64,000 nucleotides of DNA from Clostridiales bacterium (GTDB taxonomy: Bacteria > Bacillota > Clostridia > DUPQ01). Shown here in pieces: positions 1-64,000 of the stretch; within the stretch, counting starts at the first letter, position 1; the number at the start of each line of letters is the position of its first letter. The notes beneath the pieces were generated by a model. It did no database searches. It was not told where the DNA came from and saw only the letters and a list, made by a program, of their open reading frames with translations. A program made the translations under genes and the position numbers. The stretch lies in contig JAGLDS010000004.1 of assembly GCA_023145435.1 (NCBI GenBank), positions 40,546-104,545 on the forward strand, written 5' to 3'.

Positions 1-509
1 CTAGTTGTACAAAAAAAGTTAAAAACATCCTTTTTAACTTCTCGTTGATAAAAAAGATGTACTAAATTATCTTTTATAACAACTTCAGGTGCTATGGCAC
101 CTTTAATAACTGGACTATCACTATGTTTAGTAAAATTAAGACCATCTAAAGATGTGGCTAAACCAATACAAGCTTTTTGGTGATAAGAATGGCCTGAATA
201 ATACAAAAAGATTTTACCATCAATAATAACAGTAGCAGGATCTACTAAATGCCTACAATCAAAAGCGCTTTGGTCTTCACTTGCTTTTATTATTGGATTC
301 CCTTTATAGTGCGTCCATGTAACACCATCAAATTTATCAACATCAGTATACATTACTCCTAATTGATCATGGCAAGCTTCTGATTGCCCTCTAAAATAGA
401 TTAAATACTTATTATCAAATTCTAGTAAATCTGGGTTTGCTACATGCTTACTATAAAAAGTATTTGGTGTTCTCTTAATAATCGGATTATTCTCGTAGCG
501 TTTAAACAT
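1..509 (-). CDS. Glycoside hydrolase/phosphorylase-like protein (GH130/GH43-like beta-propeller 'glycosylase'), N-terminal part; ORF runs off the window start
   Basis: Minus-strand ATG at 509-507, read by hand as MFKRYENNPIIKRTPNTFYSKHVANPDLLEFDNKYLIYFRGQSEACHDQ... with no stop before position 1. The N-terminal NPII...YFRG pattern is typical of GH130/DUF377-type glycosylases. Not in the ORF track because it is edge-truncated. Confidence 0.45.
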   Translation of the reverse strand, partial: MFKRYENNPIIKRTPNTFYSKHVANPDLLEFDNKYLIYFRGQSEACHDQLGVMYTDVDKFDGVTWTHYKGNPIIKASEDQSAFDCRHLVDPATVIIDGKIFLYYSGHSYHQKACIGLATSLDGLNFTKHSDSPVIKGAIAPEVVIKDNLVHLFYQREVKKDVFNFFCTT

Positions 510-1470
510 CTTTTGTTTCTCCTTTTATTTTTGATTTTAATAAATAATAAGCTAAATACCCTAAATGAACACTAGCAAATAATATAACTGGAATATATGC
601 TAGTGTGATTTTTAATGAAAAAGCTAAAATAATATCAAACAAGTGAAGAATTAGTGGAATTACCCATACTACTGGTTGCTTAATAATATTTACCATTTCA
701 CCTCGCTTACGATATATAAACATTATTACCATACTAACTATCATTATTAATGAGAGCATACTTATTTCAGCTACTCTATTTTTAAATAGTGGAAATATTG
801 GATAAAGAAATAGTAAAAATCTATTAATTGGAGATACAATTAATAAAACACCTGCTATTGGAGCAATTGTAATATATGCTATACCCACACTAGTTTTTTC
901 CTTTGATTTTTTATATAGATATCTACCTAATAAAATTAAAGTAGCATAGTAAAACATTAGGAAAAACCATCCTGTATAATTAAAATATGGAATACCAAAA
1001 AACATCTCTTTATAATGTGATGTCCAATTCCATCTTCCCTCCATTACACCTTTAACTAAATGTAAATCAAAAACTGCTACAGGGTCAATTGTTAAGTCTT
1101 GTAGTACACCTAAAAACCCAACTACAAAAGGTATTGCCCATTTTGGAAATTTCATTAATTCAGCAAATCTTAATGCAGCATAGAAAATAACAGCTTCAAA
1201 CATTAATATAGATAAAGGGACAACACCTATCATTACTAACCTATCAAGTGAGTAATTATATGTATTTCCAATAACTCCAATATTTTCAAATATTCCTGCA
1301 AATACAACAAATCCAAATAATTCAAAAGTGCGATATACTCTATTCCTATTTTTATTTTGCTTAATAATAACCGCTAAACAATAAATGAAAAGAACAAAAG
1401 CAAGTATTTCTGCAATAACCCAAGTTATAGGTGATGATAAATACTCAATTACTTCAGGTCTATAATTCAT
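502..1470 (-). CDS. Polytopic integral membrane protein of unknown function
   Basis: 322 aa with many hydrophobic helices and no recognisable catalytic motif. Confidence 0.5.
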   Translation of the reverse strand: MNYRPEVIEYLSSPITWVIAEILAFVLFIYCLAVIIKQNKNRNRVYRTFELFGFVVFAGIFENIGVIGNTYNYSLDRLVMIGVVPLSILMFEAVIFYAALRFAELMKFPKWAIPFVVGFLGVLQDLTIDPVAVFDLHLVKGVMEGRWNWTSHYKEMFFGIPYFNYTGWFFLMFYYATLILLGRYLYKKSKEKTSVGIAYITIAPIAGVLLIVSPINRFLLFLYPIFPLFKNRVAEISMLSLIMIVSMVIMFIYRKRGEMVNIIKQPVVWVIPLILHLFDIILAFSLKITLAYIPVILFASVHLGYLAYYLLKSKIKGETKDV

Positions 1471-1657
1471 TATAATCTCTCCTAACTATAAAAATATGCC
1501 AATGATTATTTTTATTATAAATTATTTATTTATAAATAACAAGATTTTAACTAAAATTATGAACAAAAAAATATCTTTACATTTTATTTTATTTGTAACG
1601 TGGTATAATCAAAAAAAAGGTTTTGATGGAACGAGTTATAAATAGGATTTTAAGATA

Positions 1658-4021
1658 ATGAAACAGCAGAGTACATTTTATAGTGGACATGAGATATCGT
1701 TAACAGAGAAAAAGAAAAATGAAATAATAAGTAATGCAAGTTTTTGGCTGAATATGAGTTTTGACCAGATAAACAATCTAATGTTCTCTGAAAACTTATT
1801 GCGTTCTTGGTTTGTATTATCATATGGCAATTGCCCTGATTGTGGCAAACCTGTATTGATGTATAATTGGAAAATAGATATTAAAAATCATCCTTACAAA
1901 GTACAATGTCCTCATTGCGATAAATTCTTCCCAGATAATGATTTCGAAGCCTACTATAAATCTGGGTTAACTAAAGATAAAAGATTTTCTTATGAGTTAG
2001 CTAATAACAAACTACTTACAGGTGATAAATATATTGATGATGGTAATGGTTATGTACATGATGATGGTGAAAATTACCGTTTTATTGCATATTATCTAAC
2101 CATGGGTCAATGGGAAACAAATATTATTGGTGGTATTAATGCACTTTCATTAGCTTATTTAGTAACAAAAAAACAAGCATATGCAACACGAGTAGCAATA
2201 CTTCTTTTTTCTATCTCAAAATTTCATAAGTATTTTGATTATTATAAACAAGGTCTTATGTATGAACAAGCAAATAAATCAAATGGTTATGTTTGTTATT
2301 GGGCAAGTGCATCTACTGACTGTAAGTATATGATAAATTCCTATGATATGGTATTTGATGCTATAAAAAATGATGATAATCTTACAAATTATCTAAAACT
2401 ACCTTTTTTAGAAATTCAGCAACAAATCGAACATGAACTTTTTCAAGATATTCTTAATAATAAGAAAAAAATATTTTCAAATCCCCCATCAACTGATATT
2501 ACTATACTAAATACAAAAATTACTCTTAATTGGCCTGAAAACAAACAAGAAATCATGAATGGTTTAGATCATATTATTAAAGAAAACACTTTAGTTGATG
2601 GGTTACCAGGTGAAAAAGGCATTTCAGGATATGCCTCTATAGGTCCAAGTTTATTATTAGACTTATTTACTCAATTAAGTTTATTAAGTGAAGATTTTAT
2701 TAATGAAATTTTAACTAAATACCCAATACTATATAAAACATATCGTTTCCATATTGACTCCTGGTATATGAACAAATATTACCCTCATTGTGGAGATACC
2801 GGTACCTTTAATATGAAAAGTTTGTCTAATGTATCAATTATCACAAAATATCAAGCTAATGCTCAAAAATTAGTAAGATACTCCCCTGATTGGTTTGCCT
2901 ACCAACTCTACAAACATTTTGGTGATATTGATTTTCTGAAAATAATATATATAAATAATGGATATTCATTTGATAATCTATTTGAAGATGATTTATTTAC
3001 AAAAAAATCAGATAAAATTCAAATTATTACCTTAGTTAAAAAAATAATTTTAGAACATGGAACTAGTACAAATCAAATTAGCACAAACTATGAAAAATAT
3101 CGTATGGCTTTTTTACATAGTGGACAAAATCAGAATAAGAGAATGGCTTTTTTACTTTATGATTCAGGTGCCAATCATTCTCATCAAGAAGCATTGAATT
3201 TTGGTTTATTTTTTAAAGGTAAAAATATTATCTCAGGTTTTGGTTACCCACCTGTTGGTTATGGTGGATGGTTTTCCAATCAAGTAAAGTGGTATCGCCA
3301 TCCAAGTTCACATAATATTGTTGTTATTGATAATAAAGAACATGTAAATTTATCAAAATCAGAAACTTTCTTACGTTATCCTGAATATGGAAAAACTTTA
3401 CTCTTTGAAAGCACAGATTTATATCATGTTATTTGTGCAGAAGCCAAAGAATATGTTGATGCTGATAAATCTCTTAGATTATTAGCTATGATTGATATAG
3501 ATGAACAAGACTCATATATTATTGATATTTATCAAACTATTGGTGGTAATAGTCATCGCAAATTTCAACGAAGTACGTTTACAAACCTAGAAACACAAGA
3601 ATTATCATTAAACCCCACTCAATATGAAGAATATGAGTTTATGCGTAATTTTAAAACCGATAATTCTCCAAATTCTACATTTACTGTTACTTTCCATGAT
3701 AATGAAACATATTTTGCTTATACAGATTTATCAACTAACCGAAAAGTAAGCATCTGCGAGTCATGGGTTGATTTATCTAGAATGAAGGATCATATTGGTG
3801 AAAATAATTGTTTATGGTTACCAACTCTCATGTTAGAAACAATTGGTGGCCAGTCAACCTTTGTTTCAGTTATGGAAGTATATGAAAAACAATCTAAAAT
3901 TAGTTCTATTAAAAGAAAAGGTGATAATAATAATATTACTTTAATTATTACTCTTATTAATGGTAAAACTGATATTATTAACTTTAGTAATAATAATCAA
4001 TTTACTATAAATAGAAAATAG
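1658..4021 (+). CDS. Heparinase II/III-like (polysaccharide lyase-like) protein with N-terminal Cys4 zinc ribbon, cytoplasmic
   Basis: 787 aa with no signal peptide. N-terminal CPDC-x17-CPHC ribbon. C-terminal HSHQEALNF...HNIVVIDNKEH matches the heparinase II/III HxH...HNT signature. Paralog of the ORF at 54886. Confidence 0.6.
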   Translation: MKQQSTFYSGHEISLTEKKKNEIISNASFWLNMSFDQINNLMFSENLLRSWFVLSYGNCPDCGKPVLMYNWKIDIKNHPYKVQCPHCDKFFPDNDFEAYYKSGLTKDKRFSYELANNKLLTGDKYIDDGNGYVHDDGENYRFIAYYLTMGQWETNIIGGINALSLAYLVTKKQAYATRVAILLFSISKFHKYFDYYKQGLMYEQANKSNGYVCYWASASTDCKYMINSYDMVFDAIKNDDNLTNYLKLPFLEIQQQIEHELFQDILNNKKKIFSNPPSTDITILNTKITLNWPENKQEIMNGLDHIIKENTLVDGLPGEKGISGYASIGPSLLLDLFTQLSLLSEDFINEILTKYPILYKTYRFHIDSWYMNKYYPHCGDTGTFNMKSLSNVSIITKYQANAQKLVRYSPDWFAYQLYKHFGDIDFLKIIYINNGYSFDNLFEDDLFTKKSDKIQIITLVKKIILEHGTSTNQISTNYEKYRMAFLHSGQNQNKRMAFLLYDSGANHSHQEALNFGLFFKGKNIISGFGYPPVGYGGWFSNQVKWYRHPSSHNIVVIDNKEHVNLSKSETFLRYPEYGKTLLFESTDLYHVICAEAKEYVDADKSLRLLAMIDIDEQDSYIIDIYQTIGGNSHRKFQRSTFTNLETQELSLNPTQYEEYEFMRNFKTDNSPNSTFTVTFHDNETYFAYTDLSTNRKVSICESWVDLSRMKDHIGENNCLWLPTLMLETIGGQSTFVSVMEVYEKQSKISSIKRKGDNNNITLIITLINGKTDIINFSNNNQFTINRK

Positions 4022-4026
4022 CAATA

Positions 4027-4055
4027 AAAAGACAGTAAATCACTACTGTCTTTAT
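4027..4055. terminator. Bidirectional intrinsic terminator between convergent genes
   Basis: AAAGACAGTA-aatcac-TACTGTCTTT hairpin, with T-runs on both strands. Confidence 0.55.
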
Positions 4056-4078
4056 AAATACAATTTTTTTATTTTACT

Positions 4079-4624
4079 TTAATCATCATCTGTATTTTGT
4101 TTACCACTACCACCCATACCACCTCTACCACCAGCATTTGTGGATATAAGCCCCATATTACGTAAATCTTCATTTGCCAATACGCCTGCACTAATTACTT
4201 CTTGTAAAGTTACTTCTTCGTTAAGTAATTGTTTAACAATACCAACTTGTTCATCTGATAATCCTTCAAGATTTAAATCATTAATATCAATATCTGTAAA
4301 ATTTGGAATAAGTGATACTTGATCTCTATCAAATTCGCCATTGCCTCTCAATCCTATGTTAGATTGGTTAGGAGTTAAACCTAATTCAGATAAATGCTCT
4401 TGTGTAAATAATCCAGATAGCATTAGTTCCTTAAGACTTATTTTATCATTTTGCACATCCTCTAGTGCATCTATTTGTTCATCACTTAAGCCTTCTGTAC
4501 TTACTTCAATTAGTGTACCATCAAGTGTCTTAATTTCTAGGGTTTTACTACTACAAGCTGTTAATAACAAACTTGAAATAACTATTATTACGATTATAAC
4601 TGATATTTTTTTCATTTTTTTCAC
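4079..4624 (-). CDS. Lipoprotein with internal EGLSDEQ repeats
   Basis: Signal peptide plus LTAC lipobox. Repeated LSDEQ/EGLSDEQ motifs and a Gly-rich C-terminus. Confidence 0.55.
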   Translation of the reverse strand: MKKMKKISVIIVIIVISSLLLTACSSKTLEIKTLDGTLIEVSTEGLSDEQIDALEDVQNDKISLKELMLSGLFTQEHLSELGLTPNQSNIGLRGNGEFDRDQVSLIPNFTDIDINDLNLEGLSDEQVGIVKQLLNEEVTLQEVISAGVLANEDLRNMGLISTNAGGRGGMGGSGKQNTDDD

Positions 4625-4691
4625 CTTCTAAAATAATTTAAACTTATTATATATATATAACCTTAAATTTTCCTTAATAAAAAGTGATACT

Positions 4692-5279
4692 TTATTTATC
4701 ATTATCTTCTATGCAATTATCATAAGTAGATATGACTTCATTGTATAGTTGTTTTGCTTCATCTTTTGAGTCTACTGGAGCACATATAATAGTATTAACA
4801 CCAGATTCCCAACCATAACCAATACCTGTATAAAGAATTTTCGGATCAAATACTACTGATGTAAAATCATCATTAATATATAAGTCTCCTACATAATGAA
4901 TTTCAGGTATATTATCATATTCATGATAATAACGAATTTTCACCTCACCTTTATTACATTTATTAAAAACAATAGTAATAGATTCATTGTTTATAGTCAT
5001 TGAATCTCTATTTTCATAAACCTCTTTAACTTGATTTGGTATAGCAACACCATTTTGATATATCAGTCCTTTAAAATATTTACCAAAGAACATTGAATTC
5101 CTATATTTACCTACAAAACGAATTTCTTGTTCTTTTTGATACTCTATATGTTCAGCATTATCAATATATAAAATTCCATCAAATGATATATCAATTTTTC
5201 TAGGAATCGAATCAAACACTAATATTGCTAAAATCGCTAATAAACTTATACCTACAATAAACCATGAAAAATGTTTCAT
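4692..5279 (-). CDS. Membrane-anchored protein, paralog family member 1 (conserved C-terminal IICAPxxSxxEA motif)
   Basis: N-terminal TM helix. Shares the ...FxGRY...IICAPVDSKDEAKQLYNEV motif with the ORFs at 6144 and 6690. Confidence 0.55.
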   Translation of the reverse strand: MKHFSWFIVGISLLAILAILVFDSIPRKIDISFDGILYIDNAEHIEYQKEQEIRFVGKYRNSMFFGKYFKGLIYQNGVAIPNQVKEVYENRDSMTINNESITIVFNKCNKGEVKIRYYHEYDNIPEIHYVGDLYINDDFTSVVFDPKILYTGIGYGWESGVNTIICAPVDSKDEAKQLYNEVISTYDNCIEDNDK

Positions 5280-5560
5280 AATAAACTCCTATCTAGTATT
5301 ACTATAGCAAAGAAAAAAAGTAAAATTCAATAAAACTTACTAATTGTCCTTTATATATGCTAACCAATACATTTTTTTACTTTATTAGCCACTATTGTAT
5401 CAACATTGCTAAGTTATAATATTTCAATAAACATCATAAAAATGGAATAAAAATCAAAAAATATAATAAATTCCATGGATATTATATGCTATTATCGCTT
5501 ATAATATAGGTAGGGGCAATTATATTTTAAGAACATCTATAATTAAGTTGGAGGTACTAA

Positions 5561-6130
5561 ATGAAAAAAATTACTTTAATTACACTTATTCTTGTGTTTT
5601 TTCTTACTGCATGTGAATCATATAAAATAATACCAGAAGGAATAACTTTAATAGATGAGTCTGAGGTCCCCGTTAGAGAAGGATATGTTTGTATTCTTAA
5701 AGAACGTACAACTTTTGACACTTTAATAGACAAATCATCTCACATAGTAAAATTAGTTGTTAATGAAGTTATTTATTTTCAATATGAAGCTTCTTATACG
5801 TACAATGATTACCTAAATACTTGGGAGCAACTTGGAATAGCATATGATATAACTATTGAAGAAGTATTATATGGTACTAATATAAAAAAGAATAAAAATT
5901 ACTATCTATACTTGCCATTCATGGAAGAATACTCTGATCCCCCTTTGATTTTCCCTGAAGTTGGAGAAGAATACTATGCTTTTTTAATGGAGTTAGATAA
6001 TAATAATAGTAAAGCTTTATTAGAATTTATTGATTATACTTTTAAAGATAATGAAATTGGAATTGTTCCAGTTTCTGTAGCAAATGAAAAACGATTATTA
6101 ACTACTATTGAAAATTTCACAAATAAGTAA
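5561..6130 (+). CDS. Lipoprotein, unknown function
   Basis: MKKITLITLILVFFLTAC lipobox. RBS GGAGG upstream. Confidence 0.55.
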   Translation: MKKITLITLILVFFLTACESYKIIPEGITLIDESEVPVREGYVCILKERTTFDTLIDKSSHIVKLVVNEVIYFQYEASYTYNDYLNTWEQLGIAYDITIEEVLYGTNIKKNKNYYLYLPFMEEYSDPPLIFPEVGEEYYAFLMELDNNNSKALLEFIDYTFKDNEIGIVPVSVANEKRLLTTIENFTNK

Positions 6131-6143
6131 AATCTTTAATAAT

Positions 6144-6683
6144 TTATTTTATTGGCTCCATTTTATTTTCTAAATAATTTTTCATTAAATCATTTGACAT
6201 TATTATTGCTTCTTCTCTAGTAGATGCAGGTGCACATATGATAAGACCATCATCACTGCTCCAATGTATTCTGCTTAGATTACCCTCCACAGGTTCTGCA
6301 ACTGTAATTGTTACTTGCTTAAAATTTGAATCAATAAATATACTGCCAATATTATTTTGTACTGATGAATCAGTTGAGTAAAATACTAGATAACCTCCAA
6401 GTTCTGGATGAAATCGTATGTTAACTTCTCCTTCTGCAACATCTCCATTACTTTCTAACACTACATAGCCTACAAATGAGGCTTGTGTAAGAAATGCTTT
6501 TTGAAATCTTCCATCAAAGTGTAATAGAACATATTCAAAAGTTTCATCGTTCTTCTCACCTGCTTTTATTTGAACACCTAAAAAATCACGTTGAATATTT
6601 CTTGGTAAATGTATAATTAGCATAAGTAAAATAACAAATATAATAACTATACTACTTAAAATAGTTACTATTTTTTTCTTCAT
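6144..6683 (-). CDS. Membrane-anchored protein, paralog family member 2
   Basis: N-terminal TM helix. C-terminal LIICAPASTREEAIIMSNDLM aligns with the paralogs. Confidence 0.55.
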   Translation of the reverse strand: MKKKIVTILSSIVIIFVILLMLIIHLPRNIQRDFLGVQIKAGEKNDETFEYVLLHFDGRFQKAFLTQASFVGYVVLESNGDVAEGEVNIRFHPELGGYLVFYSTDSSVQNNIGSIFIDSNFKQVTITVAEPVEGNLSRIHWSSDDGLIICAPASTREEAIIMSNDLMKNYLENKMEPIK

Positions 6684-6689
6684 ATATAA

Positions 6690-7202
6690 TTACTCCAATT
6701 CTTTTTGTAAAAAGGAATCCATTACTTCGTTTGAAATAGCTATAGCTTGCTCTCTACTAGATGCAGGAGCTGCCATCATCAATCCTGAACTCGAATTCCA
6801 AGACCCTTCTTCATTTATACAAATTGCCATTTTGGAAAAATCATCATTTATTAATATTCTATCAGTTGTTATAACCCCATGACTATCATTGGTATCATAA
6901 AGTTGAGCTGAATTATACTTATTAAAATCAAGGGAAGTTTTCTTACCTGGAATGTTATTTAACTTATAACCATCTATATATACATCACCAACAAAAATAT
7001 GTGCAAGAAATGAATTAACATATCTACCTTCAAACTTTAATGTAATTAATTCTTCATATTCAATATTGTCTATTCCCAATCGATATTGTATACAATCTAA
7101 TTCTACATCCACTTTTGTACCAATTGACATAACAACAAAAACTGCTAAAGCAATTAATAATATTACACCTATGATTACTATAAAATAACCTAATTTATTC
7201 AT
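6690..7202 (-). CDS. Membrane-anchored protein, paralog family member 3
   Basis: N-terminal TM helix. C-terminal MMAAPASSREQAIAISNEVM aligns with the paralogs. Confidence 0.55.
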   Translation of the reverse strand: MNKLGYFIVIIGVILLIALAVFVVMSIGTKVDVELDCIQYRLGIDNIEYEELITLKFEGRYVNSFLAHIFVGDVYIDGYKLNNIPGKKTSLDFNKYNSAQLYDTNDSHGVITTDRILINDDFSKMAICINEEGSWNSSSGLMMAAPASSREQAIAISNEVMDSFLQKELE

Positions 7203-7283
7203 ATTATCTCTTTACCTCTTTAATTGTTTAGTTCTCCCTGCAAAAAAGTATAACATAAAAAGTGATTTATTTATATATAAATA

Positions 7284-7321
7284 TTGGCAAAAATAAAGCA
7301 GCTATTGCTGCTTATTTTTTT
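7284..7321. terminator. Intrinsic terminator of the V-ATPase operon (hairpin, U-runs on both strands)
   Basis: AAGCAGC-tatt-GCTGCTT stem followed by T7. It abuts the ntpD stop codon. Confidence 0.6.
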
Positions 7322-7964
7322 ATGTTCGTTGTTGTTCTAACATCATATCTTTAACTTTCATTAATCTAGTAGTATTTCCTCTCTCATTTTCATCAAGTTT
7401 CATTGTTATGTACTTAATTGTTTCTTGTAATTGAGGAATCATAACATACTCTAGTGCATTAACACGTCGTCTTGTCTTTTCAATTTCTCTAGCCATTAAC
7501 TGAGTAGTTTTTTCTAACTCTGCTAGTTTTAACATAATAGGTAATACTTCAGTTAGATTATAAATAGCCCCATCTAATTCACCTGATGTTGAATGTAATC
7601 CATAAGGATAAATATTACCATCATCCGTTGTTACTTCATCAACTAAAAACTTTGGAACATTTACACTCATAATATTTTCATTTCCTAAATTAAGTTGTAC
7701 ACTTTTTTTAGGAATCATTAGTGCTTCTTCTAAATTTTCAAAAGGCATAATTGCTCTGGCAATAATAAAACTATCATGAGCTTTTTTAATCATCTCTTCC
7801 ATTTTCTCACGCATAGTCTTATTTTCTTTTACAATTATAATAAACTTTTTCATTAATTCATCACGTTTATCTTTAAGCAATTTATGACCACGTCTCGCAA
7901 CTTTGATACGTTTTTTAAGTTTATTTAATTCCATCCTTGTGGGATTGACATTAAGTCTTGCCAT
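7320..7964 (-). CDS. ntpD: V-type ATPase subunit D
   Basis: MARLNVNPTRMELNKLKKRIKVARRGHKLLKDKRDEL is a classic subunit D N-terminus. Confidence 0.9.
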   Translation of the reverse strand: MARLNVNPTRMELNKLKKRIKVARRGHKLLKDKRDELMKKFIIIVKENKTMREKMEEMIKKAHDSFIIARAIMPFENLEEALMIPKKSVQLNLGNENIMSVNVPKFLVDEVTTDDGNIYPYGLHSTSGELDGAIYNLTEVLPIMLKLAELEKTTQLMAREIEKTRRRVNALEYVMIPQLQETIKYITMKLDENERGNTTRLMKVKDMMLEQQRT

Positions 7965-7968
7965 TTAA

Positions 7969-9346
<1,378 letters not shown>

Positions 9347-9354
<8 letters not shown>

Positions 9355-11125
9355 CGCTTTCACCACCTTTGGTTTTCAACTCATTCATTTGGGCTGTTAA
9401 TTCATTTTTTAATTGCTCAAAATGTAAATCAAAGTCTTTTTCAAGAACAAATCGAGCACGTCCTATTTTTTCTCTTACAGGAATACTAATTAAGTCGTTA
9501 ATATCCACATCGTATTTAAGTAGTTCTCTACCTTGATAATAGTATGCCATAATAATACTTAACATCTTATACTGTTTATTTGGTGAACAATATGTATCTA
9601 TTTCATGAAAAGCATCTTGATAAAGATAATCTTCTCTAATAGACCTAGAAGCTTCTAATGTTAATCGTTCATTTTTAGATAAAGCATCCATTCCAACTAA
9701 TCTAACAATTTCAAGTAGGGATGCTTCTTCTTGAAGTAATCTCATTGCATCTGTTTTTAGTTGTGGAAAGTCTTTGGCAACATTTTTTGCTCTCCATAAA
9801 GATAATCTATTATCATATAGTGAATAACTAGTTAACCAATTTATAGCTGGGAAATGTCTAGCATATGCTAATGCTGAATCTAATCCCCAGAATACTTTTA
9901 CTATACGCTGTGTTGCTTGTGTAACAGGTTCAGATAAATCACCACCTGGAGGTGAAACTGCACCAACAGCTGAAACTGAACCAAATATTTCTTTCGAACC
10001 AAGTACTTGTACTTTACCAGCACGCTCATAAAATTGAGCTAATCTAGAACCTAGGTAAGCAGGATATCCTTCTTCACCAGGCATTTCTTCAAGTCTAGCA
10101 GACATTTCACGTAAAGCTTCTGCCCAACGAGATGTTGAATCAGCAATAATGGCTACATCATAGCCCATGTCTCTATAATATTCTGCAATGGTTATACCTG
10201 TGTAAATTGAAGCTTCTCTAGCAGCAACTGGCATATCTGATGTATTAGCAATTAACACAGTACGTTTCATTAGTGGTTCACCTGATCTAGGGTCTTTTAA
10301 TTCTGGGAATTCCATTAATACATCTGTCATCTCGTTGCCACGTTCACCACAACCAATATATACAACGATATCTGCATCAGCCCATTTGGCTAATTGATGT
10401 TGTACAACAGTTTTTCCACTTCCAAATGGTCCAGGAATTGCAGCAGTTCCACCTTTTGCTATTGGAAACATTGTATCTACATTTCTTTGTCCTGTTATTA
10501 GTGGTTCATCTGGTGTAAATTTTGCTTTATATGGACGCTGTACACGTACAGGCCATTTTTGTAACATGGTAACATCAACGATATCACCATTTTCTTTTTT
10601 AACCTTTGCAACCACATCAGTCACTGTATATGTTCCTGCTGTAATTTCAGTTATTTCACCTCTTATACCAAAAGGAATCATTATTTTATGGTCAACTAAA
10701 ACTGTTTCAAAAACAGTTCCAATAATGTCACCATTTATTACTTTATCACCAACTTTTGCAGTCGGTTTAAATTCCCATGTGTTGTCTCTATCAACAGAAT
10801 CAACTTCAATTCCTCTTTTTATTGTATGACCAGTCATTTCTCTGATTTTAATTAATGGACGTTGAATTCCGTCAAATATTTCACCCATTAATCCAGGTCC
10901 TAATTCTACACTTAATGGCATACCAGTTGTTTCAACTGGTTCTCCAGGACCTAATCCAGAAGTCTCTTCATATACTTGAATAGATGCTAAATCTTCTCTC
11001 ATCTCAATTATTTCACCAATAAGACGTTCGTTTGATACTCTTACAACATCAAACATATTAGCATCTTTCATATCTTTGGCCACAACCAATGGGCCTGAAA
11101 CTTTAACAATTGTTCCTTTACTCAC
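9347..11125 (-). CDS. ntpA: V-type ATPase catalytic subunit A
   Basis: 592 aa, Walker [10 protein letters not shown]-subunit fold signature. Confidence 0.93.
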
Positions 11126-11142
11126 GTTTTTACACTTCCTTT

Positions 11143-11460
11143 TTAGTTATCTTTAAACAAAATGTCTGCACCTATTGCTTTTTCTGCAGCATCTTTTATA
11201 TTCTTCATACCAATTCCTTTTGACCCTTTATTACTAGGTATAGGAATAATCGCAGGAATAATTTCATCATGATAATCATTGATTGAATCATGGATTTTTT
11301 CAAACACTTCTTCTGTTACATATATAATTGCATATTGTTTTTTTGCTAAATCATCAATTAAATCAGATAAAACTAGATGATCTGTAAAAAACACATCTAA
11401 ACCAACAGCTTTAAACCCTAATACGCTATCTTTATTTCCAATAACAGCAATCTTATACAT
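11143..11460 (-). CDS. ntpG: V-type ATPase subunit F
   Basis: 105 aa [24 protein letters not shown], typical of subunit F. Confidence 0.8.
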
Positions 11461-12448
11461 AGCTAACCCTCAATCGCTCTCTGATAATGTCGCTATCTAT
11501 ATCATTAGTTTTTCCAACTAAAATTATTCTAGCATTTTGTAATTCTGTTTCTTTTCCTAGCAAATATCCAATAACTGGTTCAATTCCAAATGCTTTTCGT
11601 TTATTTACTCGTAAAAATGCCATTAAAAAATCATCACATGTTTTTTCTAATGAAGTAATATTAAACGAATCATTAAATGATTTTTCAACAATATCACTAT
11701 ATATAGTCTTAGTTAGATATTCTGCAAAAACTACCATTTCATCTTGGAAAAATGTACCAAACTTTTTAAGTGGAATAGTTCCACCATCAAGTAATACTTT
11801 TGAAAGTAGTTCTAAATCTTCCATTTTACTTTTTATTCTAATATATGACTTAATGTTAGCTAAGTCTATTTGCATACTAAGTAATTTCATTATAAATGGC
11901 TGTTTACTTTCCCTACTCATAGTACTCATAACTGTATAACTTGCCTTATCCAAATAAACATCTATAATTTGAGGATTTTTGGTCTTATTATATCCTTCAA
12001 TGGATAATACCATAGCAGTTGCTAGTGGTTTTGGTAAATCTATAAAGTTTCTATCACGTAACATAACTTGCAAAGTCAATACATCATATATTCCATTAGC
12101 TAATAATAAGTGAGAACTATCTTTGCCTGACAATTCATCTTTTAGTAATACTTTTAAATTATGAGCATCATACCTAAGCATAAATAAATCAAAAATCGAC
12201 TTATCAGGAACAATCTCTCTAATATAGTCATATAAAGCTACAGATTCTAATTGCAATACTTTTTCATAGTCGCTTCCCTCTGGATAACCCGCTTCATAGA
12301 GTATTCGAAGACTATCATCAACAGTTGGTTGATCAATCATCCTCTCATATTTGCTTTTATCAAGCATATGGTTTTCTACAACACGTATACGACCTATGGC
12401 ATAAGCATATCTTAACTCACTACTACTAATTATCTTAGCTCCTCTCAA
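11453..12448 (-). CDS. ntpC: V-type ATPase subunit C (d)
   Basis: 331 aa. Position and size match the E. hirae ntp operon order. Confidence 0.75.
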   Translation of the reverse strand: MRGAKIISSSELRYAYAIGRIRVVENHMLDKSKYERMIDQPTVDDSLRILYEAGYPEGSDYEKVLQLESVALYDYIREIVPDKSIFDLFMLRYDAHNLKVLLKDELSGKDSSHLLLANGIYDVLTLQVMLRDRNFIDLPKPLATAMVLSIEGYNKTKNPQIIDVYLDKASYTVMSTMSRESKQPFIMKLLSMQIDLANIKSYIRIKSKMEDLELLSKVLLDGGTIPLKKFGTFFQDEMVVFAEYLTKTIYSDIVEKSFNDSFNITSLEKTCDDFLMAFLRVNKRKAFGIEPVIGYLLGKETELQNARIILVGKTNDIDSDIIRERLRVSYV

Positions 12449-13026
12449 AAAAGCAATTTAACTACTTCACCTTCAAGTTTTTCACGTTCAACACGTAAAA
12501 TTGCTTTATAGGTTAAGTTAGTTTGTATCTTGTCATTTCTAATCACTAAACCACCACATACATCAATGGTTTTTTCACATAACGAAACTTTCTTAGTTTT
12601 ATCAGTTGATAATTGCTTAACTAATTTAGATCCAATATCTTTTGTATCACTATCATTTAACATCAATTCATTATTACCAACAATTAAGCTACCTTTTGCA
12701 ACATTAGTTAAAAAATTAACTTTTTCATCAACTGATAATTCCATTAGATGCTCTAGTGTTTTATCAAATACTTCATTAATTAAATCAACTTTTGTTTGCA
12801 ACAAGTTTTTACGGCTTTCAAGCTTAGCTCCTGCTATAACTCGCTTATGCTCTTCTTGTGCTTTAACCTTTGCATGAGCTAATTCGCTTTCAAGTGTTCT
12901 TTTAAACCTTTTTTGTTGTTCTTTAAATTGTTTATCAATCTTTGTATTGACATACTTTAGCTCATTATCAGCCTGTTTATTCGCTTGTGAGATGATTTTT
13001 TCAATAATCAAATCAATTCCTGACAT
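12445..13026 (-). CDS. ntpE: V-type ATPase subunit E
   Basis: 193 aa coiled-coil stator protein, in operon context. Confidence 0.75.
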   Translation of the reverse strand: MSGIDLIIEKIISQANKQADNELKYVNTKIDKQFKEQQKRFKRTLESELAHAKVKAQEEHKRVIAGAKLESRKNLLQTKVDLINEVFDKTLEHLMELSVDEKVNFLTNVAKGSLIVGNNELMLNDSDTKDIGSKLVKQLSTDKTKKVSLCEKTIDVCGGLVIRNDKIQTNLTYKAILRVEREKLEGEVVKLLF

Positions 13027-13031
13027 GAAAT

Positions 13032-13502
13032 TTATACCTTTCCAATCATTAAGATAGAAACTAAGATAGCGAAAATAGCAAACAACTCAACCATTAGGGT
13101 TAAGATAATTCCTTTAACCATATCTTGGCTTCTCTTGGCAACAATCCCAATAGCTGCAGCTGCCACTCTACCTTGATATATTCCAGAAAACATTCCAACA
13201 AATCCCATAGGTAATCCAGCTGCTAACAAGAATAAACCTTGACTTAAGTCTAGCCCACCTATTTTTGAGAAAATCATAAATGCTATAACGAATCCATAAA
13301 TTCCCTGTGTGCTAGGTAATGCTTCTAAAATCATAACAGGTACAAATTTATCTGAATCTTCTGCAACTACTCCACTTCCCGCTTCACCGGCAATGGATAC
13401 ACCTTTAGCAGATCCAATACCTGCAAACAAGAATGCAACAGCTGCTCCTAGAAAGGCAAATAAATCACCTAAATTATTACTAACAATAAAATCTCCAAAC
13501 AT
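13032..13502 (-). CDS. ntpK: V-type ATPase proteolipid subunit K (c)
   Basis: 156 aa hydrophobic double-hairpin proteolipid. Confidence 0.85.
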   Translation of the reverse strand: MFGDFIVSNNLGDLFAFLGAAVAFLFAGIGSAKGVSIAGEAGSGVVAEDSDKFVPVMILEALPSTQGIYGFVIAFMIFSKIGGLDLSQGLFLLAAGLPMGFVGMFSGIYQGRVAAAAIGIVAKRSQDMVKGIILTLMVELFAIFAILVSILMIGKV

Positions 13503-13516
13503 TGACCAAAATCCTC

Positions 13517-15493
13517 CTAATTTTTAATTTTTACGTATTTAGTCTGTCTCTTAAATGGGGCAAAGGGTTTGCCTCCCCCCTCATAAAACTTATTAAAAAA
13601 CTCTATATATTGCAATCTAGATGAATGTACATAAGCACCTAGTGCATTAAGAGCAAAGTTAAAACTGTGTCCAAATGCAAATATTAATATAAATGCAATA
13701 GTACCAATTATTGTCCATCCACCCATGGAACCCATATCATTTATAATAGTTGCAATTACTGATGTAGCTAATCCCATGGCTAATAACCTAGAATATGATA
13801 ACACATCGCTCATAAATGTAACTAAATCATATAGACTTGATAATCCACCAACTATTTTACCTACAACTCCTTTTTTGCTTCTACCTTGAGTTAAGAGTAA
13901 AGCAGCTGCGCCAATTATTAACAATGTACCACCATAAGGTGAGAAAATTGTTGCTACATCAGCAGGAACTCCTGGTACCATTGGCATTACAATAAATGTT
14001 GCTCCTAAGAAAAATACATACCAAGTTACAACATCAAATAGTATGGCTAAATATTTTTTTTGTTTAACAAGGTTTGCACCTCTCATACCAAGACCTACAA
14101 AAACATGAATAACACCAAATAGAAGTGACCACATTAATAAATACTCTGGATCTTTAACAGGGTCAAACCAAATAGAAATATCTATTGTTCCATCGCCTAA
14201 AAAGATTAGTGGAATAAAATTACCAAACCAACTACCAAATAAAGCACCCCAGAAAATGGTTGCTACACCACTTAACATCATTAACTTAATAAATTTCTTT
14301 GTAGTTTCTTCTAACGGAATTCTATAATAAAGTATTCCACAAGCAATAGCCATAACTAGGCCATAACCTGCATCAGATAACATTAATCCAAAGAACATAA
14401 TAAAAAATGGTGCCATAACAGTATTTGGGTCTACTTCTCTACATTTAGGTGTGGCATACATAGCTGTAATACCTTCTGTTGAATCACCAATAAATCCATT
14501 ACTTAATAATACAGGAAACTGCTCTTCATCTAATGGATCTCGCAAGCTTATATCTACTGTCCATTTTTCATGTAATTCTTTAGATAAAATTTCAGCTTTA
14601 TCTAAAGGTATCCAACCTTCTAACATAAATACTCGCTTGCTTTTAATTATTTCTTCATCTGCTAATTCCATTTGCCTTCTAATGGAATAATAATCAAATA
14701 CAACTTCAATATTATATAGTGATGTAGCAAATTGTTTTAATATATTTTCTTCGTCATCAATTACAGTTTGTAACTCTTTATTATCTTTATGTAAGTTATT
14801 AATATTATCTTCAATCATATCATTATATTTTGAAAAATTAATAACAGAAAATCCATTCCTCTTTAAGAATTGTAAAATATTTTTTTCATCTTCTCTATAC
14901 ATAATAGCTGTTACATAGTATTGATCTGAATCTGTATTAATAGTATAAAGTTCACATAGTAACTCTTGTTCATTAATATCATTAACTAATTCAGATAAAT
15001 CAGCAATAGCTGGAAATGTACCATGATATATATTTGTTTTTGCTGTAGTATTTGTATCAATTGGAATTTTAAGTAATGCCCAAGGTTTTAAATTATCTAT
15101 ATTATTATGATTTCTATTAATTGCATTTTTTTTACTAATAATTTCATCTTGTAACGACATAATTTTACGACATTTTGCTAACACATCATGTCTCTTAAAT
15201 ATAACTTGTCGATAATCGTGAATAGATAATTCTGTACGTACTGAAAATAATGGTTTCTTTCGATTATCGTAAGGTGCTATTATTTTAATAGCTCGTTCAC
15301 AAGAAGTGATTTTCCCAACAATATCATTTATCTCAGTATCATTAACATCTTTATCAAATAGATAATCATAAGATTCTTCTATTGCTAAATCATTAATTTC
15401 CACTAAGCCGATTTCCATCAATCGTGAAAGTATTCTATTTTTGTCATCAGCTAATCCAAGCAGTGACATTTTCTTCATAGGTACTACTGCCAC
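13517..15493 (-). CDS. ntpI: V-type ATPase subunit I (a)
   Basis: 658 aa with a soluble N-terminal half and a polytopic C-terminal half. Confidence 0.85.
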   Translation of the reverse strand: MAVVPMKKMSLLGLADDKNRILSRLMEIGLVEINDLAIEESYDYLFDKDVNDTEINDIVGKITSCERAIKIIAPYDNRKKPLFSVRTELSIHDYRQVIFKRHDVLAKCRKIMSLQDEIISKKNAINRNHNNIDNLKPWALLKIPIDTNTTAKTNIYHGTFPAIADLSELVNDINEQELLCELYTINTDSDQYYVTAIMYREDEKNILQFLKRNGFSVINFSKYNDMIEDNINNLHKDNKELQTVIDDEENILKQFATSLYNIEVVFDYYSIRRQMELADEEIIKSKRVFMLEGWIPLDKAEILSKELHEKWTVDISLRDPLDEEQFPVLLSNGFIGDSTEGITAMYATPKCREVDPNTVMAPFFIMFFGLMLSDAGYGLVMAIACGILYYRIPLEETTKKFIKLMMLSGVATIFWGALFGSWFGNFIPLIFLGDGTIDISIWFDPVKDPEYLLMWSLLFGVIHVFVGLGMRGANLVKQKKYLAILFDVVTWYVFFLGATFIVMPMVPGVPADVATIFSPYGGTLLIIGAAALLLTQGRSKKGVVGKIVGGLSSLYDLVTFMSDVLSYSRLLAMGLATSVIATIINDMGSMGGWTIIGTIAFILIFAFGHSFNFALNALGAYVHSSRLQYIEFFNKFYEGGGKPFAPFKRQTKYVKIKN

Positions 15494-15807
15494 TTACTAA
15501 CTCCAATCTTTTTAATGACTAGTTTAATAGCTTTTTTCATTTTTTCTTGGGAATCTTCAAATAACTTGTCACAAATTTGTTTATTGCTATCTAAAATTGC
15601 CTTCGCTTCTTTATTTGCAATGGTTATTTTAGCTTGAATAATTTTATTTGATTGTTTTTCTAAATCTAGTTCAAATTGTTCTTTATTAATAGCTAGTTCT
15701 TTTATTGATTTTTCTTCTAATTTTTCGGCTTGTTTTGAAGCTTTATTTATTACAGCATCTGCTTGGTTTTCAGCCTTTTGTATTTTATTAAGTGTATTTT
15801 TATCCAT
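15484..15807 (-). CDS. ntpF: V-type ATPase subunit G/H (small coiled-coil stator subunit, NtpF-like)
   Basis: 107 aa, Lys/Glu-rich coiled coil, first gene of the operon. Confidence 0.65.
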   Translation of the reverse strand: MDKNTLNKIQKAENQADAVINKASKQAEKLEEKSIKELAINKEQFELDLEKQSNKIIQAKITIANKEAKAILDSNKQICDKLFEDSQEKMKKAIKLVIKKIGVSKWQ

Positions 15808-16022
15808 TTAATTACCACCATTTATCACGTATTAGCATACTCTAATATATTCTATTATAAATTACTCCCAATTTCAATAAAATTTTTTCTTGTTTGTCCT
15901 TTAATTAGCGATATTATTATGGTATAACTTTTCCCTTGTTTTGCAGTAACAACTTAATAACAAAATTACAAATCACCTGTGTTATCGTGGCCACTTTAAA
16001 AGTGAAATTATTTATCATATTT

Positions 16023-16694
16023 TTATGTGCTTATTTTCCTTAAAGTACATAATCTTTTATCATCAGTATAAATGATTGAAAACCCAACTAATTTAGCAAT
16101 AGTCTTCAATGTTTTTAATGTATAAAATGAAATATGAGTTTCATCTCGTCTATACCACCATTTTAAAAAGGACTGTTCATTGTTATTATGAAACAATGTC
16201 ATAACTGCTAAAATCCCATCTTCATTTAAAATTTCATAAAACATCTTAAAAATTTCTATTGGGTTTTTCAGATGTTCAATTACTTCAGTTGTAAAAATGA
16301 CATTATACTTTGTATTTTCATATATTTTATCTGGTTGATAATGCAAGTCATAGTGGTCAACATCAAACTTATAATCTCTTATAATTAACTGTGACAAGAC
16401 TGGTTCAGGTCCACTACCAAAATCCAATGCTTTCCCCTCTTTTTTAAAGGGTATTACTGAGTTTTCTAAAAAATTACGAAACATAGTAACATACCCTTCA
16501 CATTCAAGTGAATTATTATGCAAATCATATATTCTTCGTTCTTCATTAAATGATACTTGTTTTTTTTCATCCATAGTAATAAATTCACAATGACTACAGT
16601 GATAATAGACTATATCAAATTGTTTATCATAAATAGCTTGTGTTCTACTATTACATATTTTACATATCATATTTAATTGTTTGCTCTGTTTCAA
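16023..16694 (-). CDS. Class I SAM-dependent methyltransferase with N-terminal zinc ribbon
   Basis: CKIC...CSHC ribbon. Motif I LDFGSGPEP. Confidence 0.7.
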   Translation of the reverse strand: MKQSKQLNMICKICNSRTQAIYDKQFDIVYYHCSHCEFITMDEKKQVSFNEERRIYDLHNNSLECEGYVTMFRNFLENSVIPFKKEGKALDFGSGPEPVLSQLIIRDYKFDVDHYDLHYQPDKIYENTKYNVIFTTEVIEHLKNPIEIFKMFYEILNEDGILAVMTLFHNNNEQSFLKWWYRRDETHISFYTLKTLKTIAKLVGFSIIYTDDKRLCTLRKIST

Positions 16695-16979
16695 TTTTAT
16701 TTTCCACTCTTTCGTATATAAAAAGTAGTATCAATCATATCATAAGCAGCTACTTGATTGTTGATAATATTAGCTAAAACATTACTATAATTCCCTGTGA
16801 ATATGTTTTAGAATTTGCCAGAATTTTATCAAATTTGTAGTAATATTATCAACTAAGTATACTTTAAATGGATCTAAGAAGTTATTTGCAATTATGGTTT
16901 ATTTACAATATGTAGAAGTTTATAAGTATTTTTTTATTAATTATGCTAAACTATATGTAGATTACTTAAGGAATATATT

Positions 16980-17318
16980 ATGTTACAACCTATTAATTTT
17001 GTTTTTTTCTTTTTACCACTGGCTTTTATAACGGGCCTTTATTTGTTGATTGTAAATTTAAATAAAGTCAAACAACCATTTGGGTATCAAGTGGAAGAAC
17101 CATTAGATAATGAAACTTTCGTTTCGCTTAGAAGTATATATTACAAAAAAGTACTCTATGTGTCACTTCCCGTAACTGTTTTGATTCCTATTATCTCGAT
17201 TTTTATAAAATCTTTTCCTATCGGTGCTATGTTACTAACAGTTTGTATCCTTGGGATTACAATTACTAACTTCATATTTTATTTAGCTGGTTATAACAAA
17301 ATAAAAGGAATGCAATAG
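16980..17318 (+). CDS. Small membrane protein (3 TM), unknown
   Basis: 112 aa, hydrophobic. Confidence 0.4.
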   Translation: MLQPINFVFFFLPLAFITGLYLLIVNLNKVKQPFGYQVEEPLDNETFVSLRSIYYKKVLYVSLPVTVLIPIISIFIKSFPIGAMLLTVCILGITITNFIFYLAGYNKIKGMQ

Positions 17319-17354
17319 TACCATTATTACTTATTTTATATATAAAACTTTTTC

Positions 17355-17382
17355 TTGCAATTCATGTTTTGTTGTGTATAAT
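17355..17382 (+). promoter_or_regulatory. Sigma-A-type promoter of glnN (TTGCAA-16 nt-TATAAT)
   Basis: -35 TTGCAA at 17355-17360 and -10 TATAAT at 17377-17382. Confidence 0.5.
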
Positions 17383-17436
17383 ATTACTATAATTCAAATA
17401 AAAGCAATGGCGCTTGATTAATAATAAAAGGACAAT

Positions 17437-17466
17437 GGTGTTCACAATTTGTGGACACCTTTTTTA
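17437..17466 (+). terminator. Intrinsic terminator inside the glnN leader (candidate attenuator)
   Basis: GGTGTTCACA-att-TGTGGACACC stem (10 bp, one G.U pair) followed by T6. It sits ~25 nt upstream of the glnN ATG and downstream of the promoter. Confidence 0.6.
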
Positions 17467-17490
17467 TAAAATAATATAAAGGGGCGAAAA

Positions 17491-19584
17491 ATGAGTAAAT
17501 TAACAGATGTTTTTGGAGAAAATGTATTCAATGAAGCAACCATGAGAGAGAGACTTCCTAATGAAACCTATAAGGCATTAAAGGAATCTTTATTTAATGG
17601 TACTTGTTTAGATATTTCAATTGCTGAGATTGTTGCAGGAGCCATGAAAGATTGGGCCCTTGAAAAAGGTGCCACCCACTTTGCCCATTGGTTCCAACCA
17701 ATGACAGGTATTACAGCAGAAAAACATGATTCTTTCATATCTCCTACAGATGATGGAAAAGTTATTCTAGAATTTTCTGGAAAAGAATTAATAAAAGGCG
17801 AACCTGATGCTTCATCATTTCCAAATGGTGGATTAAGAGCTACATTTGAAGCTAGAGGTTACACTGCGTGGGATTGCACATCTCCAGCTTTTGTTAAAGA
17901 TGAAATTTTATGTATTCCTACTGCATTTTGTTCATATAATGGCGAAGCCTTAGATAAAAAGACACCTCTATTACGCTCAATGGAAGTTATTTCCCAACAG
18001 TCAATGAGAGTGCTAAAAACTTTTGGTAATACAAGCTCAAGTAAAGTTATTACTGCTGTTGGTCCTGAACAAGAGTATTTTTTAATAGATAAAAAGTTAC
18101 ATGATAAGCGATTAGATCTTATGTTAACTGGTAGAACCTTATTTGGTGCAATGCCTCCTAAGGGACAAGAATTAGATGATCATTATTTTGGATCACTAAA
18201 AGAACGCGTGTCTTCTTTTATGAAAGAATTAAATATTGAATTATGGAAATTAGGAATATCAGCTAAAACACAACATAACGAGGTAGCTCCTGCACAACAT
18301 GAATTAGCTCCAATTTATTCAACAACAAATATCGCAACAGATCATAACCAACTTATTATGGAAATGATGAAAAAAGTTGCATTACGTCATGACTTAGTAT
18401 GTTTATTACATGAAAAGCCTTTTAAAGGTGTAAATGGTTCTGGTAAACATAATAACTGGTCACTTGGAACTGATGATGGTATTAATTTACTAAATCCTGG
18501 AAAAACTCCTCATGAAAATGCTCAGTTTTTAATTTTCCTTGTTGCAACTATACAAGCTGTTGATGAATATTCAGAATTATTAAGATTAACAGCAGCAGTT
18601 CCTGGTAATGATCATCGTTTAGGTGCTAATGAAGCACCTCCTGCAATCATTTCTATATTCTTAGGTGAACAATTAACAAATATATTAACAGCTATAGAAA
18701 ATGACCAACCTTTAAAAAGCGGTAATAAAAAACCTATGACAATTGGTGTTACAGTGTTACCTCCATTACCTAAAGATTCAACTGACAGAAATAGAACATC
18801 ACCATTTGCATTTACTGGTAATAAATTTGAATTTAGAATGCCTCCATCCTCTGGTTCAATAGCAGGACCAAATTTTATTCTTAACACAGTTGTTGCTGAT
18901 ACTTTATCAAAAATAGCTGATAAATTAGAAAAAACTGATGATTTTGATAACGAAATACAATTAATAATAAAAGATATAATGAAAAATCACAAAAAAATTA
19001 TATTTGATGGTAATAATTACTCTGATGAATGGGTAGAAGAAGCAAATAAAAGAGGATTATCAAATATTAAGAACATGGTTGATTCAGTAAAAACATTTAT
19101 TGATGATAAAAATGTAAATGTGTTAGAAAAATTTGGTGTTCTATCACCAAAAGAAGTTCATGCTCGTTATGAGATTCTTTTAGAGTCATATTCAAAAACA
19201 ATTAATATTGAAGGTTTAACAGCACTAAGTATGGCTAAAACAGAAATTTTACCAGCAACTATTAAATTCGCTACTACACTAGCACAGTCAATTACAACTA
19301 TTAAGTCAACTGGTATGTCAGTTGATACTTATGCTCAAGAAACACTATTAACAAAAGTTTCTACTCTTAATGGACAATTATGTAAAGCAATTACTCTTTT
19401 AGAAGATAACATAGTAATTGCTCAAAATAGTGAAGATGACTATTTAAAACAAGCTGAATTAAATAGAGATGAAGTATTTACTGCAATGGATAAAGTAAGA
19501 AGTTATGCAGATCAATTAGAATCTCTTTGTGATTCTAAAGTATGGCCTTTCCCAACTTATACTGATTTACTATTTAGAGTGTAA
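17491..19584 (+). CDS. glnN: Glutamine synthetase type III
   Basis: 697 aa. N-terminus [23 protein letters not shown] and overall length are characteristic of GS III. RBS AAAGGGG upstream. Confidence 0.8.
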
Positions 19585-19610
19585 TAACGCATTTAAGAAT
19601 TTACTAATAA

Positions 19611-19647
19611 AACAACCTGGCTTTAATAAAGTCAGGTTGTTTCTTTT
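19611..19647 (+). terminator. Intrinsic terminator after glnN
   Basis: AACAACCTG-13 nt loop-CAGGTTGTT followed by TCTTTT. Confidence 0.65.
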
Positions 19648-19967
19648 ATATCAAATACTAATTTTTTCAGTATCTATATCACCTATACGAACTCCAATTC
19701 TTATTTTATGTGAGTATAATTCCATTTTAATATAATCTAATATTTCTAATAAATTATTTGTTGTTTTTGATATCATTTAAAACTTTTTTTACTCTTTTTT
19801 GAAAATCATTTCTATTTTCAATTTTTTTGATTCAACTAAATCACACACTATTGCATTTATACATATAATATTTTACATGGATGTATTTAACTTTAAATAT
19901 ATTTTCATTGCAGTGACAGTAGATAGATTTTAAGTTTGCTTTATTTTTAAAATAATTTATTTGTAGT

Positions 19968-20501
19968 TTAATTAGATAATCCCATCTTCAAAGCTTCCAT
20001 TTCAATTGGAATTAAATAATGTTTTTTCTCCGGTAGTACATCATAAAGTGCTTTTTCTATACTTTCAGGTCTTAATATTTTTGTTATTTGTAACAATTTA
20101 CCAATGATAAATATATTTGCAAAAGCTTTATTTCCTAGTTCAATTGCTTTTGTGGTGGCGTCAATACCATATACTTTTCTTTTTGTTTCGCTTATTTTCT
20201 CACTTGAAACCATTGAGGTATCACATAATATAAATCCATCATCACGAACAAAGGTTTCGAATTTATCAAATGATGGTAAATTCATACAAATAGCAATATC
20301 TGCAAAGTTTAATATGGGAGAACCAACTTCTTCATCTGAAATAATGACATGGCAATTAGCTGTTCCACCTCTCATTTCAGGACCATATGAGGGTAACCAA
20401 GATACATGTTTTCCTTCTAGCATTCCTGCATAAACCAATAATCTACCAGCTGATAGCACTCCTTGACCACCAAATCCGGCAATAATAATTTCATATTGCA
20501 T
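19968..20501 (-). CDS. 2-oxoacid:ferredoxin oxidoreductase gamma subunit
   Basis: MQYEIIIAGFGGQGV... glycine-rich motif. Start refined to M25 (RBS AAAGGTG), which gives a 2-nt gap to the beta subunit. Confidence 0.8.
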   Translation of the reverse strand: MQYEIIIAGFGGQGVLSAGRLLVYAGMLEGKHVSWLPSYGPEMRGGTANCHVIISDEEVGSPILNFADIAICMNLPSFDKFETFVRDDGFILCDTSMVSSEKISETKRKVYGIDATTKAIELGNKAFANIFIIGKLLQITKILRPESIEKALYDVLPEKKHYLIPIEMEALKMGLSN

Positions 20502-20503
20502 GA

Positions 20504-21250
20504 TTACACCTTTATATCCTTCCCCTTTAAGTTTCCAATTCCATAATAAGGTATCATGTGATCTTTTATCCACTCTTGTGATTCTAATGGTGTTAATCCC
20601 CAGTTAGTTGGACAAGTTGATAATACTTCTACTAAAGAAAATCCTAAACCAGCTTGTTGAACCATAAAAGCTTTTTTAATAGCTTTTTTAGCTTTTATAA
20701 TATGTTTAACATCGTGGGTACTTACTCTCTCTACAAAAGCTGTTCCTTCTTGTAGTGCTAACATTTCACTTATTCTAATAGGAAATCCATGATAATCTGT
20801 GTTTCGTCCTACAGGAGTTGTTTTAGTTATTTGTTCAGGTAGTGTTGTTGGGGCCATTTGCCCTGACGTCATACCATAAATTGCATTGTTAATAAATATT
20901 GTAGTTAATCTTTCTCCACGTGCTGCAACATGTATTATTTCAGCAGTACCAATTGCTGCTAAATCTCCATCCCCTTGATAGGTAAATACTACATTATTTG
21001 GTAGCACTCTTTTTACACCAGTAGCAACAGCAGGTGCTCGACCATGAGCTGCTTGTATAACGTCAAAATTAAAATATTCATAATTATTATATGAACAACC
21101 AACTGATGCAATGCCAATTACACTTTTTTGAATATTTAATTCATCTATTACTTCACCAATTATTCTATGAACTATTCCATGAGAACAGCCAGGACAGTAA
21201 TGCCATACTTTATCTTGTATACTTTTTGGATGTAATCGCTCTTTTGCCAT
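20504..21250 (-). CDS. 2-oxoacid:ferredoxin oxidoreductase beta subunit (TPP-binding)
   Basis: CPGCSHG and GDGD TPP motif. Confidence 0.85.
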   Translation of the reverse strand: MAKERLHPKSIQDKVWHYCPGCSHGIVHRIIGEVIDELNIQKSVIGIASVGCSYNNYEYFNFDVIQAAHGRAPAVATGVKRVLPNNVVFTYQGDGDLAAIGTAEIIHVAARGERLTTIFINNAIYGMTSGQMAPTTLPEQITKTTPVGRNTDYHGFPIRISEMLALQEGTAFVERVSTHDVKHIIKAKKAIKKAFMVQQAGLGFSLVEVLSTCPTNWGLTPLESQEWIKDHMIPYYGIGNLKGKDIKV

Positions 21251-22318
21251 TTACTTGTCCTCCTTTTTAAGTATTCTAATAATTTCATCAAGTAATTCTT
21301 GCTGTGCTGGTATATGACCACCCATTCGCCCATAGAAATAACAATTACTCTTTCCATTAACTGCTAATCTAACATCTTCAATCATTTGTCCTGCACTTAA
21401 TTCAACAGATAAAAATGCTTTTACTTTATCTGTATGTTTAGCAAGCGCTTCATAAGGATAAGGCCATAATGTGATAGGCCTAAATAGTCCTACATTTATA
21501 CCTATCTTTTTAGCTTTTTTAATTACATTTTTTATAATACGAGAAGTGGTTCCATATGATACCACAATAATATCTGCATTTTCACAGTTTATTTCTTCAT
21601 ATCTTATTTCATTTTTTTCTACTAAGCGGTATTTAGCTTGTAATCTAAGATTTGTTTTTTCTAATTCATCAGGATTAACATTAACACTTGTTATAAAGTT
21701 ACTATGTCCTCTATTACCCATACCATTAGTAGCCCATGGTTTATCATAAACTGTTATATCTTCTTTATCTTTAAATTGAACAGCTTCCATCATTTGTCCC
21801 ATTGAACCATCAGCCATAACCATACATAACATTCTATATTTATCAGCTAAATTAAAACTCTCTACTGTTAACTCATATAATTCTTGTACAGAATTAGGTG
21901 CTAAAACAATATTTCTATAATCTCCATGGCCTCCACCTTTTGTAACTTGAAAATAATCACATTGGCCAGGTAAAATACCTCCTAAACCAGGCCCACATCT
22001 AACTACATCAATTACTACCGCTGGTAATTCTGCACCTGCAATATATGAAAAGCCTTCTTGTTTCAATGATATACCCGGGCTAGATGATGAGGTCATTACT
22101 CTAGCACCAACTGCCGAAGCACCATATACCATATTAATAGCAGCAATTTCACTTTCTGCTTGTAAAAATGTTCCACCAAGTTCTGGTAATCTTTTTGCTA
22201 AGTAATGTGAAATTTCTGTTTGTGGAGTAATAGGATAACCAAAATAATGTAAACATCCAGCACGAATACATGCTTCTGCAATTACATCGTTACCTTTCAT
22301 TAATACTTTTTCACTCAT
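21251..22318 (-). CDS. 2-oxoacid:ferredoxin oxidoreductase alpha subunit
   Basis: 355 aa; pyruvate-flavodoxin/ferredoxin oxidoreductase domain sequence. Confidence 0.85.
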   Translation of the reverse strand: MSEKVLMKGNDVIAEACIRAGCLHYFGYPITPQTEISHYLAKRLPELGGTFLQAESEIAAINMVYGASAVGARVMTSSSSPGISLKQEGFSYIAGAELPAVVIDVVRCGPGLGGILPGQCDYFQVTKGGGHGDYRNIVLAPNSVQELYELTVESFNLADKYRMLCMVMADGSMGQMMEAVQFKDKEDITVYDKPWATNGMGNRGHSNFITSVNVNPDELEKTNLRLQAKYRLVEKNEIRYEEINCENADIIVVSYGTTSRIIKNVIKKAKKIGINVGLFRPITLWPYPYEALAKHTDKVKAFLSVELSAGQMIEDVRLAVNGKSNCYFYGRMGGHIPAQQELLDEIIRILKKEDK

Positions 22319-22530
22319 TACTTCACCTCCTTGATTTCAATAACTAAATCAGGGCAAGCTTCAACACACATACCACAAGCAATACACTTTTCAGGTTCTA
22401 CTATACCAGAAGCAAAGTAGCCTTTTTCATTTAATTTACTTTGATTATTTTCAATAATATGTACGGGACAAGCAACAACACAAAGACCACAGCCCTTGCA
22501 ACGTTCTTCCCTAAATACAGCACGTAACAT
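22318..22530 (-). CDS. 2-oxoacid:ferredoxin oxidoreductase delta subunit (2x[4Fe-4S] ferredoxin)
   Basis: 70 aa with two CxxCxxCxxxCP motifs. Confidence 0.85.
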   Translation of the reverse strand: MLRAVFREERCKGCGLCVVACPVHIIENNQSKLNEKGYFASGIVEPEKCIACGMCVEACPDLVIEIKEVK

Positions 22531-22533
22531 GAT

Positions 22534-23520
22534 TTATCCTCCGTAGCCGTCTGGAAAATTATTCATAAATTTCCAAGCGCTCTTTATAATGTCATCTATT
22601 TTTGTAATTTTTGGAACCCATTTTAGTTCTTCTTTTGCTAACTGATTAGAAGCAACGAGTTTATCAGGGTCACCAGCTCTTCTACTATCCACCTCTGCTA
22701 GTATGGGTTTTTTAGTAACTTTCCTTGCATAATCAACAATTTCTTGTACTGAAAATCCCTTACCGTTTCCTAAGTTAAATATACCACTTTTTTTATATTT
22801 TTTCATCCATTTTACAGCTTTTATATGCGCATTAGCTAAATCAGTTACATGAATGTAGTCTCTAATACATGTTCCATCTTTTGTAGCATAATCATCTCCA
22901 TAAATATTTATCTTTTTTCGCTTTCCAAGCGCTACTTGTAACACCAATGGTATTAAATGAGTTTCATGATTACGGCTTTCACCTATTAATCCACTTTCAT
23001 GAGCTCCACAGGCATTAAAATATCGTAATGCTGTGTAATAGATTCCATGGGCACTGCTTACCCATTCCATCATTTGTTCTATTGCTAATTTAGTTTCTCC
23101 ATAAGGACTTTCAGGATTAGTTTTTGTTTCTTCTGTTATTATATTTGTTTCACTATTTCCATATACAGCTGCAGTTGATGAGAATACAATGTATTTAACT
23201 CCATATTTCACCATGAATTCTAATAAAGTTGCTGTTCCATGAAGATTATTATTATAGTATTTTAATGGATTAGCTACACTTTCAGCTACTCTAGAATCTG
23301 CTGCAAAGTGAATAACAGCATCAATTTTATTCTCAGTAAAAATATTAGTCATTATTTCTTTATCTCTTATATCACCAATATATAACTTAGCTTCACTTAT
23401 TGATTTAGCAGATCCTGTAGATAAATTATCAATAACAATTACTTCTTCATTTTGTTCTTGTAAAAGTTTCACCATATGTGAACCAATATATCCAGCTCCG
23501 CCTGTTACTAAAATGGTCAT
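22534..23520 (-). CDS. galE: UDP-glucose 4-epimerase
   Basis: GGAGYIGSH Rossmann motif and YxxxK; 328 aa. Confidence 0.88.
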   Translation of the reverse strand: MTILVTGGAGYIGSHMVKLLQEQNEEVIVIDNLSTGSAKSISEAKLYIGDIRDKEIMTNIFTENKIDAVIHFAADSRVAESVANPLKYYNNNLHGTATLLEFMVKYGVKYIVFSSTAAVYGNSETNIITEETKTNPESPYGETKLAIEQMMEWVSSAHGIYYTALRYFNACGAHESGLIGESRNHETHLIPLVLQVALGKRKKINIYGDDYATKDGTCIRDYIHVTDLANAHIKAVKWMKKYKKSGIFNLGNGKGFSVQEIVDYARKVTKKPILAEVDSRRAGDPDKLVASNQLAKEELKWVPKITKIDDIIKSAWKFMNNFPDGYGG

Positions 23521-24689
23521 TGTTTGTATACCTCTTTTCCACCATCACCAATTTCAGATATATAGAATGTGGCTTCATACCCAATTGCTTTATTATATAT
23601 TTTACCCACATTCTTAATAAATTTATCCACATATTTTTCTTTTACTAACGATACAGTACAACCACCAAATCCAGCTCCTGTCATACGTGACCCAAGTACC
23701 CCTGTTTGTAAAAGTGAAGCATTTACAAGAGTATCTAGTTCAATACATGATACTTCATATAAATCACGAAGAGAATTATGTGATTCATTCATATATTTCC
23801 CAAATTGTTCTACATTACCATCTTGTAAAGCTTTTACAGATAGTTTAACTCTCTCATTTTCTTTAATTACATGTGTAGCTCTATTTAAAATATCACTATC
23901 AGTGATTAAATGACTACTATTTAGTAACTGTGAGTAAGAAAGGTCACATAAATACTCAGCAGCTGAATAATCAGCTTGTAAAAAAGATAATGCAGTTTGA
24001 CACTGTGAAAATCGTTCATTATATTTACTTTCTCCAAGAGAACGTTTCTTATTTGTGTTAGAAATAACTATTTTGATTCCATCCATTTCCAATGGAATGT
24101 GAGCATAATCAAGTGTTTTACAATCTAATAACAGAGCATGATTTGCTTTTCCCATTGCAGATGCAAATTGATCCATTATTCCACATTTTACGCCAACATA
24201 ATTATGTTCGGCAGCAACACACAATTTAACTATCTCAACCAAATCAACAAAGTGATTATTAATGGCTAAAAGTGCAATTGCAGTTACAACTTCAATTGCT
24301 GCAGAAGATGATAATCCACTGCCTAGTGGTACTTTATCGTCAAAAATCATTTCACAACCCGTTAGTGAATAACCAGCTTTTTGTAGTTCATCTAAAACTC
24401 CTAATTGATAGTTGCCCCACTCATAGGCCTTATATAGTTCTAGACAGTCTAATTTAGCTTCTACTACATAATTAAGGTCAGTTGCATATAACCTAATTAT
24501 GTTATCATTTCGTTTCCGTATGGCCACTGTAGAAGCAAGTGTTAAAGCAGCTGGGAATACACTCCCTCCGTTATAATCTATATGTTCTCCTATTAAATTC
24601 ACTCGTCCTGGACTACGAAAAAAACGTATTTGCTCATTGCTTTTACCATATATTTCAATTAATTTATTTTCTAGTTGTAATAAATTCAT
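23517..24689 (-). CDS. galK: Galactokinase
   Basis: GHMP kinase motifs PLGSGLSSSAA and GRVNLIGEHIDY. Confidence 0.9.
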   Translation of the reverse strand: MNLLQLENKLIEIYGKSNEQIRFFRSPGRVNLIGEHIDYNGGSVFPAALTLASTVAIRKRNDNIIRLYATDLNYVVEAKLDCLELYKAYEWGNYQLGVLDELQKAGYSLTGCEMIFDDKVPLGSGLSSSAAIEVVTAIALLAINNHFVDLVEIVKLCVAAEHNYVGVKCGIMDQFASAMGKANHALLLDCKTLDYAHIPLEMDGIKIVISNTNKKRSLGESKYNERFSQCQTALSFLQADYSAAEYLCDLSYSQLLNSSHLITDSDILNRATHVIKENERVKLSVKALQDGNVEQFGKYMNESHNSLRDLYEVSCIELDTLVNASLLQTGVLGSRMTGAGFGGCTVSLVKEKYVDKFIKNVGKIYNKAIGYEATFYISEIGDGGKEVYKQ

Positions 24690-25667
24690 TTAATCGTTCA
24701 CTTTCTTTATATGTCTTTCATAAGCAATTTGTAATTCAATAGCTTTTTGTTCAGGAGCTGTGGTATTACAATGTGCCCATGCACCTGTTTCAGATGATGC
24801 ATTAAATTTAATTTTATTCTCTGATCTCATTGGTGGAAAAAATTCCACATGGAAATGATAATAATTTGTAGTGTCTTCATAATTAACAGGGCTTTGATAC
24901 ATACACATCATATATGGGAATGGTTTATCAAATAGGCTATCTAACATTCCAACTGTATTACGTAAAGTTTTAGCAAAAGATAATTTTTCTATTTCGCTAA
25001 ATTCAGATAAATTACCGATATGTCTTTTAGATACTATATGAACTCCATAGGGGTATTCTGAATAAAATGGTAAATATACTACAAAATGTTCATCTTGAAA
25101 TATTACACGTTGTTTAAATTCTATTTCTTCGCTATTTAGAGTACATATTAAACAATCACCAGTAGATTCAAAGTGTTCTTTACATGATATTAATTCTAAT
25201 TCAACTTTTTTTGGTATAAATGGATATCCATATATTTGACCATGGGGATGGGGCATTGTTACTCCTACCACTTCTCCTCTATTTTCAAAGATAAATATAA
25301 ATTTTACTTTTTCATCTTTGGCAATTTCTATATATCGCTCAGTCCATAAATCAACTAATTTTTTTACATGAAATATTGATAATTGAGGTAAAGTTACAGT
25401 ATGTTCAGGTGAATACAAAATCACTTCACATTTACCAAATGATGGTAACACCTTAAAGATAGAAGTTTCCACTTCATCTGGTATTGGTGGTGTAGGTGAT
25501 AATGCTGGAAAATCATTTGGATACATTAATACATCATAATCATCTGGTACATTACCACTACCGCTACAAAATGGACACCAATTACTTGGCATTTGTGGTC
25601 TATCTTGTCTATTTGATGCAATCATTACCCAATCTTTTATTAATGGGTTCCACCTAATCTCTGCCAT
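24690..25667 (-). CDS. galT: Galactose-1-phosphate uridylyltransferase
   Basis: HPHGQIY HxH motif and CPFC zinc site. Confidence 0.85.
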   Translation of the reverse strand: MAEIRWNPLIKDWVMIASNRQDRPQMPSNWCPFCSGSGNVPDDYDVLMYPNDFPALSPTPPIPDEVETSIFKVLPSFGKCEVILYSPEHTVTLPQLSIFHVKKLVDLWTERYIEIAKDEKVKFIFIFENRGEVVGVTMPHPHGQIYGYPFIPKKVELELISCKEHFESTGDCLICTLNSEEIEFKQRVIFQDEHFVVYLPFYSEYPYGVHIVSKRHIGNLSEFSEIEKLSFAKTLRNTVGMLDSLFDKPFPYMMCMYQSPVNYEDTTNYYHFHVEFFPPMRSENKIKFNASSETGAWAHCNTTAPEQKAIELQIAYERHIKKVND

Positions 25668-26018
25668 TTTTTTACACTCCTTTATTTCGCAAGATTTATT
25701 ATATCAATTTTTATGAAGAGTATAAAGCGTTTTAGTAAAGTTTTTATGAGCAGGTAATAAAAAGTTAGTTATAATATAATAATCATTGATTAGTTACATC
25801 TTTTTTAGTTTTTTTTTTTTGAGTTTTTCTAAAAAGAGTTGACGATTTTTAGATATTTCTCGCAACATATCCTCATGAACTCGATCTTACACTTGATGAT
25901 TCTCATATTAAGTAATAGTTGTATCACACCACCCAAGAACTTTAGCTAAGTTTTTTGCATTAACATCATATTTTCATCAGCTATAAAGGAATTGCCCGTA
26001 AATAGTAAATATACAAAT

Positions 26019-26879
26019 TTATGACTGTTTGTACATGTCAACTAAGTGTTTGGCAGTTTTATACATAAAAATAGTTGCATCTTTTAATAATTCATCTGGG
26101 AATTTTTCTAAGAAACGATCAGATTCTAATGTTAGTTCACCTGTATAATCAATATCTTTTAGTGCTTTCATAATTGATGGAAAGTTCATTTTTTGAGTAA
26201 ATGGTAATGTGTGTAAATCATTTATAAAATCATTATCATGTACATGTAATGCTTTTAATCTATCATGACCTAATCCATAGATCATATTAGAAGCATCTTC
26301 CCCTACTAATCCACAGTGTCCAATATCTAAACAAGCTGTAAAGTAATCACTATCTAGTGCATCTAAGTAATCTACAAATTGCTCTGTATCTGAACAAATA
26401 TTTTTAGTATATTTATTTGTTTCTTCGTGTCTTGATCCAAACATATTTTCTAATGCAATCTTCACATTATATTGCTTTGCGTATGGTAATAGTGAATTAT
26501 AGAAATCTAAGTTAAATTGTTTCTGATCGTTTTTAACTGCTATTGGGTGAATTATTATTTGTTTTACACCTAATATTGCACTTGCTTCAATTGATCTTAT
26601 TAATTGAGGTATAATCTTTTTATTATATTCTTCATTTCCTACAACATATGATGGAAACGGAGCATGTGCTTGAGTAATATTAACACCATAACCATCAGCA
26701 ATTTCTCTTAATTGTTTCATTTTTTTCTGGTAGTTATTTACTTGTAATGGTCCATCTGTCATATAACCACTAAACATGGAGTAATCGATTGAGTCAAATC
26801 CTATTTCACATAACATTTTAATAGCTTTTATATCTCCAAATATCTTTTCTAAATATAACGATTGTGTTGCGATTTTCAT
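26019..26879 (-). CDS. Sugar-phosphate isomerase/epimerase (xylose-isomerase-like TIM barrel)
   Basis: 286 aa AP-endonuclease-2/TIM-barrel family pattern. Confidence 0.55.
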   Translation of the reverse strand: MKIATQSLYLEKIFGDIKAIKMLCEIGFDSIDYSMFSGYMTDGPLQVNNYQKKMKQLREIADGYGVNITQAHAPFPSYVVGNEEYNKKIIPQLIRSIEASAILGVKQIIIHPIAVKNDQKQFNLDFYNSLLPYAKQYNVKIALENMFGSRHEETNKYTKNICSDTEQFVDYLDALDSDYFTACLDIGHCGLVGEDASNMIYGLGHDRLKALHVHDNDFINDLHTLPFTQKMNFPSIMKALKDIDYTGELTLESDRFLEKFPDELLKDATIFMYKTAKHLVDMYKQS

Positions 26880-27025
26880 AATATACCTTCTATTACATAT
26901 TTTTACTTATTATATCGTAAAAACATTAATAAATGTTTAATATTTTTGCTAATATATTTAAAAATGGTTTCATTTTATATTTTTTGTGTATAATAGTAGA
27001 AGTTATTAATTAAGGAGTATATTCG

Positions 27026-28252
27026 TTGGTAAATAATAGAAATTACAAAATAGCATACATAGGATTCATGTGGCATGCTTTTTTCTTAGCATTGACCATG
27101 TCAATGTTAGACTTAAATACAGTATTTCCTTCACTAGTTTCAGAATTAACAGGTTCTAAAGCTCTATTTGGACTTTTGTATTCTATTATGCTTGGTGTTC
27201 CACTACTTTTTAATATCCTATTTAGTCATTATCTAAAAACAAAACCTAAAAAGAAAAAATACCTTTTAATTGGTATATACGTTCGTGCTTTTTCTTTTCT
27301 CGGTATGGCTACTTTCACATATTTCTTTGGATTGTCAAAACCAATGTTTGCTTTTAGTACTTTCTTTCTTTGGATTTTCTTATTTTCGTTAAGTGGTGGT
27401 TTTGCAGGGATTTCATATACTGATATTTTAGCTAAGACAATTCCAAGTGATAAACGTACTAATCTCTACTCAATAAAACAATTCATAAGTAGTATTGCAG
27501 CTTTTCTTGGTGGTTTAGCAGTTAGTAAGATTTTTTCAATTAGTACACTAGCTTATCCAATTAATTATTCACTTAGTTTATCAATTGGTTTTATTGGGAT
27601 ATTTATTGCATCAATTGGTTTTTTGATTATACCTGAACCAGCTTCTAAAAACATTCCTAGTGAAAAAGAATCATTTATTGAATATTTAAAAAAAGTGCCT
27701 CAATTTCTTAAAAGAGATTTTAATTTTAGACGCTTTATTATTGTAGAAAATATGGCTAGTTTTAGTATTATGATTATGCCATTTTATATGATATTTGCAA
27801 AAGAAATGTTTTCAATAGATAGTTCATATATTGGCCGTTATCTTCTTTTTCAAATATCAGGAACTATAGTGTCAGCCTTAATATGGGGATTAGTAGCTAA
27901 AAAGCTTAGTGCTAAATCAATTATGCGAGTATGTATTATTCTTGGTGGTCTTATTCCTCTAATAGCCATAGGCCTATCTTTCCTTGGACCTGATTATTTT
28001 GCAATTGTATTCTTACTAATTGGATTTATCATTAGTGGGCGACGTGTTGGTTTTGAACCGTACTTATTAGATATTGCACCTGACGAGCATCGTACAGAAT
28101 ACTTAGGAATTAGAGGATCACTAAATATCCTTAAAGTAATACTGCCAATCTTAGGTGGAATATTTATTGAAACCTTAGGTTATTATTTTACTTTTAGCCT
28201 TGTTGCCATAGTTATGTTCTTTTCATCATTTTTGTTAAAGAAAAAACAATAA
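27026..28252 (+). CDS. MFS transporter
   Basis: 408 aa, 12 predicted TM helices. Confidence 0.7.
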   Translation: MVNNRNYKIAYIGFMWHAFFLALTMSMLDLNTVFPSLVSELTGSKALFGLLYSIMLGVPLLFNILFSHYLKTKPKKKKYLLIGIYVRAFSFLGMATFTYFFGLSKPMFAFSTFFLWIFLFSLSGGFAGISYTDILAKTIPSDKRTNLYSIKQFISSIAAFLGGLAVSKIFSISTLAYPINYSLSLSIGFIGIFIASIGFLIIPEPASKNIPSEKESFIEYLKKVPQFLKRDFNFRRFIIVENMASFSIMIMPFYMIFAKEMFSIDSSYIGRYLLFQISGTIVSALIWGLVAKKLSAKSIMRVCIILGGLIPLIAIGLSFLGPDYFAIVFLLIGFIISGRRVGFEPYLLDIAPDEHRTEYLGIRGSLNILKVILPILGGIFIETLGYYFTFSLVAIVMFFSSFLLKKKQ

Positions 28253-28267
28253 GTACTCTTTTCAAAA

Positions 28268-29635
28268 TCATTTACACAACTGGTAGTATGTATTCTTACT
28301 CTTCCCGCTTTTTATAACAATCCCTAGATTTTCCATTTCACGTAAAAGGTTACCACTTTTTGTTTGACTAAACCCATATGATTTTTGAATATCATTTCTC
28401 ATTATGTACCCATTGATTTTAATAGTTTTCTTTATATCTTCTATAACAGCTTCCCTGTCATAAATATTAACTAGGTGTTTTTCAGTTCCTAGGTCACTGC
28501 TACTATTATATGCTTCATGTGTATCTTCTACAGTCATATATTCCTCTAATTGATTAAGTTTAGGAAGCCTTAAAATAAATGCATTAGGTGTAATCTTAAA
28601 CTCTGGTTTAACTGACAAACCATTATACACTGATAGGATTTTAGTAATGCCAGTACCATAGGCTTCAATAAGTTCTAGACGATAGAAAATATTTGCAAGT
28701 TTTTCATTTCTTTGTTTTGAAACACCTTCCATAATATCCTCAAGTTCCAAACCATCTGGTAAAGTACCCATGGAAACAAATTCACAATAATTATTAAATA
28801 TATTGACAAAGATACTTCCTCCCACTCCATAATCCCTATGAATAAGCGCATTAAGAAGTCCTTCTCTAAGCGTTATAGGATCATAATCATATTGATCTTT
28901 TCTACGTAGTCCTTCATAAGTAGTATCCATATGATTGTGCATTTGTAAATATTGATATACATCATTCATCTGTCTTAACAATGAACCTCCAAACTCCTGT
29001 CTGTGTTTAAACTTAGTTTTGTTATCACCTTCAAAAATAGCAGCTTTAACAATGTGAGGACACTGATCAGATAGCAATAACGCCAAATTGTTATACAATC
29101 CATCTTCATCAATCATTCCTAAGGTTTTAAAATTTACCTGTTTGAACTCTAATTCACGTTGTTCAAACTGATTTCTTGCATACAAAAAAGTCAAGTTTTG
29201 TTTAAGTGATCTTGTTGTTTCGTATGTTATCCCATGGCTTTTAATAATCATCAACCAAATATCTTTATCACTAACTGGGATACTTGTATTTCCCAAACGT
29301 ATATATACACCAGATGGTCTCATTCCCTTATCTTTAAGATAATATGGTTTACCCTCTCCTCTTTGAACTTCAATGATAATAATATCTTTTCCAGCAATAG
29401 TCTTCTTCTGTAGATTGACATAATTAATGACAGAGGGCATTATTTTATCGCGAATTATAGATGATATAACTTCAAGCTGCTCTTTTATTCCTTTTATTCC
29501 AATAACCTCACCATCATCAGATATTCCAATGTAGATTTTACCACCAAGAGTATTTGCAAAAGCAACTACCTCTTTCATTAGGTCCTTACTCATCTCTTCT
29601 TTTAATTCAATTGTATCTGATTCAATATATTGCAA
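28268..29635 (-). CDS. AlbA_2 (Schlafen-like 'divergent AAA') + HATPase_c_4 + C-terminal wHTH putative DNA-binding regulator
   Basis: N-terminus IELKEEMSKDLMKEVVAFANTLGGKIYIGISDDGEVIGI is the AlbA_2 signature. The C-terminal HTH is NDIQKSYGFSQTKSGNLLREMENLGIV. Confidence 0.65.
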   Translation of the reverse strand: MQYIESDTIELKEEMSKDLMKEVVAFANTLGGKIYIGISDDGEVIGIKGIKEQLEVISSIIRDKIMPSVINYVNLQKKTIAGKDIIIIEVQRGEGKPYYLKDKGMRPSGVYIRLGNTSIPVSDKDIWLMIIKSHGITYETTRSLKQNLTFLYARNQFEQRELEFKQVNFKTLGMIDEDGLYNNLALLLSDQCPHIVKAAIFEGDNKTKFKHRQEFGGSLLRQMNDVYQYLQMHNHMDTTYEGLRRKDQYDYDPITLREGLLNALIHRDYGVGGSIFVNIFNNYCEFVSMGTLPDGLELEDIMEGVSKQRNEKLANIFYRLELIEAYGTGITKILSVYNGLSVKPEFKITPNAFILRLPKLNQLEEYMTVEDTHEAYNSSSDLGTEKHLVNIYDREAVIEDIKKTIKINGYIMRNDIQKSYGFSQTKSGNLLREMENLGIVIKSGKSKNTYYQLCK

Positions 29636-29897
29636 AATGTTCTCCTAAAATATTTTCTATCTTATTCTATCACTTTCTATCTTTTTCTGTCAAATTAATT
29701 ACTGTAACAGCGCTTTCATTATTAACAATATATATCGCAAAATCTATTTCTTTTTAACTTTTTGTTGATAAATAAATAATTAAATACTTTACTACATTGA
29801 AAACTTAATACCTTTAGTTAACTGAATAGGAAAGACACCTTTTATCAGATGCCTTTAATTAAACTATTTCACATATACTTTTTCATCTAATATTAAG

Positions 29898-31235
29898 CTA
29901 GTCTCTTGATTCAATTTTTTGTTCAAATACATTTTCATCTTCAATTAAACATACTACATTGCTTAAAATAATTTTATAATTATCTACCAATGGTATATTA
30001 CTGAATTTGAAAAACTTACTTACTTTCAAATTAGATTCATCATCTTTGACTAAATCTCCAAACTGTTTTGACTTATATCTTATATCATTATTCTCAACAT
30101 ATAGAGAATAACCTTTTACCTTGTCGTCTATTGTGTTTGATGAATTTATTATAAGTTCATTTGTAATACTATCATATACAATTTTATCAATCCAAATTAT
30201 CTCATCCTTATAAGTAATTCCCATAGGAAAGTTTTTATTTAAATCAACATCAATTTCAACTGTTATATTTCCATCGTAAAAATATCCTAAAAATCCAATA
30301 TATATCGTCTGATTTTGATTATAGTAACATGAATCATTAAATATCACCCTAATATATCTTTTCCCATCTTCTTTATAATAATATTCAAAATTATTTTCAG
30401 CATAGATTTTAGTTGATGAATCTAATTGAATATATAGTTTATTAAATTCACTAATGGTATAAGGGTTTTTATCATCTAATCTTATAAGAAGTTCAGTTCT
30501 GGTTGGATATGAGATTAATTTTTCAAAGCATATATCTCCATATACTGTTTGGTAGTCTATATTTAATAGATGTTCATTAGAAAGAGCAATGTCTGTATCT
30601 AATACTGTTACTTTTACTTTTCCAACTTCAACAATTTGTTCACTTTGTCCATTCAAAAGCTGCATGTCCACTTGTATAATTCCATCATTAGAAATAATAT
30701 CCTTTAACTCAAAAAGTTTAAATTTAATATCTAGCTTACTTACTGGTTCATCATTTACTACTTCATGTGATGAGGAAGTCCTTTCTCCAAAATCATCTGG
30801 CATTGCAACAATTAACATTTCTTTGTTTAATTCTTCATTTTTCACTTTATAACGAGCTGTAATGTTAACTCTTGCTTCATCAATTATGATGTGATCAAGA
30901 TAAATAATATAGTCTTCGTTTTCAACCATCATTGGTCCAAAATCTTTATATTCATTTAATACAGCTTTTTCTATCCCATAATCTCTATTAAAATAAAACC
31001 ATTTAATACTTTCTCTAATGCCAGGAATATTGTTAGCTATAACTCTAAACCCAGAAGATATGTTAATTAATAATATATATGCTACTAATACAACAACAAC
31101 CACGCTAACATATTTAAGTGGTTGTCTTTTTCTTCTTGTTATTAATAATGTACTTTTTGTAACTTCATCTAGTTTACTACTTAGAGTAAAATCTTCTTTT
31201 ATATGATTTTCAAGGATAAATTTATCATTATTCAT
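29898..31235 (-). CDS. Putative anti-sigma factor (single-pass membrane protein with large extracytoplasmic domain)
   Basis: Immediately downstream of the ECF sigma gene. Single TM at ~aa 42-62. Confidence 0.5.
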   Translation of the reverse strand: MNNDKFILENHIKEDFTLSSKLDEVTKSTLLITRRKRQPLKYVSVVVVVLVAYILLINISSGFRVIANNIPGIRESIKWFYFNRDYGIEKAVLNEYKDFGPMMVENEDYIIYLDHIIIDEARVNITARYKVKNEELNKEMLIVAMPDDFGERTSSSHEVVNDEPVSKLDIKFKLFELKDIISNDGIIQVDMQLLNGQSEQIVEVGKVKVTVLDTDIALSNEHLLNIDYQTVYGDICFEKLISYPTRTELLIRLDDKNPYTISEFNKLYIQLDSSTKIYAENNFEYYYKEDGKRYIRVIFNDSCYYNQNQTIYIGFLGYFYDGNITVEIDVDLNKNFPMGITYKDEIIWIDKIVYDSITNELIINSSNTIDDKVKGYSLYVENNDIRYKSKQFGDLVKDDESNLKVSKFFKFSNIPLVDNYKIILSNVVCLIEDENVFEQKIESRD

Positions 31236-31248
31236 TAGTTTTTTTCTC

Positions 31249-31746
31249 CTATACTTGTAATTTCTTTTTTAATTCTTGTAGTTGACGATATAGTTTTGTT
31301 TTAATGCTACTTAAAGGAATTTGTAGTATTTCGCTTATTTCTGATAAAGTATATCCTTGATAATATTTTAGATAAATAATCATTTTTTCGACTTCTGGTA
31401 AAGTGACTAATAAATCTTTTAAATCAATATCTTCATAAACATCTTCATGTGTTATGTTTCCTATAATTTCATTATAATAAATTATTTTGCCATTTTTCTT
31501 AATGATTTTTTTGCACTCGTTGATAATTATTCGAGTAAACCAGGTTGTAAAATATTGAGGATTTTTAAGTTTTCTAATATGCTTAAATGAATACAGTACC
31601 GCACTGCTAAAAGAATCAAGAGCATCATGTTCGTTTCTTAGATAACATAATGCAACTCTATATGATTTTTCTTTTATTTCATTAATTAAACTTGAATAAG
31701 CTTCCTTATTCCCTTTTATAGCTTTTTTTACAACTATGTCGTCCAT
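31249..31746 (-). CDS. ECF-type RNA polymerase sigma-70 family factor
   Basis: Region 2 (FTTWFTRIIINE) and region 4 HTH (YTLSEISEILQIPLSSIKTKLYR). Start refined to MDDIVVKK (RBS AAGGAGA). Confidence 0.75.
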   Translation of the reverse strand: MDDIVVKKAIKGNKEAYSSLINEIKEKSYRVALCYLRNEHDALDSFSSAVLYSFKHIRKLKNPQYFTTWFTRIIINECKKIIKKNGKIIYYNEIIGNITHEDVYEDIDLKDLLVTLPEVEKMIIYLKYYQGYTLSEISEILQIPLSSIKTKLYRQLQELKKKLQV

Positions 31747-31924
31747 CCACGTCTCCTTGTACACTTGATATTCTAGAATTCTCTTATTAGATATCACTAA
31801 TGCCTAAAAAGTTTCAAATATTTTTAGTATGTTAATAATTTTTACTTGCCCTTGAAATTATAATTAATATACAAGTATTAAAATATAAAATGATTTTTAT
31901 ATCTCAAATGAAATGGTACTACAT

Positions 31925-32790
31925 AATGAATAAGCTTGACAATTTTTTATTTGATTACTACAGATATACCTGCATTTTATTTAGAATGGTTTTTCAAAAG
32001 AATTGAAGAAGGATTTGTTTTAGTTAGAAATCCTATGAATTATCATCAAGTAAGCAAAGTTAAGTTAACACCAGATGTGATTGACTGCATTGTTTTTTTG
32101 ACTTAAAATCCTACTAAAATTATAAACAATTTAGACAAACTTAAAGATTTTAATTATTATTTTCAAATAACCATTACACCCTATGATAAGTCAATTGAAA
32201 AAAATATACCTAATAAAGAAATTATTATCAATTCATTTATAACATTATCTAGAAAAATTGGTAAAGAAAAAGTTATTTGGCGTTATGATCCAATCCTACT
32301 AACTGAAAATATTGATATCAACTATCATAAAATTCAATTTGAACAATTAGCATCAAAATTTAAAAATTACACAGATTTATGTGTAATAAGCTTTACTGAT
32401 AATTATTCAAAAACTACTCAAAACATGAAGTTACTAAAACAAACTACTATAAATAAAAAACAAATGTTAGATATTGGAAAAACTCTTTCCACAATCGCAA
32501 ATAAGTATAGTATTAAAATTGAAACTTGCTCAGTAAAAATTGATTTATCATCCGTTGGTATTAAACATGGCAAATGTATAGATGATAGTCTTATTTCATC
32601 AATTGTTGATCAAAAGTTAGATATAAAAAAAGATAAAAACCAAAGAGAGATTTGTGGTTGTGTTTCAAGCATTGATATAGGCACATATAACACTTGTACC
32701 CACGAGTGTTTGTACTGCTATGCTAACTTTAGTTTAAATTCTATAGAAAACAACATTATAAAACATGATATATTTCACCTTTTTTAATTG
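31925..32790 (+). pseudogene. DUF1848-family (Cys-rich) gene disrupted by an in-frame TAA (~32101) and possibly an N-terminal frameshift
   Basis: Translation gives ...ITTDIPAFYLEWFFKRIEEGFVLVRNP...IVFLT*, then resumes in the same frame NPTKIINNLDKL...CGCVSSIDIGTYNTCTHECLYCYANF. The only complete ORF is the C-terminal 120 aa (32425..32787). Confidence 0.55.
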
Positions 32791-33096
32791 GTACTCTTGA
32801 ACAAGAACGTAAAGTAACTGAAAAAAAGATGAATTTATACTTACCCAATCAATTAAGCTTTCATATTTGAATAATATATTTCATCCTAATTATTGCTCAA
32901 TCACCAATTAAATTCTCAAACCTTCTAACTATTAATATCTGTTAGAGTACATAGCATGTACTCACTTAATAGGAAGCAAATCTATCCTAAAATTCATTAT
33001 AAGGGTTTTCTTGATAAATAAGATATTGATAAAATGATATAATTTTTAAAATTACAGTTCTTAAAACAAATTACTATATAAACACATTATCCCAAA

Positions 33097-34967
33097 TCAC
33101 TTTTGTAATTTACTTCTTAAGTATTTTTCTAGTTCTTTATCGACACAATATATATAGCACCCTTTTTGCCCTCTTGTTAATAGTGTTCTATAAGTGTTTT
33201 TAATAATCTCATCAGCAATAGCTTTCGCTTTATCAGGATCTTTCTTATTAAGACCTTTAATACCTTTTAGTGATTGATCTGTATTTGCTCTTTTCATAAA
33301 ATCTGTTTTTATTTTCTCATTAGAGTATGATAAGTCTTCTCCAATAATAACTCCAACATAATCAAACTCCAAGCCTTGTGATGTGTGAATACAACCAACT
33401 TGATTTACAGAGTTTGGGTCAATTGCATATGTTCCAGTATTACCAAGATTCCAACTCATACAAAAATCAAACTCAGGAATCTCAATATCAAATACATCTT
33501 CTCTATTCTTTCCATCTTTTATCCAGTTCCAACAATATCCTGCTAATATTCTTGATTTATTAGATACTTCATTTTTTTTAATTATTGCATTTCTAAGTTC
33601 ATTTGGATTATCAAATATTTTAAAATCATAATCATCAAAACCATCGTAATTAGCAGTATTCTTAATTTCTAAAATATTATCTATCCATGACAAATATCCA
33701 TCAGATCCATTACATCTGAACTGTGAAGACAACTCCATCTTTTCATATATTGCATGATTTTTATTTGAATATTTTTCAATTTCAGCAACACTACCAATAT
33801 CTTTAATTGAAATTCGCTGACATTCGTCTATAAAAAAGATAGAAAATTTTGAAGAATATATAATTTCTTTGACTTGATTTTCCCCTAAGTTTGAAAATAA
33901 TCCAGATTTTTCGTTTAATCTATGGGCTTCATCAACAATAATAGTATCAAAATAGTTTTTTGGTGTATTTATGTATGAACCTGATCCTTTAAACATATTT
34001 TTAACACTAATGTTTTATGCTTGCCTTTTAATTTTTGAAAATAAACGTTTCTTGGTGCTGCGTTTTTAGAGGTGTATTGGCATACTAATTCTTTTTTAGT
34101 TAGTTCAGTTAATAGGTTTATTGCGAGTACTGATTTACCCGTCCCAGGTCCACCTTCTACAATTAATACTCTTTTTTTATTATCTTTTTGTGATTTTAAT
34201 GCCATTTCTATAGCTTTTTCATAAACAACTTTTTGCTCATCGATCATTACAAACTCAGAATTACCAGCTAGCATACTACTTAGGGAATCTTGCAATGATT
34301 TAGATGGTTTTAATTTACCATTCTCAATTTTATATAATATTTCTTTATTATCACCTTTTTTAATGTGTTTAAGAATAAATTGCTGTAAGAATTTTATTTC
34401 GCCAAATGAATATATAGGAGCTTTTTCTAAATAATACCCATATATACTGCTAAGAAGAGGATCATTTTTCTCTTTCTTTTTATAATTGTGTAAATATGCG
34501 CATGGTAGAAGTTTTATATTTTCTTTTTGAACAATTTCATTAAAATCACTTATTACAGATGCATACGACCATGCCTGATAAGATGGGTGGGTAGTCTCTC
34601 TATTTGATCCACCAATATATGTTTTTACAATCCCATCTTTCCCTTCAACTTTTTCGACCTTTTCCCATTGTTTAAGTTCAATAATTACAGCTGCTCCATT
34701 ATCATTTTCATCTCTTCCAGATATAATAAAATCAACTCTCTTAGACGTGTAAGGAATATTAAATTCAATAGCTATACCTGAATTGTCTGGAATATTACTA
34801 TTTGACATTACTATAAACATATATCTCATAGAATTCTTCCAAGAACGTTCTTCTGATTTAGAAGGGTTACCAAATTTAGGTATATATTTTTCTTTAATTT
34901 TATCAACTATAATATCGTTGATTACACATTCTCCGAAGTCTTTTTTTACTGATTCATAAACTAACAT
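33097..34967 (-). pseudogene. DUF2075-family PD-(D/E)xK nuclease + SF1-like ATPase/helicase gene, split into two ORFs (33969..34967 and 33097..33996) by a frameshift at an A-run
   Basis: The N-terminal ORF carries VDFIISG...VIIELKQW (D...ExK) and Walker A GGPGTGKS. The C-terminal ORF carries TIIVDEAHRL (Walker B/DEAH-like). The frames overlap around 33969-33996, within ttaaaaatatg. Confidence 0.6.
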
Positions 34968-34978
34968 AATACCCCTAA

Positions 34979-35293
34979 TTACAATTTATCGTATTTTTTG
35001 CTATTTCCTTTTGACTTTTCAACTGGATATTTTTTTTCATTTTTTTCAATTTTATTATTAATGATTTCTTCTATATCTAAATCTAATGATTCTGCCATTA
35101 ATATGCAGTATATTAATACATCTGCTAGTTCATCTTTTACTTTTCCCACATCATATGAACCATTCCATTGAAAATTTTCTAATAATTCTCCAGCTTCAAT
35201 TGATATTGATTTTGATAGGTTCTCAGGAGTATGAAATTGCTTCCAATTTCTTTTATTCCTAAACTCAATAATCTTTTTAAAATATTCTTTCAT
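34979..35293 (-). CDS. MazG-like nucleoside triphosphate pyrophosphohydrolase (YpjD-like)
   Basis: 104 aa. EAGELLENFQW...ELADVLIYCILMAESLDLD is the MazG/EEXXE(x)nD-type motif. Confidence 0.7.
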   Translation of the reverse strand: MKEYFKKIIEFRNKRNWKQFHTPENLSKSISIEAGELLENFQWNGSYDVGKVKDELADVLIYCILMAESLDLDIEEIINNKIEKNEKKYPVEKSKGNSKKYDKL

Positions 35294-35736
35294 AATATAA
35301 CCCTCAAATTGTTAAGATTAATCACATACAACAACTATATTTTATCATAGAAAATTTATAAAAAACACTACATTACTTACCTATTATATGAATGATACAG
35401 ATTATATAATTTCTGATATTTTTCTTATGACAGATTATAGTTGATTCTTTCCTTACTCTCCCCCGAATATTTTCATATATTAATTGGTAAAATATTATAT
35501 GCTTTTATACATAAGATACTATTTCCTTCTGTCTTTTCATTATAAATTAAGTTTTAACAGAAAAAACACTTCTCATTAAACATTTTATTTTCTAAATTAG
35601 CTATATACTAACATATATTGGCACTTTAGCACATTGACATAAAATAAAATATTTATGTACTATTAGTAGCATGTTTTATTTAAAAATAGAGTGTATAATA
35701 ATACAATAAATTCAAGTATAGATTGGAAATCAGAAT

Positions 35737-36777
35737 ATGAATAATACTCCCTTGACTAGACAACAAATGAAAGATGTTATAAATGGTGTTTCATCAGCCC
35801 CAAGAATACCCATGATGATCCATTTTTGGACCTATCCAGAAGTTTTTGAAGATAAACAAAATATTGTAGAAGAATTATTAAATAAATACCCTATGGATGC
35901 AAATGTAACAAAAATTAAAATGCCACGTGTTTTCGACGCTCCTGAAGATACACCAAGTTATAGATGGGTTAACTTTGATGATCCAGATAAAGGTAAAAAA
36001 ACAGGTATTGATGAAAAAGGTGCAATTAGTGACTGGAGCATGTGGGAAGATGTACTAAAAGACTTTCCTTCTCCTGAGTATGAAGGTCTATTTTCTGATA
36101 AAAGTCCTGAAGATGGACGTTACCACTTAGGTATGTGGTGGTATTGTCTTTTTGAAAGGCATTGGTCTTTACGAGGTATGACAAATTCATTAATTGATTT
36201 TTATGAAAATCCTAAACAAGTTCATGCACTATACCGTGCATTAACAGATTTTTACTTGAGAGTTATAGAACGTAGCAAAGAAGAATTAAACCTTGATGGT
36301 ATTTTCGTAAGTGATGATATTGGTATGCAAACAGGAGCATTTTTTTCTAAAACCATTTTTGATGAATTTTTTAAACCATATTATAAAGAATTAGTTGATA
36401 AAGCTCACTCTCTTGATATGCATTTTTGGTTACATACTTGTGGTAATGTAGAGTCATTTTTACCATCTTTTATTGAAATTGGTATAGATGTTATTCACCC
36501 AATCCAAAAACATACAATGGTAGAAAAAGAAATATCAAAAAAGTATGGTAGTGATATTTGTATATGGGCAGGTTTTGATGTACAACAAATTATACCTTAT
36601 GGCACTCCTAGTGAAGTTAGAAAAGAAGTTAGGTTTATGATTGATACTTATTACAGAAAAGATGGTCGTTTTATTCTTACAGCTGGGAACGGTATAACTG
36701 AAGACTGTAAAATAGAAAGTTTGGAAGCTCTTTTAGATGAAACATTAAAGTATGGAACAAATAAAATTTCAAAATAG
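35737..36777 (+). CDS. Uroporphyrinogen decarboxylase (URO-D)-family protein (MtaA/CmuA-like methyltransferase-type)
   Basis: 346 aa. The DDIGMQTG...HTCGN core is typical of the URO-D family. Confidence 0.55.
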   Translation: MNNTPLTRQQMKDVINGVSSAPRIPMMIHFWTYPEVFEDKQNIVEELLNKYPMDANVTKIKMPRVFDAPEDTPSYRWVNFDDPDKGKKTGIDEKGAISDWSMWEDVLKDFPSPEYEGLFSDKSPEDGRYHLGMWWYCLFERHWSLRGMTNSLIDFYENPKQVHALYRALTDFYLRVIERSKEELNLDGIFVSDDIGMQTGAFFSKTIFDEFFKPYYKELVDKAHSLDMHFWLHTCGNVESFLPSFIEIGIDVIHPIQKHTMVEKEISKKYGSDICIWAGFDVQQIIPYGTPSEVRKEVRFMIDTYYRKDGRFILTAGNGITEDCKIESLEALLDETLKYGTNKISK

Positions 36778-36802
36778 AGGTATTAATAATTTTTAAAATT
36801 AA

Positions 36803-37948
36803 TTATTTTTTTACAGTAACAATGGTATCACCCACTGTTTTTTTCTCTATTATTTGTATTTTAAAAGCTCTTTTAAACATTTCAATTTGTTTTACTTCAT
36901 AATCAGCTACTAATGTAATAGCAACACCTTTTTTACCTATTCGCCCTGTTCTTCCTACTCTATGAAGATAATCTCGCGATTTTCCTGGTACACCCATATT
37001 AATAATGTGAGTGATGTCTTTAATGTCTAATCCCCTTGCTGCAATGTCTGTTACCACAAGGTATTTTAGTACACCTGATTTAAATTGATCAACAATTTGT
37101 TTTCGCTCGCTTTTCCATTTATTGCCGTGTAATCCTCTTGTTTTAATATGGTGATAGTTTAATCGTTCAACTAAAATGTCCACCTCTTCTCTTCCATTCA
37201 CAAAAATAAGTGCTTTTTTAGGGTTTAAAATCCTAATAACCTTTCTAATTACATCAATCTTATTTCTCTGACTTGACATAAAATAAAGGTGCTCTATGGT
37301 ATCTGGTATTTTACTTTGATCATTTGCTACAATAAAACTAGGATCTTTCATTAATTGAGTAGCATAATCTTTAGCTTCAGCTGTAATTGATGCTGAAACC
37401 ATTAATAATTGTCTATCTTTTTGTGTTGTTTTAATAATAGCTTTAATAGTATCAATATTATGTTTACTAACCAAATTATCAGCTTCATCAATAATAATAG
37501 TTTTAATTGTATGTGATGAGATTTTTTTCATTTTTATTAATTCTAGAATTCTTCCTGGAGATCCAACAATAATATGAGGTTTTTTCTTTAAATTATCGAT
37601 TTGTCTTTTTATATTTACCTTGCCTATAATTGGTAATGAACTAATTATATAATTTGCATTAGTTGCTAATAATTCAATCTGTCTTAATACCTGTATACCA
37701 AGTTCATGAGTAGGTACTAATATAATCGCTTGCATTTCTTTTATACTTTGATCAATTTTTTCAAATAACGGAATTAGATAAGCAAGTGTTTTACCAGTTC
37801 CTGTTTCTGATTGAATAACTAAATCTCTATTTTGTATTTGTAAAGGGATTACTTTTTCTTGAACCTTGGTTAGTTTAGTAATGTCTTGCTTATGTAATCC
37901 TTTGATTATTTGATTACTAATCTTATGGTTTTTTAAAAACTCAATCAT
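36803..37948 (-). CDS. DEAD-box ATP-dependent RNA helicase
   Basis: Motifs Q, GTGKT, DEAD, SAS and HRVGRTGR. Confidence 0.88.
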   Translation of the reverse strand: MIEFLKNHKISNQIIKGLHKQDITKLTKVQEKVIPLQIQNRDLVIQSETGTGKTLAYLIPLFEKIDQSIKEMQAIILVPTHELGIQVLRQIELLATNANYIISSLPIIGKVNIKRQIDNLKKKPHIIVGSPGRILELIKMKKISSHTIKTIIIDEADNLVSKHNIDTIKAIIKTTQKDRQLLMVSASITAEAKDYATQLMKDPSFIVANDQSKIPDTIEHLYFMSSQRNKIDVIRKVIRILNPKKALIFVNGREEVDILVERLNYHHIKTRGLHGNKWKSERKQIVDQFKSGVLKYLVVTDIAARGLDIKDITHIINMGVPGKSRDYLHRVGRTGRIGKKGVAITLVADYEVKQIEMFKRAFKIQIIEKKTVGDTIVTVKK

Positions 37949-39873
37949 TATTTTTCCTCATTTTTCTTTTTTTGATTTTTTATTGCCTTGGCTAGTTCAT
38001 ATAAATACTCCCAGCGTTCCATGGCCTGACTTAATAGCTTATCTAACTTTTCTTTTTTCTCTAGTTTTTTTTGTAATAAAGTAAAGTCACTGACTACCTG
38101 CAACACTTCATTATTTATCTTACTTACTTTTTCCTCTAATGATTCAACTAAATCATCAATTGATTCAAATTCACGTTGTTCGTTAAAAGTAAATTTTAAT
38201 GTTTTATTCTTTTTATTATATTCACTAACATTAGATTTTACTACTTTTTCCTTATTTATACTTTTAGTAATGTTGTTTTCTATCTGTTTTGATTCATAGT
38301 AATCTGAATAGTTTCCTTGAAACTGTTTAATATTTTGATTACCATCAAATATAAAAATCTTTTTCGCTACTCTATCTAAAAAATACCGATCATGGGATAC
38401 AGTAATAACTACTCCACTAAATTCGTTTAAATAATTCTCTAATATGGTTAATGTATGTATGTCTAAATCATTTGTTGGTTCATCTAATAATATTACATTT
38501 GGTGAACTCATTAAGATTCTAAGTAAATATAGTCTACGTTTTTCTCCACCTGAAAGTTTAGAAATTAGCTTCCAATGAGTTTCTGTTGGGAACAAAAAAC
38601 GTTCTAGCATTTTTGAAGCACTTACTAATCCATCATTTGTCTTTAAAAATTCAGCTTGTTCTTTTATATAGTCTATAATCGTTAAATCATGATTCATTTC
38701 ATCATTTTCTTGCATAAAGAATCCAATTTTTATTGTTTCTCCACTGTCTATTATCCCTTTATCTGGAATTACTCTTTTAGCAATTAAATTTAACAATGTT
38801 GATTTACCACTACCATTAGGTCCAATAATACCAATTCTATCAGCCCTATCAAAATTGTAGCTAAATTGATTTATTAATGTAATCCCATGATATCCTTTAT
38901 CAATGTTAATTAATTCAATAATCTTTTTTCCTAATCTTGTGCTACCCACATTAATATTTAAATCATTATTTGAATTATCTAATTTACTTTCTTCTAATAT
39001 ATCAAAACGCTCTATTCGTGCCTTTTGTTTTGTAGTACGTGCTCTAGCTCCTCTTTGCATCCATTCAAGTTCTTTTCTATATAGGCTCTGTCTCTTACGT
39101 TCTGATGCTATTTCATTTTCTTCTCTTTGTGCTTTTAGAGCTAAGTACTGCTCATAATTAGCTTGATAGTTATATAAGCTTCCTTTTTCAATTTCTATAA
39201 TTCTTGTACATATTCGTTGTAAAAAGTAACGATCATGTGTCACCATGAGTAAAGCACCACTACGATTATTTAAATACTTTTCTAACCAATCAATGGTATT
39301 ATTATCCAGTTGATTAGTTGGCTCATCTAATATTAATAAGTCGGTAGGTGCAATTAATGCACTAGCAAGTGCAATTCTTTTTTTCTGACCACCAGACAAA
39401 CTATTTATTTTTAAATCAAAATCAGTTATCCCTAACTTAGTTAATATTGTTTTGACTTCACTTTCTATTGACCAAGCTTTCATATTGTCTATTTTTTGTG
39501 TTAATAAGATTACTTTTTTTTGAAGTGTTTTATCTTCTGGTAATTTATTTAATAAACTAAGCGCTTCTTCATATTTTCTTAAAAGCTTCATAACTTTTGA
39601 ATCACCTTTAAAAATTTGTTCAAGTACTGTACTTTTCCCATTAAGTACCTGATTCTGTGGTAAATACTCGATAGATAACCCATTAGTTTTTATTATTTTT
39701 CCTGTGTTATATGTTTCAACTCCTGCAATGATTTTTAACAGTGTTGATTTACCAGTTCCATTTACACCAATAATCCCTAATTTTTCTCCCTCATCTATTC
39801 CAAGGGATACTTCATTTAAAAGTATTTCTTCACTGTATGATTTTGATATATATAAAGCTGATAATATATTCAA
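37948..39873 (-). CDS. ABC-F family ATPase (two ABC domains, C-terminal coiled coil)
   Basis: Two Walker A motifs (GVNGTGKST, GPNGSGKST), two LSGG signatures, and a Lys/Glu-rich tail. Confidence 0.85.
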   Translation of the reverse strand: MNILSALYISKSYSEEILLNEVSLGIDEGEKLGIIGVNGTGKSTLLKIIAGVETYNTGKIIKTNGLSIEYLPQNQVLNGKSTVLEQIFKGDSKVMKLLRKYEEALSLLNKLPEDKTLQKKVILLTQKIDNMKAWSIESEVKTILTKLGITDFDLKINSLSGGQKKRIALASALIAPTDLLILDEPTNQLDNNTIDWLEKYLNNRSGALLMVTHDRYFLQRICTRIIEIEKGSLYNYQANYEQYLALKAQREENEIASERKRQSLYRKELEWMQRGARARTTKQKARIERFDILEESKLDNSNNDLNINVGSTRLGKKIIELINIDKGYHGITLINQFSYNFDRADRIGIIGPNGSGKSTLLNLIAKRVIPDKGIIDSGETIKIGFFMQENDEMNHDLTIIDYIKEQAEFLKTNDGLVSASKMLERFLFPTETHWKLISKLSGGEKRRLYLLRILMSSPNVILLDEPTNDLDIHTLTILENYLNEFSGVVITVSHDRYFLDRVAKKIFIFDGNQNIKQFQGNYSDYYESKQIENNITKSINKEKVVKSNVSEYNKKNKTLKFTFNEQREFESIDDLVESLEEKVSKINNEVLQVVSDFTLLQKKLEKKEKLDKLLSQAMERWEYLYELAKAIKNQKKKNEEK

Positions 39874-39891
39874 ATATTTCTCCTATTTTCT

Positions 39892-41508
39892 CTAACTATA
39901 CATTTTCTTTCGTAAAATAGTGATATCTTCATTTTCTAAATACTCATCATAAGACATTTGTCTATCAATAATTCCCTTAGGTGTAATTTCAATAATTCTA
40001 TTAGCAACCGTATGTACAAACTTATGATCATGGGATGCAAATAAAAGTGTTCCTTTATATTTTATTAATCCATCATTTAATGCAGTGATTGATTCTAAAT
40101 CAAGATGATTAGTAGGTTCATCTAAAATTAATATATTTGCACCTGATAGCATCATTTTAGATAACATACATCTAACTCTCTCTCCCCCTGATAATACATT
40201 AACTTGTTTTTTTGCATCTTCTCCTGAAAAAAGCATTCGTCCTAACCATCCTCTTATAAAGGTATCATCTTTATCTGTTGAATACTGGCGTAACCAATCA
40301 ATAATACTTTCATTATGTCCATCAAAGTAACTTGAATTATCTTTTGGAAAATATGCCTGTGTTGTTGTAATTCCCCATTTATACGTTCCACTATCAGCAC
40401 TTAATTCACCCATTAGTAGTTTAAACAATGTGGTTTTTATTAAACTATTTGATCCTACAAGTGCTATTTTATCGCCCTTATTGACCATAAAACTAATATT
40501 ATCTAAGATATTAATACCATCAATTTGTTTAGTTATATCACTTATTTCTAAAAGATCATTCCCAATTTCTCTTTCAGGTTTAAAATCAATAAAAGGATAT
40601 TTTCTTGATGAAGGTTTAATATCTTCTAACGTAAGTTTTTCTAATTGTTTTTTTCTAGAAGTCGCTTGTTTAGATTTAGAAGCATTCGCACTAAAACGCT
40701 GAATAAAGGCTTCTAAGTCTTTTCTCTTAGCTTCTGTCTTTTTATTATAATCTTTCATTTGTTGTAATACTAATTGACTTGACTGATACCAGAAATTATA
40801 ATTCCCTGGAAATACCTTTATTTTACTAAAATCAATATCAGCAATATGTGTACACACCTTATTTAAAAAATGTCTATCATGAGATACCACTATAACTGTG
40901 TTCCCAAAATTGAATAAAAAGTTTTCAAGCCATGTAATCGCTGCTACATCTAAATGGTTTGTTGGTTCATCTAGCAGTAGAATTTGTGGATTGCCAAATA
41001 GAGCTTGTGCTAACAGAACACGGATTTTATCATTACTCTCTATTTCTGCCATTTTTTTTTCAAAAATATTTTCTTTAATACCTAAACCATTTAATAAAAT
41101 AATAGCCTGTGATTCAGCTTCCCATCCATCTAACTCAGCAAATTCAGTTTCTAATTCTGAAATTTTAATACCATCAGCTTCTGTAAAATCCTCTTTTTCA
41201 TAAAGGTGTTCTTTTTCTTCAATTATCTCATTAAGTCGCTTATGACCCTTTATCACTGTATTTAACACATTATACTCATCAAATTCATATTGATTCTGAT
41301 TTAAAACTGCTAATCTGTGATTTTTTGCAATAACAACATCACCCTTATTGGCTTCAATCTCACCTGATAAGATTTTTAAAAATGTTGATTTACCAGAACC
41401 ATTTGCCCCTATAAGGCCATAACAGTTTCCTGGGATGAATTTTATATTAACGTTTTCAAATAGTGTTTGCTCACCAAACCTAAGTGAAATTCCGTTGGCT
41501 TTAATCAT
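39892..41508 (-). CDS. ABC-F family ATPase (EttA/YfmM-like)
   Basis: Two ABC domains (GANGSGKST, LSGGERVR) and no TM domain. Confidence 0.85.
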   Translation of the reverse strand: MIKANGISLRFGEQTLFENVNIKFIPGNCYGLIGANGSGKSTFLKILSGEIEANKGDVVIAKNHRLAVLNQNQYEFDEYNVLNTVIKGHKRLNEIIEEKEHLYEKEDFTEADGIKISELETEFAELDGWEAESQAIILLNGLGIKENIFEKKMAEIESNDKIRVLLAQALFGNPQILLLDEPTNHLDVAAITWLENFLFNFGNTVIVVSHDRHFLNKVCTHIADIDFSKIKVFPGNYNFWYQSSQLVLQQMKDYNKKTEAKRKDLEAFIQRFSANASKSKQATSRKKQLEKLTLEDIKPSSRKYPFIDFKPEREIGNDLLEISDITKQIDGINILDNISFMVNKGDKIALVGSNSLIKTTLFKLLMGELSADSGTYKWGITTTQAYFPKDNSSYFDGHNESIIDWLRQYSTDKDDTFIRGWLGRMLFSGEDAKKQVNVLSGGERVRCMLSKMMLSGANILILDEPTNHLDLESITALNDGLIKYKGTLLFASHDHKFVHTVANRIIEITPKGIIDRQMSYDEYLENEDITILRKKMYS

Positions 41509-41649
41509 TTATTTACCATCCTTTTTTTACTTGTCGGCCTATTATAACACTAAGTCAGAAAATTACTAGTTAATCTTGGTTTTTTTATGATTATTTACTT
41601 ATAAATAAATTATTTCTTTTATTTTTTTAATGTAACAGGTGGAACAATT

Positions 41650-42420
41650 TTATTTACTTTGCACAGCTCTGTTCATGATTTGAAAAATTATATTACAAGT
41701 ATCTTCAAATAAAATGTCTTTTGCATAATCAAACTCTTTTTGGTATCTTATCCAAAAATCATGCATCCTTGTACTTTTTTTTATTTTATCCACTATATCT
41801 TTATATTGTGATAGTACAACTAAACTCCCACGTTTTTTAGTTGTTTCATACAGAGCGTTTTGTAATATATTCAAATTAATTTCTAATCTATTCAATGTAT
41901 AAATATTATATATATCATAGAAATCTCTTGGTCGAGTATTAGCAATATTTCGTGACAAGACTGTTTCAAGTTTTTCAGCTAAAATAGTTTCAAGATTATA
42001 TGCTACAATCGCAATTGAATGTTCATCAAAAAGCAATTTAAAATTATACTCAATTTCGTGTGGAGTAATTATATCACCAGTAGTAATATCAACTTTAATT
42101 GGTACCTTAAGTGGTGGATAACTAGCTATTATACTAATACGAATACCCAAATAATCATCTTTTTCTCTAATATCAGTTATATTGACAATAGAAAAAGAAA
42201 CATCATCTTCTATTTCAATTTGACATATTCTTTCAAATATTACTTTTATGGACTCATGTGTAAGTTTAATTCCTTTTATAGTAGCATCAAGATCCATTGT
42301 GGCTCTACTATCAAGCCCAACAATAGAAGCAATAAGAAATCCACCTTTAAGAATAAAGTTTTTTTTGTATTTGGAAACAGAAATCCTCTCTAACAATCTT
42401 TCCATCATGTAGTTTTGCAT
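41650..42420 (-). CDS. abiEii: AbiEii/AbiGii-family nucleotidyltransferase toxin (DUF1814)
   Basis: N-terminus FILKGGFLIASIVGLDSRATMDLDATIKG is the AbiEii NTase signature. Confidence 0.75.
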   Translation of the reverse strand: MQNYMMERLLERISVSKYKKNFILKGGFLIASIVGLDSRATMDLDATIKGIKLTHESIKVIFERICQIEIEDDVSFSIVNITDIREKDDYLGIRISIIASYPPLKVPIKVDITTGDIITPHEIEYNFKLLFDEHSIAIVAYNLETILAEKLETVLSRNIANTRPRDFYDIYNIYTLNRLEINLNILQNALYETTKKRGSLVVLSQYKDIVDKIKKSTRMHDFWIRYQKEFDYAKDILFEDTCNIIFQIMNRAVQSK

Positions 42421-42496
42421 AACAAGTTGAGCAGATATATTTTTTTCAGAGGCTTTTTCTTAATAAATGATTTTAATTGCATCGGATTTTTTGTAA

Positions 42497-43093
42497 TCAT
42501 AGAAGTATCTCCATATATGTGAGAATTTTAGGTTTTACACGAAGTTTTTCTGCATAATTCAAAATTTTCGCAATATCCTTATCCTTGCTTCTTGCGTAGA
42601 TTTTCATAGCCTGATTCACAATTTGTATATCAGCATTATGTTTAACCTTAACAATATCACAAAGGGTACGTTCAACATCGTATACTCTAATAAAATTCCC
42701 ACTAGGAGACAGAATTTTTACAACACCTAAATTATAATTTTCTAGGGTAGTAAGCTTGGCTATTACACTTTTTTTTCTGACATTACCTGTATTGTAACCG
42801 TTTGGAAAAGTCATAGTATATTTAATAGGTGTACGATCTGTAATATCATGCAAATATAAAGCCGTTTCATGGGAAAATATTCCCTTTGAAAAGCGGTATT
42901 GTAAAAAGTATAACTCATCTTCCCACACCTCTGGCAAGACATATATACCACGGTCACTCCTATATACAGCTCCTTCTTCCTCCATTTTACTTAGATAGTG
43001 TCTTGGTATCCCTGCCTTAGTAACTTGAGTTGCAGTAATAAAGCCTTTATTTTCTTTTATGATTTTCTGAATTATCTTAATATTTTTAGTCAT
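42497..43093 (-). CDS. abiEi: AbiEi antitoxin / transcriptional regulator (type IV TA)
   Basis: N-terminal AbiEi_4-like wHTH (KGFITATQVTKAGIPRHYLSKMEEEGAVYRSDRGIYVL). Positioned immediately upstream of abiEii. Confidence 0.7.
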   Translation of the reverse strand: MTKNIKIIQKIIKENKGFITATQVTKAGIPRHYLSKMEEEGAVYRSDRGIYVLPEVWEDELYFLQYRFSKGIFSHETALYLHDITDRTPIKYTMTFPNGYNTGNVRKKSVIAKLTTLENYNLGVVKILSPSGNFIRVYDVERTLCDIVKVKHNADIQIVNQAMKIYARSKDKDIAKILNYAEKLRVKPKILTYMEILL

Positions 43094-43278
43094 ATTTGCA
43101 CCACCTTGCTTTATGTACGTTTGTGCTATTAACTATATCATATAGCAGCATTTTTGTACATTTTATTTTGTTTAATCATTACTTGCTTTTTATAGATTTC
43201 TCATCCGGTATATGTACAATTCAATTCATGTTGCACATCTCTTATCTATCTGATTTTTAGTATCTGTTGTTTCTTTTG

Positions 43279-43315
43279 TAACTGTAACACGATAAAGTTT
43301 ATCGTGTTACAGTTA
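43279..43315. promoter_or_regulatory. Perfect 18-bp inverted repeat (37-bp palindrome), candidate operator
   Basis: TAACTGTAACACGATAAA-g-TTTATCGTGTTACAGTTA. No flanking U-run, so it is not a classical terminator. Confidence 0.5.
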
Positions 43316-43368
43316 ATGCATTATGCTTTCTTAATAATATCAAGAAGCAAATTTAAAAATACCTAATT

Positions 43369-44013
43369 TCATTTTCTATCTGCATAATCCTTTTCAATTT
43401 TCTTTTTCCAATTAGCTCTAATTACAGGATTTTTTCTATAACTTCTTATGGTTTCCCCTACTTCTGCATAGTTTAATTTAGTTCCCCTACTATCAGCATG
43501 GTAGTTAACAGCTCTATCTCTATTAATCCCAAACTTGGCAGCTGTTGCAACAGCGTCAATATTAGCTCCTAAAAACAAGAATTCCCAATTATACTTTTCT
43601 TTTTGTCGTTCTATCATATATTTAATATTTCTATGATTATACTCTCTACTAGCATTTTCCATACCATCTGTTGTTATAACAAAAAGCACATTATCTGATT
43701 TTGCTTCATCAGCTCTATATTTTTGTGCATTACCAACTGAGTCAATAGATCTACCAATTGCATCAAGTAGCGCCGTTGAACCTCTTACAAAATAATTTTC
43801 TTTTGTTAGTGGTGATATATCTTTAATGTTTGTACGATCATGTAACAGTTCATAATGATCATCAAATAAAACTGTTGTGACTAATACTTCCCCTTCTCCA
43901 TTTCTTTGTTTTTCGATCATTGAATTGAATCCACCAATGGTATCACTTTCAAGTCCTGCCATTGATCCGCTTCTGTCTAAAATAAATACTAATTCTGTTA
44001 CTTTTGTTTTCAT
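43369..44013 (-). CDS. von Willebrand factor A (vWA) domain protein
   Basis: MIDAS DRSGSM, plus TALLDA and TDG motifs. Start refined to MKTKV (RBS GGAGGG). Confidence 0.75.
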   Translation of the reverse strand: MKTKVTELVFILDRSGSMAGLESDTIGGFNSMIEKQRNGEGEVLVTTVLFDDHYELLHDRTNIKDISPLTKENYFVRGSTALLDAIGRSIDSVGNAQKYRADEAKSDNVLFVITTDGMENASREYNHRNIKYMIERQKEKYNWEFLFLGANIDAVATAAKFGINRDRAVNYHADSRGTKLNYAEVGETIRSYRKNPVIRANWKKKIEKDYADRK

Positions 44014-44094
44014 AATGTTTCCCTCCATATATTTTATATATAGAGAATAGCATCTTATATAATCTAAATGGTCGCTTCAAAAGCGACTATTATA

Positions 44095-45117
44095 TTATAA
44101 AGTTTTCTCTTCTAAAGCATATAGGGTTTCATTTACTTCATGGATGTTAAATATTTCATTTTTTATGCAATATTCAACTATTAGATCAAATCTACTACTC
44201 CTAGATAAGATATATCCAGCAGTTTCTAATAGATCATTAGTTTCATCAAAACTTAACTGTAATGCTATTGCAAAAGCAATAGCTGTATTTTTACTTGGTT
44301 TATAAAATTTATTACTACGAATTTTAGAAAATAGTTTACGATCTTTATTAGCTCTTTTATATGTTTTAACATCATCCATTTCTTTTTCATCTATAAGTCG
44401 TAATAACCGCTCAGAAAATGTATCTTCTAGTTGTTCAACTACATCCTCTATGTTCCTTTTACTACGAGCCAATAGAATTTCAGTTATATCTTTTTTAGAT
44501 CTTCTAATTTCTTCACTATATTCTTTTTTCTCTTCATGTATATCTATATTAAGCATTTGCTTATACATTGCTTTAGATTCTTTTTCTTCAATATAATTAT
44601 CATCAATATATTTAGTTACTGAATTATATAACTTTTCGCTAATAACAAAAGAATCGCTATCATAAACTACTAAATAAACCATCATGTCATGATTTAGTAA
44701 ATAATCACCAATAGCTGATGTGGCAGCTTTTAATGCTTTATCTTTAGGGTAGCCAAATATTCCAGATGATATAAGGGGAAAAGCAATTGATTGCAAATGG
44801 TTTTTCTCTGCAAGTAACAATGAATTAGTATAGCAATTTGATAAAAGTTGTAATTCATTATTATTCCCACCATACCATACTGGACCTACAGTATGAATAA
44901 TATGTTTAGCAGGTAGTCTATATCCTCTTGTTATAACAGCTTGTCCCACTTCACAATAACCAATACCATTACATTCTACTTGTAAGTCATGTTCTCCTGC
45001 ACTATTAAAAATAGCACCGCAAACACCACCTCCCATTTGAAGTTCATTATTAGCTGCATTTACAATAGCATCAACATTTAACTTAGTAATATCATTTCTA
45101 ATGATTCCTAGTGGCAT
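44095..45117 (-). CDS. Macro-domain protein (ADP-ribose-processing) with ~165-aa C-terminal helical extension (DarG-like architecture)
   Basis: NAANNELQMGGGVCGAIF, HTVGPVW and IAFPLISSGIFGYP macro motifs within aa 1-175. Confidence 0.75.
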   Translation of the reverse strand: MPLGIIRNDITKLNVDAIVNAANNELQMGGGVCGAIFNSAGEHDLQVECNGIGYCEVGQAVITRGYRLPAKHIIHTVGPVWYGGNNNELQLLSNCYTNSLLLAEKNHLQSIAFPLISSGIFGYPKDKALKAATSAIGDYLLNHDMMVYLVVYDSDSFVISEKLYNSVTKYIDDNYIEEKESKAMYKQMLNIDIHEEKKEYSEEIRRSKKDITEILLARSKRNIEDVVEQLEDTFSERLLRLIDEKEMDDVKTYKRANKDRKLFSKIRSNKFYKPSKNTAIAFAIALQLSFDETNDLLETAGYILSRSSRFDLIVEYCIKNEIFNIHEVNETLYALEEKTL

Positions 45118-45234
45118 TTTTTTACTATCCTTTCATCTACCATTCTATCACATCCACTGTTCCAGTAAATGCCCATAACTTATGTATATTATTTTTTCTA
45201 AAATTACAATATAATATATCTATAAAATTTAAGG

Positions 45235-45591
45235 ATGTGTCAAATGGATAAAGTAACTATTTATACTTCAGCAGGTTGTGGTTATTGCCAACAGGCAAAA
45301 ATATACTTTAAAAATAACAATATAGCTTTTGTTGAGAAAAAAGCAGATGTAGATTCTATAGCTAGAAATGAATTAGCAGGTTATGGTGCTACTGGTGTTC
45401 CATTAATTATTGTAAATGGTGAAGTTATAAAAGGATTTAACAAAGCACGGCTTGATGTTTTATTAAAAAAACCAATTATTCAATGCCCTAACTGTAGAGC
45501 ATCATTACGTATACCTAAAAACAAAAATATTATTATAGTTACATGTTCTAAATGTAAAAACAAGTTTAAAGTAGATACAAATAAATTATAG
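45235..45591 (+). CDS. Glutaredoxin/NrdH-like thioredoxin-fold protein fused to C-terminal zinc ribbon
   Basis: CGYC active site, then CPNC...CSKC. Confidence 0.6.
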   Translation: MCQMDKVTIYTSAGCGYCQQAKIYFKNNNIAFVEKKADVDSIARNELAGYGATGVPLIIVNGEVIKGFNKARLDVLLKKPIIQCPNCRASLRIPKNKNIIIVTCSKCKNKFKVDTNKL

Positions 45592-45600
45592 GAGAAATTC

Positions 45601-47451
45601 ATGTTATCACAAGTACAAAATGAAGTAATAAATAGATATAGGGATAAATATAATAAGTCTTTTAATAAGTATTTTAATATGAGTAATATAAAAGATTTTG
45701 AGTTAACCAAAAAAAAATATATTAACAATCTTAGAAAAGACTTTTTAAAAGAAACTTTCGAAGAATATGATCTTAATATAAAAAAAGTATCAAAATATAA
45801 ATTTAATGAATTTAAAATAGAAAATATATTACTTAACTCCCCTCTTGGGATGCAAGTTAATATAACTGTGTTTTCCCCAATAAAAGAAGGTAAATATCCA
45901 GGTGTCTTAGAGTTAACGGGTTCAAGTCGAAAACTTAATAGACACTATTGGGCTAGTGCTCAAACAATAGCAAAAGCTGGATATGTAGTAGTTGCTTGTG
46001 ATGTAATTGGTTTCATAGGAGAACGAGCAGATAAAAATGATACATTTTATGATGCACCACTTGGATATTTAGTTGGGTATGGTCATTTAAATTCATTTTT
46101 ATCAGATATAAAAGCTTGTTTAGATTATCTAGATAAACGAGATGATGTTCTTAGTTCATTGGGATATTGCTCAACTGGAGTATCACTTGGTGGTATACTT
46201 TCAATTGAAGCTGCTATGCATGATGATAGGATTAAAATTCTAGCACCAGTATGCTGTGCCATGGATATGAATGATAAATTTGATCCATTCTTTTCAATTA
46301 ATATAATGCAATATAACAAAGATTGTATGGTTGATATAACAATGAGACTTGCTTTATGTGCTCCTAAAAAGTGTTTATTTATAGCAGGTGCAAAAGATGA
46401 AAAATTCACACCCGCTACTACTAAAAAAGTATTTAATAATGTAAAAATATCATATGACCTATATGGGAAAGAAGATTTATTTGAATTATTTATTGATCCT
46501 AAAGTAGGACATCTTTATTCAATAGATATGGCAAATGAAGTTATATACAGATTAAATAAGTTTTACAAAAACCTAGATTATAAACCAAACTATTTAGATA
46601 GTGATGTAATAGTGATTGGCGAAGAAAAAATGAAATGTTATCCAAATCATGATATAACAGTATATAGCATTATAAAAGATAGATATGAATACTTTTCAAA
46701 TAATAGAAGTGATTTAACATACAAATATTTAAAAGAAAAAGCAAGTGAAATACTAAATATAGATAAAATAAAAAAAGTAATAAAAACAAACTCAGAAAGT
46801 GAGAAAACAGTAATAACTCATATCTATGAACGATTTGATATGATATTAAATGATAAAATAAAAATACCATCAATACTAATCAAGCGAGATAACCAAAAGC
46901 GGCGAGGACTTATTGTAGTTGATGAATTTGGAATGTGGAATGAAATTAAAAAAAATGGATTAATAGCTAAGCGAGTGGGAAGTATGGTTAGAGTAAATGA
47001 TATTAATGAACCATGTGTATTATCAGTTGATATATCAACTTGTGGAGAGAATATGTTAAATTATTCTTGTACAGACGTATTAGAATGGTCAAATAATGAA
47101 ACAGCTCTTGCCTATTATAGTTTTGCACTAAATAAGCCAACACTTGGCCTTATGACTAGAGATGTTTTAGCTTCAATTAAATATATGCGTTCGCTAGAAA
47201 ATATAGATGAAAATAACATATCACTAATTGGTATAGGTAAAGGTGCAATTGCCACATTACATGCAGCTCTAATAGATGGAAATATTAAAAATCTTGAATT
47301 AATAGATATGATTGATGGGTATTATCAATTTTTTGAACAATACCCATATAAACTAAAACTTGAATATATGATTCCTGATATACTTAAGTATTATGATTTA
47401 CCAGATATTATTAATGTATTAAGAAATACTATGAATATAGTAATCAATTAA
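45601..47451 (+). CDS. Alpha/beta-hydrolase family protein (dienelactone hydrolase/esterase-like)
   Basis: GVSLGG nucleophile elbow; 616 aa. Confidence 0.5.
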   Translation: MLSQVQNEVINRYRDKYNKSFNKYFNMSNIKDFELTKKKYINNLRKDFLKETFEEYDLNIKKVSKYKFNEFKIENILLNSPLGMQVNITVFSPIKEGKYPGVLELTGSSRKLNRHYWASAQTIAKAGYVVVACDVIGFIGERADKNDTFYDAPLGYLVGYGHLNSFLSDIKACLDYLDKRDDVLSSLGYCSTGVSLGGILSIEAAMHDDRIKILAPVCCAMDMNDKFDPFFSINIMQYNKDCMVDITMRLALCAPKKCLFIAGAKDEKFTPATTKKVFNNVKISYDLYGKEDLFELFIDPKVGHLYSIDMANEVIYRLNKFYKNLDYKPNYLDSDVIVIGEEKMKCYPNHDITVYSIIKDRYEYFSNNRSDLTYKYLKEKASEILNIDKIKKVIKTNSESEKTVITHIYERFDMILNDKIKIPSILIKRDNQKRRGLIVVDEFGMWNEIKKNGLIAKRVGSMVRVNDINEPCVLSVDISTCGENMLNYSCTDVLEWSNNETALAYYSFALNKPTLGLMTRDVLASIKYMRSLENIDENNISLIGIGKGAIATLHAALIDGNIKNLELIDMIDGYYQFFEQYPYKLKLEYMIPDILKYYDLPDIINVLRNTMNIVIN

Positions 47452-47482
47452 TTGTTAACTAATATTAATAATTATAAAAAAC

Positions 47483-48670
47483 TTAAAGTTTTTCCACCCT
47501 ATCTTTACCATTTTTCTTAGCTATATATAGAGCTTTATCTGCTTTTTCATATGCTTTTTGGAAATCATCTTTAGTATAACCTTTAAGTTGGCAAATACCA
47601 ATACTTACAGTTACCTTAATATTGTTATTTTGATTAGCGCCAAATGTGTTTTGCCTAATATTATCAAGAATCCTATTAGCCACTGGTAATATTGTTTTTA
47701 TCTCACTTTTAAACATAATTGCCATAAATTCTTCACCACCCCATCTAATGGGAATATCTGATTTTCTAATTGTATCTTTAAGGATTTTCGCAAGTTCTTT
47801 TAGTACTATATCTCCTATGGGATGACCATATGTATCATTGATGTTTTTAAAATCATCAATATCTATCATTAAAACAACACACGTTTCTTTATATCGTTTC
47901 ATATAATTAAGTTCTCGTTCTAATATCATATCTAAATATCTTCTATTGTTTAGATTTGTCAGTGTATCTATATGTGTTAGTCCCTCTAGTTTTTGATTAG
48001 CTTTTTTTAAAAGAATCCCTCTAAGAATACTGTTATGAAAATTATAATAGAAAAAGGTAGATATAACTAAAACAAATATAAAAAACACTGTACCATTAAG
48101 CAGATTAGATTTCATTAATTCTACATTAGTTTGAAAATTAATAACACCTGATACAAAAACTATATATGGAATAGAAAAACCTATTATATTTCTTGGTGGT
48201 TTTTGTAAAACAAAACTACCTACAATTATTGTGTTAACAATATATGCTGATATTGAACCAACTGATATTTGATCTAACCCACTAATAAGAGCCAAACAAA
48301 TCATTATTAATGTTGGAATTGCAAAAATAAGATTATCAAATGCTTTCACTTTCATTTCATCAGATAGTTTGCTTTTTTTTACCATATAGATAGAAATTAA
48401 ACTTATTATACTTATAAACATAATAAGTGCATGTAAAATCAAATAATAAATAGCAGTAATATTACTAGGTGCACAAACAGATAATTGTTTTAAATCATTA
48501 AAAACAATTATTAGTATTTCAAAAATAATCATAAAAACAGATATTGCACTAGCTCTTCTAATGTTAATATTATTAATCTCCATATTTAGGAGTGTAAAAC
48601 TTTTTTGGTCAAAATCCTTTGGTGGTTGTTCAATACCAATAAATGACTTTATAAGTGGTTTTAATTTCAA
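47483..48670 (-). CDS. Membrane-anchored GGDEF diguanylate cyclase
   Basis: Polytopic N-terminus plus GGEEF motif (RWGGEEFMAIM). Confidence 0.8.
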   Translation of the reverse strand: MKLKPLIKSFIGIEQPPKDFDQKSFTLLNMEINNINIRRASAISVFMIIFEILIIVFNDLKQLSVCAPSNITAIYYLILHALIMFISIISLISIYMVKKSKLSDEMKVKAFDNLIFAIPTLIMICLALISGLDQISVGSISAYIVNTIIVGSFVLQKPPRNIIGFSIPYIVFVSGVINFQTNVELMKSNLLNGTVFFIFVLVISTFFYYNFHNSILRGILLKKANQKLEGLTHIDTLTNLNNRRYLDMILERELNYMKRYKETCVVLMIDIDDFKNINDTYGHPIGDIVLKELAKILKDTIRKSDIPIRWGGEEFMAIMFKSEIKTILPVANRILDNIRQNTFGANQNNNIKVTVSIGICQLKGYTKDDFQKAYEKADKALYIAKKNGKDRVEKL

Positions 48671-48743
48671 AACAAACTACCTCAATCTTGTATTAAATAT
48701 ATTATTTTTATATTTTACACCAAAACGTCAATTATATAAAGCG

Positions 48744-50891
48744 CTAATATTTGATATACATAGGGCTAGACCATGCCATATGGCCATCACTTTGTGTTAC
48801 TTTAACCCAATATGGATTCATTCCTTTTTCGATATTTTTATCTTCAAATGATAATTGTATAGAATTATTTGTTTCTTCTTTAGCAAAATCCACTTCTACT
48901 AATAGATTTACTCCTCCAGCTTGTTTTGTTATTCTACCGTTTTTAAGTTCATCAATTGACATAGTAAATGAAATTGGTAATGTGTTAAAAACAAGTTTAG
49001 TATCTTTATTATAATCAAGTTCTACTTCTATTCCATCAATATCACCTGATGTATTTGATTTAAAAGTTAGTTCTTGATTAGATAATAAATTAACACCTTC
49101 ATCTGGTTGATTAAAAGCATATGGTTTTATGTTTTTTATACTTCCATTTTTTATGGTTATATTACCATCCCAATTATTTTTTTTACCACGACTTCTAACC
49201 CTAACACCGCTCCATTGAATTTTAATAGTGTCTTTTTTAATAGGCAATGTATCAGAATATCTATATATTGTTTCTAATCCCCTCTTAATCTCTACTTCAC
49301 TAATACTATCTGTACCTGCTACAAATATATTTATTTTAGGAGGTTTATTAATACTAAATTCATCTCCCATTATTAAATCATCACATTTAACATCTAAAAC
49401 AATCCGCTCTCCTGTCGTACCATAACAATGTCTCTTTGTTAAAGCATCCCAGATTGCCGTTCTTGTAAGGTTTTTGGCATAAGCACCTGTATACCCACCT
49501 ATTACATCAAAAGACACAAATCCACCTCTTGAGGTCACTCTGGTAGGGTATGATAACCCAGGTCTGCAAGTGTGATCATCACTAGCAGCAACTACTCCTA
49601 CTTTAAGTCCCTTTTTAAGTGCATCTTCTAACATCCATTGAAATGTACCATGGTGAGAATGAATTTCCACATTGTGAATAAACTCACTATCAAAGTAATC
49701 TAGATTGCCATATCGTCCACCCACATGAGGTACTGCCATTACATCACTTCGTCCTCTAAATTCATCAAATAATTTAGATACAGGGCTTCTATCACTACCA
49801 TCACTTTTCTCCATATTTATTTGCCAATGATAGCTTCTATGTATTTTTTGATCATCATTTAAAAAATAAATATTATGATCTCCTCCAACAGGTGTTGTAC
49901 CTGACCATTCATATCCTAAGAAGGTTATATATTCATTTGGTTTATTATATTTTTTTGTTACTATATTTATATTTGCCCAAGTTTCATCTGTAACTTGAAA
50001 ATCATTTCCCTGCCATGCACAAAAATCCATTTTAGAGTAATCTTTAGCAAAGGAAAAATATAGTTCAGGTGTTCCCGTTCCAACAGTTTCTTTTGTCTGT
50101 CCGTGCATATCACCCCAATAAAGTGTATTTATATTATTGTCCTTAATACAGCAAATAGGATTACTTTTACCATTAATCTTCCTTGATTCATCACTAAGTG
50201 TAGCTGTATAAACACCTTCTTTTTTTAGTGTTAAATCACTTAAAGTACCAATTCCTTTTGTTAATACTAAACTATATCTTATATCATTTAAATCTATATT
50301 TACATTACCATTATAAGTTTTAGAAATATTTCCCCAGTTATCCATTGCACGTATAAACAAATCAAATGGTAGTCCTTTTTTTGTATATGATGGTACTACA
50401 CCTTGTAATGTATTTACAAAACCACCTTCTATTACAATTATAGGTTGTTTGTCAACATCATAAAAATTACCACTTCCAGCACAATCTACCATTACTTTAA
50501 AAATATGTTCGTACTCTGCAAATGTTTGTATTCTATAACCAAGACCTTTATCTTCGTTAGCACCAAATTGTATATATAATAAATCTCCTTTTTTAAGTGA
50601 ACCATCTATTACACGAATACTGATACAGCCTTTCCACGGTCTTATATATCTATCAGGTACATATCGTATTTTTAATGTTGCATCCACATCTCCAGATACA
50701 GTAACATATCCTGGTTTTTTACTGTCATCAAATTGTGGAATATCAGAATCACACACATCACGTCTGGCAATAATAATTTCGCCTCTATCATCTACACCAT
50801 ACTCTCCTACTTCGTAGGTTATTGTCCAATTACCAAGTGTACCTGCATTTATTTTACAAATATTAATACTTGCTTTACCAGTTCCGTACAT
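48744..50891 (-). CDS. Large hypothetical protein, tentatively DUF3604/PHP-like metal-dependent hydrolase family
   Basis: 715 aa with WGDMHGQT and GYEWSG...GDHNIYF His/Asp-rich motifs. The family assignment is uncertain. Confidence 0.35.
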   Translation of the reverse strand: MYGTGKASINICKINAGTLGNWTITYEVGEYGVDDRGEIIIARRDVCDSDIPQFDDSKKPGYVTVSGDVDATLKIRYVPDRYIRPWKGCISIRVIDGSLKKGDLLYIQFGANEDKGLGYRIQTFAEYEHIFKVMVDCAGSGNFYDVDKQPIIVIEGGFVNTLQGVVPSYTKKGLPFDLFIRAMDNWGNISKTYNGNVNIDLNDIRYSLVLTKGIGTLSDLTLKKEGVYTATLSDESRKINGKSNPICCIKDNNINTLYWGDMHGQTKETVGTGTPELYFSFAKDYSKMDFCAWQGNDFQVTDETWANINIVTKKYNKPNEYITFLGYEWSGTTPVGGDHNIYFLNDDQKIHRSYHWQINMEKSDGSDRSPVSKLFDEFRGRSDVMAVPHVGGRYGNLDYFDSEFIHNVEIHSHHGTFQWMLEDALKKGLKVGVVAASDDHTCRPGLSYPTRVTSRGGFVSFDVIGGYTGAYAKNLTRTAIWDALTKRHCYGTTGERIVLDVKCDDLIMGDEFSINKPPKINIFVAGTDSISEVEIKRGLETIYRYSDTLPIKKDTIKIQWSGVRVRSRGKKNNWDGNITIKNGSIKNIKPYAFNQPDEGVNLLSNQELTFKSNTSGDIDGIEVELDYNKDTKLVFNTLPISFTMSIDELKNGRITKQAGGVNLLVEVDFAKEETNNSIQLSFEDKNIEKGMNPYWVKVTQSDGHMAWSSPMYIKY

Positions 50892-50908
50892 GTGTATTAC
50901 TCCCTTTA

Positions 50909-51661
50909 TTAAATGCTTTTATTTAACTCAATTATACCTTTTAGTGGTTCATTTATTGGAAAATATTCTAACCCCATATATCCTTTAAATTTCATTTTAT
51001 CAATTTCACTTATAATATTTAAGTAATTTAATTCTCCACTTAATAACTCATGGCGTCCTGGTATCCCCGCTCCATGAAAATGACCAATCTTATCTATGTT
51101 TTTAGTTATAGTGTCAATTATATTACCTTCTGTTATTTGTTGATGATAAACATCATATAGTACTTTAACATTAGGACTATTTACTTTACTTTCAATTAAA
51201 AATGCTTCGGTTGATCCATATAGGTAGTATCCTTCATGATCTACTAATATATTAAGTGGTTCAAATACTAATGTAATATTAGCTTTTTTTAGTATGGGTA
51301 CACATGCTTTTAATCCACTAACAATATTTCTATGTTGTTGATATCTCGATGTATTAGTTAATTCATCACCTACTTGAGTAATTAATGTATTACATCCACA
51401 CTTTTTGGCAATTACAATTGACTCTTTTAATCCTTTTATGTACTCATCTAATTTTGTATCATCAGTTAAGCTAACAAACTTAGTGCAAAAGGCTGTAATT
51501 TTCATCTTTAATTGTTTTTTTACTTTTACAATATTATCAATATCTTTATCCCACCAACTCCAAAACTCAAATGAATTTATATTATTTTCATGTAGTTCTC
51601 TCATACTAGAAACAAAATCTTTTCCGTTATATAGGGCATCAATGCAAACTGAAATTTTCAT
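50909..51661 (-). CDS. Sugar-phosphate isomerase/epimerase (TIM barrel, hydroxypyruvate-isomerase-like)
   Basis: 250 aa xylose-isomerase-like TIM pattern. Confidence 0.5.
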   Translation of the reverse strand: MKISVCIDALYNGKDFVSSMRELHENNINSFEFWSWWDKDIDNIVKVKKQLKMKITAFCTKFVSLTDDTKLDEYIKGLKESIVIAKKCGCNTLITQVGDELTNTSRYQQHRNIVSGLKACVPILKKANITLVFEPLNILVDHEGYYLYGSTEAFLIESKVNSPNVKVLYDVYHQQITEGNIIDTITKNIDKIGHFHGAGIPGRHELLSGELNYLNIISEIDKMKFKGYMGLEYFPINEPLKGIIELNKSI

Positions 51662-51678
51662 AAATCTCTCCTCACTTT

Positions 51679-52731
51679 TTAATAGGTTAATACCACTTGA
51701 ATAATGTCTTTATCCATTCTATCAATCATCTCATAGGCTTTAGTAGCATCTTCAAACGGTATTTTATGTGTAATTAAATTTTCTAAATCAAGTTTAGAAA
51801 GTAAATCTAAACATATTTTTTCTTTTCTTTCATTATCCCACATATGTCTTATCTTAGGATCAATATTTCCTGTTTGTGAACTACGAATAGTAATTCTATT
51901 ATGGTGGAATTCATCTGATAACATTAATGATGAACTAGGTCCTTGATACCAACCAAGTGCTGTTACCACTGTATCAGGTGCAGCTATTCTAATGGCTTCA
52001 TTAAGTGCTTTTTGATTTCCTGTTACTTCAATAACAGCATCTGTTCCCACGTTATTGGTTTCTTTTCTAATGGCATATGCAACATCATCTATTTTAAGTG
52101 GATTATATACTTTATCTGCACCATTTTTAAGAGCAGTTTCTAATCGTTTAGGTAATAAATCAATTCCAAACACATTACTAGCACCTGAGAGTTTAGCCAT
52201 TTGAACTACTAATTGTCCTAATACACCTAAACCAGATACAGCTACATTATCACCTAACTTAATACGTGTATCTAATATCCCATTAAATGCTGTTATCAAA
52301 TTAGTATAAAATATACCAAACTCAGGTTTTATACCTGTTGGTAATTTAACTACTTCATTTTCATTTTTTATAACTTGTGATTGATGTGGAGCATTTGAAT
52401 AAACAATATCTCCTACTTTAATATTTTTTATATCACTACCTATTTCAATTACTTTTCCCACACTTGCATATCCCATATACCAAACACCTGGATCACAACT
52501 TTTTATTGGATAGTCCCATTTCTCGTTATCTGAAGCTTTTCTAAAAAGATGTAAATCTCCATCATTTGTACGATTAAAAAATGGTGCCACTCCTCTATAC
52601 ACATTCATTTCAGTTCCATGGCTTATACCTGAATAAAGAGTTTTTATACGCATTTCATTTTTATTGATTTTTAAATCATCTATTTCTTTTATAACTAACT
52701 TTTTTGGACCTTCATATACCATTATTTTCAT
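51679..52731 (-). CDS. Zinc-dependent medium-chain alcohol/polyol dehydrogenase
   Basis: GVLGQLVVQMAK Rossmann motif and MDR-family catalytic-zinc region. Confidence 0.75.
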   Translation of the reverse strand: MKIMVYEGPKKLVIKEIDDLKINKNEMRIKTLYSGISHGTEMNVYRGVAPFFNRTNDGDLHLFRKASDNEKWDYPIKSCDPGVWYMGYASVGKVIEIGSDIKNIKVGDIVYSNAPHQSQVIKNENEVVKLPTGIKPEFGIFYTNLITAFNGILDTRIKLGDNVAVSGLGVLGQLVVQMAKLSGASNVFGIDLLPKRLETALKNGADKVYNPLKIDDVAYAIRKETNNVGTDAVIEVTGNQKALNEAIRIAAPDTVVTALGWYQGPSSSLMLSDEFHHNRITIRSSQTGNIDPKIRHMWDNERKEKICLDLLSKLDLENLITHKIPFEDATKAYEMIDRMDKDIIQVVLTY

Positions 52732-52733
52732 TC

Positions 52734-52985
52734 TTAATCTCCTGTTTTCTTACTAGCTCTATATGTCTCAATATGCTCTCTTAATGCTGAATTCATCAAT
52801 GTTTGATAACCAATTTTTTGTTCACTGGCTTTTTTCTTGTATTTTAAAATAACATCATCATCTAGCCTAATGGTTATTGACTTTTTAGTAGGAGAATAAA
52901 ACCGTCCTCTTATACCTTCAGAAAAATCATATTCATCTTTTAAAATAAATTTATCATTATTACTTTTCATATTGTTTCCTTTCAT
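52734..52985 (-). CDS. brnA: BrnA antitoxin
   Basis: SITIRLDDDVILKYKKKASEQKIGYQTLMNSALREH matches the BrnA family. Confidence 0.75.
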   Translation of the reverse strand: MKGNNMKSNNDKFILKDEYDFSEGIRGRFYSPTKKSITIRLDDDVILKYKKKASEQKIGYQTLMNSALREHIETYRASKKTGD

Positions 52986-53241
52986 TAGCTGTAGCCTTTC
53001 TTGCAGAAATTATTCTAATTACTTCTTCATCATCATTATTAAAATATATATTTGCTATAACAATAAGTTGTTCTTCATCAGCTTTACCAATCGTAATCCA
53101 TCGTTCTTCAAAATATGAAAACCGCTTATCAACTACTGATAATTGTAGTGGGTCAGCAAAAACTCTACTTGCTTTCTCAAATGAAATTCCATGCTTTTTA
53201 ACATTATCTTCATTTTTTTTACTATCCCACTCATATGTCAT
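52960..53241 (-). CDS. brnT: BrnT ribonuclease toxin
   Basis: YEWDSKKNEDNVKKHGISFEKASRVFADP matches BrnT (DUF497). Confidence 0.75.
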   Translation of the reverse strand: MTYEWDSKKNEDNVKKHGISFEKASRVFADPLQLSVVDKRFSYFEERWITIGKADEEQLIVIANIYFNNDDEEVIRIISARKATANERKQYEK

Positions 53242-53411
53242 TTATAAATCTCCATTAAGTTACTTTGCTTTAAATAAATTATAATCCAATTAGTTGGATT
53301 TGTCAATACATTGTATGTACAGATAGTGTAAAATAGTTTGGGGATTGGATAAAGAAAGAGAAATCCCATATAATTAATTAAATAAATCTCAACACCCATA
53401 AAATCAACAAT

Positions 53412-54830
53412 TTGAGGACCTCTCTCATGGCCATTTCACCACATACAAACACAAATTTATTCAATAACGTTATCGATGAATTTAAAAAACGCTTCTTCTT
53501 AATGAATAACCTTAACTTAAATTTGGAACACGGGTTACACAACTATTTGCATTTAATGAAAAATATGGATTCAACTCTTCATTCTTTTATCATTACATAT
53601 ATAACAAAGTGGCTTGAAGCATTGAATTTAAAGTTTAAAAATAATATTAATAGGACTAAAACCTATCATGTGAAATCATTTCATTCACGTACAATAATGA
53701 CTATCTTTGGTCTTATCACATATTCAAGAACCTTCTATGTAAACAAACATACAGGTAAATACTATTGCCATGTCGATTCATATCTAGGTCTTTAAAAATA
53801 TGATCATTTTGATCCATATGTAAAATCATTAGTAGTAGAAGCCGCTGCTAATGATTCTCTAGCAGGTGCAGCAAGACATGTATCTGCTATGATTGGTATA
53901 AGAGTATCTATGGAAGGCAATCCCTTATGGATTTCTAGACAAGCAGCAAAATCTTTTGTTCTTAATAGTGTAATTTCAAGACAACCAATAAAACGTAAAA
54001 AAACTACACCTAAAACCCTATTCATTATGTTAGATGAAAAGTTCATCCATACACAAAATAATAATAAAAAGGACATAATGGTAAAGCACGCTGTAGTTTT
54101 AAAAGGTATAAAGCTTGTAACCAATCATAAATCTCGTTATGAACTAATAGGTAAATATTGCCTCTCTTCTTTTGGTAATAATTTTGATGAAGATATACTT
54201 ACTTACATCAATAAGGCCTATACAACTAAGGATATAGAACATATTTACATATTGGGTGATGGTGTAGGGTGGATAAAAACTTATTCCAGGAACTTTAAAT
54301 AAGAAACAAATACGCAATCCTTTGTTCTTGATAAATTTCATTTTAAAAAAGCATTACACCTTACTAGCTTAAATAAAGATTTAGATGAGATTATGTTAAA
54401 ATATATATTAATGGATCAAAAAGAGTTTTTCAAAACAATATGTGATTCACTAGCTTTAAAATATAATCATAGATCAGAAAAAATAATTGACAAGAAAAAC
54501 TTTATCTAAATAATTACAATTCTAACAAAATAAATATTATGGGTGAAAAGAAACTTAATTTTTCTATCTTTGACATTGTTAATGAAAAGAGTCCTCCAAA
54601 GATCGGTAAATCTATTTCAATTGAACTAAGTCGGAGAATACACTAAATAAAAAACAACAAATAATAAAGTAGATAGAAAATGCAAAGGAAAGGTAATCAC
54701 TTTCTCCTTGGTATGCTCCTAATTACTTTGACGCATTAAATTCAAAAAGGTTAACCTCTAATATTGCAGTCATCTCAAAAAACTTGTATAAATCACCTGA
54801 AAACTCTCGAGAATAATCAAAAAAAACAAC
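53412..54830 (+). mobile_element. Decayed ISLre2-like transposase gene (in-frame TAA at 53796, at least one frameshift near 54300)
   Basis: Fragments ...TIFGLITYSRTFYVNKHTGKYYCHVDSYLGL*KYDHF...LFIMLDEKFIHTQ...ILGDGVGWIK and ...DKFHFKKALHL in a third frame. Locally higher GC. No intact ORF. Confidence 0.5.
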
Positions 54831-54885
54831 AATTTATGTTATTATTAGTAAATGTAATCCTTTAACTATGAAATGAGGTAGTAAC

Positions 54886-56727
54886 ATGATAGATATCATT
54901 AATTGGGACAATGTAAAATATAAGATTGAAAATATTGATTGGGCAAGTGAATTATATAAAACAACTAAAGAAAAGCTGGATCATCTTATTTTAAATTATT
55001 ATGATGATTCGTCAAGAATTGCAGCTTGGAGTCATCACTATAATTGTAGTGAATGTCAAAGTACATTGCTATTTGATATTGATAAACAAAATGAGCATAT
55101 ATGCTCTAATTGTGGCAAAGTAAATAAAAGTGAATTGCTTAATAAGGTTTGGTATAACATTTATAGAGGGTTTGTAAATAATAGTATATATAATGCAGCT
55201 ATCGTATATAAAAATACTAAAGATAAAAAATATATTACTCACATTAAAAAAGTATTAAACTTTTATTCTGATAATTATGATGATTTTGTTAGTGAACCTC
55301 CTGCTAAACGATTTGAAGGTAAAATACAAAGTCAGCATTTAGATGATGCTGTTGGAACTATGACCATTTTACTTGGTTTAGATATTATTAGAGATGAATT
55401 TACTAAAGATGAATTAAAAAAATATTATGAAAATCTATTTAAAAAACAAGCTGAAATGTATGACTTTTTTGCAAATAGGATTTATAACATTCCTGTATGG
55501 ATAAAATGTGCACAATCTATGATTGGAGTATTTTTTAACGAAGAGGAACATATTAGACGAGGTTTATATGATATTTATGGTTTAGTAGATCAATTAGAAC
55601 GTGGTGTAACAAAAGAAGGAATGTGGTATGAAGGTTCCACTGGTTATCATTTTTATACATTAACACCAATTTGTAATCTTCTATATCTATGTAAGAGACA
55701 ACAAGTGGCCATTCCCAAAATAGACTACATCTATGATACTGTTGAAAAAATGTTTGAATACCCTATTAAAATGATGTTTGCTGATAAAACATTACCTAAT
55801 CCAAACGATACTAGTCCTTCGATTAATATTAATAGATATAAAGCACAATATGAATATGCTTCTGTAATTTTTAATAATGATCTTTTTGATGAAGTTTGTT
55901 CATCTTTTTACCATGAAGAAAAAGCTGTTTCTTCATTAACTCGATTATTATTTAATCACTTTACAAACAAACGAGAAATTAGACGATATAAAAGTATTAA
56001 TAACCCTAGTTCTCATACCGCAATGTTACGAAAAGGCAATTCAGAGATATTTCTAAAACACGGTGTTTTAACTAATCTACATAGACACCCTGATACTATG
56101 AATATTGAATTGGCATTTGCAGGAGATGTGGTTTCATGTGATATAGGAAATGGTGGTTATGCTTCATCTTTATTTGTTGAATGGCAACGAAGAACCATTG
56201 CCCATAATACAGTTGTTATAGATAAAAAAGATCACTTTAAAATGTACTTACCATTAGGTGTTGTAGAAGAATTTAGAAAAGAAGATGCATATATACGTAC
56301 AAAAGCAAAAGGAATTTACGAAGCAGTCGATTTCACACGTGAATTACAAGCATATGAAAATCATGTAGTTGATAATTTCTTTGTTAATTGTTGGGGTGAA
56401 TATGTAATAGATTGGGCTTTTTATTGTAAAGGTGACATTACATTTGATTATGACTATGAAGAAGTTGATAAAATTGGTGAAAATGATGGTTACAAGCATT
56501 TAATGGATATAAAAAAGTTTAGCGGTGATAACGATTGGAAAGTATCATTTGAATTAGATGATAAGATAATAACATTATCAATGGGTGGTTTAAAAGATAC
56601 AGAAGTATTTGTTGTTAATAGTTATACAAAATCACTAAAAGATACTAGATATGGTGTAATTGTAAGAAGGAATGGTTCATCTACAACTTATAAAGCAATT
56701 TATTCATATGTACCAAAAAATAAATAA
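54886..56727 (+). CDS. Heparinase II/III-like protein with N-terminal Cys4 zinc ribbon (paralog of 1658..4021)
   Basis: CSEC-x17-CSNC ribbon. C-terminal HRHPDTMNIELAFAGD...HNTVVIDKKDH heparinase II/III signature. Confidence 0.6.
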   Translation: MIDIINWDNVKYKIENIDWASELYKTTKEKLDHLILNYYDDSSRIAAWSHHYNCSECQSTLLFDIDKQNEHICSNCGKVNKSELLNKVWYNIYRGFVNNSIYNAAIVYKNTKDKKYITHIKKVLNFYSDNYDDFVSEPPAKRFEGKIQSQHLDDAVGTMTILLGLDIIRDEFTKDELKKYYENLFKKQAEMYDFFANRIYNIPVWIKCAQSMIGVFFNEEEHIRRGLYDIYGLVDQLERGVTKEGMWYEGSTGYHFYTLTPICNLLYLCKRQQVAIPKIDYIYDTVEKMFEYPIKMMFADKTLPNPNDTSPSININRYKAQYEYASVIFNNDLFDEVCSSFYHEEKAVSSLTRLLFNHFTNKREIRRYKSINNPSSHTAMLRKGNSEIFLKHGVLTNLHRHPDTMNIELAFAGDVVSCDIGNGGYASSLFVEWQRRTIAHNTVVIDKKDHFKMYLPLGVVEEFRKEDAYIRTKAKGIYEAVDFTRELQAYENHVVDNFFVNCWGEYVIDWAFYCKGDITFDYDYEEVDKIGENDGYKHLMDIKKFSGDNDWKVSFELDDKIITLSMGGLKDTEVFVVNSYTKSLKDTRYGVIVRRNGSSTTYKAIYSYVPKNK

Positions 56728-56837
56728 AACTTATTTCTATAATTATTGTGTTGAACACATTTACAGCTGTTAATATATAAACTAACTCTATAATCTGATA
56801 TAATATTTATATAAATTTATTCATAGGGAGGTTTATT

Positions 56838-57383
56838 ATGTTTTGCACTAATTGTGGTAAAGAAATAAAAGATGATGCAAAATTCTGTGATGGTTGTGGC
56901 CAAGCAGTTAAAGTTAAAGAAGTAGAGGTTGTAGCTACTGTTCAAGAAGTAGAAGAAGTTGTAGAACCAAAAGATACTAATGAAGTTAGTGAATCTAAAG
57001 TTATTGAAGAACCAAAAAAAGCTATAGAACCTAAAAAAGCTATAGAACCTAAAAAAGCTATAGAACCTAAAAAACCAGTTGAAGCTGAAAAAACTATAAA
57101 ACCTGAAAAAATGATTAAAAAAGAAGTTTCATTAATAAAACCAATTGGTATTTTTGGATTTATATGGATGTTTTTTCTTATGGCAATACCAATTGTAAAT
57201 GTAATTGTAGTTTTAGTATGGGCATTTAGTAAAAGCAAGAATGTTAACAAGAAAAACTATGCATGGGCTGTTATAATTTTATTCCTATTTTCACTTGCAG
57301 TTTCTATATTTGCTTCCATACAAATTGGCCTAAATTTTGCTCTTATCTTTGATAATATTCAAGATATTATTAATGGTTTATAA
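56838..57383 (+). CDS. Zinc-ribbon membrane protein with tandem (E)PKKAIE repeats
   Basis: N-terminal CTNCGKEIKDDAKFCDGCGQ, then three EPKKAIE repeats, then two C-terminal TM helices. Confidence 0.6.
   Translation: MFCTNCGKEIKDDAKFCDGCGQAVKVKEVEVVATVQEVEEVVEPKDTNEVSESKVIEEPKKAIEPKKAIEPKKAIEPKKPVEAEKTIKPEKMIKKEVSLIKPIGIFGFIWMFFLMAIPIVNVIVVLVWAFSKSKNVNKKNYAWAVIILFLFSLAVSIFASIQIGLNFALIFDNIQDIINGL
57016..57069 (+). repeat. 3 x 18-bp perfect tandem repeat inside the CDS
   Basis: ccWaaaaaagctatagaa repeated three times, encoding PKKAIE. Confidence 0.8.
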
Positions 57384-57403
57384 ACATAATAAAACACAAA
57401 GAT

Positions 57404-58246
57404 TTAAAGCTCAGGATTATACTCCTGAGCTTTTTTAAATAGGTAATTGTCATTTATATTAAACTCATCATTTTTTATTTCTTCAAAATAGTTTTTTCTT
57501 AATAATTTAAAAATAGTCTCTTTATTATCGTTCCATATTTCAATCCAGTAAATAGGATCATATTTTTTAGCTAACTCTAACATCCCTTTAATTACATTTT
57601 CTTCAAACCCTTCTACATCAATTTTCACTAAATCAATTTTTTCAAGTTTTTCATTTTTCACAAATTCATCTAATGATATAAAAGATATTTCACCTTTACT
57701 GTCATATTCAACCATGGTATCACTTAAGTTCTTATTTGGTAGTTCAATTAAATTTCCTTTACCTTTTTTATCTCCAACTGCTAAAGGATATGTTTTGACA
57801 TTATGTAGATTATTAAGTTTTATATTTTTTAATAAAATTTCATAATTAATATGATGAGGTTCAAAAGAATATATTCTATTATCACTATCTAATAATGAGA
57901 AAAATATAGTATGGTTCCCAATATTAGCTCCAACATCAATAATAGTAGCTTTTTTAGGTATATAATTTTTAATAATTTCTAAATTTTCTTTTTCAAAAAA
58001 TTCATTTGTTACTATAAGATGCTTTTCAATTATTTCACCTTTTAATGGTAAGTAAAATTTAACCATTTTATCTTGCTCAAAAGGTATTAAGAAAATATGA
58101 TCTAAATGCTTTTTTCTTCTTTTATGTTCAATAATTGTTGAATTAATCTGCCACCTTGTTTCCATTATTTTTCTAATTACTTTAGGTGTGTTTTTATTAT
58201 AATATATTTTGTATCCTAATTTCATATCGTATTCCTTTTCACACAA
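57404..58246 (-). CDS. FkbM-family methyltransferase
   Basis: IIDVGANIGNHTIFFS motif. Confidence 0.7.
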   Translation of the reverse strand: MCEKEYDMKLGYKIYYNKNTPKVIRKIMETRWQINSTIIEHKRRKKHLDHIFLIPFEQDKMVKFYLPLKGEIIEKHLIVTNEFFEKENLEIIKNYIPKKATIIDVGANIGNHTIFFSLLDSDNRIYSFEPHHINYEILLKNIKLNNLHNVKTYPLAVGDKKGKGNLIELPNKNLSDTMVEYDSKGEISFISLDEFVKNEKLEKIDLVKIDVEGFEENVIKGMLELAKKYDPIYWIEIWNDNKETIFKLLRKNYFEEIKNDEFNINDNYLFKKAQEYNPEL

Positions 58247-58326
58247 TTAACATTATTTTAGTTTAGCAAATATATTACCTTGTAGCAATTTTTTTATGAT
58301 ATACTAAAAAAAAGGATGGATTAATC

Positions 58327-59394
58327 ATGGATTTTACTTCGTTAGATACTTTAACAACTTTTAAAAATTTCAAAGCAAAACGTATTAGTAGTTATGATAA
58401 AACAGGTGGTAATGCTGACTCAATATCAGTAAAAGGAAATGAAGAAAAAGTCATTGCAAACATTGAAGGTCCTGGTAAAATCAAACATATATGGTGTACA
58501 ATTTTTGGTCCTTGGGGTCCTGATGATGACAGGAACTTTGATATACATGCACTTAGAAATACACTAATAAAAATATACTGGGATAATGAGCAATTCCCTT
58601 CTATTGAATGTCCCATTGGTGACTTTTTTGGTTTAGGTCATGGGAAAGCATATACATATCAATGTGCTATCTTTAGCACTTCTTGTAATGAAGCTGTTAG
58701 TGGTCAAACAAATCCACGTGTTGCCATGAATTGTTGGCTACCAATGCCATTTTTAAAAAACGCAAAAATAGTCATTAAAAATGAACAAAAAAAGAATATT
58801 TCAATGTATTTTTATATTGATTATGAAAAGCACAATAGTTTGCCTAAAGATAGTGTATATTTACATGCTCAATTCAAGCGAATTAACCCACTTGTTCCAG
58901 TTATAAGTAATGGTAAAAACTTATCTGATAAAGATAACTATGTTATTTTAGAAGCCAAAGGTCGTGGTCATTACATAGGAACTAATATGAGTATTAATAA
59001 CTTAGGTGGTTGTTGGTGGGGTGAAGGTGATGACATGATTTTTGTTGATAGAGATAATAATGATTCATGGCCTCCTGATTTACATGGAACAGGTTCTGAA
59101 GATTATTTTTCTCATGCATGGGGTATGCAAAAAGTAAGCCATTTATATTGTGGCCAACCATGGTCTGAAGTAGATGACCACACAAATAGACATCATGATG
59201 AAGGAAAAGTATGTGTATATAGATATCATATTTTAGATCCAATACCATTTACAAAAAGCATTCGTGTTTCAATTGAACATGGTCATGCGAATGATCAAGG
59301 TAATGATTATAGTTCTGTAGCTTATTGGTATCAAGATGAACCTCACAAAAAATTTGAACCAATGGTTCCAGTTGACAAACGAATTAGTGAATAA
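58327..59394 (+). CDS. DUF2961 / GH172-family glycoside hydrolase-like protein
   Basis: N-terminal SSYDKTGGNADSISV...EGPGKIKHIWCTIF resembles the DUF2961 family. Confidence 0.55.
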   Translation: MDFTSLDTLTTFKNFKAKRISSYDKTGGNADSISVKGNEEKVIANIEGPGKIKHIWCTIFGPWGPDDDRNFDIHALRNTLIKIYWDNEQFPSIECPIGDFFGLGHGKAYTYQCAIFSTSCNEAVSGQTNPRVAMNCWLPMPFLKNAKIVIKNEQKKNISMYFYIDYEKHNSLPKDSVYLHAQFKRINPLVPVISNGKNLSDKDNYVILEAKGRGHYIGTNMSINNLGGCWWGEGDDMIFVDRDNNDSWPPDLHGTGSEDYFSHAWGMQKVSHLYCGQPWSEVDDHTNRHHDEGKVCVYRYHILDPIPFTKSIRVSIEHGHANDQGNDYSSVAYWYQDEPHKKFEPMVPVDKRISE

Positions 59395-59507
59395 ATTTTG
59401 CATATAAACTACAAATATTCTATTATTATATTAGCTATTTACATGTGACGCTCTCCACTTAAAAAGGTGGGTGGCTTATTGCCAACTATATTTAAAAGGG
59501 GATTTTT

Positions 59508-61022
59508 ATGTTTTTAATTGGGATTGATGTTGGAACCACTGGTACAAAATGCACTATCTTTAATGAAAGTGGAAATATCCTATCTTATTCATATCAAGGA
59601 TATAATATTATTATGCCTAAAAAAGGGCACTATGAACTAGACCCTAATATCGTAAAACTCTCTGTTTTAAAAATTATTAAAGATAGTGTAAAAAAAGCAG
59701 GGTCAACTGATAATGCCTATATTGCCATATCTTCTATGGGTGAAGCTTTTGTACAAATTGACAAAAATGGAGAAGTTCTTAACAATAGTATGTTATATAT
59801 CGATAATCGAGGTCAAAATGAAATAGATGAGTTGTGTGCGAAAATATGCAATAAAGATATTATGAAAAAAACTGGTCTATCACCTCATAAAATGTATTCG
59901 CTACCAAAAATAATGTGGATTAAGAATAATAATTTAAACTCATTTAAAAAAACATGGAAATTTCTATTGTATGAAGACTATATAAGTTACATTCTTACAG
60001 GTGAAACATATATTGACTATTCTCTTGCTTCTAGAACTATGGCGTTTAATGTGGTTAGTAAAAAATGGGATAGTGGAATTTTAAATCATGCAAATATTGA
60101 TGTATCGCTATTATCAACTCCTGTTCAAGCAGGGACAGTAATAGGAAAAATAAGAAAAGATATTCAAAGTGAACTTGGCTTACCTAGTAATACATATATA
60201 CTTACAGGTGGCCATGACCAAGCATGTGCAGCCCTTGGCGGTGGTGCCCTTACATCTGGTATGTCAGTAGATGGAATGGGAACAGCTGATTGTATTACAA
60301 CTGTTTTTGATAAACCTATTACTAATGAGTTAATGGAGCAATACAACTATAATTGTGAACCTCATTTAATAGCAAATAAATATATTTCTCTTGCCTATTG
60401 TAGTTCTTCTGGTTCAATTATTAAGTGGTTTAGGGATAATTTTAGTTATGAAGAAAAACAAATTGCATTAAAATCTGATAAAAACGAATATCAACTCTTA
60501 GATAGTTATGTGTCAAATGAACCTACCGGCTTAATCTTATTACCACATTTTTCAGGAAGTGGTACTCCCTATTTAGACAATCAAGCCTTAGGTGGTATAT
60601 TTGGTCTTACATTACAAACTAGTAAATATGACATATATCAATCAATTTTAGAAGGTATTACTTATGAAATGAAATATAATCTAGAATGTTTACAAGAAGC
60701 TGGTATAAATACAAAGGTTATAAAAGCATTAGGTGGAGGTGCACAGTCTGATGTTTGGTTACAAATGAAAGCAGATATTTTTAAGATACCTGTAGAACGG
60801 CCTATTATAAATGAAGCAAGCTCACTAGGTGCTGCAATGCTTTGCTTTAAAGCTGCTAAAATTCATGGCACCTTAGAAGAAGTATCAAAAAAATTAGTTA
60901 AAACTGGTAAAATATTTTATCCACGAAATGAATATCATAAAAAATATATGAAAATATATGAAAAATATAAAAAAGCATACAAAGCCATGAGGAATGTAAT
61001 GAATTCAAAGGAGATCACATAA
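59508..61022 (+). CDS. FGGY-family carbohydrate kinase
   Basis: MFLIGIDVGTTGTK N-terminus and GGGAQSDVWLQM C-terminal motif. Confidence 0.85.
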   Translation: MFLIGIDVGTTGTKCTIFNESGNILSYSYQGYNIIMPKKGHYELDPNIVKLSVLKIIKDSVKKAGSTDNAYIAISSMGEAFVQIDKNGEVLNNSMLYIDNRGQNEIDELCAKICNKDIMKKTGLSPHKMYSLPKIMWIKNNNLNSFKKTWKFLLYEDYISYILTGETYIDYSLASRTMAFNVVSKKWDSGILNHANIDVSLLSTPVQAGTVIGKIRKDIQSELGLPSNTYILTGGHDQACAALGGGALTSGMSVDGMGTADCITTVFDKPITNELMEQYNYNCEPHLIANKYISLAYCSSSGSIIKWFRDNFSYEEKQIALKSDKNEYQLLDSYVSNEPTGLILLPHFSGSGTPYLDNQALGGIFGLTLQTSKYDIYQSILEGITYEMKYNLECLQEAGINTKVIKALGGGAQSDVWLQMKADIFKIPVERPIINEASSLGAAMLCFKAAKIHGTLEEVSKKLVKTGKIFYPRNEYHKKYMKIYEKYKKAYKAMRNVMNSKEIT

Positions 61023-61023
61023 T

Positions 61024-61986
61024 ATGACACTAATTCTTAATAAAAAACAATCAAATGAGAAAATTAATCAAATGAGAGAAAAAAATGCATGTATGGCAAT
61101 ATTTTGTTCAGCAAGTCATTGGAATAGTGAAGCAATTTTATTAGCAGCTAGTAGATATGCAAAAAAAAGAGGAATAAGTGATATTCCTATTAGTATTGCA
61201 ATGACGTTTAATTATCCTCATATGCCACAAGCCAAACGAGTTACATATTCTAAAAATGCAAAATATGGGTTTATTTCAAATATGACTCACATTAATCTTT
61301 TATGTGGTCAAGATGATTCACCATATAAAAATGTATCAGTATTGCCACATTTAGATCATGCTAACCCAACTAGAGATTTATGGGCTCTAACAAGTGGTAC
61401 AGAGTATCTTTCAAGTGTCATGTTTGATACTCAAGATGTAGTTGATGAGAATGCAATAAACCTTACAAAAGAGTATGTAAAAGAATATGGTGATAAAGTA
61501 CTAATTGAAGGAATCATGGAACAATTATCAGTACTTGGAAATATTAAAATTATTAAAAATGAAGACTATATCGAAAAAGCTGTAAAGTTTGTAAAAAATA
61601 CTAATGTTGATTTTCTTGTTGCAGATTTAGGCACTGAACAACAATCAAGTTCTATCGGAAAATCAACATATTTAACAAACAGAGCAATAAACTTAACAAA
61701 AGCACTTAATAAAAAAATGTTAGTACTACATGGAACATCTTCTTTAACTAGTGATCAAATGATTAGTATAAAAGATGATGGTGTTATAAGGGTAAATATG
61801 TGGACTAGGATTGTGAGAGAAGCAGGTCAATTCGCTGCAAATAATATTGTTAATAAATATGATAAAATAAAAGATGGATATTTTGAACAAAGTGATTCAA
61901 AACAATATATTTATGATTCAATTGAAAAAGCTGCAGATATTATGGAAGAAATAATGGATATTATAGGCTATGGAAGATTAGCATAG
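61024..61986 (+). CDS. Class II (zinc) ketose-bisphosphate aldolase family protein
   Basis: LPHLDHANP motif of the class II FBA/GatY/KbaY family. Confidence 0.65.
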   Translation: MTLILNKKQSNEKINQMREKNACMAIFCSASHWNSEAILLAASRYAKKRGISDIPISIAMTFNYPHMPQAKRVTYSKNAKYGFISNMTHINLLCGQDDSPYKNVSVLPHLDHANPTRDLWALTSGTEYLSSVMFDTQDVVDENAINLTKEYVKEYGDKVLIEGIMEQLSVLGNIKIIKNEDYIEKAVKFVKNTNVDFLVADLGTEQQSSSIGKSTYLTNRAINLTKALNKKMLVLHGTSSLTSDQMISIKDDGVIRVNMWTRIVREAGQFAANNIVNKYDKIKDGYFEQSDSKQYIYDSIEKAADIMEEIMDIIGYGRLA

Positions 61987-61998
61987 AAAGGTTATATT

Positions 61999-63414
61999 AT
62001 GGAACAAGTAATACTTGGATTTTGTCCAACAAGAAGAAATTTATTTAGTGCAAAAGATGCAAGAAAGTATAAGGAAATAATTAAAAATAAGTTAAATGAT
62101 TTTCCAATAAAAGTTATTGATATTGATGATATTACTAAAGAAGGTTTATTAGTTGAAAGTACTGACTTAGATAAAGTTATAAATAAATTTAGAGAAAATA
62201 AAATTGATGCTCTATTTATTCCCCACTGTAATTTTGGTACAGAAGATTTAGTAGCTAAAACTGCAAAAGCTTTAGGTGTTCCTGTTTTATTATGGGGACC
62301 TAGAGATGAAGCACCAGATGAATTCGGATTACGATTACGCGATTCTCAATGTGGGTTGTTTGCAACTGGAAAAGTTTTAAGACGATTCAACGTTCCTTTT
62401 ACATATGTAAATAATTGTAGAGTAGAAACCTCATATTTTAGTGACTCACTTAATAGATTTATTGCCGTAGCAAATGTAGTTAAGCATTTTAAAAAAATGA
62501 GTATCTTACAAATTTCAACACGACCAAATAGTTTTTGGAGTGTAATTGCTAATGAAAGTGAATTGTTAGAAAAATTTGGTATTGAGACCTATCCTATCCC
62601 TTTAAGAGAATTAACTGATACTGCTAAGAAAATAGAAATAAGTAAAGGTGATGAATACGATAAAGCTTATGCATATATTAAAAACTCAATTAGTAAAGAC
62701 GGGAAAGAAGAAAACATCTCTAAAATGGCAGCGTTAAAATGCGCTTTAAAAGAACGAGCTGAGTTTTATAATTGTAATTCAATTGCCATACAATGTTGGA
62801 GTGCTTTACAAGATGAAATTGGTATAATGCCATGTGTTGCTAATTCAATTTTATCAGAAGAACAGCTTCCTTGTGTATGCGAAACAGATATTTGTGGAGC
62901 CGTAACTGCAGTTATGGTTCAAGCTGCTACTTTAAATGAAAAACCACATTTTTTCTCTGACTTGACTATTAGGCATCCAGAAAATGATAACGCAGAATTA
63001 TTGTGGCACTGTGGTCCATTCCCTTATTCATTAGCAAAAGATAAAAGTAAAGCAAAAGCTGCAGGACATTGGGTACTTCCAAGTGGAGCTTACGGGACAT
63101 GTGAATGGGAAATTAAAGGTGGAGACATAACCATAGCTCGCTTTGATGGTGACCATGGGAAATATAGTTTATTCACCTGTGAAGGTAAAGGAATTGATGG
63201 TCCATTTACCAGAGGTACATATGTATGGTTTGAAGTAAAAAACTGGCCACTTATAGAAAGAAAACTTGTTGAAGGTCCATATATACATCACGTAGCTGGA
63301 ATACATGGTAAATATGCTGAAATACTTTTAGAAGCATGTAAATATATTCCAGGACTAACCCCCGATCCTACTGAACCTACAATGGATGAATTAATAAATA
63401 GATGGAGTGAATAG
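61999..63414 (+). CDS. L-fucose/L-arabinose isomerase-family sugar isomerase
   Basis: 471 aa, fucose-isomerase-like N- and C-terminal domain pattern. Confidence 0.55.
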   Translation: MEQVILGFCPTRRNLFSAKDARKYKEIIKNKLNDFPIKVIDIDDITKEGLLVESTDLDKVINKFRENKIDALFIPHCNFGTEDLVAKTAKALGVPVLLWGPRDEAPDEFGLRLRDSQCGLFATGKVLRRFNVPFTYVNNCRVETSYFSDSLNRFIAVANVVKHFKKMSILQISTRPNSFWSVIANESELLEKFGIETYPIPLRELTDTAKKIEISKGDEYDKAYAYIKNSISKDGKEENISKMAALKCALKERAEFYNCNSIAIQCWSALQDEIGIMPCVANSILSEEQLPCVCETDICGAVTAVMVQAATLNEKPHFFSDLTIRHPENDNAELLWHCGPFPYSLAKDKSKAKAAGHWVLPSGAYGTCEWEIKGGDITIARFDGDHGKYSLFTCEGKGIDGPFTRGTYVWFEVKNWPLIERKLVEGPYIHHVAGIHGKYAEILLEACKYIPGLTPDPTEPTMDELINRWSE

Positions 63415-63419
63415 CAAAA

Positions 63420-64000
63420 TTATAATTTTGCTCCACCTGCACTATGAATTTCATCTAATACTAAATTAACAGATTTTATACCTTCGTTAAGGGGCGCTAT
63501 TTCAATAGCACCCTTTTCTTTTATCTTTTTAGTGAAATATTTTAATTCGTTATAATAACCACCTAATGATGATACATTACCACCTAAATCATTAGTATCA
63601 GTAAATTTTTGATTAAATTTTGGTGTAAAGCTTTCTCCATGTGTTGGATAAACAATTAATGTTGGAATTTTTGTAGAATCATAAACAATAGTGGCTTTTT
63701 CAAGTTTTACTCTATATTCCATACAAAATGGAAAAGAATCTGGGTAATCCCAACAAACTTCTGCAACCACAACCTTATTTGGATAATTATAGGTTGTAAA
63801 CATTTGTTGAATAACCCCTTTATTATTCCTAGACGCTACTGCATTAACACCATTTGGTTCTCCTAATAAATATCTTATGAAATCACTATCGTGAATGTGC
63901 ATATCAAGTGCAACAGAACCGCTTAATTGAACTTTATGAAGCCAATTATTCCATGCCCAAGTGGGTAGTGGACTAATTCTTTTAAATGTAGCAGTAATTA
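63420..64000 (-). CDS. Gfo/Idh/MocA-family oxidoreductase, C-terminal part (ORF continues past window end)
   Basis: The reading frame stays open upstream of the track's first Met through position 64000. C-terminal dimerisation-domain-like sequence. Confidence 0.55.
   Translation of the reverse strand, partial: ITATFKRISPLPTWAWNNWLHKVQLSGSVALDMHIHDSDFIRYLLGEPNGVNAVASRNNKGVIQQMFTTYNYPNKVVVAEVCWDYPDSFPFCMEYRVKLEKATIVYDSTKIPTLIVYPTHGESFTPKFNQKFTDTNDLGGNVSSLGGYYNELKYFTKKIKEKGAIEIAPLNEGIKSVNLVLDEIHSAGGAKL

Follow-up and report, generated by a model that had tools for sequence, protein, structure and literature searches.

A conserved two-gene operon of a MazG-like pyrophosphohydrolase and a DUF2075 nuclease-helicase, a putative defence module in an uncultured Clostridiales bacterium

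In a 64,000-nucleotide stretch of Clostridiales DNA (the window), we find a two-gene operon, conserved and horizontally transferred, in which a small MazG-like pyrophosphohydrolase gene precedes the gene of a large nuclease-helicase. On balance, we favour the reading that the pair is a putative defence module against phage or plasmids, with the Nhi-like nuclease-helicase as its effector and the small enzyme as an accessory that acts on the nucleotide pool. The window copy of the helicase gene is interrupted by the loss of a single base; rather than a long-standing pseudogene, it is a product of faulty assembly or a variant that lost its function very recently.

RESULTS

The three open reading frames (ORFs) that had been predicted for the locus were all found on the minus strand, on which every feature of the two genes given below also lies. 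The first encodes a 104-aa MazG-like, DCTPP1-like all-alpha NTP pyrophosphohydrolase (35293..34979; GenBank MCK5811718.1 by exact-sequence look-up). The other two belong to one nuclease-helicase gene (34967..33097) that is split here into ORF1 (34967..33969, 332 aa) and ORF2 (33996..33097, 299 aa). The MazG-like gene was expected to end 11 nt upstream of a gene of about 630 aa on the common strand, and both the gap (34968..34978, TAA-TTAGGGGTATT-ATG) and a helicase of 623 aa in its intact form were indeed read in the sequence. The spacer contains the ribosome-binding site of the helicase gene, an arrangement that suggests translational coupling of the two genes. A promoter scan was uninformative (27 promoter-like sites versus 24 expected), and a terminator scan found none. 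Both genes are real.

The large protein joins a PD-(D/E)xK nuclease to a DUF2075 helicase of predicted SF1B type (RecD/Dda/Upf1/SLFN11-like). ORF1 matches the DUF2075/SLFN-g3_helicase profile (PF09848) at profile positions 1-58 (E 3.1e-11, 43.6 bits) and ORF2 at positions 63-354 (E 4.7e-84, 283.1 bits), both above the gathering cut-off of 24 bits; since they cover successive parts of one profile, they are two halves of one gene, which agrees with the original prediction of a DUF2075/Schlafen-like helicase split in two ORFs. The repaired protein and its homologs of 608 to 666 aa (at least 8,000 matches) align over their whole lengths. Its N-terminal domain (aa 1-235, 34263..34967) contains E68 (IAIEF, 34761-34775), D79 (RVDFII, 34722-34739), and E97-x-K99 (IIELKQW, 34665-34685), together with a RecB-like QxxxY motif (QAWSY, 34563-34577). 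It combines the restriction-endonuclease-like alpha/beta core with the D...(D/E)xK motif of the PD-(D/E)xK superfamily; lack of this fold had been named beforehand as a possible refutation, and the nuclease core and catalytic motif were found. Walker A (helicase motif I, GGPGTGKS, 34131..34154) lies in ORF1 and is invariant in the alignment, and the Walker B/DEAH box (VDEAHR, 33919..33936; D346, E347, H349, and R350 invariant) lies in ORF2. Two C-terminal SF1-type helicase motifs follow, GCIHTSQGLEFD (33361-33396) and YRTLLTRGQKG (33160-33192), whose residues are invariant or nearly so. The motifs named in advance (read here as GGPGTGKS, VDEAHR, RVDFII, and IIELKQW) were each located in the sequence, and the catalytic motifs of nuclease and helicase alike are invariant among the homologs. 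Searched by sequence against PDB chains, the helicase gave no match, but a structure search gave relatives: with the full helicase model, Foldseek matched RecD, RecD2, SLFN11, Dda, and Upf1. The two RecA-like domains of SF1B enzymes, a class that unwinds 5'-3', and their motifs (Walker A, DExx, and the C-terminal motifs V and VI) were found in the predicted helicase by sequence and model.

The MazG identity proposed for the 104-aa protein was borne out by two Pfam profiles, MazG-like PF12643 (E 2.7e-21, 76 bits, against a gathering cut-off of 27 bits) and MazG PF03819 (E 5.4e-8). The protein has metal-binding ExxExxE (IEAGELLE, 35177-35200) and ExxD (DELADV, 35117-35134) motifs and a base-stacking FQW (35165-35173), and the E..ELLE, E.AD, and F.W motifs are kept in at least 90% of 55 helicase-linked MazG-like homologs. 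It is collinear over its full length with an archaeal pyrophosphatase (PDB 4qgp, E 3.5e-20) and with mouse/human DCTPP1 (RS21-C6, mammalian dCTP pyrophosphatase 1; E 5e-16), and the three have the motifs R-D/N-W-x-Q-F-H, E-x-G-E-L-x-E-x-F-Q-W, and E-L-x-D-V-L-I-Y in common. Judged by these motifs, the partner is a predicted catalytically competent DCTPP1-like pyrophosphatase. DCTPP1 itself has no link to a nuclease-helicase; it prefers 5-modified dCTP.

The pairing of the two genes is widespread. The MazG-like gene directly adjoins the helicase gene in 55 of 80 species-representative genome loci, upstream in 33 and downstream in 22, with gaps mostly below 50 nt and with both genes on a common strand in 54 of the 55 pairs. 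In the reverse direction, a DUF2075 helicase, in some cases only 27 to 37% identical, lies no more than 300 nt away in at least 40 of the 80 metagenome loci that the MazG-like query retrieved. The pair spans Bacillota, Bacteroidota, Pseudomonadota, Synergistota, methanogens, and haloarchaea; it is present on a haloarchaeal megaplasmid, and on a plasmid of B. thuringiensis an HNH gene lies between the two genes. The divergences of the MazG-like protein and the helicase correlate (Mantel r 0.73, reached by 0 of 2,000 permutations), and sequence identity is 52 to 65% across phyla and into archaea, which is high for a defence gene. With co-occurrence strong in both search directions, the two genes are a conserved module, as had been predicted, and neither ground for refutation named in advance, a lack of co-occurrence or a housekeeping YpjD identity of the MazG-like gene, overturns this: at least half of its close relatives adjoin a DUF2075 helicase, while the other neighbours vary. 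About a third of the close relatives of the MazG-like gene occur on their own, next to housekeeping genes, which marks the partner as a generic house-cleaning enzyme type. Conversely, about a quarter of the helicases, mostly from Bacillaceae, have no MazG-like partner, and in these loci no substitute conserved partner recurs, save occasional NUDIX genes; a NUDIX pyrophosphohydrolase takes the MazG position in one of them (L024) and is found nearby in six other loci. A phage or plasmid origin of the pair was rejected, with one close match among 50,697 phage records and only a handful of megaplasmids carrying the pair.

The surroundings of the module were predicted to be of a defence type, and this stands in part. 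AbiEi/AbiEii (41650-43093) and BrnT/BrnA (52734-53241) exist, but they lie 6.4 kb and 17.4 kb from the module with housekeeping genes between; the immediate neighbours are housekeeping genes as well, and defence genes are not densely clustered in the window. Among related loci, only L009, from a closely related genome, shares a window neighbour (an AlbA_2 gene), with different gene content beside the module, and DUF1848 is not linked to the module, with no match in 80 loci. The 212 neighbours tallied in 53 loci include no family seen more than three times, i.e., there is no synteny. Genes of several kinds flank the module: type IV enzymes (DUF3427 and McrBC), RM, Mokosh, PARIS AriA, SoFic, and AbiL, as well as reverse transcriptases and relaxases. 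By counts uncorrected for background, genes of restriction, Mokosh, PARIS, or SoFic are frequent there. In four loci, PLD-helicase-DUF3427 type IV enzymes adjoin the module.

The loss of one base parts Walker A (ORF1) from Walker B (ORF2). We place it at 34013..34016, where a plus-strand T4 reads AAAA on the minus strand (in CATAAAACATT) and the intact allele has five. Over 7,803 bp, the Logan contig L081 has one difference from the window, an extra A in minus-strand CATAAAAACATT, and this base yields the intact 623-aa protein P0124, reading ...KGKHKNISVKNMFKG...; a further contig, L168, adds 6,893 bases identical to the window, for a total of 14.7 kb of otherwise-identical background. L009, a 91.5%-identical relative with an intact gene, also supports a lesion at the T4. 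The original prediction had put the frameshift at the A5 run of ttaaaaatatg (about 33969-33996), a position that has to be given up because L009 has the same A5 run and L081 places the lesion elsewhere. An extra A in the TTAAAAATATG run would likewise restore a full-length protein, but the DNA of L009 and L081 disagrees with this repair and puts the missing base 16 to 20 nt upstream of that run.

With an intact gene in an independent assembly that is identical over 14.7 kb, the break either arose in assembly or is a variant of very recent date; the apparent pseudogene of the window is one base from intact and may be an assembly artefact. A true and meaningful frameshift had been suggested, by which a costly gene would be inactivated under selection or switched on and off through slippage (phase variation), and although we do not favour it, we give it a serious chance, somewhat below even. 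The A4 and A5 alleles are both seen in backgrounds identical over 14.7 kb, as on/off switching would give; the adjoining convergent DUF1848 gene has a real in-frame stop in both assemblies; and a short-read assembly, which the scaffold naming suggests, rarely miscounts a 5-nt homopolymer. However, the run is only 4 to 5 nt long, and known phase-variable tracts are far longer. The helicase ORF is interrupted in only 1 of 80 species loci (a few loci hold a partial gene), which does not suggest recurrent inactivation, and one difference in 14.7 kb between assembled contigs could just as well stem from an error in the consensus or from a minority variant. Programmed frameshifting was rejected, as the sequence has neither a slippery heptamer nor a downstream structure and a T precedes the A4 run.

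DISCUSSION

The pair is not new to the field. It could not be placed in a named system at first, and none of the named systems in PADLOC captures it, but Millman et al. 2022 had already listed it as the candidate "Pyrophosphatase" (bioRxiv 10.1101/2022.05.11.491447, Table S2), picked by the Sorek lab from defence-associated clusters and represented by SG192 from Bacillus firmus LK28 and SG193 from B. thuringiensis Lr3/2. In that study, SG192 gave no defence against 26 phages (12 of E. coli and 14 of B. subtilis), and the cloning of SG193 failed. The candidate was never named or validated and is found only in the supplementary table; none of the papers that we followed up from literature searches describes the pair, and the lead came from supplementary tables. 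SG192 has the same gene order as the window, an approximately 100-aa pyrophosphatase followed by an approximately 640-aa DUF2075 protein, and its MazG-like protein is 47% and its helicase 55% (first 400 aa) identical to those of the window. On these grounds, we take SG192 to be the orthologous module, from which the window copy differs in coming from an uncultured Clostridiales MAG and in being frameshifted.

Among validated defences, the closest in layout are single-gene Nhi and Nhi-like. Nhi-like (SG141 from Bacillus cereus FSL H8-0482; Millman et al. 2022) has the same architecture of an N-terminal PD-(D/E)xK domain and a DUF2075 SF1 helicase. In hhalign, it is matched to the window protein with a probability of 92.8% (E 4e-7) at about 22% identity; the 271 aligned columns are collinear and extend from the nuclease motifs to the two Walker motifs, and by this alignment the window helicase would be its distant, collinear homolog. 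Nhi-like stands alone, however, whereas the window family is a clearly separate clade with a pyrophosphatase partner and a putative role in defence. Nhi (SERP2475 of Staphylococcus epidermidis; Bari et al.) and AbiO also have an N-terminal PD-(D/E)xK domain and SF1B motifs overlapping DUF2075. Nevertheless, their PADLOC models match the helicase core only, with partial coverage (E 2.4e-5 to 3.6e-10) and no full-length match, and Nhi has about 470 profile positions, versus 623 aa in the window, and no partner gene. The remaining PADLOC match, the candidate PDC-S41, is likewise one protein and comparable in length (657 profile positions), and its N- and C-terminal halves are matched with 29.5 and 30.5 bits (E 6e-8 and 2.8e-8); at only about 30 bits, it is a distant relative, and the window protein is not a member. 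Vertebrate group III Schlafens (SLFN11, SLFN14, and relatives) have a C-terminal helicase of the same Pfam family, PF09848, and SLFN11 and SLFN14 are among the top structural matches of the helicase model, but their N-terminal domain is a Slfn/AlbA_2 RNase instead of a PD-(D/E)xK nuclease; the recent "bacterial Schlafens" have this RNase domain in common, not the window-type helicase. Hachiman (HamA DUF1837 nuclease and SF2 HamB), Hna, and Mokosh were ruled out by helicase class and the absence of HMM matches.

How might such a pair act? The large protein would be the effector: its helicase may load on and translocate along foreign or replicating DNA, and its nuclease may degrade the DNA so engaged. 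The MazG-like protein, possibly in a complex with the effector, would act on the nucleotide pool; its likeliest activity would be hydrolysis of dNTPs that are modified or of the dCTP type. The pyrophosphatase could thereby deprive phage replication of special nucleotides, or it could keep modified nucleotides released by the breakdown of phage DNA out of host DNA, which would otherwise become a target itself. Several findings speak against a role in defence. The sole direct test, that of SG192 from B. firmus, was negative; the window neighbours are housekeeping genes, conservation is high, and both stand-alone MazG-like relatives and partnerless helicases occur; and the PADLOC models of validated systems give only weak partial matches. 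The phage panel used for SG192 may have missed the target, e.g., modified-DNA phages or methylated plasmids. DUF2075 nuclease-helicases (Nhi and Nhi-like) are validated defences with a helicase common to human Schlafens, and their regulation and target choice are poorly understood. In bacteria and archaea alike, a large clade of them, strongly conserved, is firmly linked to a DCTPP1-like pyrophosphatase, which points to an unexplored tie between nucleotide-pool editing and DNA-targeting immunity.

A more specific version, which we regard as unlikely, would join a modification-sensitive nuclease-helicase to an enzyme that rids the nucleotide pool of modified forms. The DCTPP1-like protein would break down dCTP-type nucleotides with a modification, e.g., 5-methyl- or 5-hydroxymethyl-dCTP, along with other phage-specific dNTPs, so that phages with hypermodified DNA would be starved or forced into unmodified, restrictable DNA, while salvaged modified nucleotides would be kept out of the host chromosome and autoimmunity would be prevented. 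Hints in this direction are the collinearity with DCTPP1, the NUDIX genes in the MazG position or nearby, and the adjoining DUF3427 type IV enzymes. A further hint is that phages escape from Nhi-like by loss of a methylase, i.e., that its behaviour is modification sensitive (bioRxiv 10.1101/2022.08.27.505566).

Alternatively, the pair may serve DNA repair and house-cleaning of the nucleotide pool rather than immunity, the pyrophosphatase removing damaged or non-canonical dNTPs and the nuclease-helicase processing the resulting lesions or stalled forks. We consider this improbable, although it has real points in its favour: close MazG-like relatives stand alone by peptide deformylase, methionine synthase, or NUDIX genes, DCTPP1 is a known house-cleaning enzyme, conservation across phyla is very high, SG192 has no anti-phage phenotype, and housekeeping genes surround the module in the window. 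A repair function is harder to reconcile with a patchy, horizontally transferred distribution without conserved synteny, with the presence on megaplasmids, and with the different gene content beside the module in so close a relative as L009. Flanks rich in restriction, Mokosh, PARIS, and SoFic genes, the apparent distant homology of the helicase to a validated defence protein, and the selection of the pair from defence-associated clusters by Millman et al. also argue against it.

It is rather doubtful that the MazG-like protein is a regulator, sensor, or antidote instead of a pool enzyme. It would then bind, or cleave, a nucleotide made by the phage or used in signalling and restrain a toxic nuclease-helicase until infection, comparable to KomB of Kongming, a HAM1-like sensor with an NTP-pyrophosphatase fold that is reported to have lost activity (review PMC13434031). 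The ribosome-binding site just after the MazG-like stop codon in an 11-nt gap, the codivergence of the two genes, this precedent, and the failed cloning of SG193, which may hint at toxicity, would all suit a regulator. Yet the catalytic ExxE...ExxD is kept in at least 90% of the partners, in contrast to the reported loss of activity in KomB, and both gene orders occur. In addition, the helicases without such a partner, about a quarter, indicate that the helicase is not obligately toxic alone.

Finally, that the MazG-like gene is a ubiquitous YpjD-type housekeeping ortholog that lies beside the helicase by chance is highly improbable: some of its close relatives do stand alone in housekeeping contexts, but the linkage recurs in both search directions, in many phyla and in both orders while all other neighbours vary, the two proteins diverge together, and the partner persists with helicases that are only about 25 to 30% identical.

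Predicted products of the gene pair

Motifs and fold matches show an operon encoding a predicted PD-(D/E)xK nuclease with intact motifs, fused to an SF1B helicase, and a DCTPP1-like pyrophosphatase that should be catalytically competent. On the minus strand of the window, a MazG-like ORF of 104 aa (35293..34979; Pfam MazG-like PF12643, E 2.7e-21) is followed head to tail by minus-strand ORFs of 332 aa (34967..33969) and 299 aa (33996..33097), which cover consecutive stretches (positions 1-58 and 63-354) of a single DUF2075/SLFN-g3_helicase profile. The MazG stop and the helicase start are 11 nt apart, and this spacer contains a Shine-Dalgarno-like AGGGG. Walker A (GGPGTGKS), the DEAH box (VDEAHR), the SF1-type C-terminal motifs GCIHTSQGLEFD and YRTLLTRGQKG, and the nuclease motifs E68, D79, E97-x-K99, and Q131xxxY135 are present in the helicase gene and invariant among 51 homologs. 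ORFs, profile matches, and motifs thus bear out the two-gene module of the original prediction, except for the position of its frameshift. The MazG-like protein is deposited at NCBI as MCK5811718.1 ('MAG: nucleotide pyrophosphohydrolase [Clostridiales bacterium]'); the window (29% G+C) derives from scaffold_49 (139,069 bp) of ENA assembly ERZ23498500, sample SAMN18200488.

In an AlphaFold2 model of the repaired helicase protein, calculated with the 51-sequence alignment (mean pLDDT 84, pTM 0.79), the N-terminal domain has the PD-(D/E)xK fold that had been proposed for it, and a Foldseek search of the PDB with this model retrieved the SF1B helicases RecD, RecD2, SLFN11, SLFN14, Dda, Upf1, and nsp13. 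Over its whole length, the MazG-like protein aligned with PDB entry 4qgp at E 3.5e-20 and with DCTPP1/RS21-C6 of mouse and human at E 5e-16, and the motifs RxW-QFH, ExGELxExFQW, and ELxDVLIY lie within the alignment with 4qgp/DCTPP1.

A single missing base interrupts the helicase gene

The split had been assigned to the A5 run in 'ttaaaaatatg', but the real lesion lies elsewhere. An extra A at this run restores the full-length protein, yet the run was ruled out as the true lesion by two related contigs. The first, L009, is a Clostridia MAG contig with 91.5% DNA identity and an intact helicase gene; its A5 run is the same as that of the window, and a one-base difference is found 16-20 nt upstream of the run. 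The second was reached by an exact-sequence look-up, which led to P0124, a protein of the same 90% cluster that is intact at 623 aa. P0124 is encoded on L081, a 7,803-bp contig of the Logan assembly of SRR29288234, whose sole difference from window positions 37119..29318 is one extra A: the minus strand at the lesion reads CATAAAAACATT in L081 versus CATAAAACATT in the window, and the plus strand at 34013-34016 has T5 versus T4. SRR29288234 also yielded contig L168 (6,893 bp), which matches window positions 43999..37107 at 100% identity, and the two assemblies therefore differ by a single base over 14.7 kb. The intact reading across the lesion is ...KGKHKNISVKNMFKG...

Walker A and Walker B lie on opposite sides of the break, and the split products would therefore be unable to form a working ATPase. 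An interrupted helicase ORF was seen in one of 80 loci representing one species each (L079, in-frame stop); a few of these loci are partial. The A run at the lesion is too short for classical phase variation, and no slippery heptamer is present. The split is either a consensus/assembly error or a very recent, possibly polymorphic loss-of-function allele; this 'pseudogene' is one base short of intact, and an identical background holds the intact gene.

A DUF1848 gene (31936..32787, plus strand), convergent with the helicase gene, carries an in-frame TAA at 32104-32106 (…DCIVFLT*NPTK…), and its fragments cover positions 7-55 and 169-262 of the profile. L081 has identical DNA and the same 120-aa C-terminal fragment; since the stop is common to both assemblies, this pseudogene is real. 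DUF1848 was found beside the module in none of the 80 loci.

Conservation of the pairing

Bacteria and archaea alike inherit the two genes as a pair, whose surroundings vary and are often rich in defense genes. A GTDB scan with one genome per species yielded the 80 helicase loci, which come from Clostridia, Bacilli, Lachnospiraceae, Erysipelotrichales, Negativicutes, Synergistaceae, Coriobacteriia, Bacteroidota, Gammaproteobacteria, Spirochaetota, Methanobrevibacter, and Methanomassiliicoccaceae (52-63% identity to the query for full-length matches). The genes co-occur elsewhere: tblastn placed a MazG homolog directly adjacent to the helicase in 55 of the 80 loci, upstream in 33 and downstream in 22, mainly with gaps below 50 nt and on the helicase strand in all but one (L076). 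Several of the 25 loci without MazG are contigs cut at the gene, and the remainder are mainly from Bacillaceae. On a haloarchaeal megaplasmid, an annotated 'nucleotide pyrophosphohydrolase' lies 5 nt upstream of the DUF2075 gene. Furthermore, pairwise divergence in one gene tracks that in the other (Mantel r 0.73, a value reached in 0 of 2000 permutations).

In the reverse test, 80 metagenome loci retrieved with the MazG-like query (55-71% identity) contained a DUF2075 helicase within 300 nt in 40 cases, some only 27-37% identical to the window helicase, and at 0.5-2 kb in a few more; 24 loci with adequate flanks had none. Since these stand-alone relatives adjoin housekeeping genes (peptide deformylase, methionine synthase, NUDIX), the partner is drawn from a generic house-cleaning enzyme family, but about half of the partner's own close relatives are linked to the helicase. 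The association also persists at deep divergence: a pyrophosphohydrolase adjoins a ~25%-identical helicase in SG193, a construct of Millman et al. 2022, and on a Bacillus thuringiensis plasmid.

On B. thuringiensis pBT62A (L085, 3268-6860), a 25-26% identical DUF2075 helicase is preceded by an NTP pyrophosphohydrolase and, in between, an HNH endonuclease, and is followed by an HD-domain protein; on a Streptomyces plasmid (L086, 3803-6881), the gene directly upstream of an equally distant helicase (25-26%) encodes a DUF3883 protein. The DUF2075 nuclease-helicase seems to form a hub whose accessory genes can be exchanged. The only close match in the phage database, Microcystis phage Mwe-JY31 (PP438423.1, 5657-7863; 51% identity), carries the MazG-like/helicase pair; every gene of this 22-kb record is annotated as hypothetical, and instead of a true phage genome it may be host DNA or part of a prophage. 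In a Methanomassiliicoccaceae MAG (L031), where no MazG-like gene was detected at the locus, a partial paralog comprising only helicase residues 241-618 (6687-7922) lies directly upstream of the full-length gene (8001-9863).

Among the two nearest ORFs per side at 53 related loci (212 proteins), no family other than MazG recurred more than three times. Pfam and PADLOC scans of 104 neighbors from 26 of these loci revealed many defense-type families, namely DUF3427, McrBC with AAA_5, ResIII, C5 DNA methylases, type II and type IV restriction models, Mokosh MkoA and MkoC, SoFic, PARIS AriA, and AbiL, along with reverse transcriptases and relaxases, a content that, as a raw neighbor count, matches a mobile defense-island gene. 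Proteins with a PLD nuclease, an SF2 helicase, and DUF3427, the architecture of type IV modification-dependent restriction, adjoin the module in four loci: L011 (10286-13096, same strand as MazG and starting 44 nt after it), L024 (10877-13765), L076 (4870-7974, ending 26 nt before the helicase), and L022 (2-1570). A MutT/NUDIX_4 pyrophosphohydrolase occurs in the flanks of seven helicase loci (L024, L011, L053, L034, L002, L005, and L058). In L024, which lacks MazG, it lies at 10396-10791, directly after the helicase and before the DUF3427 gene, and may be a non-homologous replacement of the pyrophosphatase partner.

Relation to known systems and possible function

Although our literature search found no paper mentioning DUF2075 together with MazG, Table S2 of Millman et al. 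2022 (bioRxiv 10.1101/2022.05.11.491447) contains a 'Pyrophosphatase' system with two constructs. SG192 (Bacillus firmus LK28) comprises a 98-aa pyrophosphatase and a 643-aa DUF2075 protein, and with 47% and 55% identity to the window proteins it is the same module. Its observed defense is marked 'x' (none), and cloning of SG193 (B. thuringiensis Lr3/2) failed. The candidates of that study came from clusters with significant defense scores, and 21 of 45 systems were protective against its panel of 12 E. coli and 14 B. subtilis phages. The negative SG192 test counts against defense, but only as weak evidence, because more than half of the screened candidates were inactive and the panel may miss the relevant trigger. 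The module is a conserved, unvalidated defense candidate that has been noticed before; with a precedent and a sole published test that was negative, the conserved pairing is a testable lead.

The module can best be classed with the Nhi-like nuclease-helicase defense proteins, as a variant with a pyrophosphatase partner. Nhi-like (SG141), a different DUF2075 protein with an N-terminal nuclease, was validated in the same screen (bioRxiv 10.1101/2022.05.11.491447); our helicase-family profile is collinear with it over the region bounded by the nuclease motifs and the DEAH box (92.8% probability and E 4e-7 in hhalign, 22% identity), and the nuclease-helicase layout is shared by Nhi of S. epidermidis. 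PADLOC gave only weak partial hits for the module, to PDC-S41, Nhi, and AbiO, and no match for the MazG-like protein. In the most likely mechanism, the large protein is an Nhi-like effector that would rely on ATP-driven translocation to locate foreign DNA and degrade it, and the small protein would edit the dNTP pool. A link to DNA modification is conceivable but unlikely: the pyrophosphatase would remove modified dCTP-type nucleotides, denying them to phages and keeping salvaged ones out of host DNA. Phages escape Nhi-like through loss of a DNA methylase, implying that DNA methylation sensitizes them (bioRxiv 10.1101/2022.08.27.505566), and a 2019 survey described DUF2075 NTPases adjoining DUF3427-DUF3883 modification-dependent enzymes (PMC6765204). 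That the pair instead serves repair and house-cleaning is likewise improbable; the origin of the partner and the negative SG192 test speak for it, and the defense-type neighbors and the likeness to Nhi-like speak against it. The partner's catalytic residues (E..ELLE and E.AD) and F.W motif are kept in at least 90% of homologs, and a role of the pyrophosphatase as a sensor or antidote is very unlikely.

Surroundings of the module in the window

AbiEi/AbiEii and BrnTA, invoked as neighbors by the original prediction, exist but are 6.4 and 17 kb away, and the flanks are mostly ordinary: a URO-D-like gene, a DEAD-box helicase, and two ABC-F ATPases on one side, and the DUF1848 pseudogene, a sigma/anti-sigma pair, an AlbA_2-HATPase protein, an MFS transporter, and gal genes on the other. 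The locus is variable, since the DUF1848 and sigma/anti-sigma segment is missing from L009, where the AlbA_2 gene starts ~650 nt past the helicase stop; in the window, this 3.4-kb stretch (DUF1848 pseudogene, sigma factor, DUF4179 anti-sigma) separates the two. The AlbA_2 protein (28268-29635, minus strand; 455 aa, 90% identical in L009) combines a Schlafen AlbA_2 domain with HATPase_c_4, and hence genes for a Schlafen-type N-domain and a Schlafen-type helicase lie close to each other but are separate.

At 41650-45117 (minus strand), the genes for AbiEii (256 aa) and AbiEi (198 aa) precede two further ORFs, one of 219 aa that matches no Pfam family and one for a 340-aa Macro-domain protein, 9 kb from the module; this stretch may be a small defense or toxin-antitoxin cluster separate from the module. 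The BrnT/BrnA toxin-antitoxin pair (52960-53241 and 52734-52985, minus strand) lies beside a UPF0236 family gene, which is in two fragments (53412-53795 and 53889-54302, plus strand) and looks broken too.

Follow-up and report, generated by a model that had tools for sequence, protein, structure and literature searches.

The window, that is, the whole 64-kb stretch of DNA that was analysed, contains a gene encoding a macro-domain protein with a C-terminal helix-turn-helix (HTH) domain, followed by a gene encoding a small MIDAS/vWA-like protein. The ORF map places both on the minus strand, with AbiEi and AbiEii genes directly downstream (Table 1). The coordinates of the two genes agree with the initial annotation, which had described a macro gene, a MIDAS-containing vWA gene 66 nt downstream of it and the AbiE genes alongside. 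The vWA ORF spans 43369-44028 (219 aa) and begins 66 nt past the macro stop codon. A second ATG, at 44013, has GGAGG 8 nt upstream and agrees with the N-termini of homologues, and is therefore the likely start of a protein of 214 aa.

The chromosomal surroundings consist of ordinary genes, encoding ABC-F ATPases, a glutaredoxin and a peptidase. Assigned genes fill the space around the pair but for two intergenic gaps, one of 275 nt and one of 117 nt. The 275-nt spacer separates the pair from the AbiE unit and has its own inverted repeat, which lacks a T-run. AbiEi and AbiEii gave strong PADLOC matches, and the abiEii gene of the window is frameshifted. AbiE was seen in the present window only and at none of the 80 related genome loci, and on this ground a functional tie between AbiE and the pair was rejected. 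A consensus scan gave a candidate promoter of the macro-HTH gene; k-mer counts and a palindrome regex found no shared operator or motif upstream of this gene.

Table 1. Positions of genes, protein regions and regulatory features at the macro-vWA locus of the window.
Feature	Position	Strand	Description and basis
Candidate promoter of the macro-HTH gene	45142-45169	minus	TTTACT / 16-nt spacer / TG-TAGAAT; consensus scan only
Macro-HTH gene	44095-45117	minus	340 aa; Pfam Macro match
Macro domain	aa 1-175, nt 44593-45117	minus	Pfam, AF2 macro fold
Disordered linker	aa 176-221, nt 44455-44592	minus	AF2
Predicted XRE-type HTH and two extra helices	aa 222-340, nt 44098-44454	minus	AF2 and Foldseek
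Recognition helix	aa 259-267 of the macro-HTH protein		DRKLFSKIR
Operator palindrome	44071-44087	minus	GTCGC-TTTTGAA-GCGAC, predicted HTH-dimer site; comparative
-10 box of the vWA promoter	44044-44049	minus	TATTCT; TAnnnT spacing
Predicted vWA transcription start	~44037-44039	minus	from the -10 box
Leader hairpin	44014-44052	minus	-10/anti-SD stretch paired with the vWA Shine-Dalgarno; folding
vWA Shine-Dalgarno	44022-44026	minus	GGAGG
vWA/MIDAS-like gene	43369-44013	minus	214 aa, small cytosolic protein, proposed regulated output; motif, weak Pfam VWA matches
Inverted repeat (17 bp) at the module end	43279-43315	minus	between module and abiEi; candidate terminator at most; sequence and folding
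AbiEi gene	42497-43093		directly downstream of the pair
AbiEii gene	41650-42420		directly downstream of the pair

Domains of the two proteins

The N-terminal domain matches Pfam Macro over residues 19-131 (E=2e-40). Its best sequence relatives are of the YmdB/MacroD kind (E ~1e-39 to 1e-52), and the best solved ones are E. coli YmdB, MacroD1/2 and PARP14 macro1. The ADP-ribose-binding motifs NAAN, GGG and SSGI[FY]GYP are intact, as seen from the alignment to YmdB and from invariant family columns. The catalytic residues of YmdB are D35 and H39 (PMC8120803). The equivalent positions here hold C33 and F37, and each of these two residues is shared by at least 90% of family members. From this pattern of residues we infer that the main task of the macro domain is to read ADP-ribose or a related ligand. 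The protein also has a conserved acidic helix with the residues I171-D172-D173-x-Y175.

The remainder of the protein had been described as a helical extension of ~165 aa. The AF2 model upholds a helical part of ~120 aa, but the first ~45 aa are a disordered linker, with pLDDT<50 for residues 178-221. The model of the C-terminal domain is confident (pLDDT 90), helical over residues 223-340, and has the five-helix HTH fold of XRE/Cro-type factors. Foldseek matched this domain to C.AhdI, C.Esp1396I, 434 Cro and DdrO with probability 1.0; the fits have TM (target) of 0.7-0.8 and rmsd of ~2 A over 60-70 residues, with E-values of only 0.1-0.5. Pfam HTH families (HTH_3 and similar) gave no match in the C-terminal 181 aa even at E<=10, nor did a PDB sequence search with the C-terminal domain at E<=10. 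As modelled, the domain is an XRE/Cro-type helix-turn-helix.

In the vWA protein the MIDAS residues DxSxS...T...D are in register and invariant in the family (D13, S15, S17, T80 and D116), and the mean column identity of the family is 72%. VWA families are the only Pfam families matched. The best match of the window protein has E=0.027, and 10 of 56 relatives match at E<=0.01 with a family best of E=1.5e-4, all of them below threshold. A PDB sequence search with the vWA profile gave no match. The protein is accordingly termed vWA-like, an assignment made from motifs and sub-threshold Pfam matches. It also matches phrog_7371 (E=1e-58). Its relatives, which number more than 8000, are called VWA or YegL by some sources (YegL at JGI). 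A close kinship to E. coli YegL was considered and dropped; the MIDAS motifs align, and BLASTP (E=0.019) and hhalign (probability 29%) show no more than a marginal likeness.

Conservation and distribution of the pair

Comparative evidence establishes the synteny of the two genes. The vWA gene lies downstream of the macro-HTH gene and is co-oriented with it in 71 of 80 loci, or in 71 of the 76 (93%) with enough sequence; around five macro-HTH genes no vWA gene is found. Across the 80 loci nothing but the macro and vWA genes is conserved, and the flanks vary. The loci with the pair come from diverse Bacillota, namely Clostridia, Bacilli, Negativicutes and Tissierellia. Carriers include Coprococcus comes, Acetobacterium, Lysinibacillus composti and Planococcus glaciei. 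The pairing that the initial annotation had put forward is genuine on this evidence, and the lack of synteny elsewhere that would have spoken against it was not observed.

The family is large. More than 8000 full-length relatives of the macro-HTH protein were found at ~60% identity, at the 50% identity level the HTH module is present in at least 7600 representatives, and there are more than 8000 clusters for each of the macro-HTH and vWA proteins. A scan of one genome per species gave at least 600 matches. Both proteins are ~60-70% identical across classes, and conservation that high is unusual for arms-race immune genes. Literature searches for combinations of macro with vWA or HTH domains found no description of the module, and none of a macro-domain transcription factor. 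The macro-HTH and vWA genes constitute a widespread, so far undescribed bacterial module.

Mobilisable elements that also encode a Y-family polymerase and YolD have the module too, as does one phage. An HD_4 gene lies beside it in 6 of the 80 loci and in one phage. Some apparent variants were rejected: a protein of 549 aa (P0004), taken for a macro-vWA fusion, is an assembly duplication, and several 'non-macro' representatives are chimeras with Nextera-adapter translations. In phage XacN1 a vWA homologue adjoins a PARP gene. This adjacency is absent from three other PARP-carrying phages examined, and the XacN1 case is anecdotal.

Operator, promoter and leader of the vWA gene

The palindrome GTCGC-N7-GCGAC between the two genes occurs once in the 64-kb window, against 0 expected. 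In 69 of 70 genome loci the vWA ATG follows it at a distance of ~72-100 nt, with one copy per locus. Where genes are inserted (15 loci) it keeps with the vWA gene, a single degenerate case has it in mutated form, and it is missing in the five loci without a vWA gene. Its outer 5 bp do not vary between loci, and its spacer does. Searched from the vWA side, IMG/VR yielded 34 loci with both macro-HTH gene and operator and 29 vWA-only loci with neither.

A TAnnnT sequence follows the palindrome by exactly 21 nt in 70 of 71 loci (other offsets: at most 10 of 71), and the palindrome is therefore centred at -42 of the predicted vWA promoter. An extended -10 (TGn) is present in 39 of 71 loci, and many of the -10 boxes (TATCCT) are weak. 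At the canonical -35 position the match to TTGACA is only 1.33 of 6, against a background of 2.49 of 6, indicating that there is no -35 box.

Recognition helix and operator co-vary. Helices of the DR[KR] type pair with a GCGAC half-site in ~110 cases, and those of the S[RK]Q type with TTGAC in 6 of 6 cases, from three lineages and with the same geometry. Comparison of the loci thus gives both the operator-promoter geometry and the matching of helix to half-site, and the HTH dimer is predicted to bind the palindrome. Variants in which a CYTH domain or a degenerate macro domain precedes the HTH retain operator and vWA gene alike; the replacement of the macro domain points to a core that is regulatory, not enzymatic.

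The leader appears to insulate the vWA gene from transcription that starts further upstream. Its hairpin is possible only in transcripts started upstream of the vWA promoter. By folding, the vWA Shine-Dalgarno (SD) of the window is unpaired with a probability of 0.01 in read-through RNA, and of 0.78 in RNA started at the predicted promoter of the vWA gene itself. The means of 70 loci are 0.14 and 0.71, respectively, and shuffling the upstream segment raises the read-through value to 0.32 (p=9e-9). Three leader classes reach the same outcome from different sequences; insulation is shown at the level of this comparative evidence. An anti-SD hairpin or a terminator is predicted to shield vWA from read-through expression. 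Against Rfam (E<=10) the region gave nothing beyond chance-level matches.

Proposed working, alternatives and known systems

We suggest that the macro-HTH protein is a one-component, probably ADP-ribose-sensing transcription factor that gates the vWA effector, and we consider this reading likely. In brief, the macro domain would be the sensor, connected by a flexible linker to an HTH that dimerises on GTCGC-N7-GCGAC. The initial annotation had already raised ADP-ribose sensing, and it remains the best reading of a macro domain that keeps its ADP-ribose-binding motifs. As ligand we infer free ADPr, O-acetyl-ADPr or an ADP-ribosylated macromolecule as candidates. The ligand signal would be passed to DNA binding or to activation, much as in NrtR with its Nudix domain, and the HTH factor would turn on vWA transcription from the dedicated promoter at the -42 site. 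Class II activation geometry is known from lambda cI at OR2/PRM and from controller (C) proteins. Because a site at -42, the lack of a -35 box and an often extended -10 conform to this geometry, activation appears somewhat more plausible than repression. The vWA protein would be made on signal only, with read-through output blocked, since the shielding structures arise only in upstream-started transcripts. It may then act by metal-dependent binding of a protein partner, when the cell responds, under stress or conflict, to ADP-ribosylation or NAD+ breakdown. A published analogy is offered by the ARG-centred operons (PMC9503650), in which an HTH factor, a vWA chaperone and an HD phosphatase occur together.

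A wider role is possible, and we put it forward tentatively. The module might be an ADP-ribose alarm switch, comprising the first macro-domain one-component factor and a new inducible defence or counter-defence system that switches on a silenced MIDAS/vWA effector. The alarm could stem from NADase immune effectors, from ADP-ribosyltransferases of phages or toxins, from DNA ADP-ribosylation or from DNA damage, and the effector would bind a key protein of the cell or the invader. In Bacillota, human gut commensals included, such a switch would reside on chromosomes, on mobilisable elements and in some phages. It could be a mechanistic echo of eukaryotic PARP, macro readers and Ku-type vWA in DNA-damage signalling.

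Rather unlikely, in our judgement, is that enzyme activity comes first. The macro domain would then be an active (de)ADP-ribosylhydrolase that the HTH tethers to DNA or that is autoregulated through it. ADP-ribose would be removed from DNA or proteins, for example against phage or host ADP-ribosyltransferases, with the vWA protein as a substrate-recruiting co-chaperone. The macro domains of coronaviruses and alphaviruses and PARP14 macro1, for instance, are hydrolases even without the Asp, and for this reason the macro domain of the present family may be an enzyme rather than purely a sensor. The intactness of every ADPr-binding motif would fit, as would the analogy with operons of ARG, vWA and HD proteins (PMC9503650), the occurrence on mobilisable elements with Y-family polymerase and YolD and in a phage, and the PARP neighbour in XacN1. 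Throughout the family, however, other residues take the place of the catalytic Asp/His dyad that the closest relatives have, a degenerate macro or a CYTH domain can stand in while HTH, operator and vWA remain, and the operator geometry is one of dedicated vWA control. A hydrolase is compatible with the transcription-factor model if the protein is bifunctional.

The palindrome can also be folded as a GC-rich hairpin, with T-runs after it in some loci, and in read-through RNA the SD is paired more than chance would give. It is conceivable, if improbable, that the element works as RNA and not as a DNA operator: a structured 5' leader, made up of hairpin 1 and an SD-sequestering hairpin 2, would let a ligand or protein acting on the bicistronic mRNA govern vWA translation; in a variant, hairpin 1 could be the terminator of the macro gene. 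The stem sequence is nevertheless invariant and the loop variable. Because covariation in the palindrome is not significant (inner positions, 26 paired against 21 expected), we dropped the RNA-hairpin reading. The palindrome moreover tracks the vWA gene and not the macro gene, its fixed 21-nt gap to TAnnnT amid unconserved sequence fits a promoter, and its half-site shifts along with the recognition helix. T-runs are missing in many loci, and the element belongs to no Rfam family.

Very little speaks for a housekeeping YmdB/MacroD orthologue that neighbours an unrelated vWA gene by chance, beyond the high conservation of both proteins and a chromosomal site among ordinary genes. The 93% synteny across classes with variable flanks, the dedicated operator with its helix-operator co-variation and the copies on mobilisable elements and in phage all argue against it. 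NCBIfam gave no equivalog assignment for the macro or vWA protein, and YmdB-type equivalog cut-offs are missed widely: the best score is 159.6 bits (160 rounded), far short of 271.

Hardly credible is the proposal that the locus is a DarTG remnant, in which a DarG-type antitoxin lost DarT and was re-partnered with a vWA protein: the layout, with a macro domain at the N-terminus and helices towards the C-terminus, is superficially similar and an AbiE toxin-antitoxin pair lies alongside, but the macro domain is closest to YmdB/MacroD, the C-terminal domain is of the XRE HTH type, neither protein matches a PADLOC-DB v2 profile, DarG included, at E<=0.01, only macro and vWA are conserved over the 80 loci, and thousands of family members are intact and strongly conserved. 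The 38-50 kb ORF map has no DarT/DUF4433 gene and no free coding space for one, which bears out the absence of DarT reported initially. A DarG-like architecture and a DarTG-derived origin are not supported.

To our knowledge, bacterial MacroD-like domains are abundant and their roles largely unknown beyond YmdB and a few operon-linked cases. As operator and promoter are precisely defined and there is only one target gene, the hypothesis that a macro domain reads ADP-ribose to control transcription can be put to a direct test. If the signal is conflict-derived ADP-ribose, NAD+/ADPr-centred immunity would gain a further layer, one that is inducible and works through transcription, and a small vWA family found widely in large phages would receive a first function.

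Known systems share parts of this design. DarG also has an N-terminal macro domain followed by a C-terminal region, but its macro domain is of another subtype, and the module has no DarT gene and an HTH in place of the DarT-binding domain. TerY/YegL of the TerY-P triad resembles the vWA protein in being a cytosolic MIDAS-type vWA of ~215 aa; the module differs in having no conserved PP2C phosphatase or Ser/Thr kinase neighbours, and the likeness to YegL is marginal. YmdB/MacroD hydrolases have NAAN, GGG and G-[IV]-[FY]-G-x-P in common with the macro domain, whereas the module protein has Cys/Phe for Asp35/His39, a fused linker and HTH, and a sub-equivalog score.

For ARG-centred operons, a role against viral ADP-ribosylation has been predicted (Iyer et al. 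2022, PMC9503650). They combine an ADP-ribosylglycohydrolase with a separate Nudix- or WYL-HTH repressor, the HTH factor sensing ADPr, and with a vWA 'chaperone' and sometimes an alarmone-type HD phosphatase, and they occur in Actinobacteria, Planctomycetes and Proteobacteria (PMC9503650). Like these operons, the module has an ADPr-processing domain without a coupled ADP-ribosyltransferase, together with HTH and vWA. Unlike in them, macro and HTH form one protein, vWA alone is a constant partner, and the module is hosted by Bacillota.

The C-terminal domain has its best structural matches among the C proteins of restriction-modification systems and the XRE regulators of the cI and Cro type of lambda and 434. 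These bind palindromic operators as dimers and activate from a site abutting the -35 region, but are small and stand-alone and have no sensor domain, and no sequence-level similarity to the C-terminal domain of the module was found. The closest analogue of the proposed working is NrtR (Nudix-related transcriptional regulator), an ADP-ribose-responsive one-component factor. NrtR has a Nudix sensor and a winged-helix DNA-binding domain where the module has a macro sensor and an XRE/Cro-type domain. It is a repressor of NAD metabolism genes, whereas the site at -42 of a promoter that lacks a -35 box suggests that the module protein activates, with a single vWA gene as its target.

The macro-HTH and vWA genes

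The initial annotation described a pair of co-oriented genes, encoding a DarG-like macro-domain protein and a vWA protein, beside AbiEi/AbiEii. The gene pair is present as described, with a slight correction of protein length. The second ATG is the most likely vWA start, since GGAGG lies 8 nt upstream of it and the N-termini of relatives agree. The vWA protein contains the MIDAS motif DxSxS...T...D, which is invariant across the family; no Pfam VWA model scored above threshold against it (E=0.027). Downstream, abiEii is apparently frameshifted. An ATG overlapping the abiEi stop (ATGA) encodes MITKNPMQLKSFIKKK, an A-run then shifts the frame into the listed ORF (…EKNISAQLVMQNYMMERLLERI), and the PADLOC alignment of that ORF begins only at profile position 32. 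Either abiEii is a pseudogene, or the shift is a sequencing error in the homopolymer.

The nearest relatives of the macro domain are E. coli YmdB, human MacroD1/2 and PARP14 macro1, and it scores far under the NCBIfam equivalog cut-offs. The ADP-ribose-binding motifs NAAN, GGG and SSGI[FY]GYP are all intact. The catalytic residues of YmdB are Asp35 and His39 (PMC8120803); in an alignment to YmdB, Cys33 and Phe37 stand at these positions, each shared by 90% or more of family members. As the binding site is intact and the catalytic dyad replaced, we infer that the ligand is ADP-ribose or a derivative, though the domain may still retain residual or full hydrolase activity. Four cysteines of the macro domain are conserved (C33, C49, C55 and C95).

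An AlphaFold2 model, built on a 63-sequence alignment, has a confident macro fold (residues 1-175), a disordered linker (178-221) and a confident helical domain (223-340). The helical extension proposed earlier therefore holds for the last part and not for the linker. The C-domain gave no sequence match in PDB or Pfam; on the predicted model it is an XRE/Cro-type HTH and not a DarG-type C-domain. Since the PADLOC models, that for DarG among them, also gave no match to either protein, we rejected a DarG/DarTG interpretation.

An invariant acidic motif, I171-D172-D173-x-Y175 (consensus YIDDNYVEE), is found in the helix just past the macro domain. Several variants without a macro domain have a similar motif ahead of the linker-HTH. 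The alignment to PHROG 4031 covers residues 166-340. The motif could act as a MIDAS ligand, letting the vWA protein feed back on the factor.

Both proteins have more than 8000 relatives apiece, at approximately 60% identity. Scanning the macro-HTH alignment against one genome per species gave at least 600 matches, and 80 loci were retained, from Clostridia, Bacilli, Negativicutes, Tissierellia and one Spirochaetia MAG. The pairing recurs in these genomes: 71 of the 80 loci, or 71 of 76 evaluable ones, have a co-oriented vWA gene downstream (four of the other nine are short of downstream sequence). The two genes are directly adjacent in 56 loci, with gaps of 83-275 nt, and separated by one or more genes in 15. 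Clustering of neighbouring ORFs limited conservation to these two genes. AbiE was found in 0/80 loci, and the proposed link to it does not stand.

Coordinates of features in the window and in related loci (handles beginning with L)
Locus	Feature	Coordinates	Strand	Remarks
Window	macro-HTH gene	44095-45117	-	340 aa; Pfam Macro E=2e-40 at residues 19-131
Window	helix with acidic motif	~44590-44658		aa 154-176
Window	operator palindrome	44071-44087	-	
Window	vWA ORF	43369-44028	-	downstream of macro-HTH gene; likely start 44013, giving 214 aa
Window	perfect 17-bp inverted repeat AACTGTAACACGATAAA...	43279-43315		between vWA stop and abiEi; no T-run either side
Window	AbiEi	42497-43093	-	downstream of vWA gene beyond 275-nt spacer
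Window	AbiEii	41650-42420	-	downstream of AbiEi
Window	apparent abiEii frameshift	42420-42500	-	
Window	glutaredoxin-zinc-ribbon gene	45235-45591	+	
L071	HD_4 gene	~6170-6600		
L046	HD_4 gene	3104-3535		
L081	HD_4 gene	9709-10302		
L006	thioredoxin-fold gene	8769-9095		
L040	thioredoxin-fold gene	11024-11374		
L085	thioredoxin-fold gene	3368-3721		
L099	polymerase/YolD arrangement	1417-7533		for L099, L108 and L003: relaxase elements (MobA/VirD2, NikA/MobC) labelled viral in IMG/VR
L108	polymerase/YolD arrangement	1859-5660		
L003	polymerase/YolD arrangement	11838-13828		
L083	PLD-nuclease/helicase gene	4387-6891		
L082	PLD-nuclease/helicase gene	11882-15025		
L036	PLD-nuclease/helicase gene			
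L081	PLD-nuclease/helicase gene	4659-7166		
L089	PARP-vWA pair	2193-4124		phage XacN1
L004	deleted vWA gene	11008-11390		Ruminiclostridium MAG

Predicted operator, promoter and leader of the vWA gene

The intergenic region before the vWA gene holds a palindrome, GTCG[CT]-N7-[GA]CGAC, the predicted operator, which occurs as a single copy in the 64-kb window against 0 expected. It is found once per locus in 69 of the 70 vWA-containing genome loci, approximately 72-100 nt ahead of the vWA start, and in the remaining one the left half-site is degenerate. The palindrome stays with the vWA gene where other genes part this from the macro gene, and is absent from all five loci without a vWA gene. Its outer five base pairs are invariant, the spacer is variable and no significant base-pair covariation was seen at inner positions. 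Such a pattern points to a DNA site bound by protein rather than to an RNA hairpin.

Exactly 21 nt past the palindrome, 70 of 71 loci have a TAnnnT hexamer (TATCCT in 30, TATAAT in 13, TATTCT in 10), compared with at most 10 at any other offset. An extended -10 (TGn) is present in 39 of the 71. The canonical -35 position matches TTGACA at 1.33/6, worse than random sequence (2.49/6). By this spacing and the poor -35 match, the palindrome covers roughly -50 to -34 (centre -42) of a predicted promoter that lacks a -35 element. Class II activators occupy this position, as does lambda cI at OR2/PRM.

An IMG/VR search starting from the vWA protein gave 79 loci. Macro-HTH and palindrome are both present in 34, the vWA gene is alone with neither HTH gene nor palindrome in 29, seven have a divergent HTH and nine are partial or unresolved. 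Five of these nine have the operator and no HTH gene in the available sequence (two with less than 2.1 kb upstream), three have an HTH match but no macro match, and in one the contig ends within the locus. In the divergent-HTH loci, the recognition helix starts with S[RK]Q instead of DR[KR], the half-site nearer the promoter reads TTGAC and not GCGAC, and the 21-nt spacing to TAnnnT is kept. Over all loci, DR[KR] helices occur with GCGAC in approximately 110 cases and S[RK]Q helices with TTGAC in 6/6, from three lineages. Lys to Gln paired with G:C to A:T is a chemically sensible match. This co-variation, seen in sequence comparison, is the strongest available evidence that the HTH would read the predicted operator.

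The vWA gene is preceded by one of three leader types. In type A the -10 box TATCCT doubles as anti-SD; in type B a hairpin contains the -10 box in its 5' arm, and a U-tract follows it directly ahead of the SD; in type C an anti-SD (CCTCTCTTT) lies between operator and -10 box. Whichever the leader type, only RNA begun upstream of the vWA promoter can adopt the inhibitory structure. By computation, the probability of an unpaired SD is 0.14 in read-through RNA versus 0.71 in the predicted own-promoter RNA, with the same direction in 70/70 loci, and 0.32 when the upstream segment is shuffled (p=9e-9). Production of the vWA protein thus seems to depend entirely on transcripts from its own regulated promoter.

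In the Ruminiclostridium MAG (L004), operator and leader are intact, but the vWA gene has an internal deletion and an early stop; residues ~125-214 are all that can be detected of the protein, indicating a decayed effector copy.

Variants, accessory genes and mobile elements

The HTH module is also joined to other N-terminal parts. Some of these variants are real; many apparent ones were rejected as assembly chimeras. Downstream of the gene for a CYTH-HTH protein, L085 has in turn a 102-aa ORF, an ArsC-like gene, the operator and the vWA gene, and TAGAAT lies 21 nt past this operator. L084 has a degenerate-macro-HTH protein with operator and vWA gene, and L086 a double-HTH protein with neither. 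HTH, operator and vWA gene make up the constant core; the N-terminal nucleotide-binding domain is exchangeable, as it is in one-component regulators.

Small HD_4 proteins (alarmone-hydrolase-type; RelA/SpoT-type hydrolase) are encoded beside the module in 6/80 loci, and one 64-kb faecal phage genome carries the whole module with an HD_4 gene. In L071, which lacks a vWA gene, an HD gene still comes after the macro-HTH gene. Small thioredoxin-fold proteins also recur: ArsC/Spx- or glutaredoxin-like genes are found by the module in 4/80 loci and in the CYTH variant, and a glutaredoxin-zinc-ribbon protein is encoded next to it in L006 and, divergently upstream, in the window. With the four conserved cysteines of the macro domain also in view, a thiol or redox input is conceivable.

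A Y-family DNA polymerase and a YolD-like gene accompany the module in 3/80 loci from genomes and in 16/79 from IMG/VR. A MobA/VirD2 relaxase is encoded in most of these 16, which are thus mobilisable elements, not phages. On relaxase-carrying elements the two genes separate the macro-HTH gene from the operator-vWA unit or directly follow that unit. This hints at a DNA-damage-tolerance context for the module on mobile elements. Approximately nine loci have a large PLD-nuclease/SF2-helicase (ResIII, DUF3427-type) gene nearby, followed in L082 by a NUDIX gene and a JetA (Wadjet) gene; the module is thus located in a defence island on occasion.

The vWA protein has relatives (phrog_7371; 37-42% identity) in 219 phage records. 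In the jumbo Xanthomonas phage XacN1, a WGR-PARP gene lies 10 nt upstream of a vWA homologue (41% identity), an adjacency not found in three other PARP phages. It is an independent, single-lineage tie of the vWA family to ADP-ribosylation.

Proposed regulation and related systems

The best-supported reading is a one-component transcription factor, combining a macro sensor with an XRE HTH, that controls the vWA promoter. In brief, the macro domain would sense the ligand, and the joined HTH would act on the dedicated, insulated promoter, probably by activation, with a MIDAS/vWA effector as output. The ADP-ribose sensing module suggested in the initial annotation is supported, and sharpened to a testable regulatory mechanism. 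The module may serve in defence, in counter-defence on mobile elements, or in answering ADP-ribosylation or DNA damage; that both proteins are very highly conserved counts against a fast-evolving arms-race component.

We did not find the macro-HTH/vWA module described in the searchable literature. The closest functional analogue of macro-HTH is NrtR. The closest published system logic is that of the ARG-centred operons, which comprise an HTH factor, a vWA chaperone and an HD phosphatase and are predicted to counter viral ADP-ribosylation (PMC9503650).
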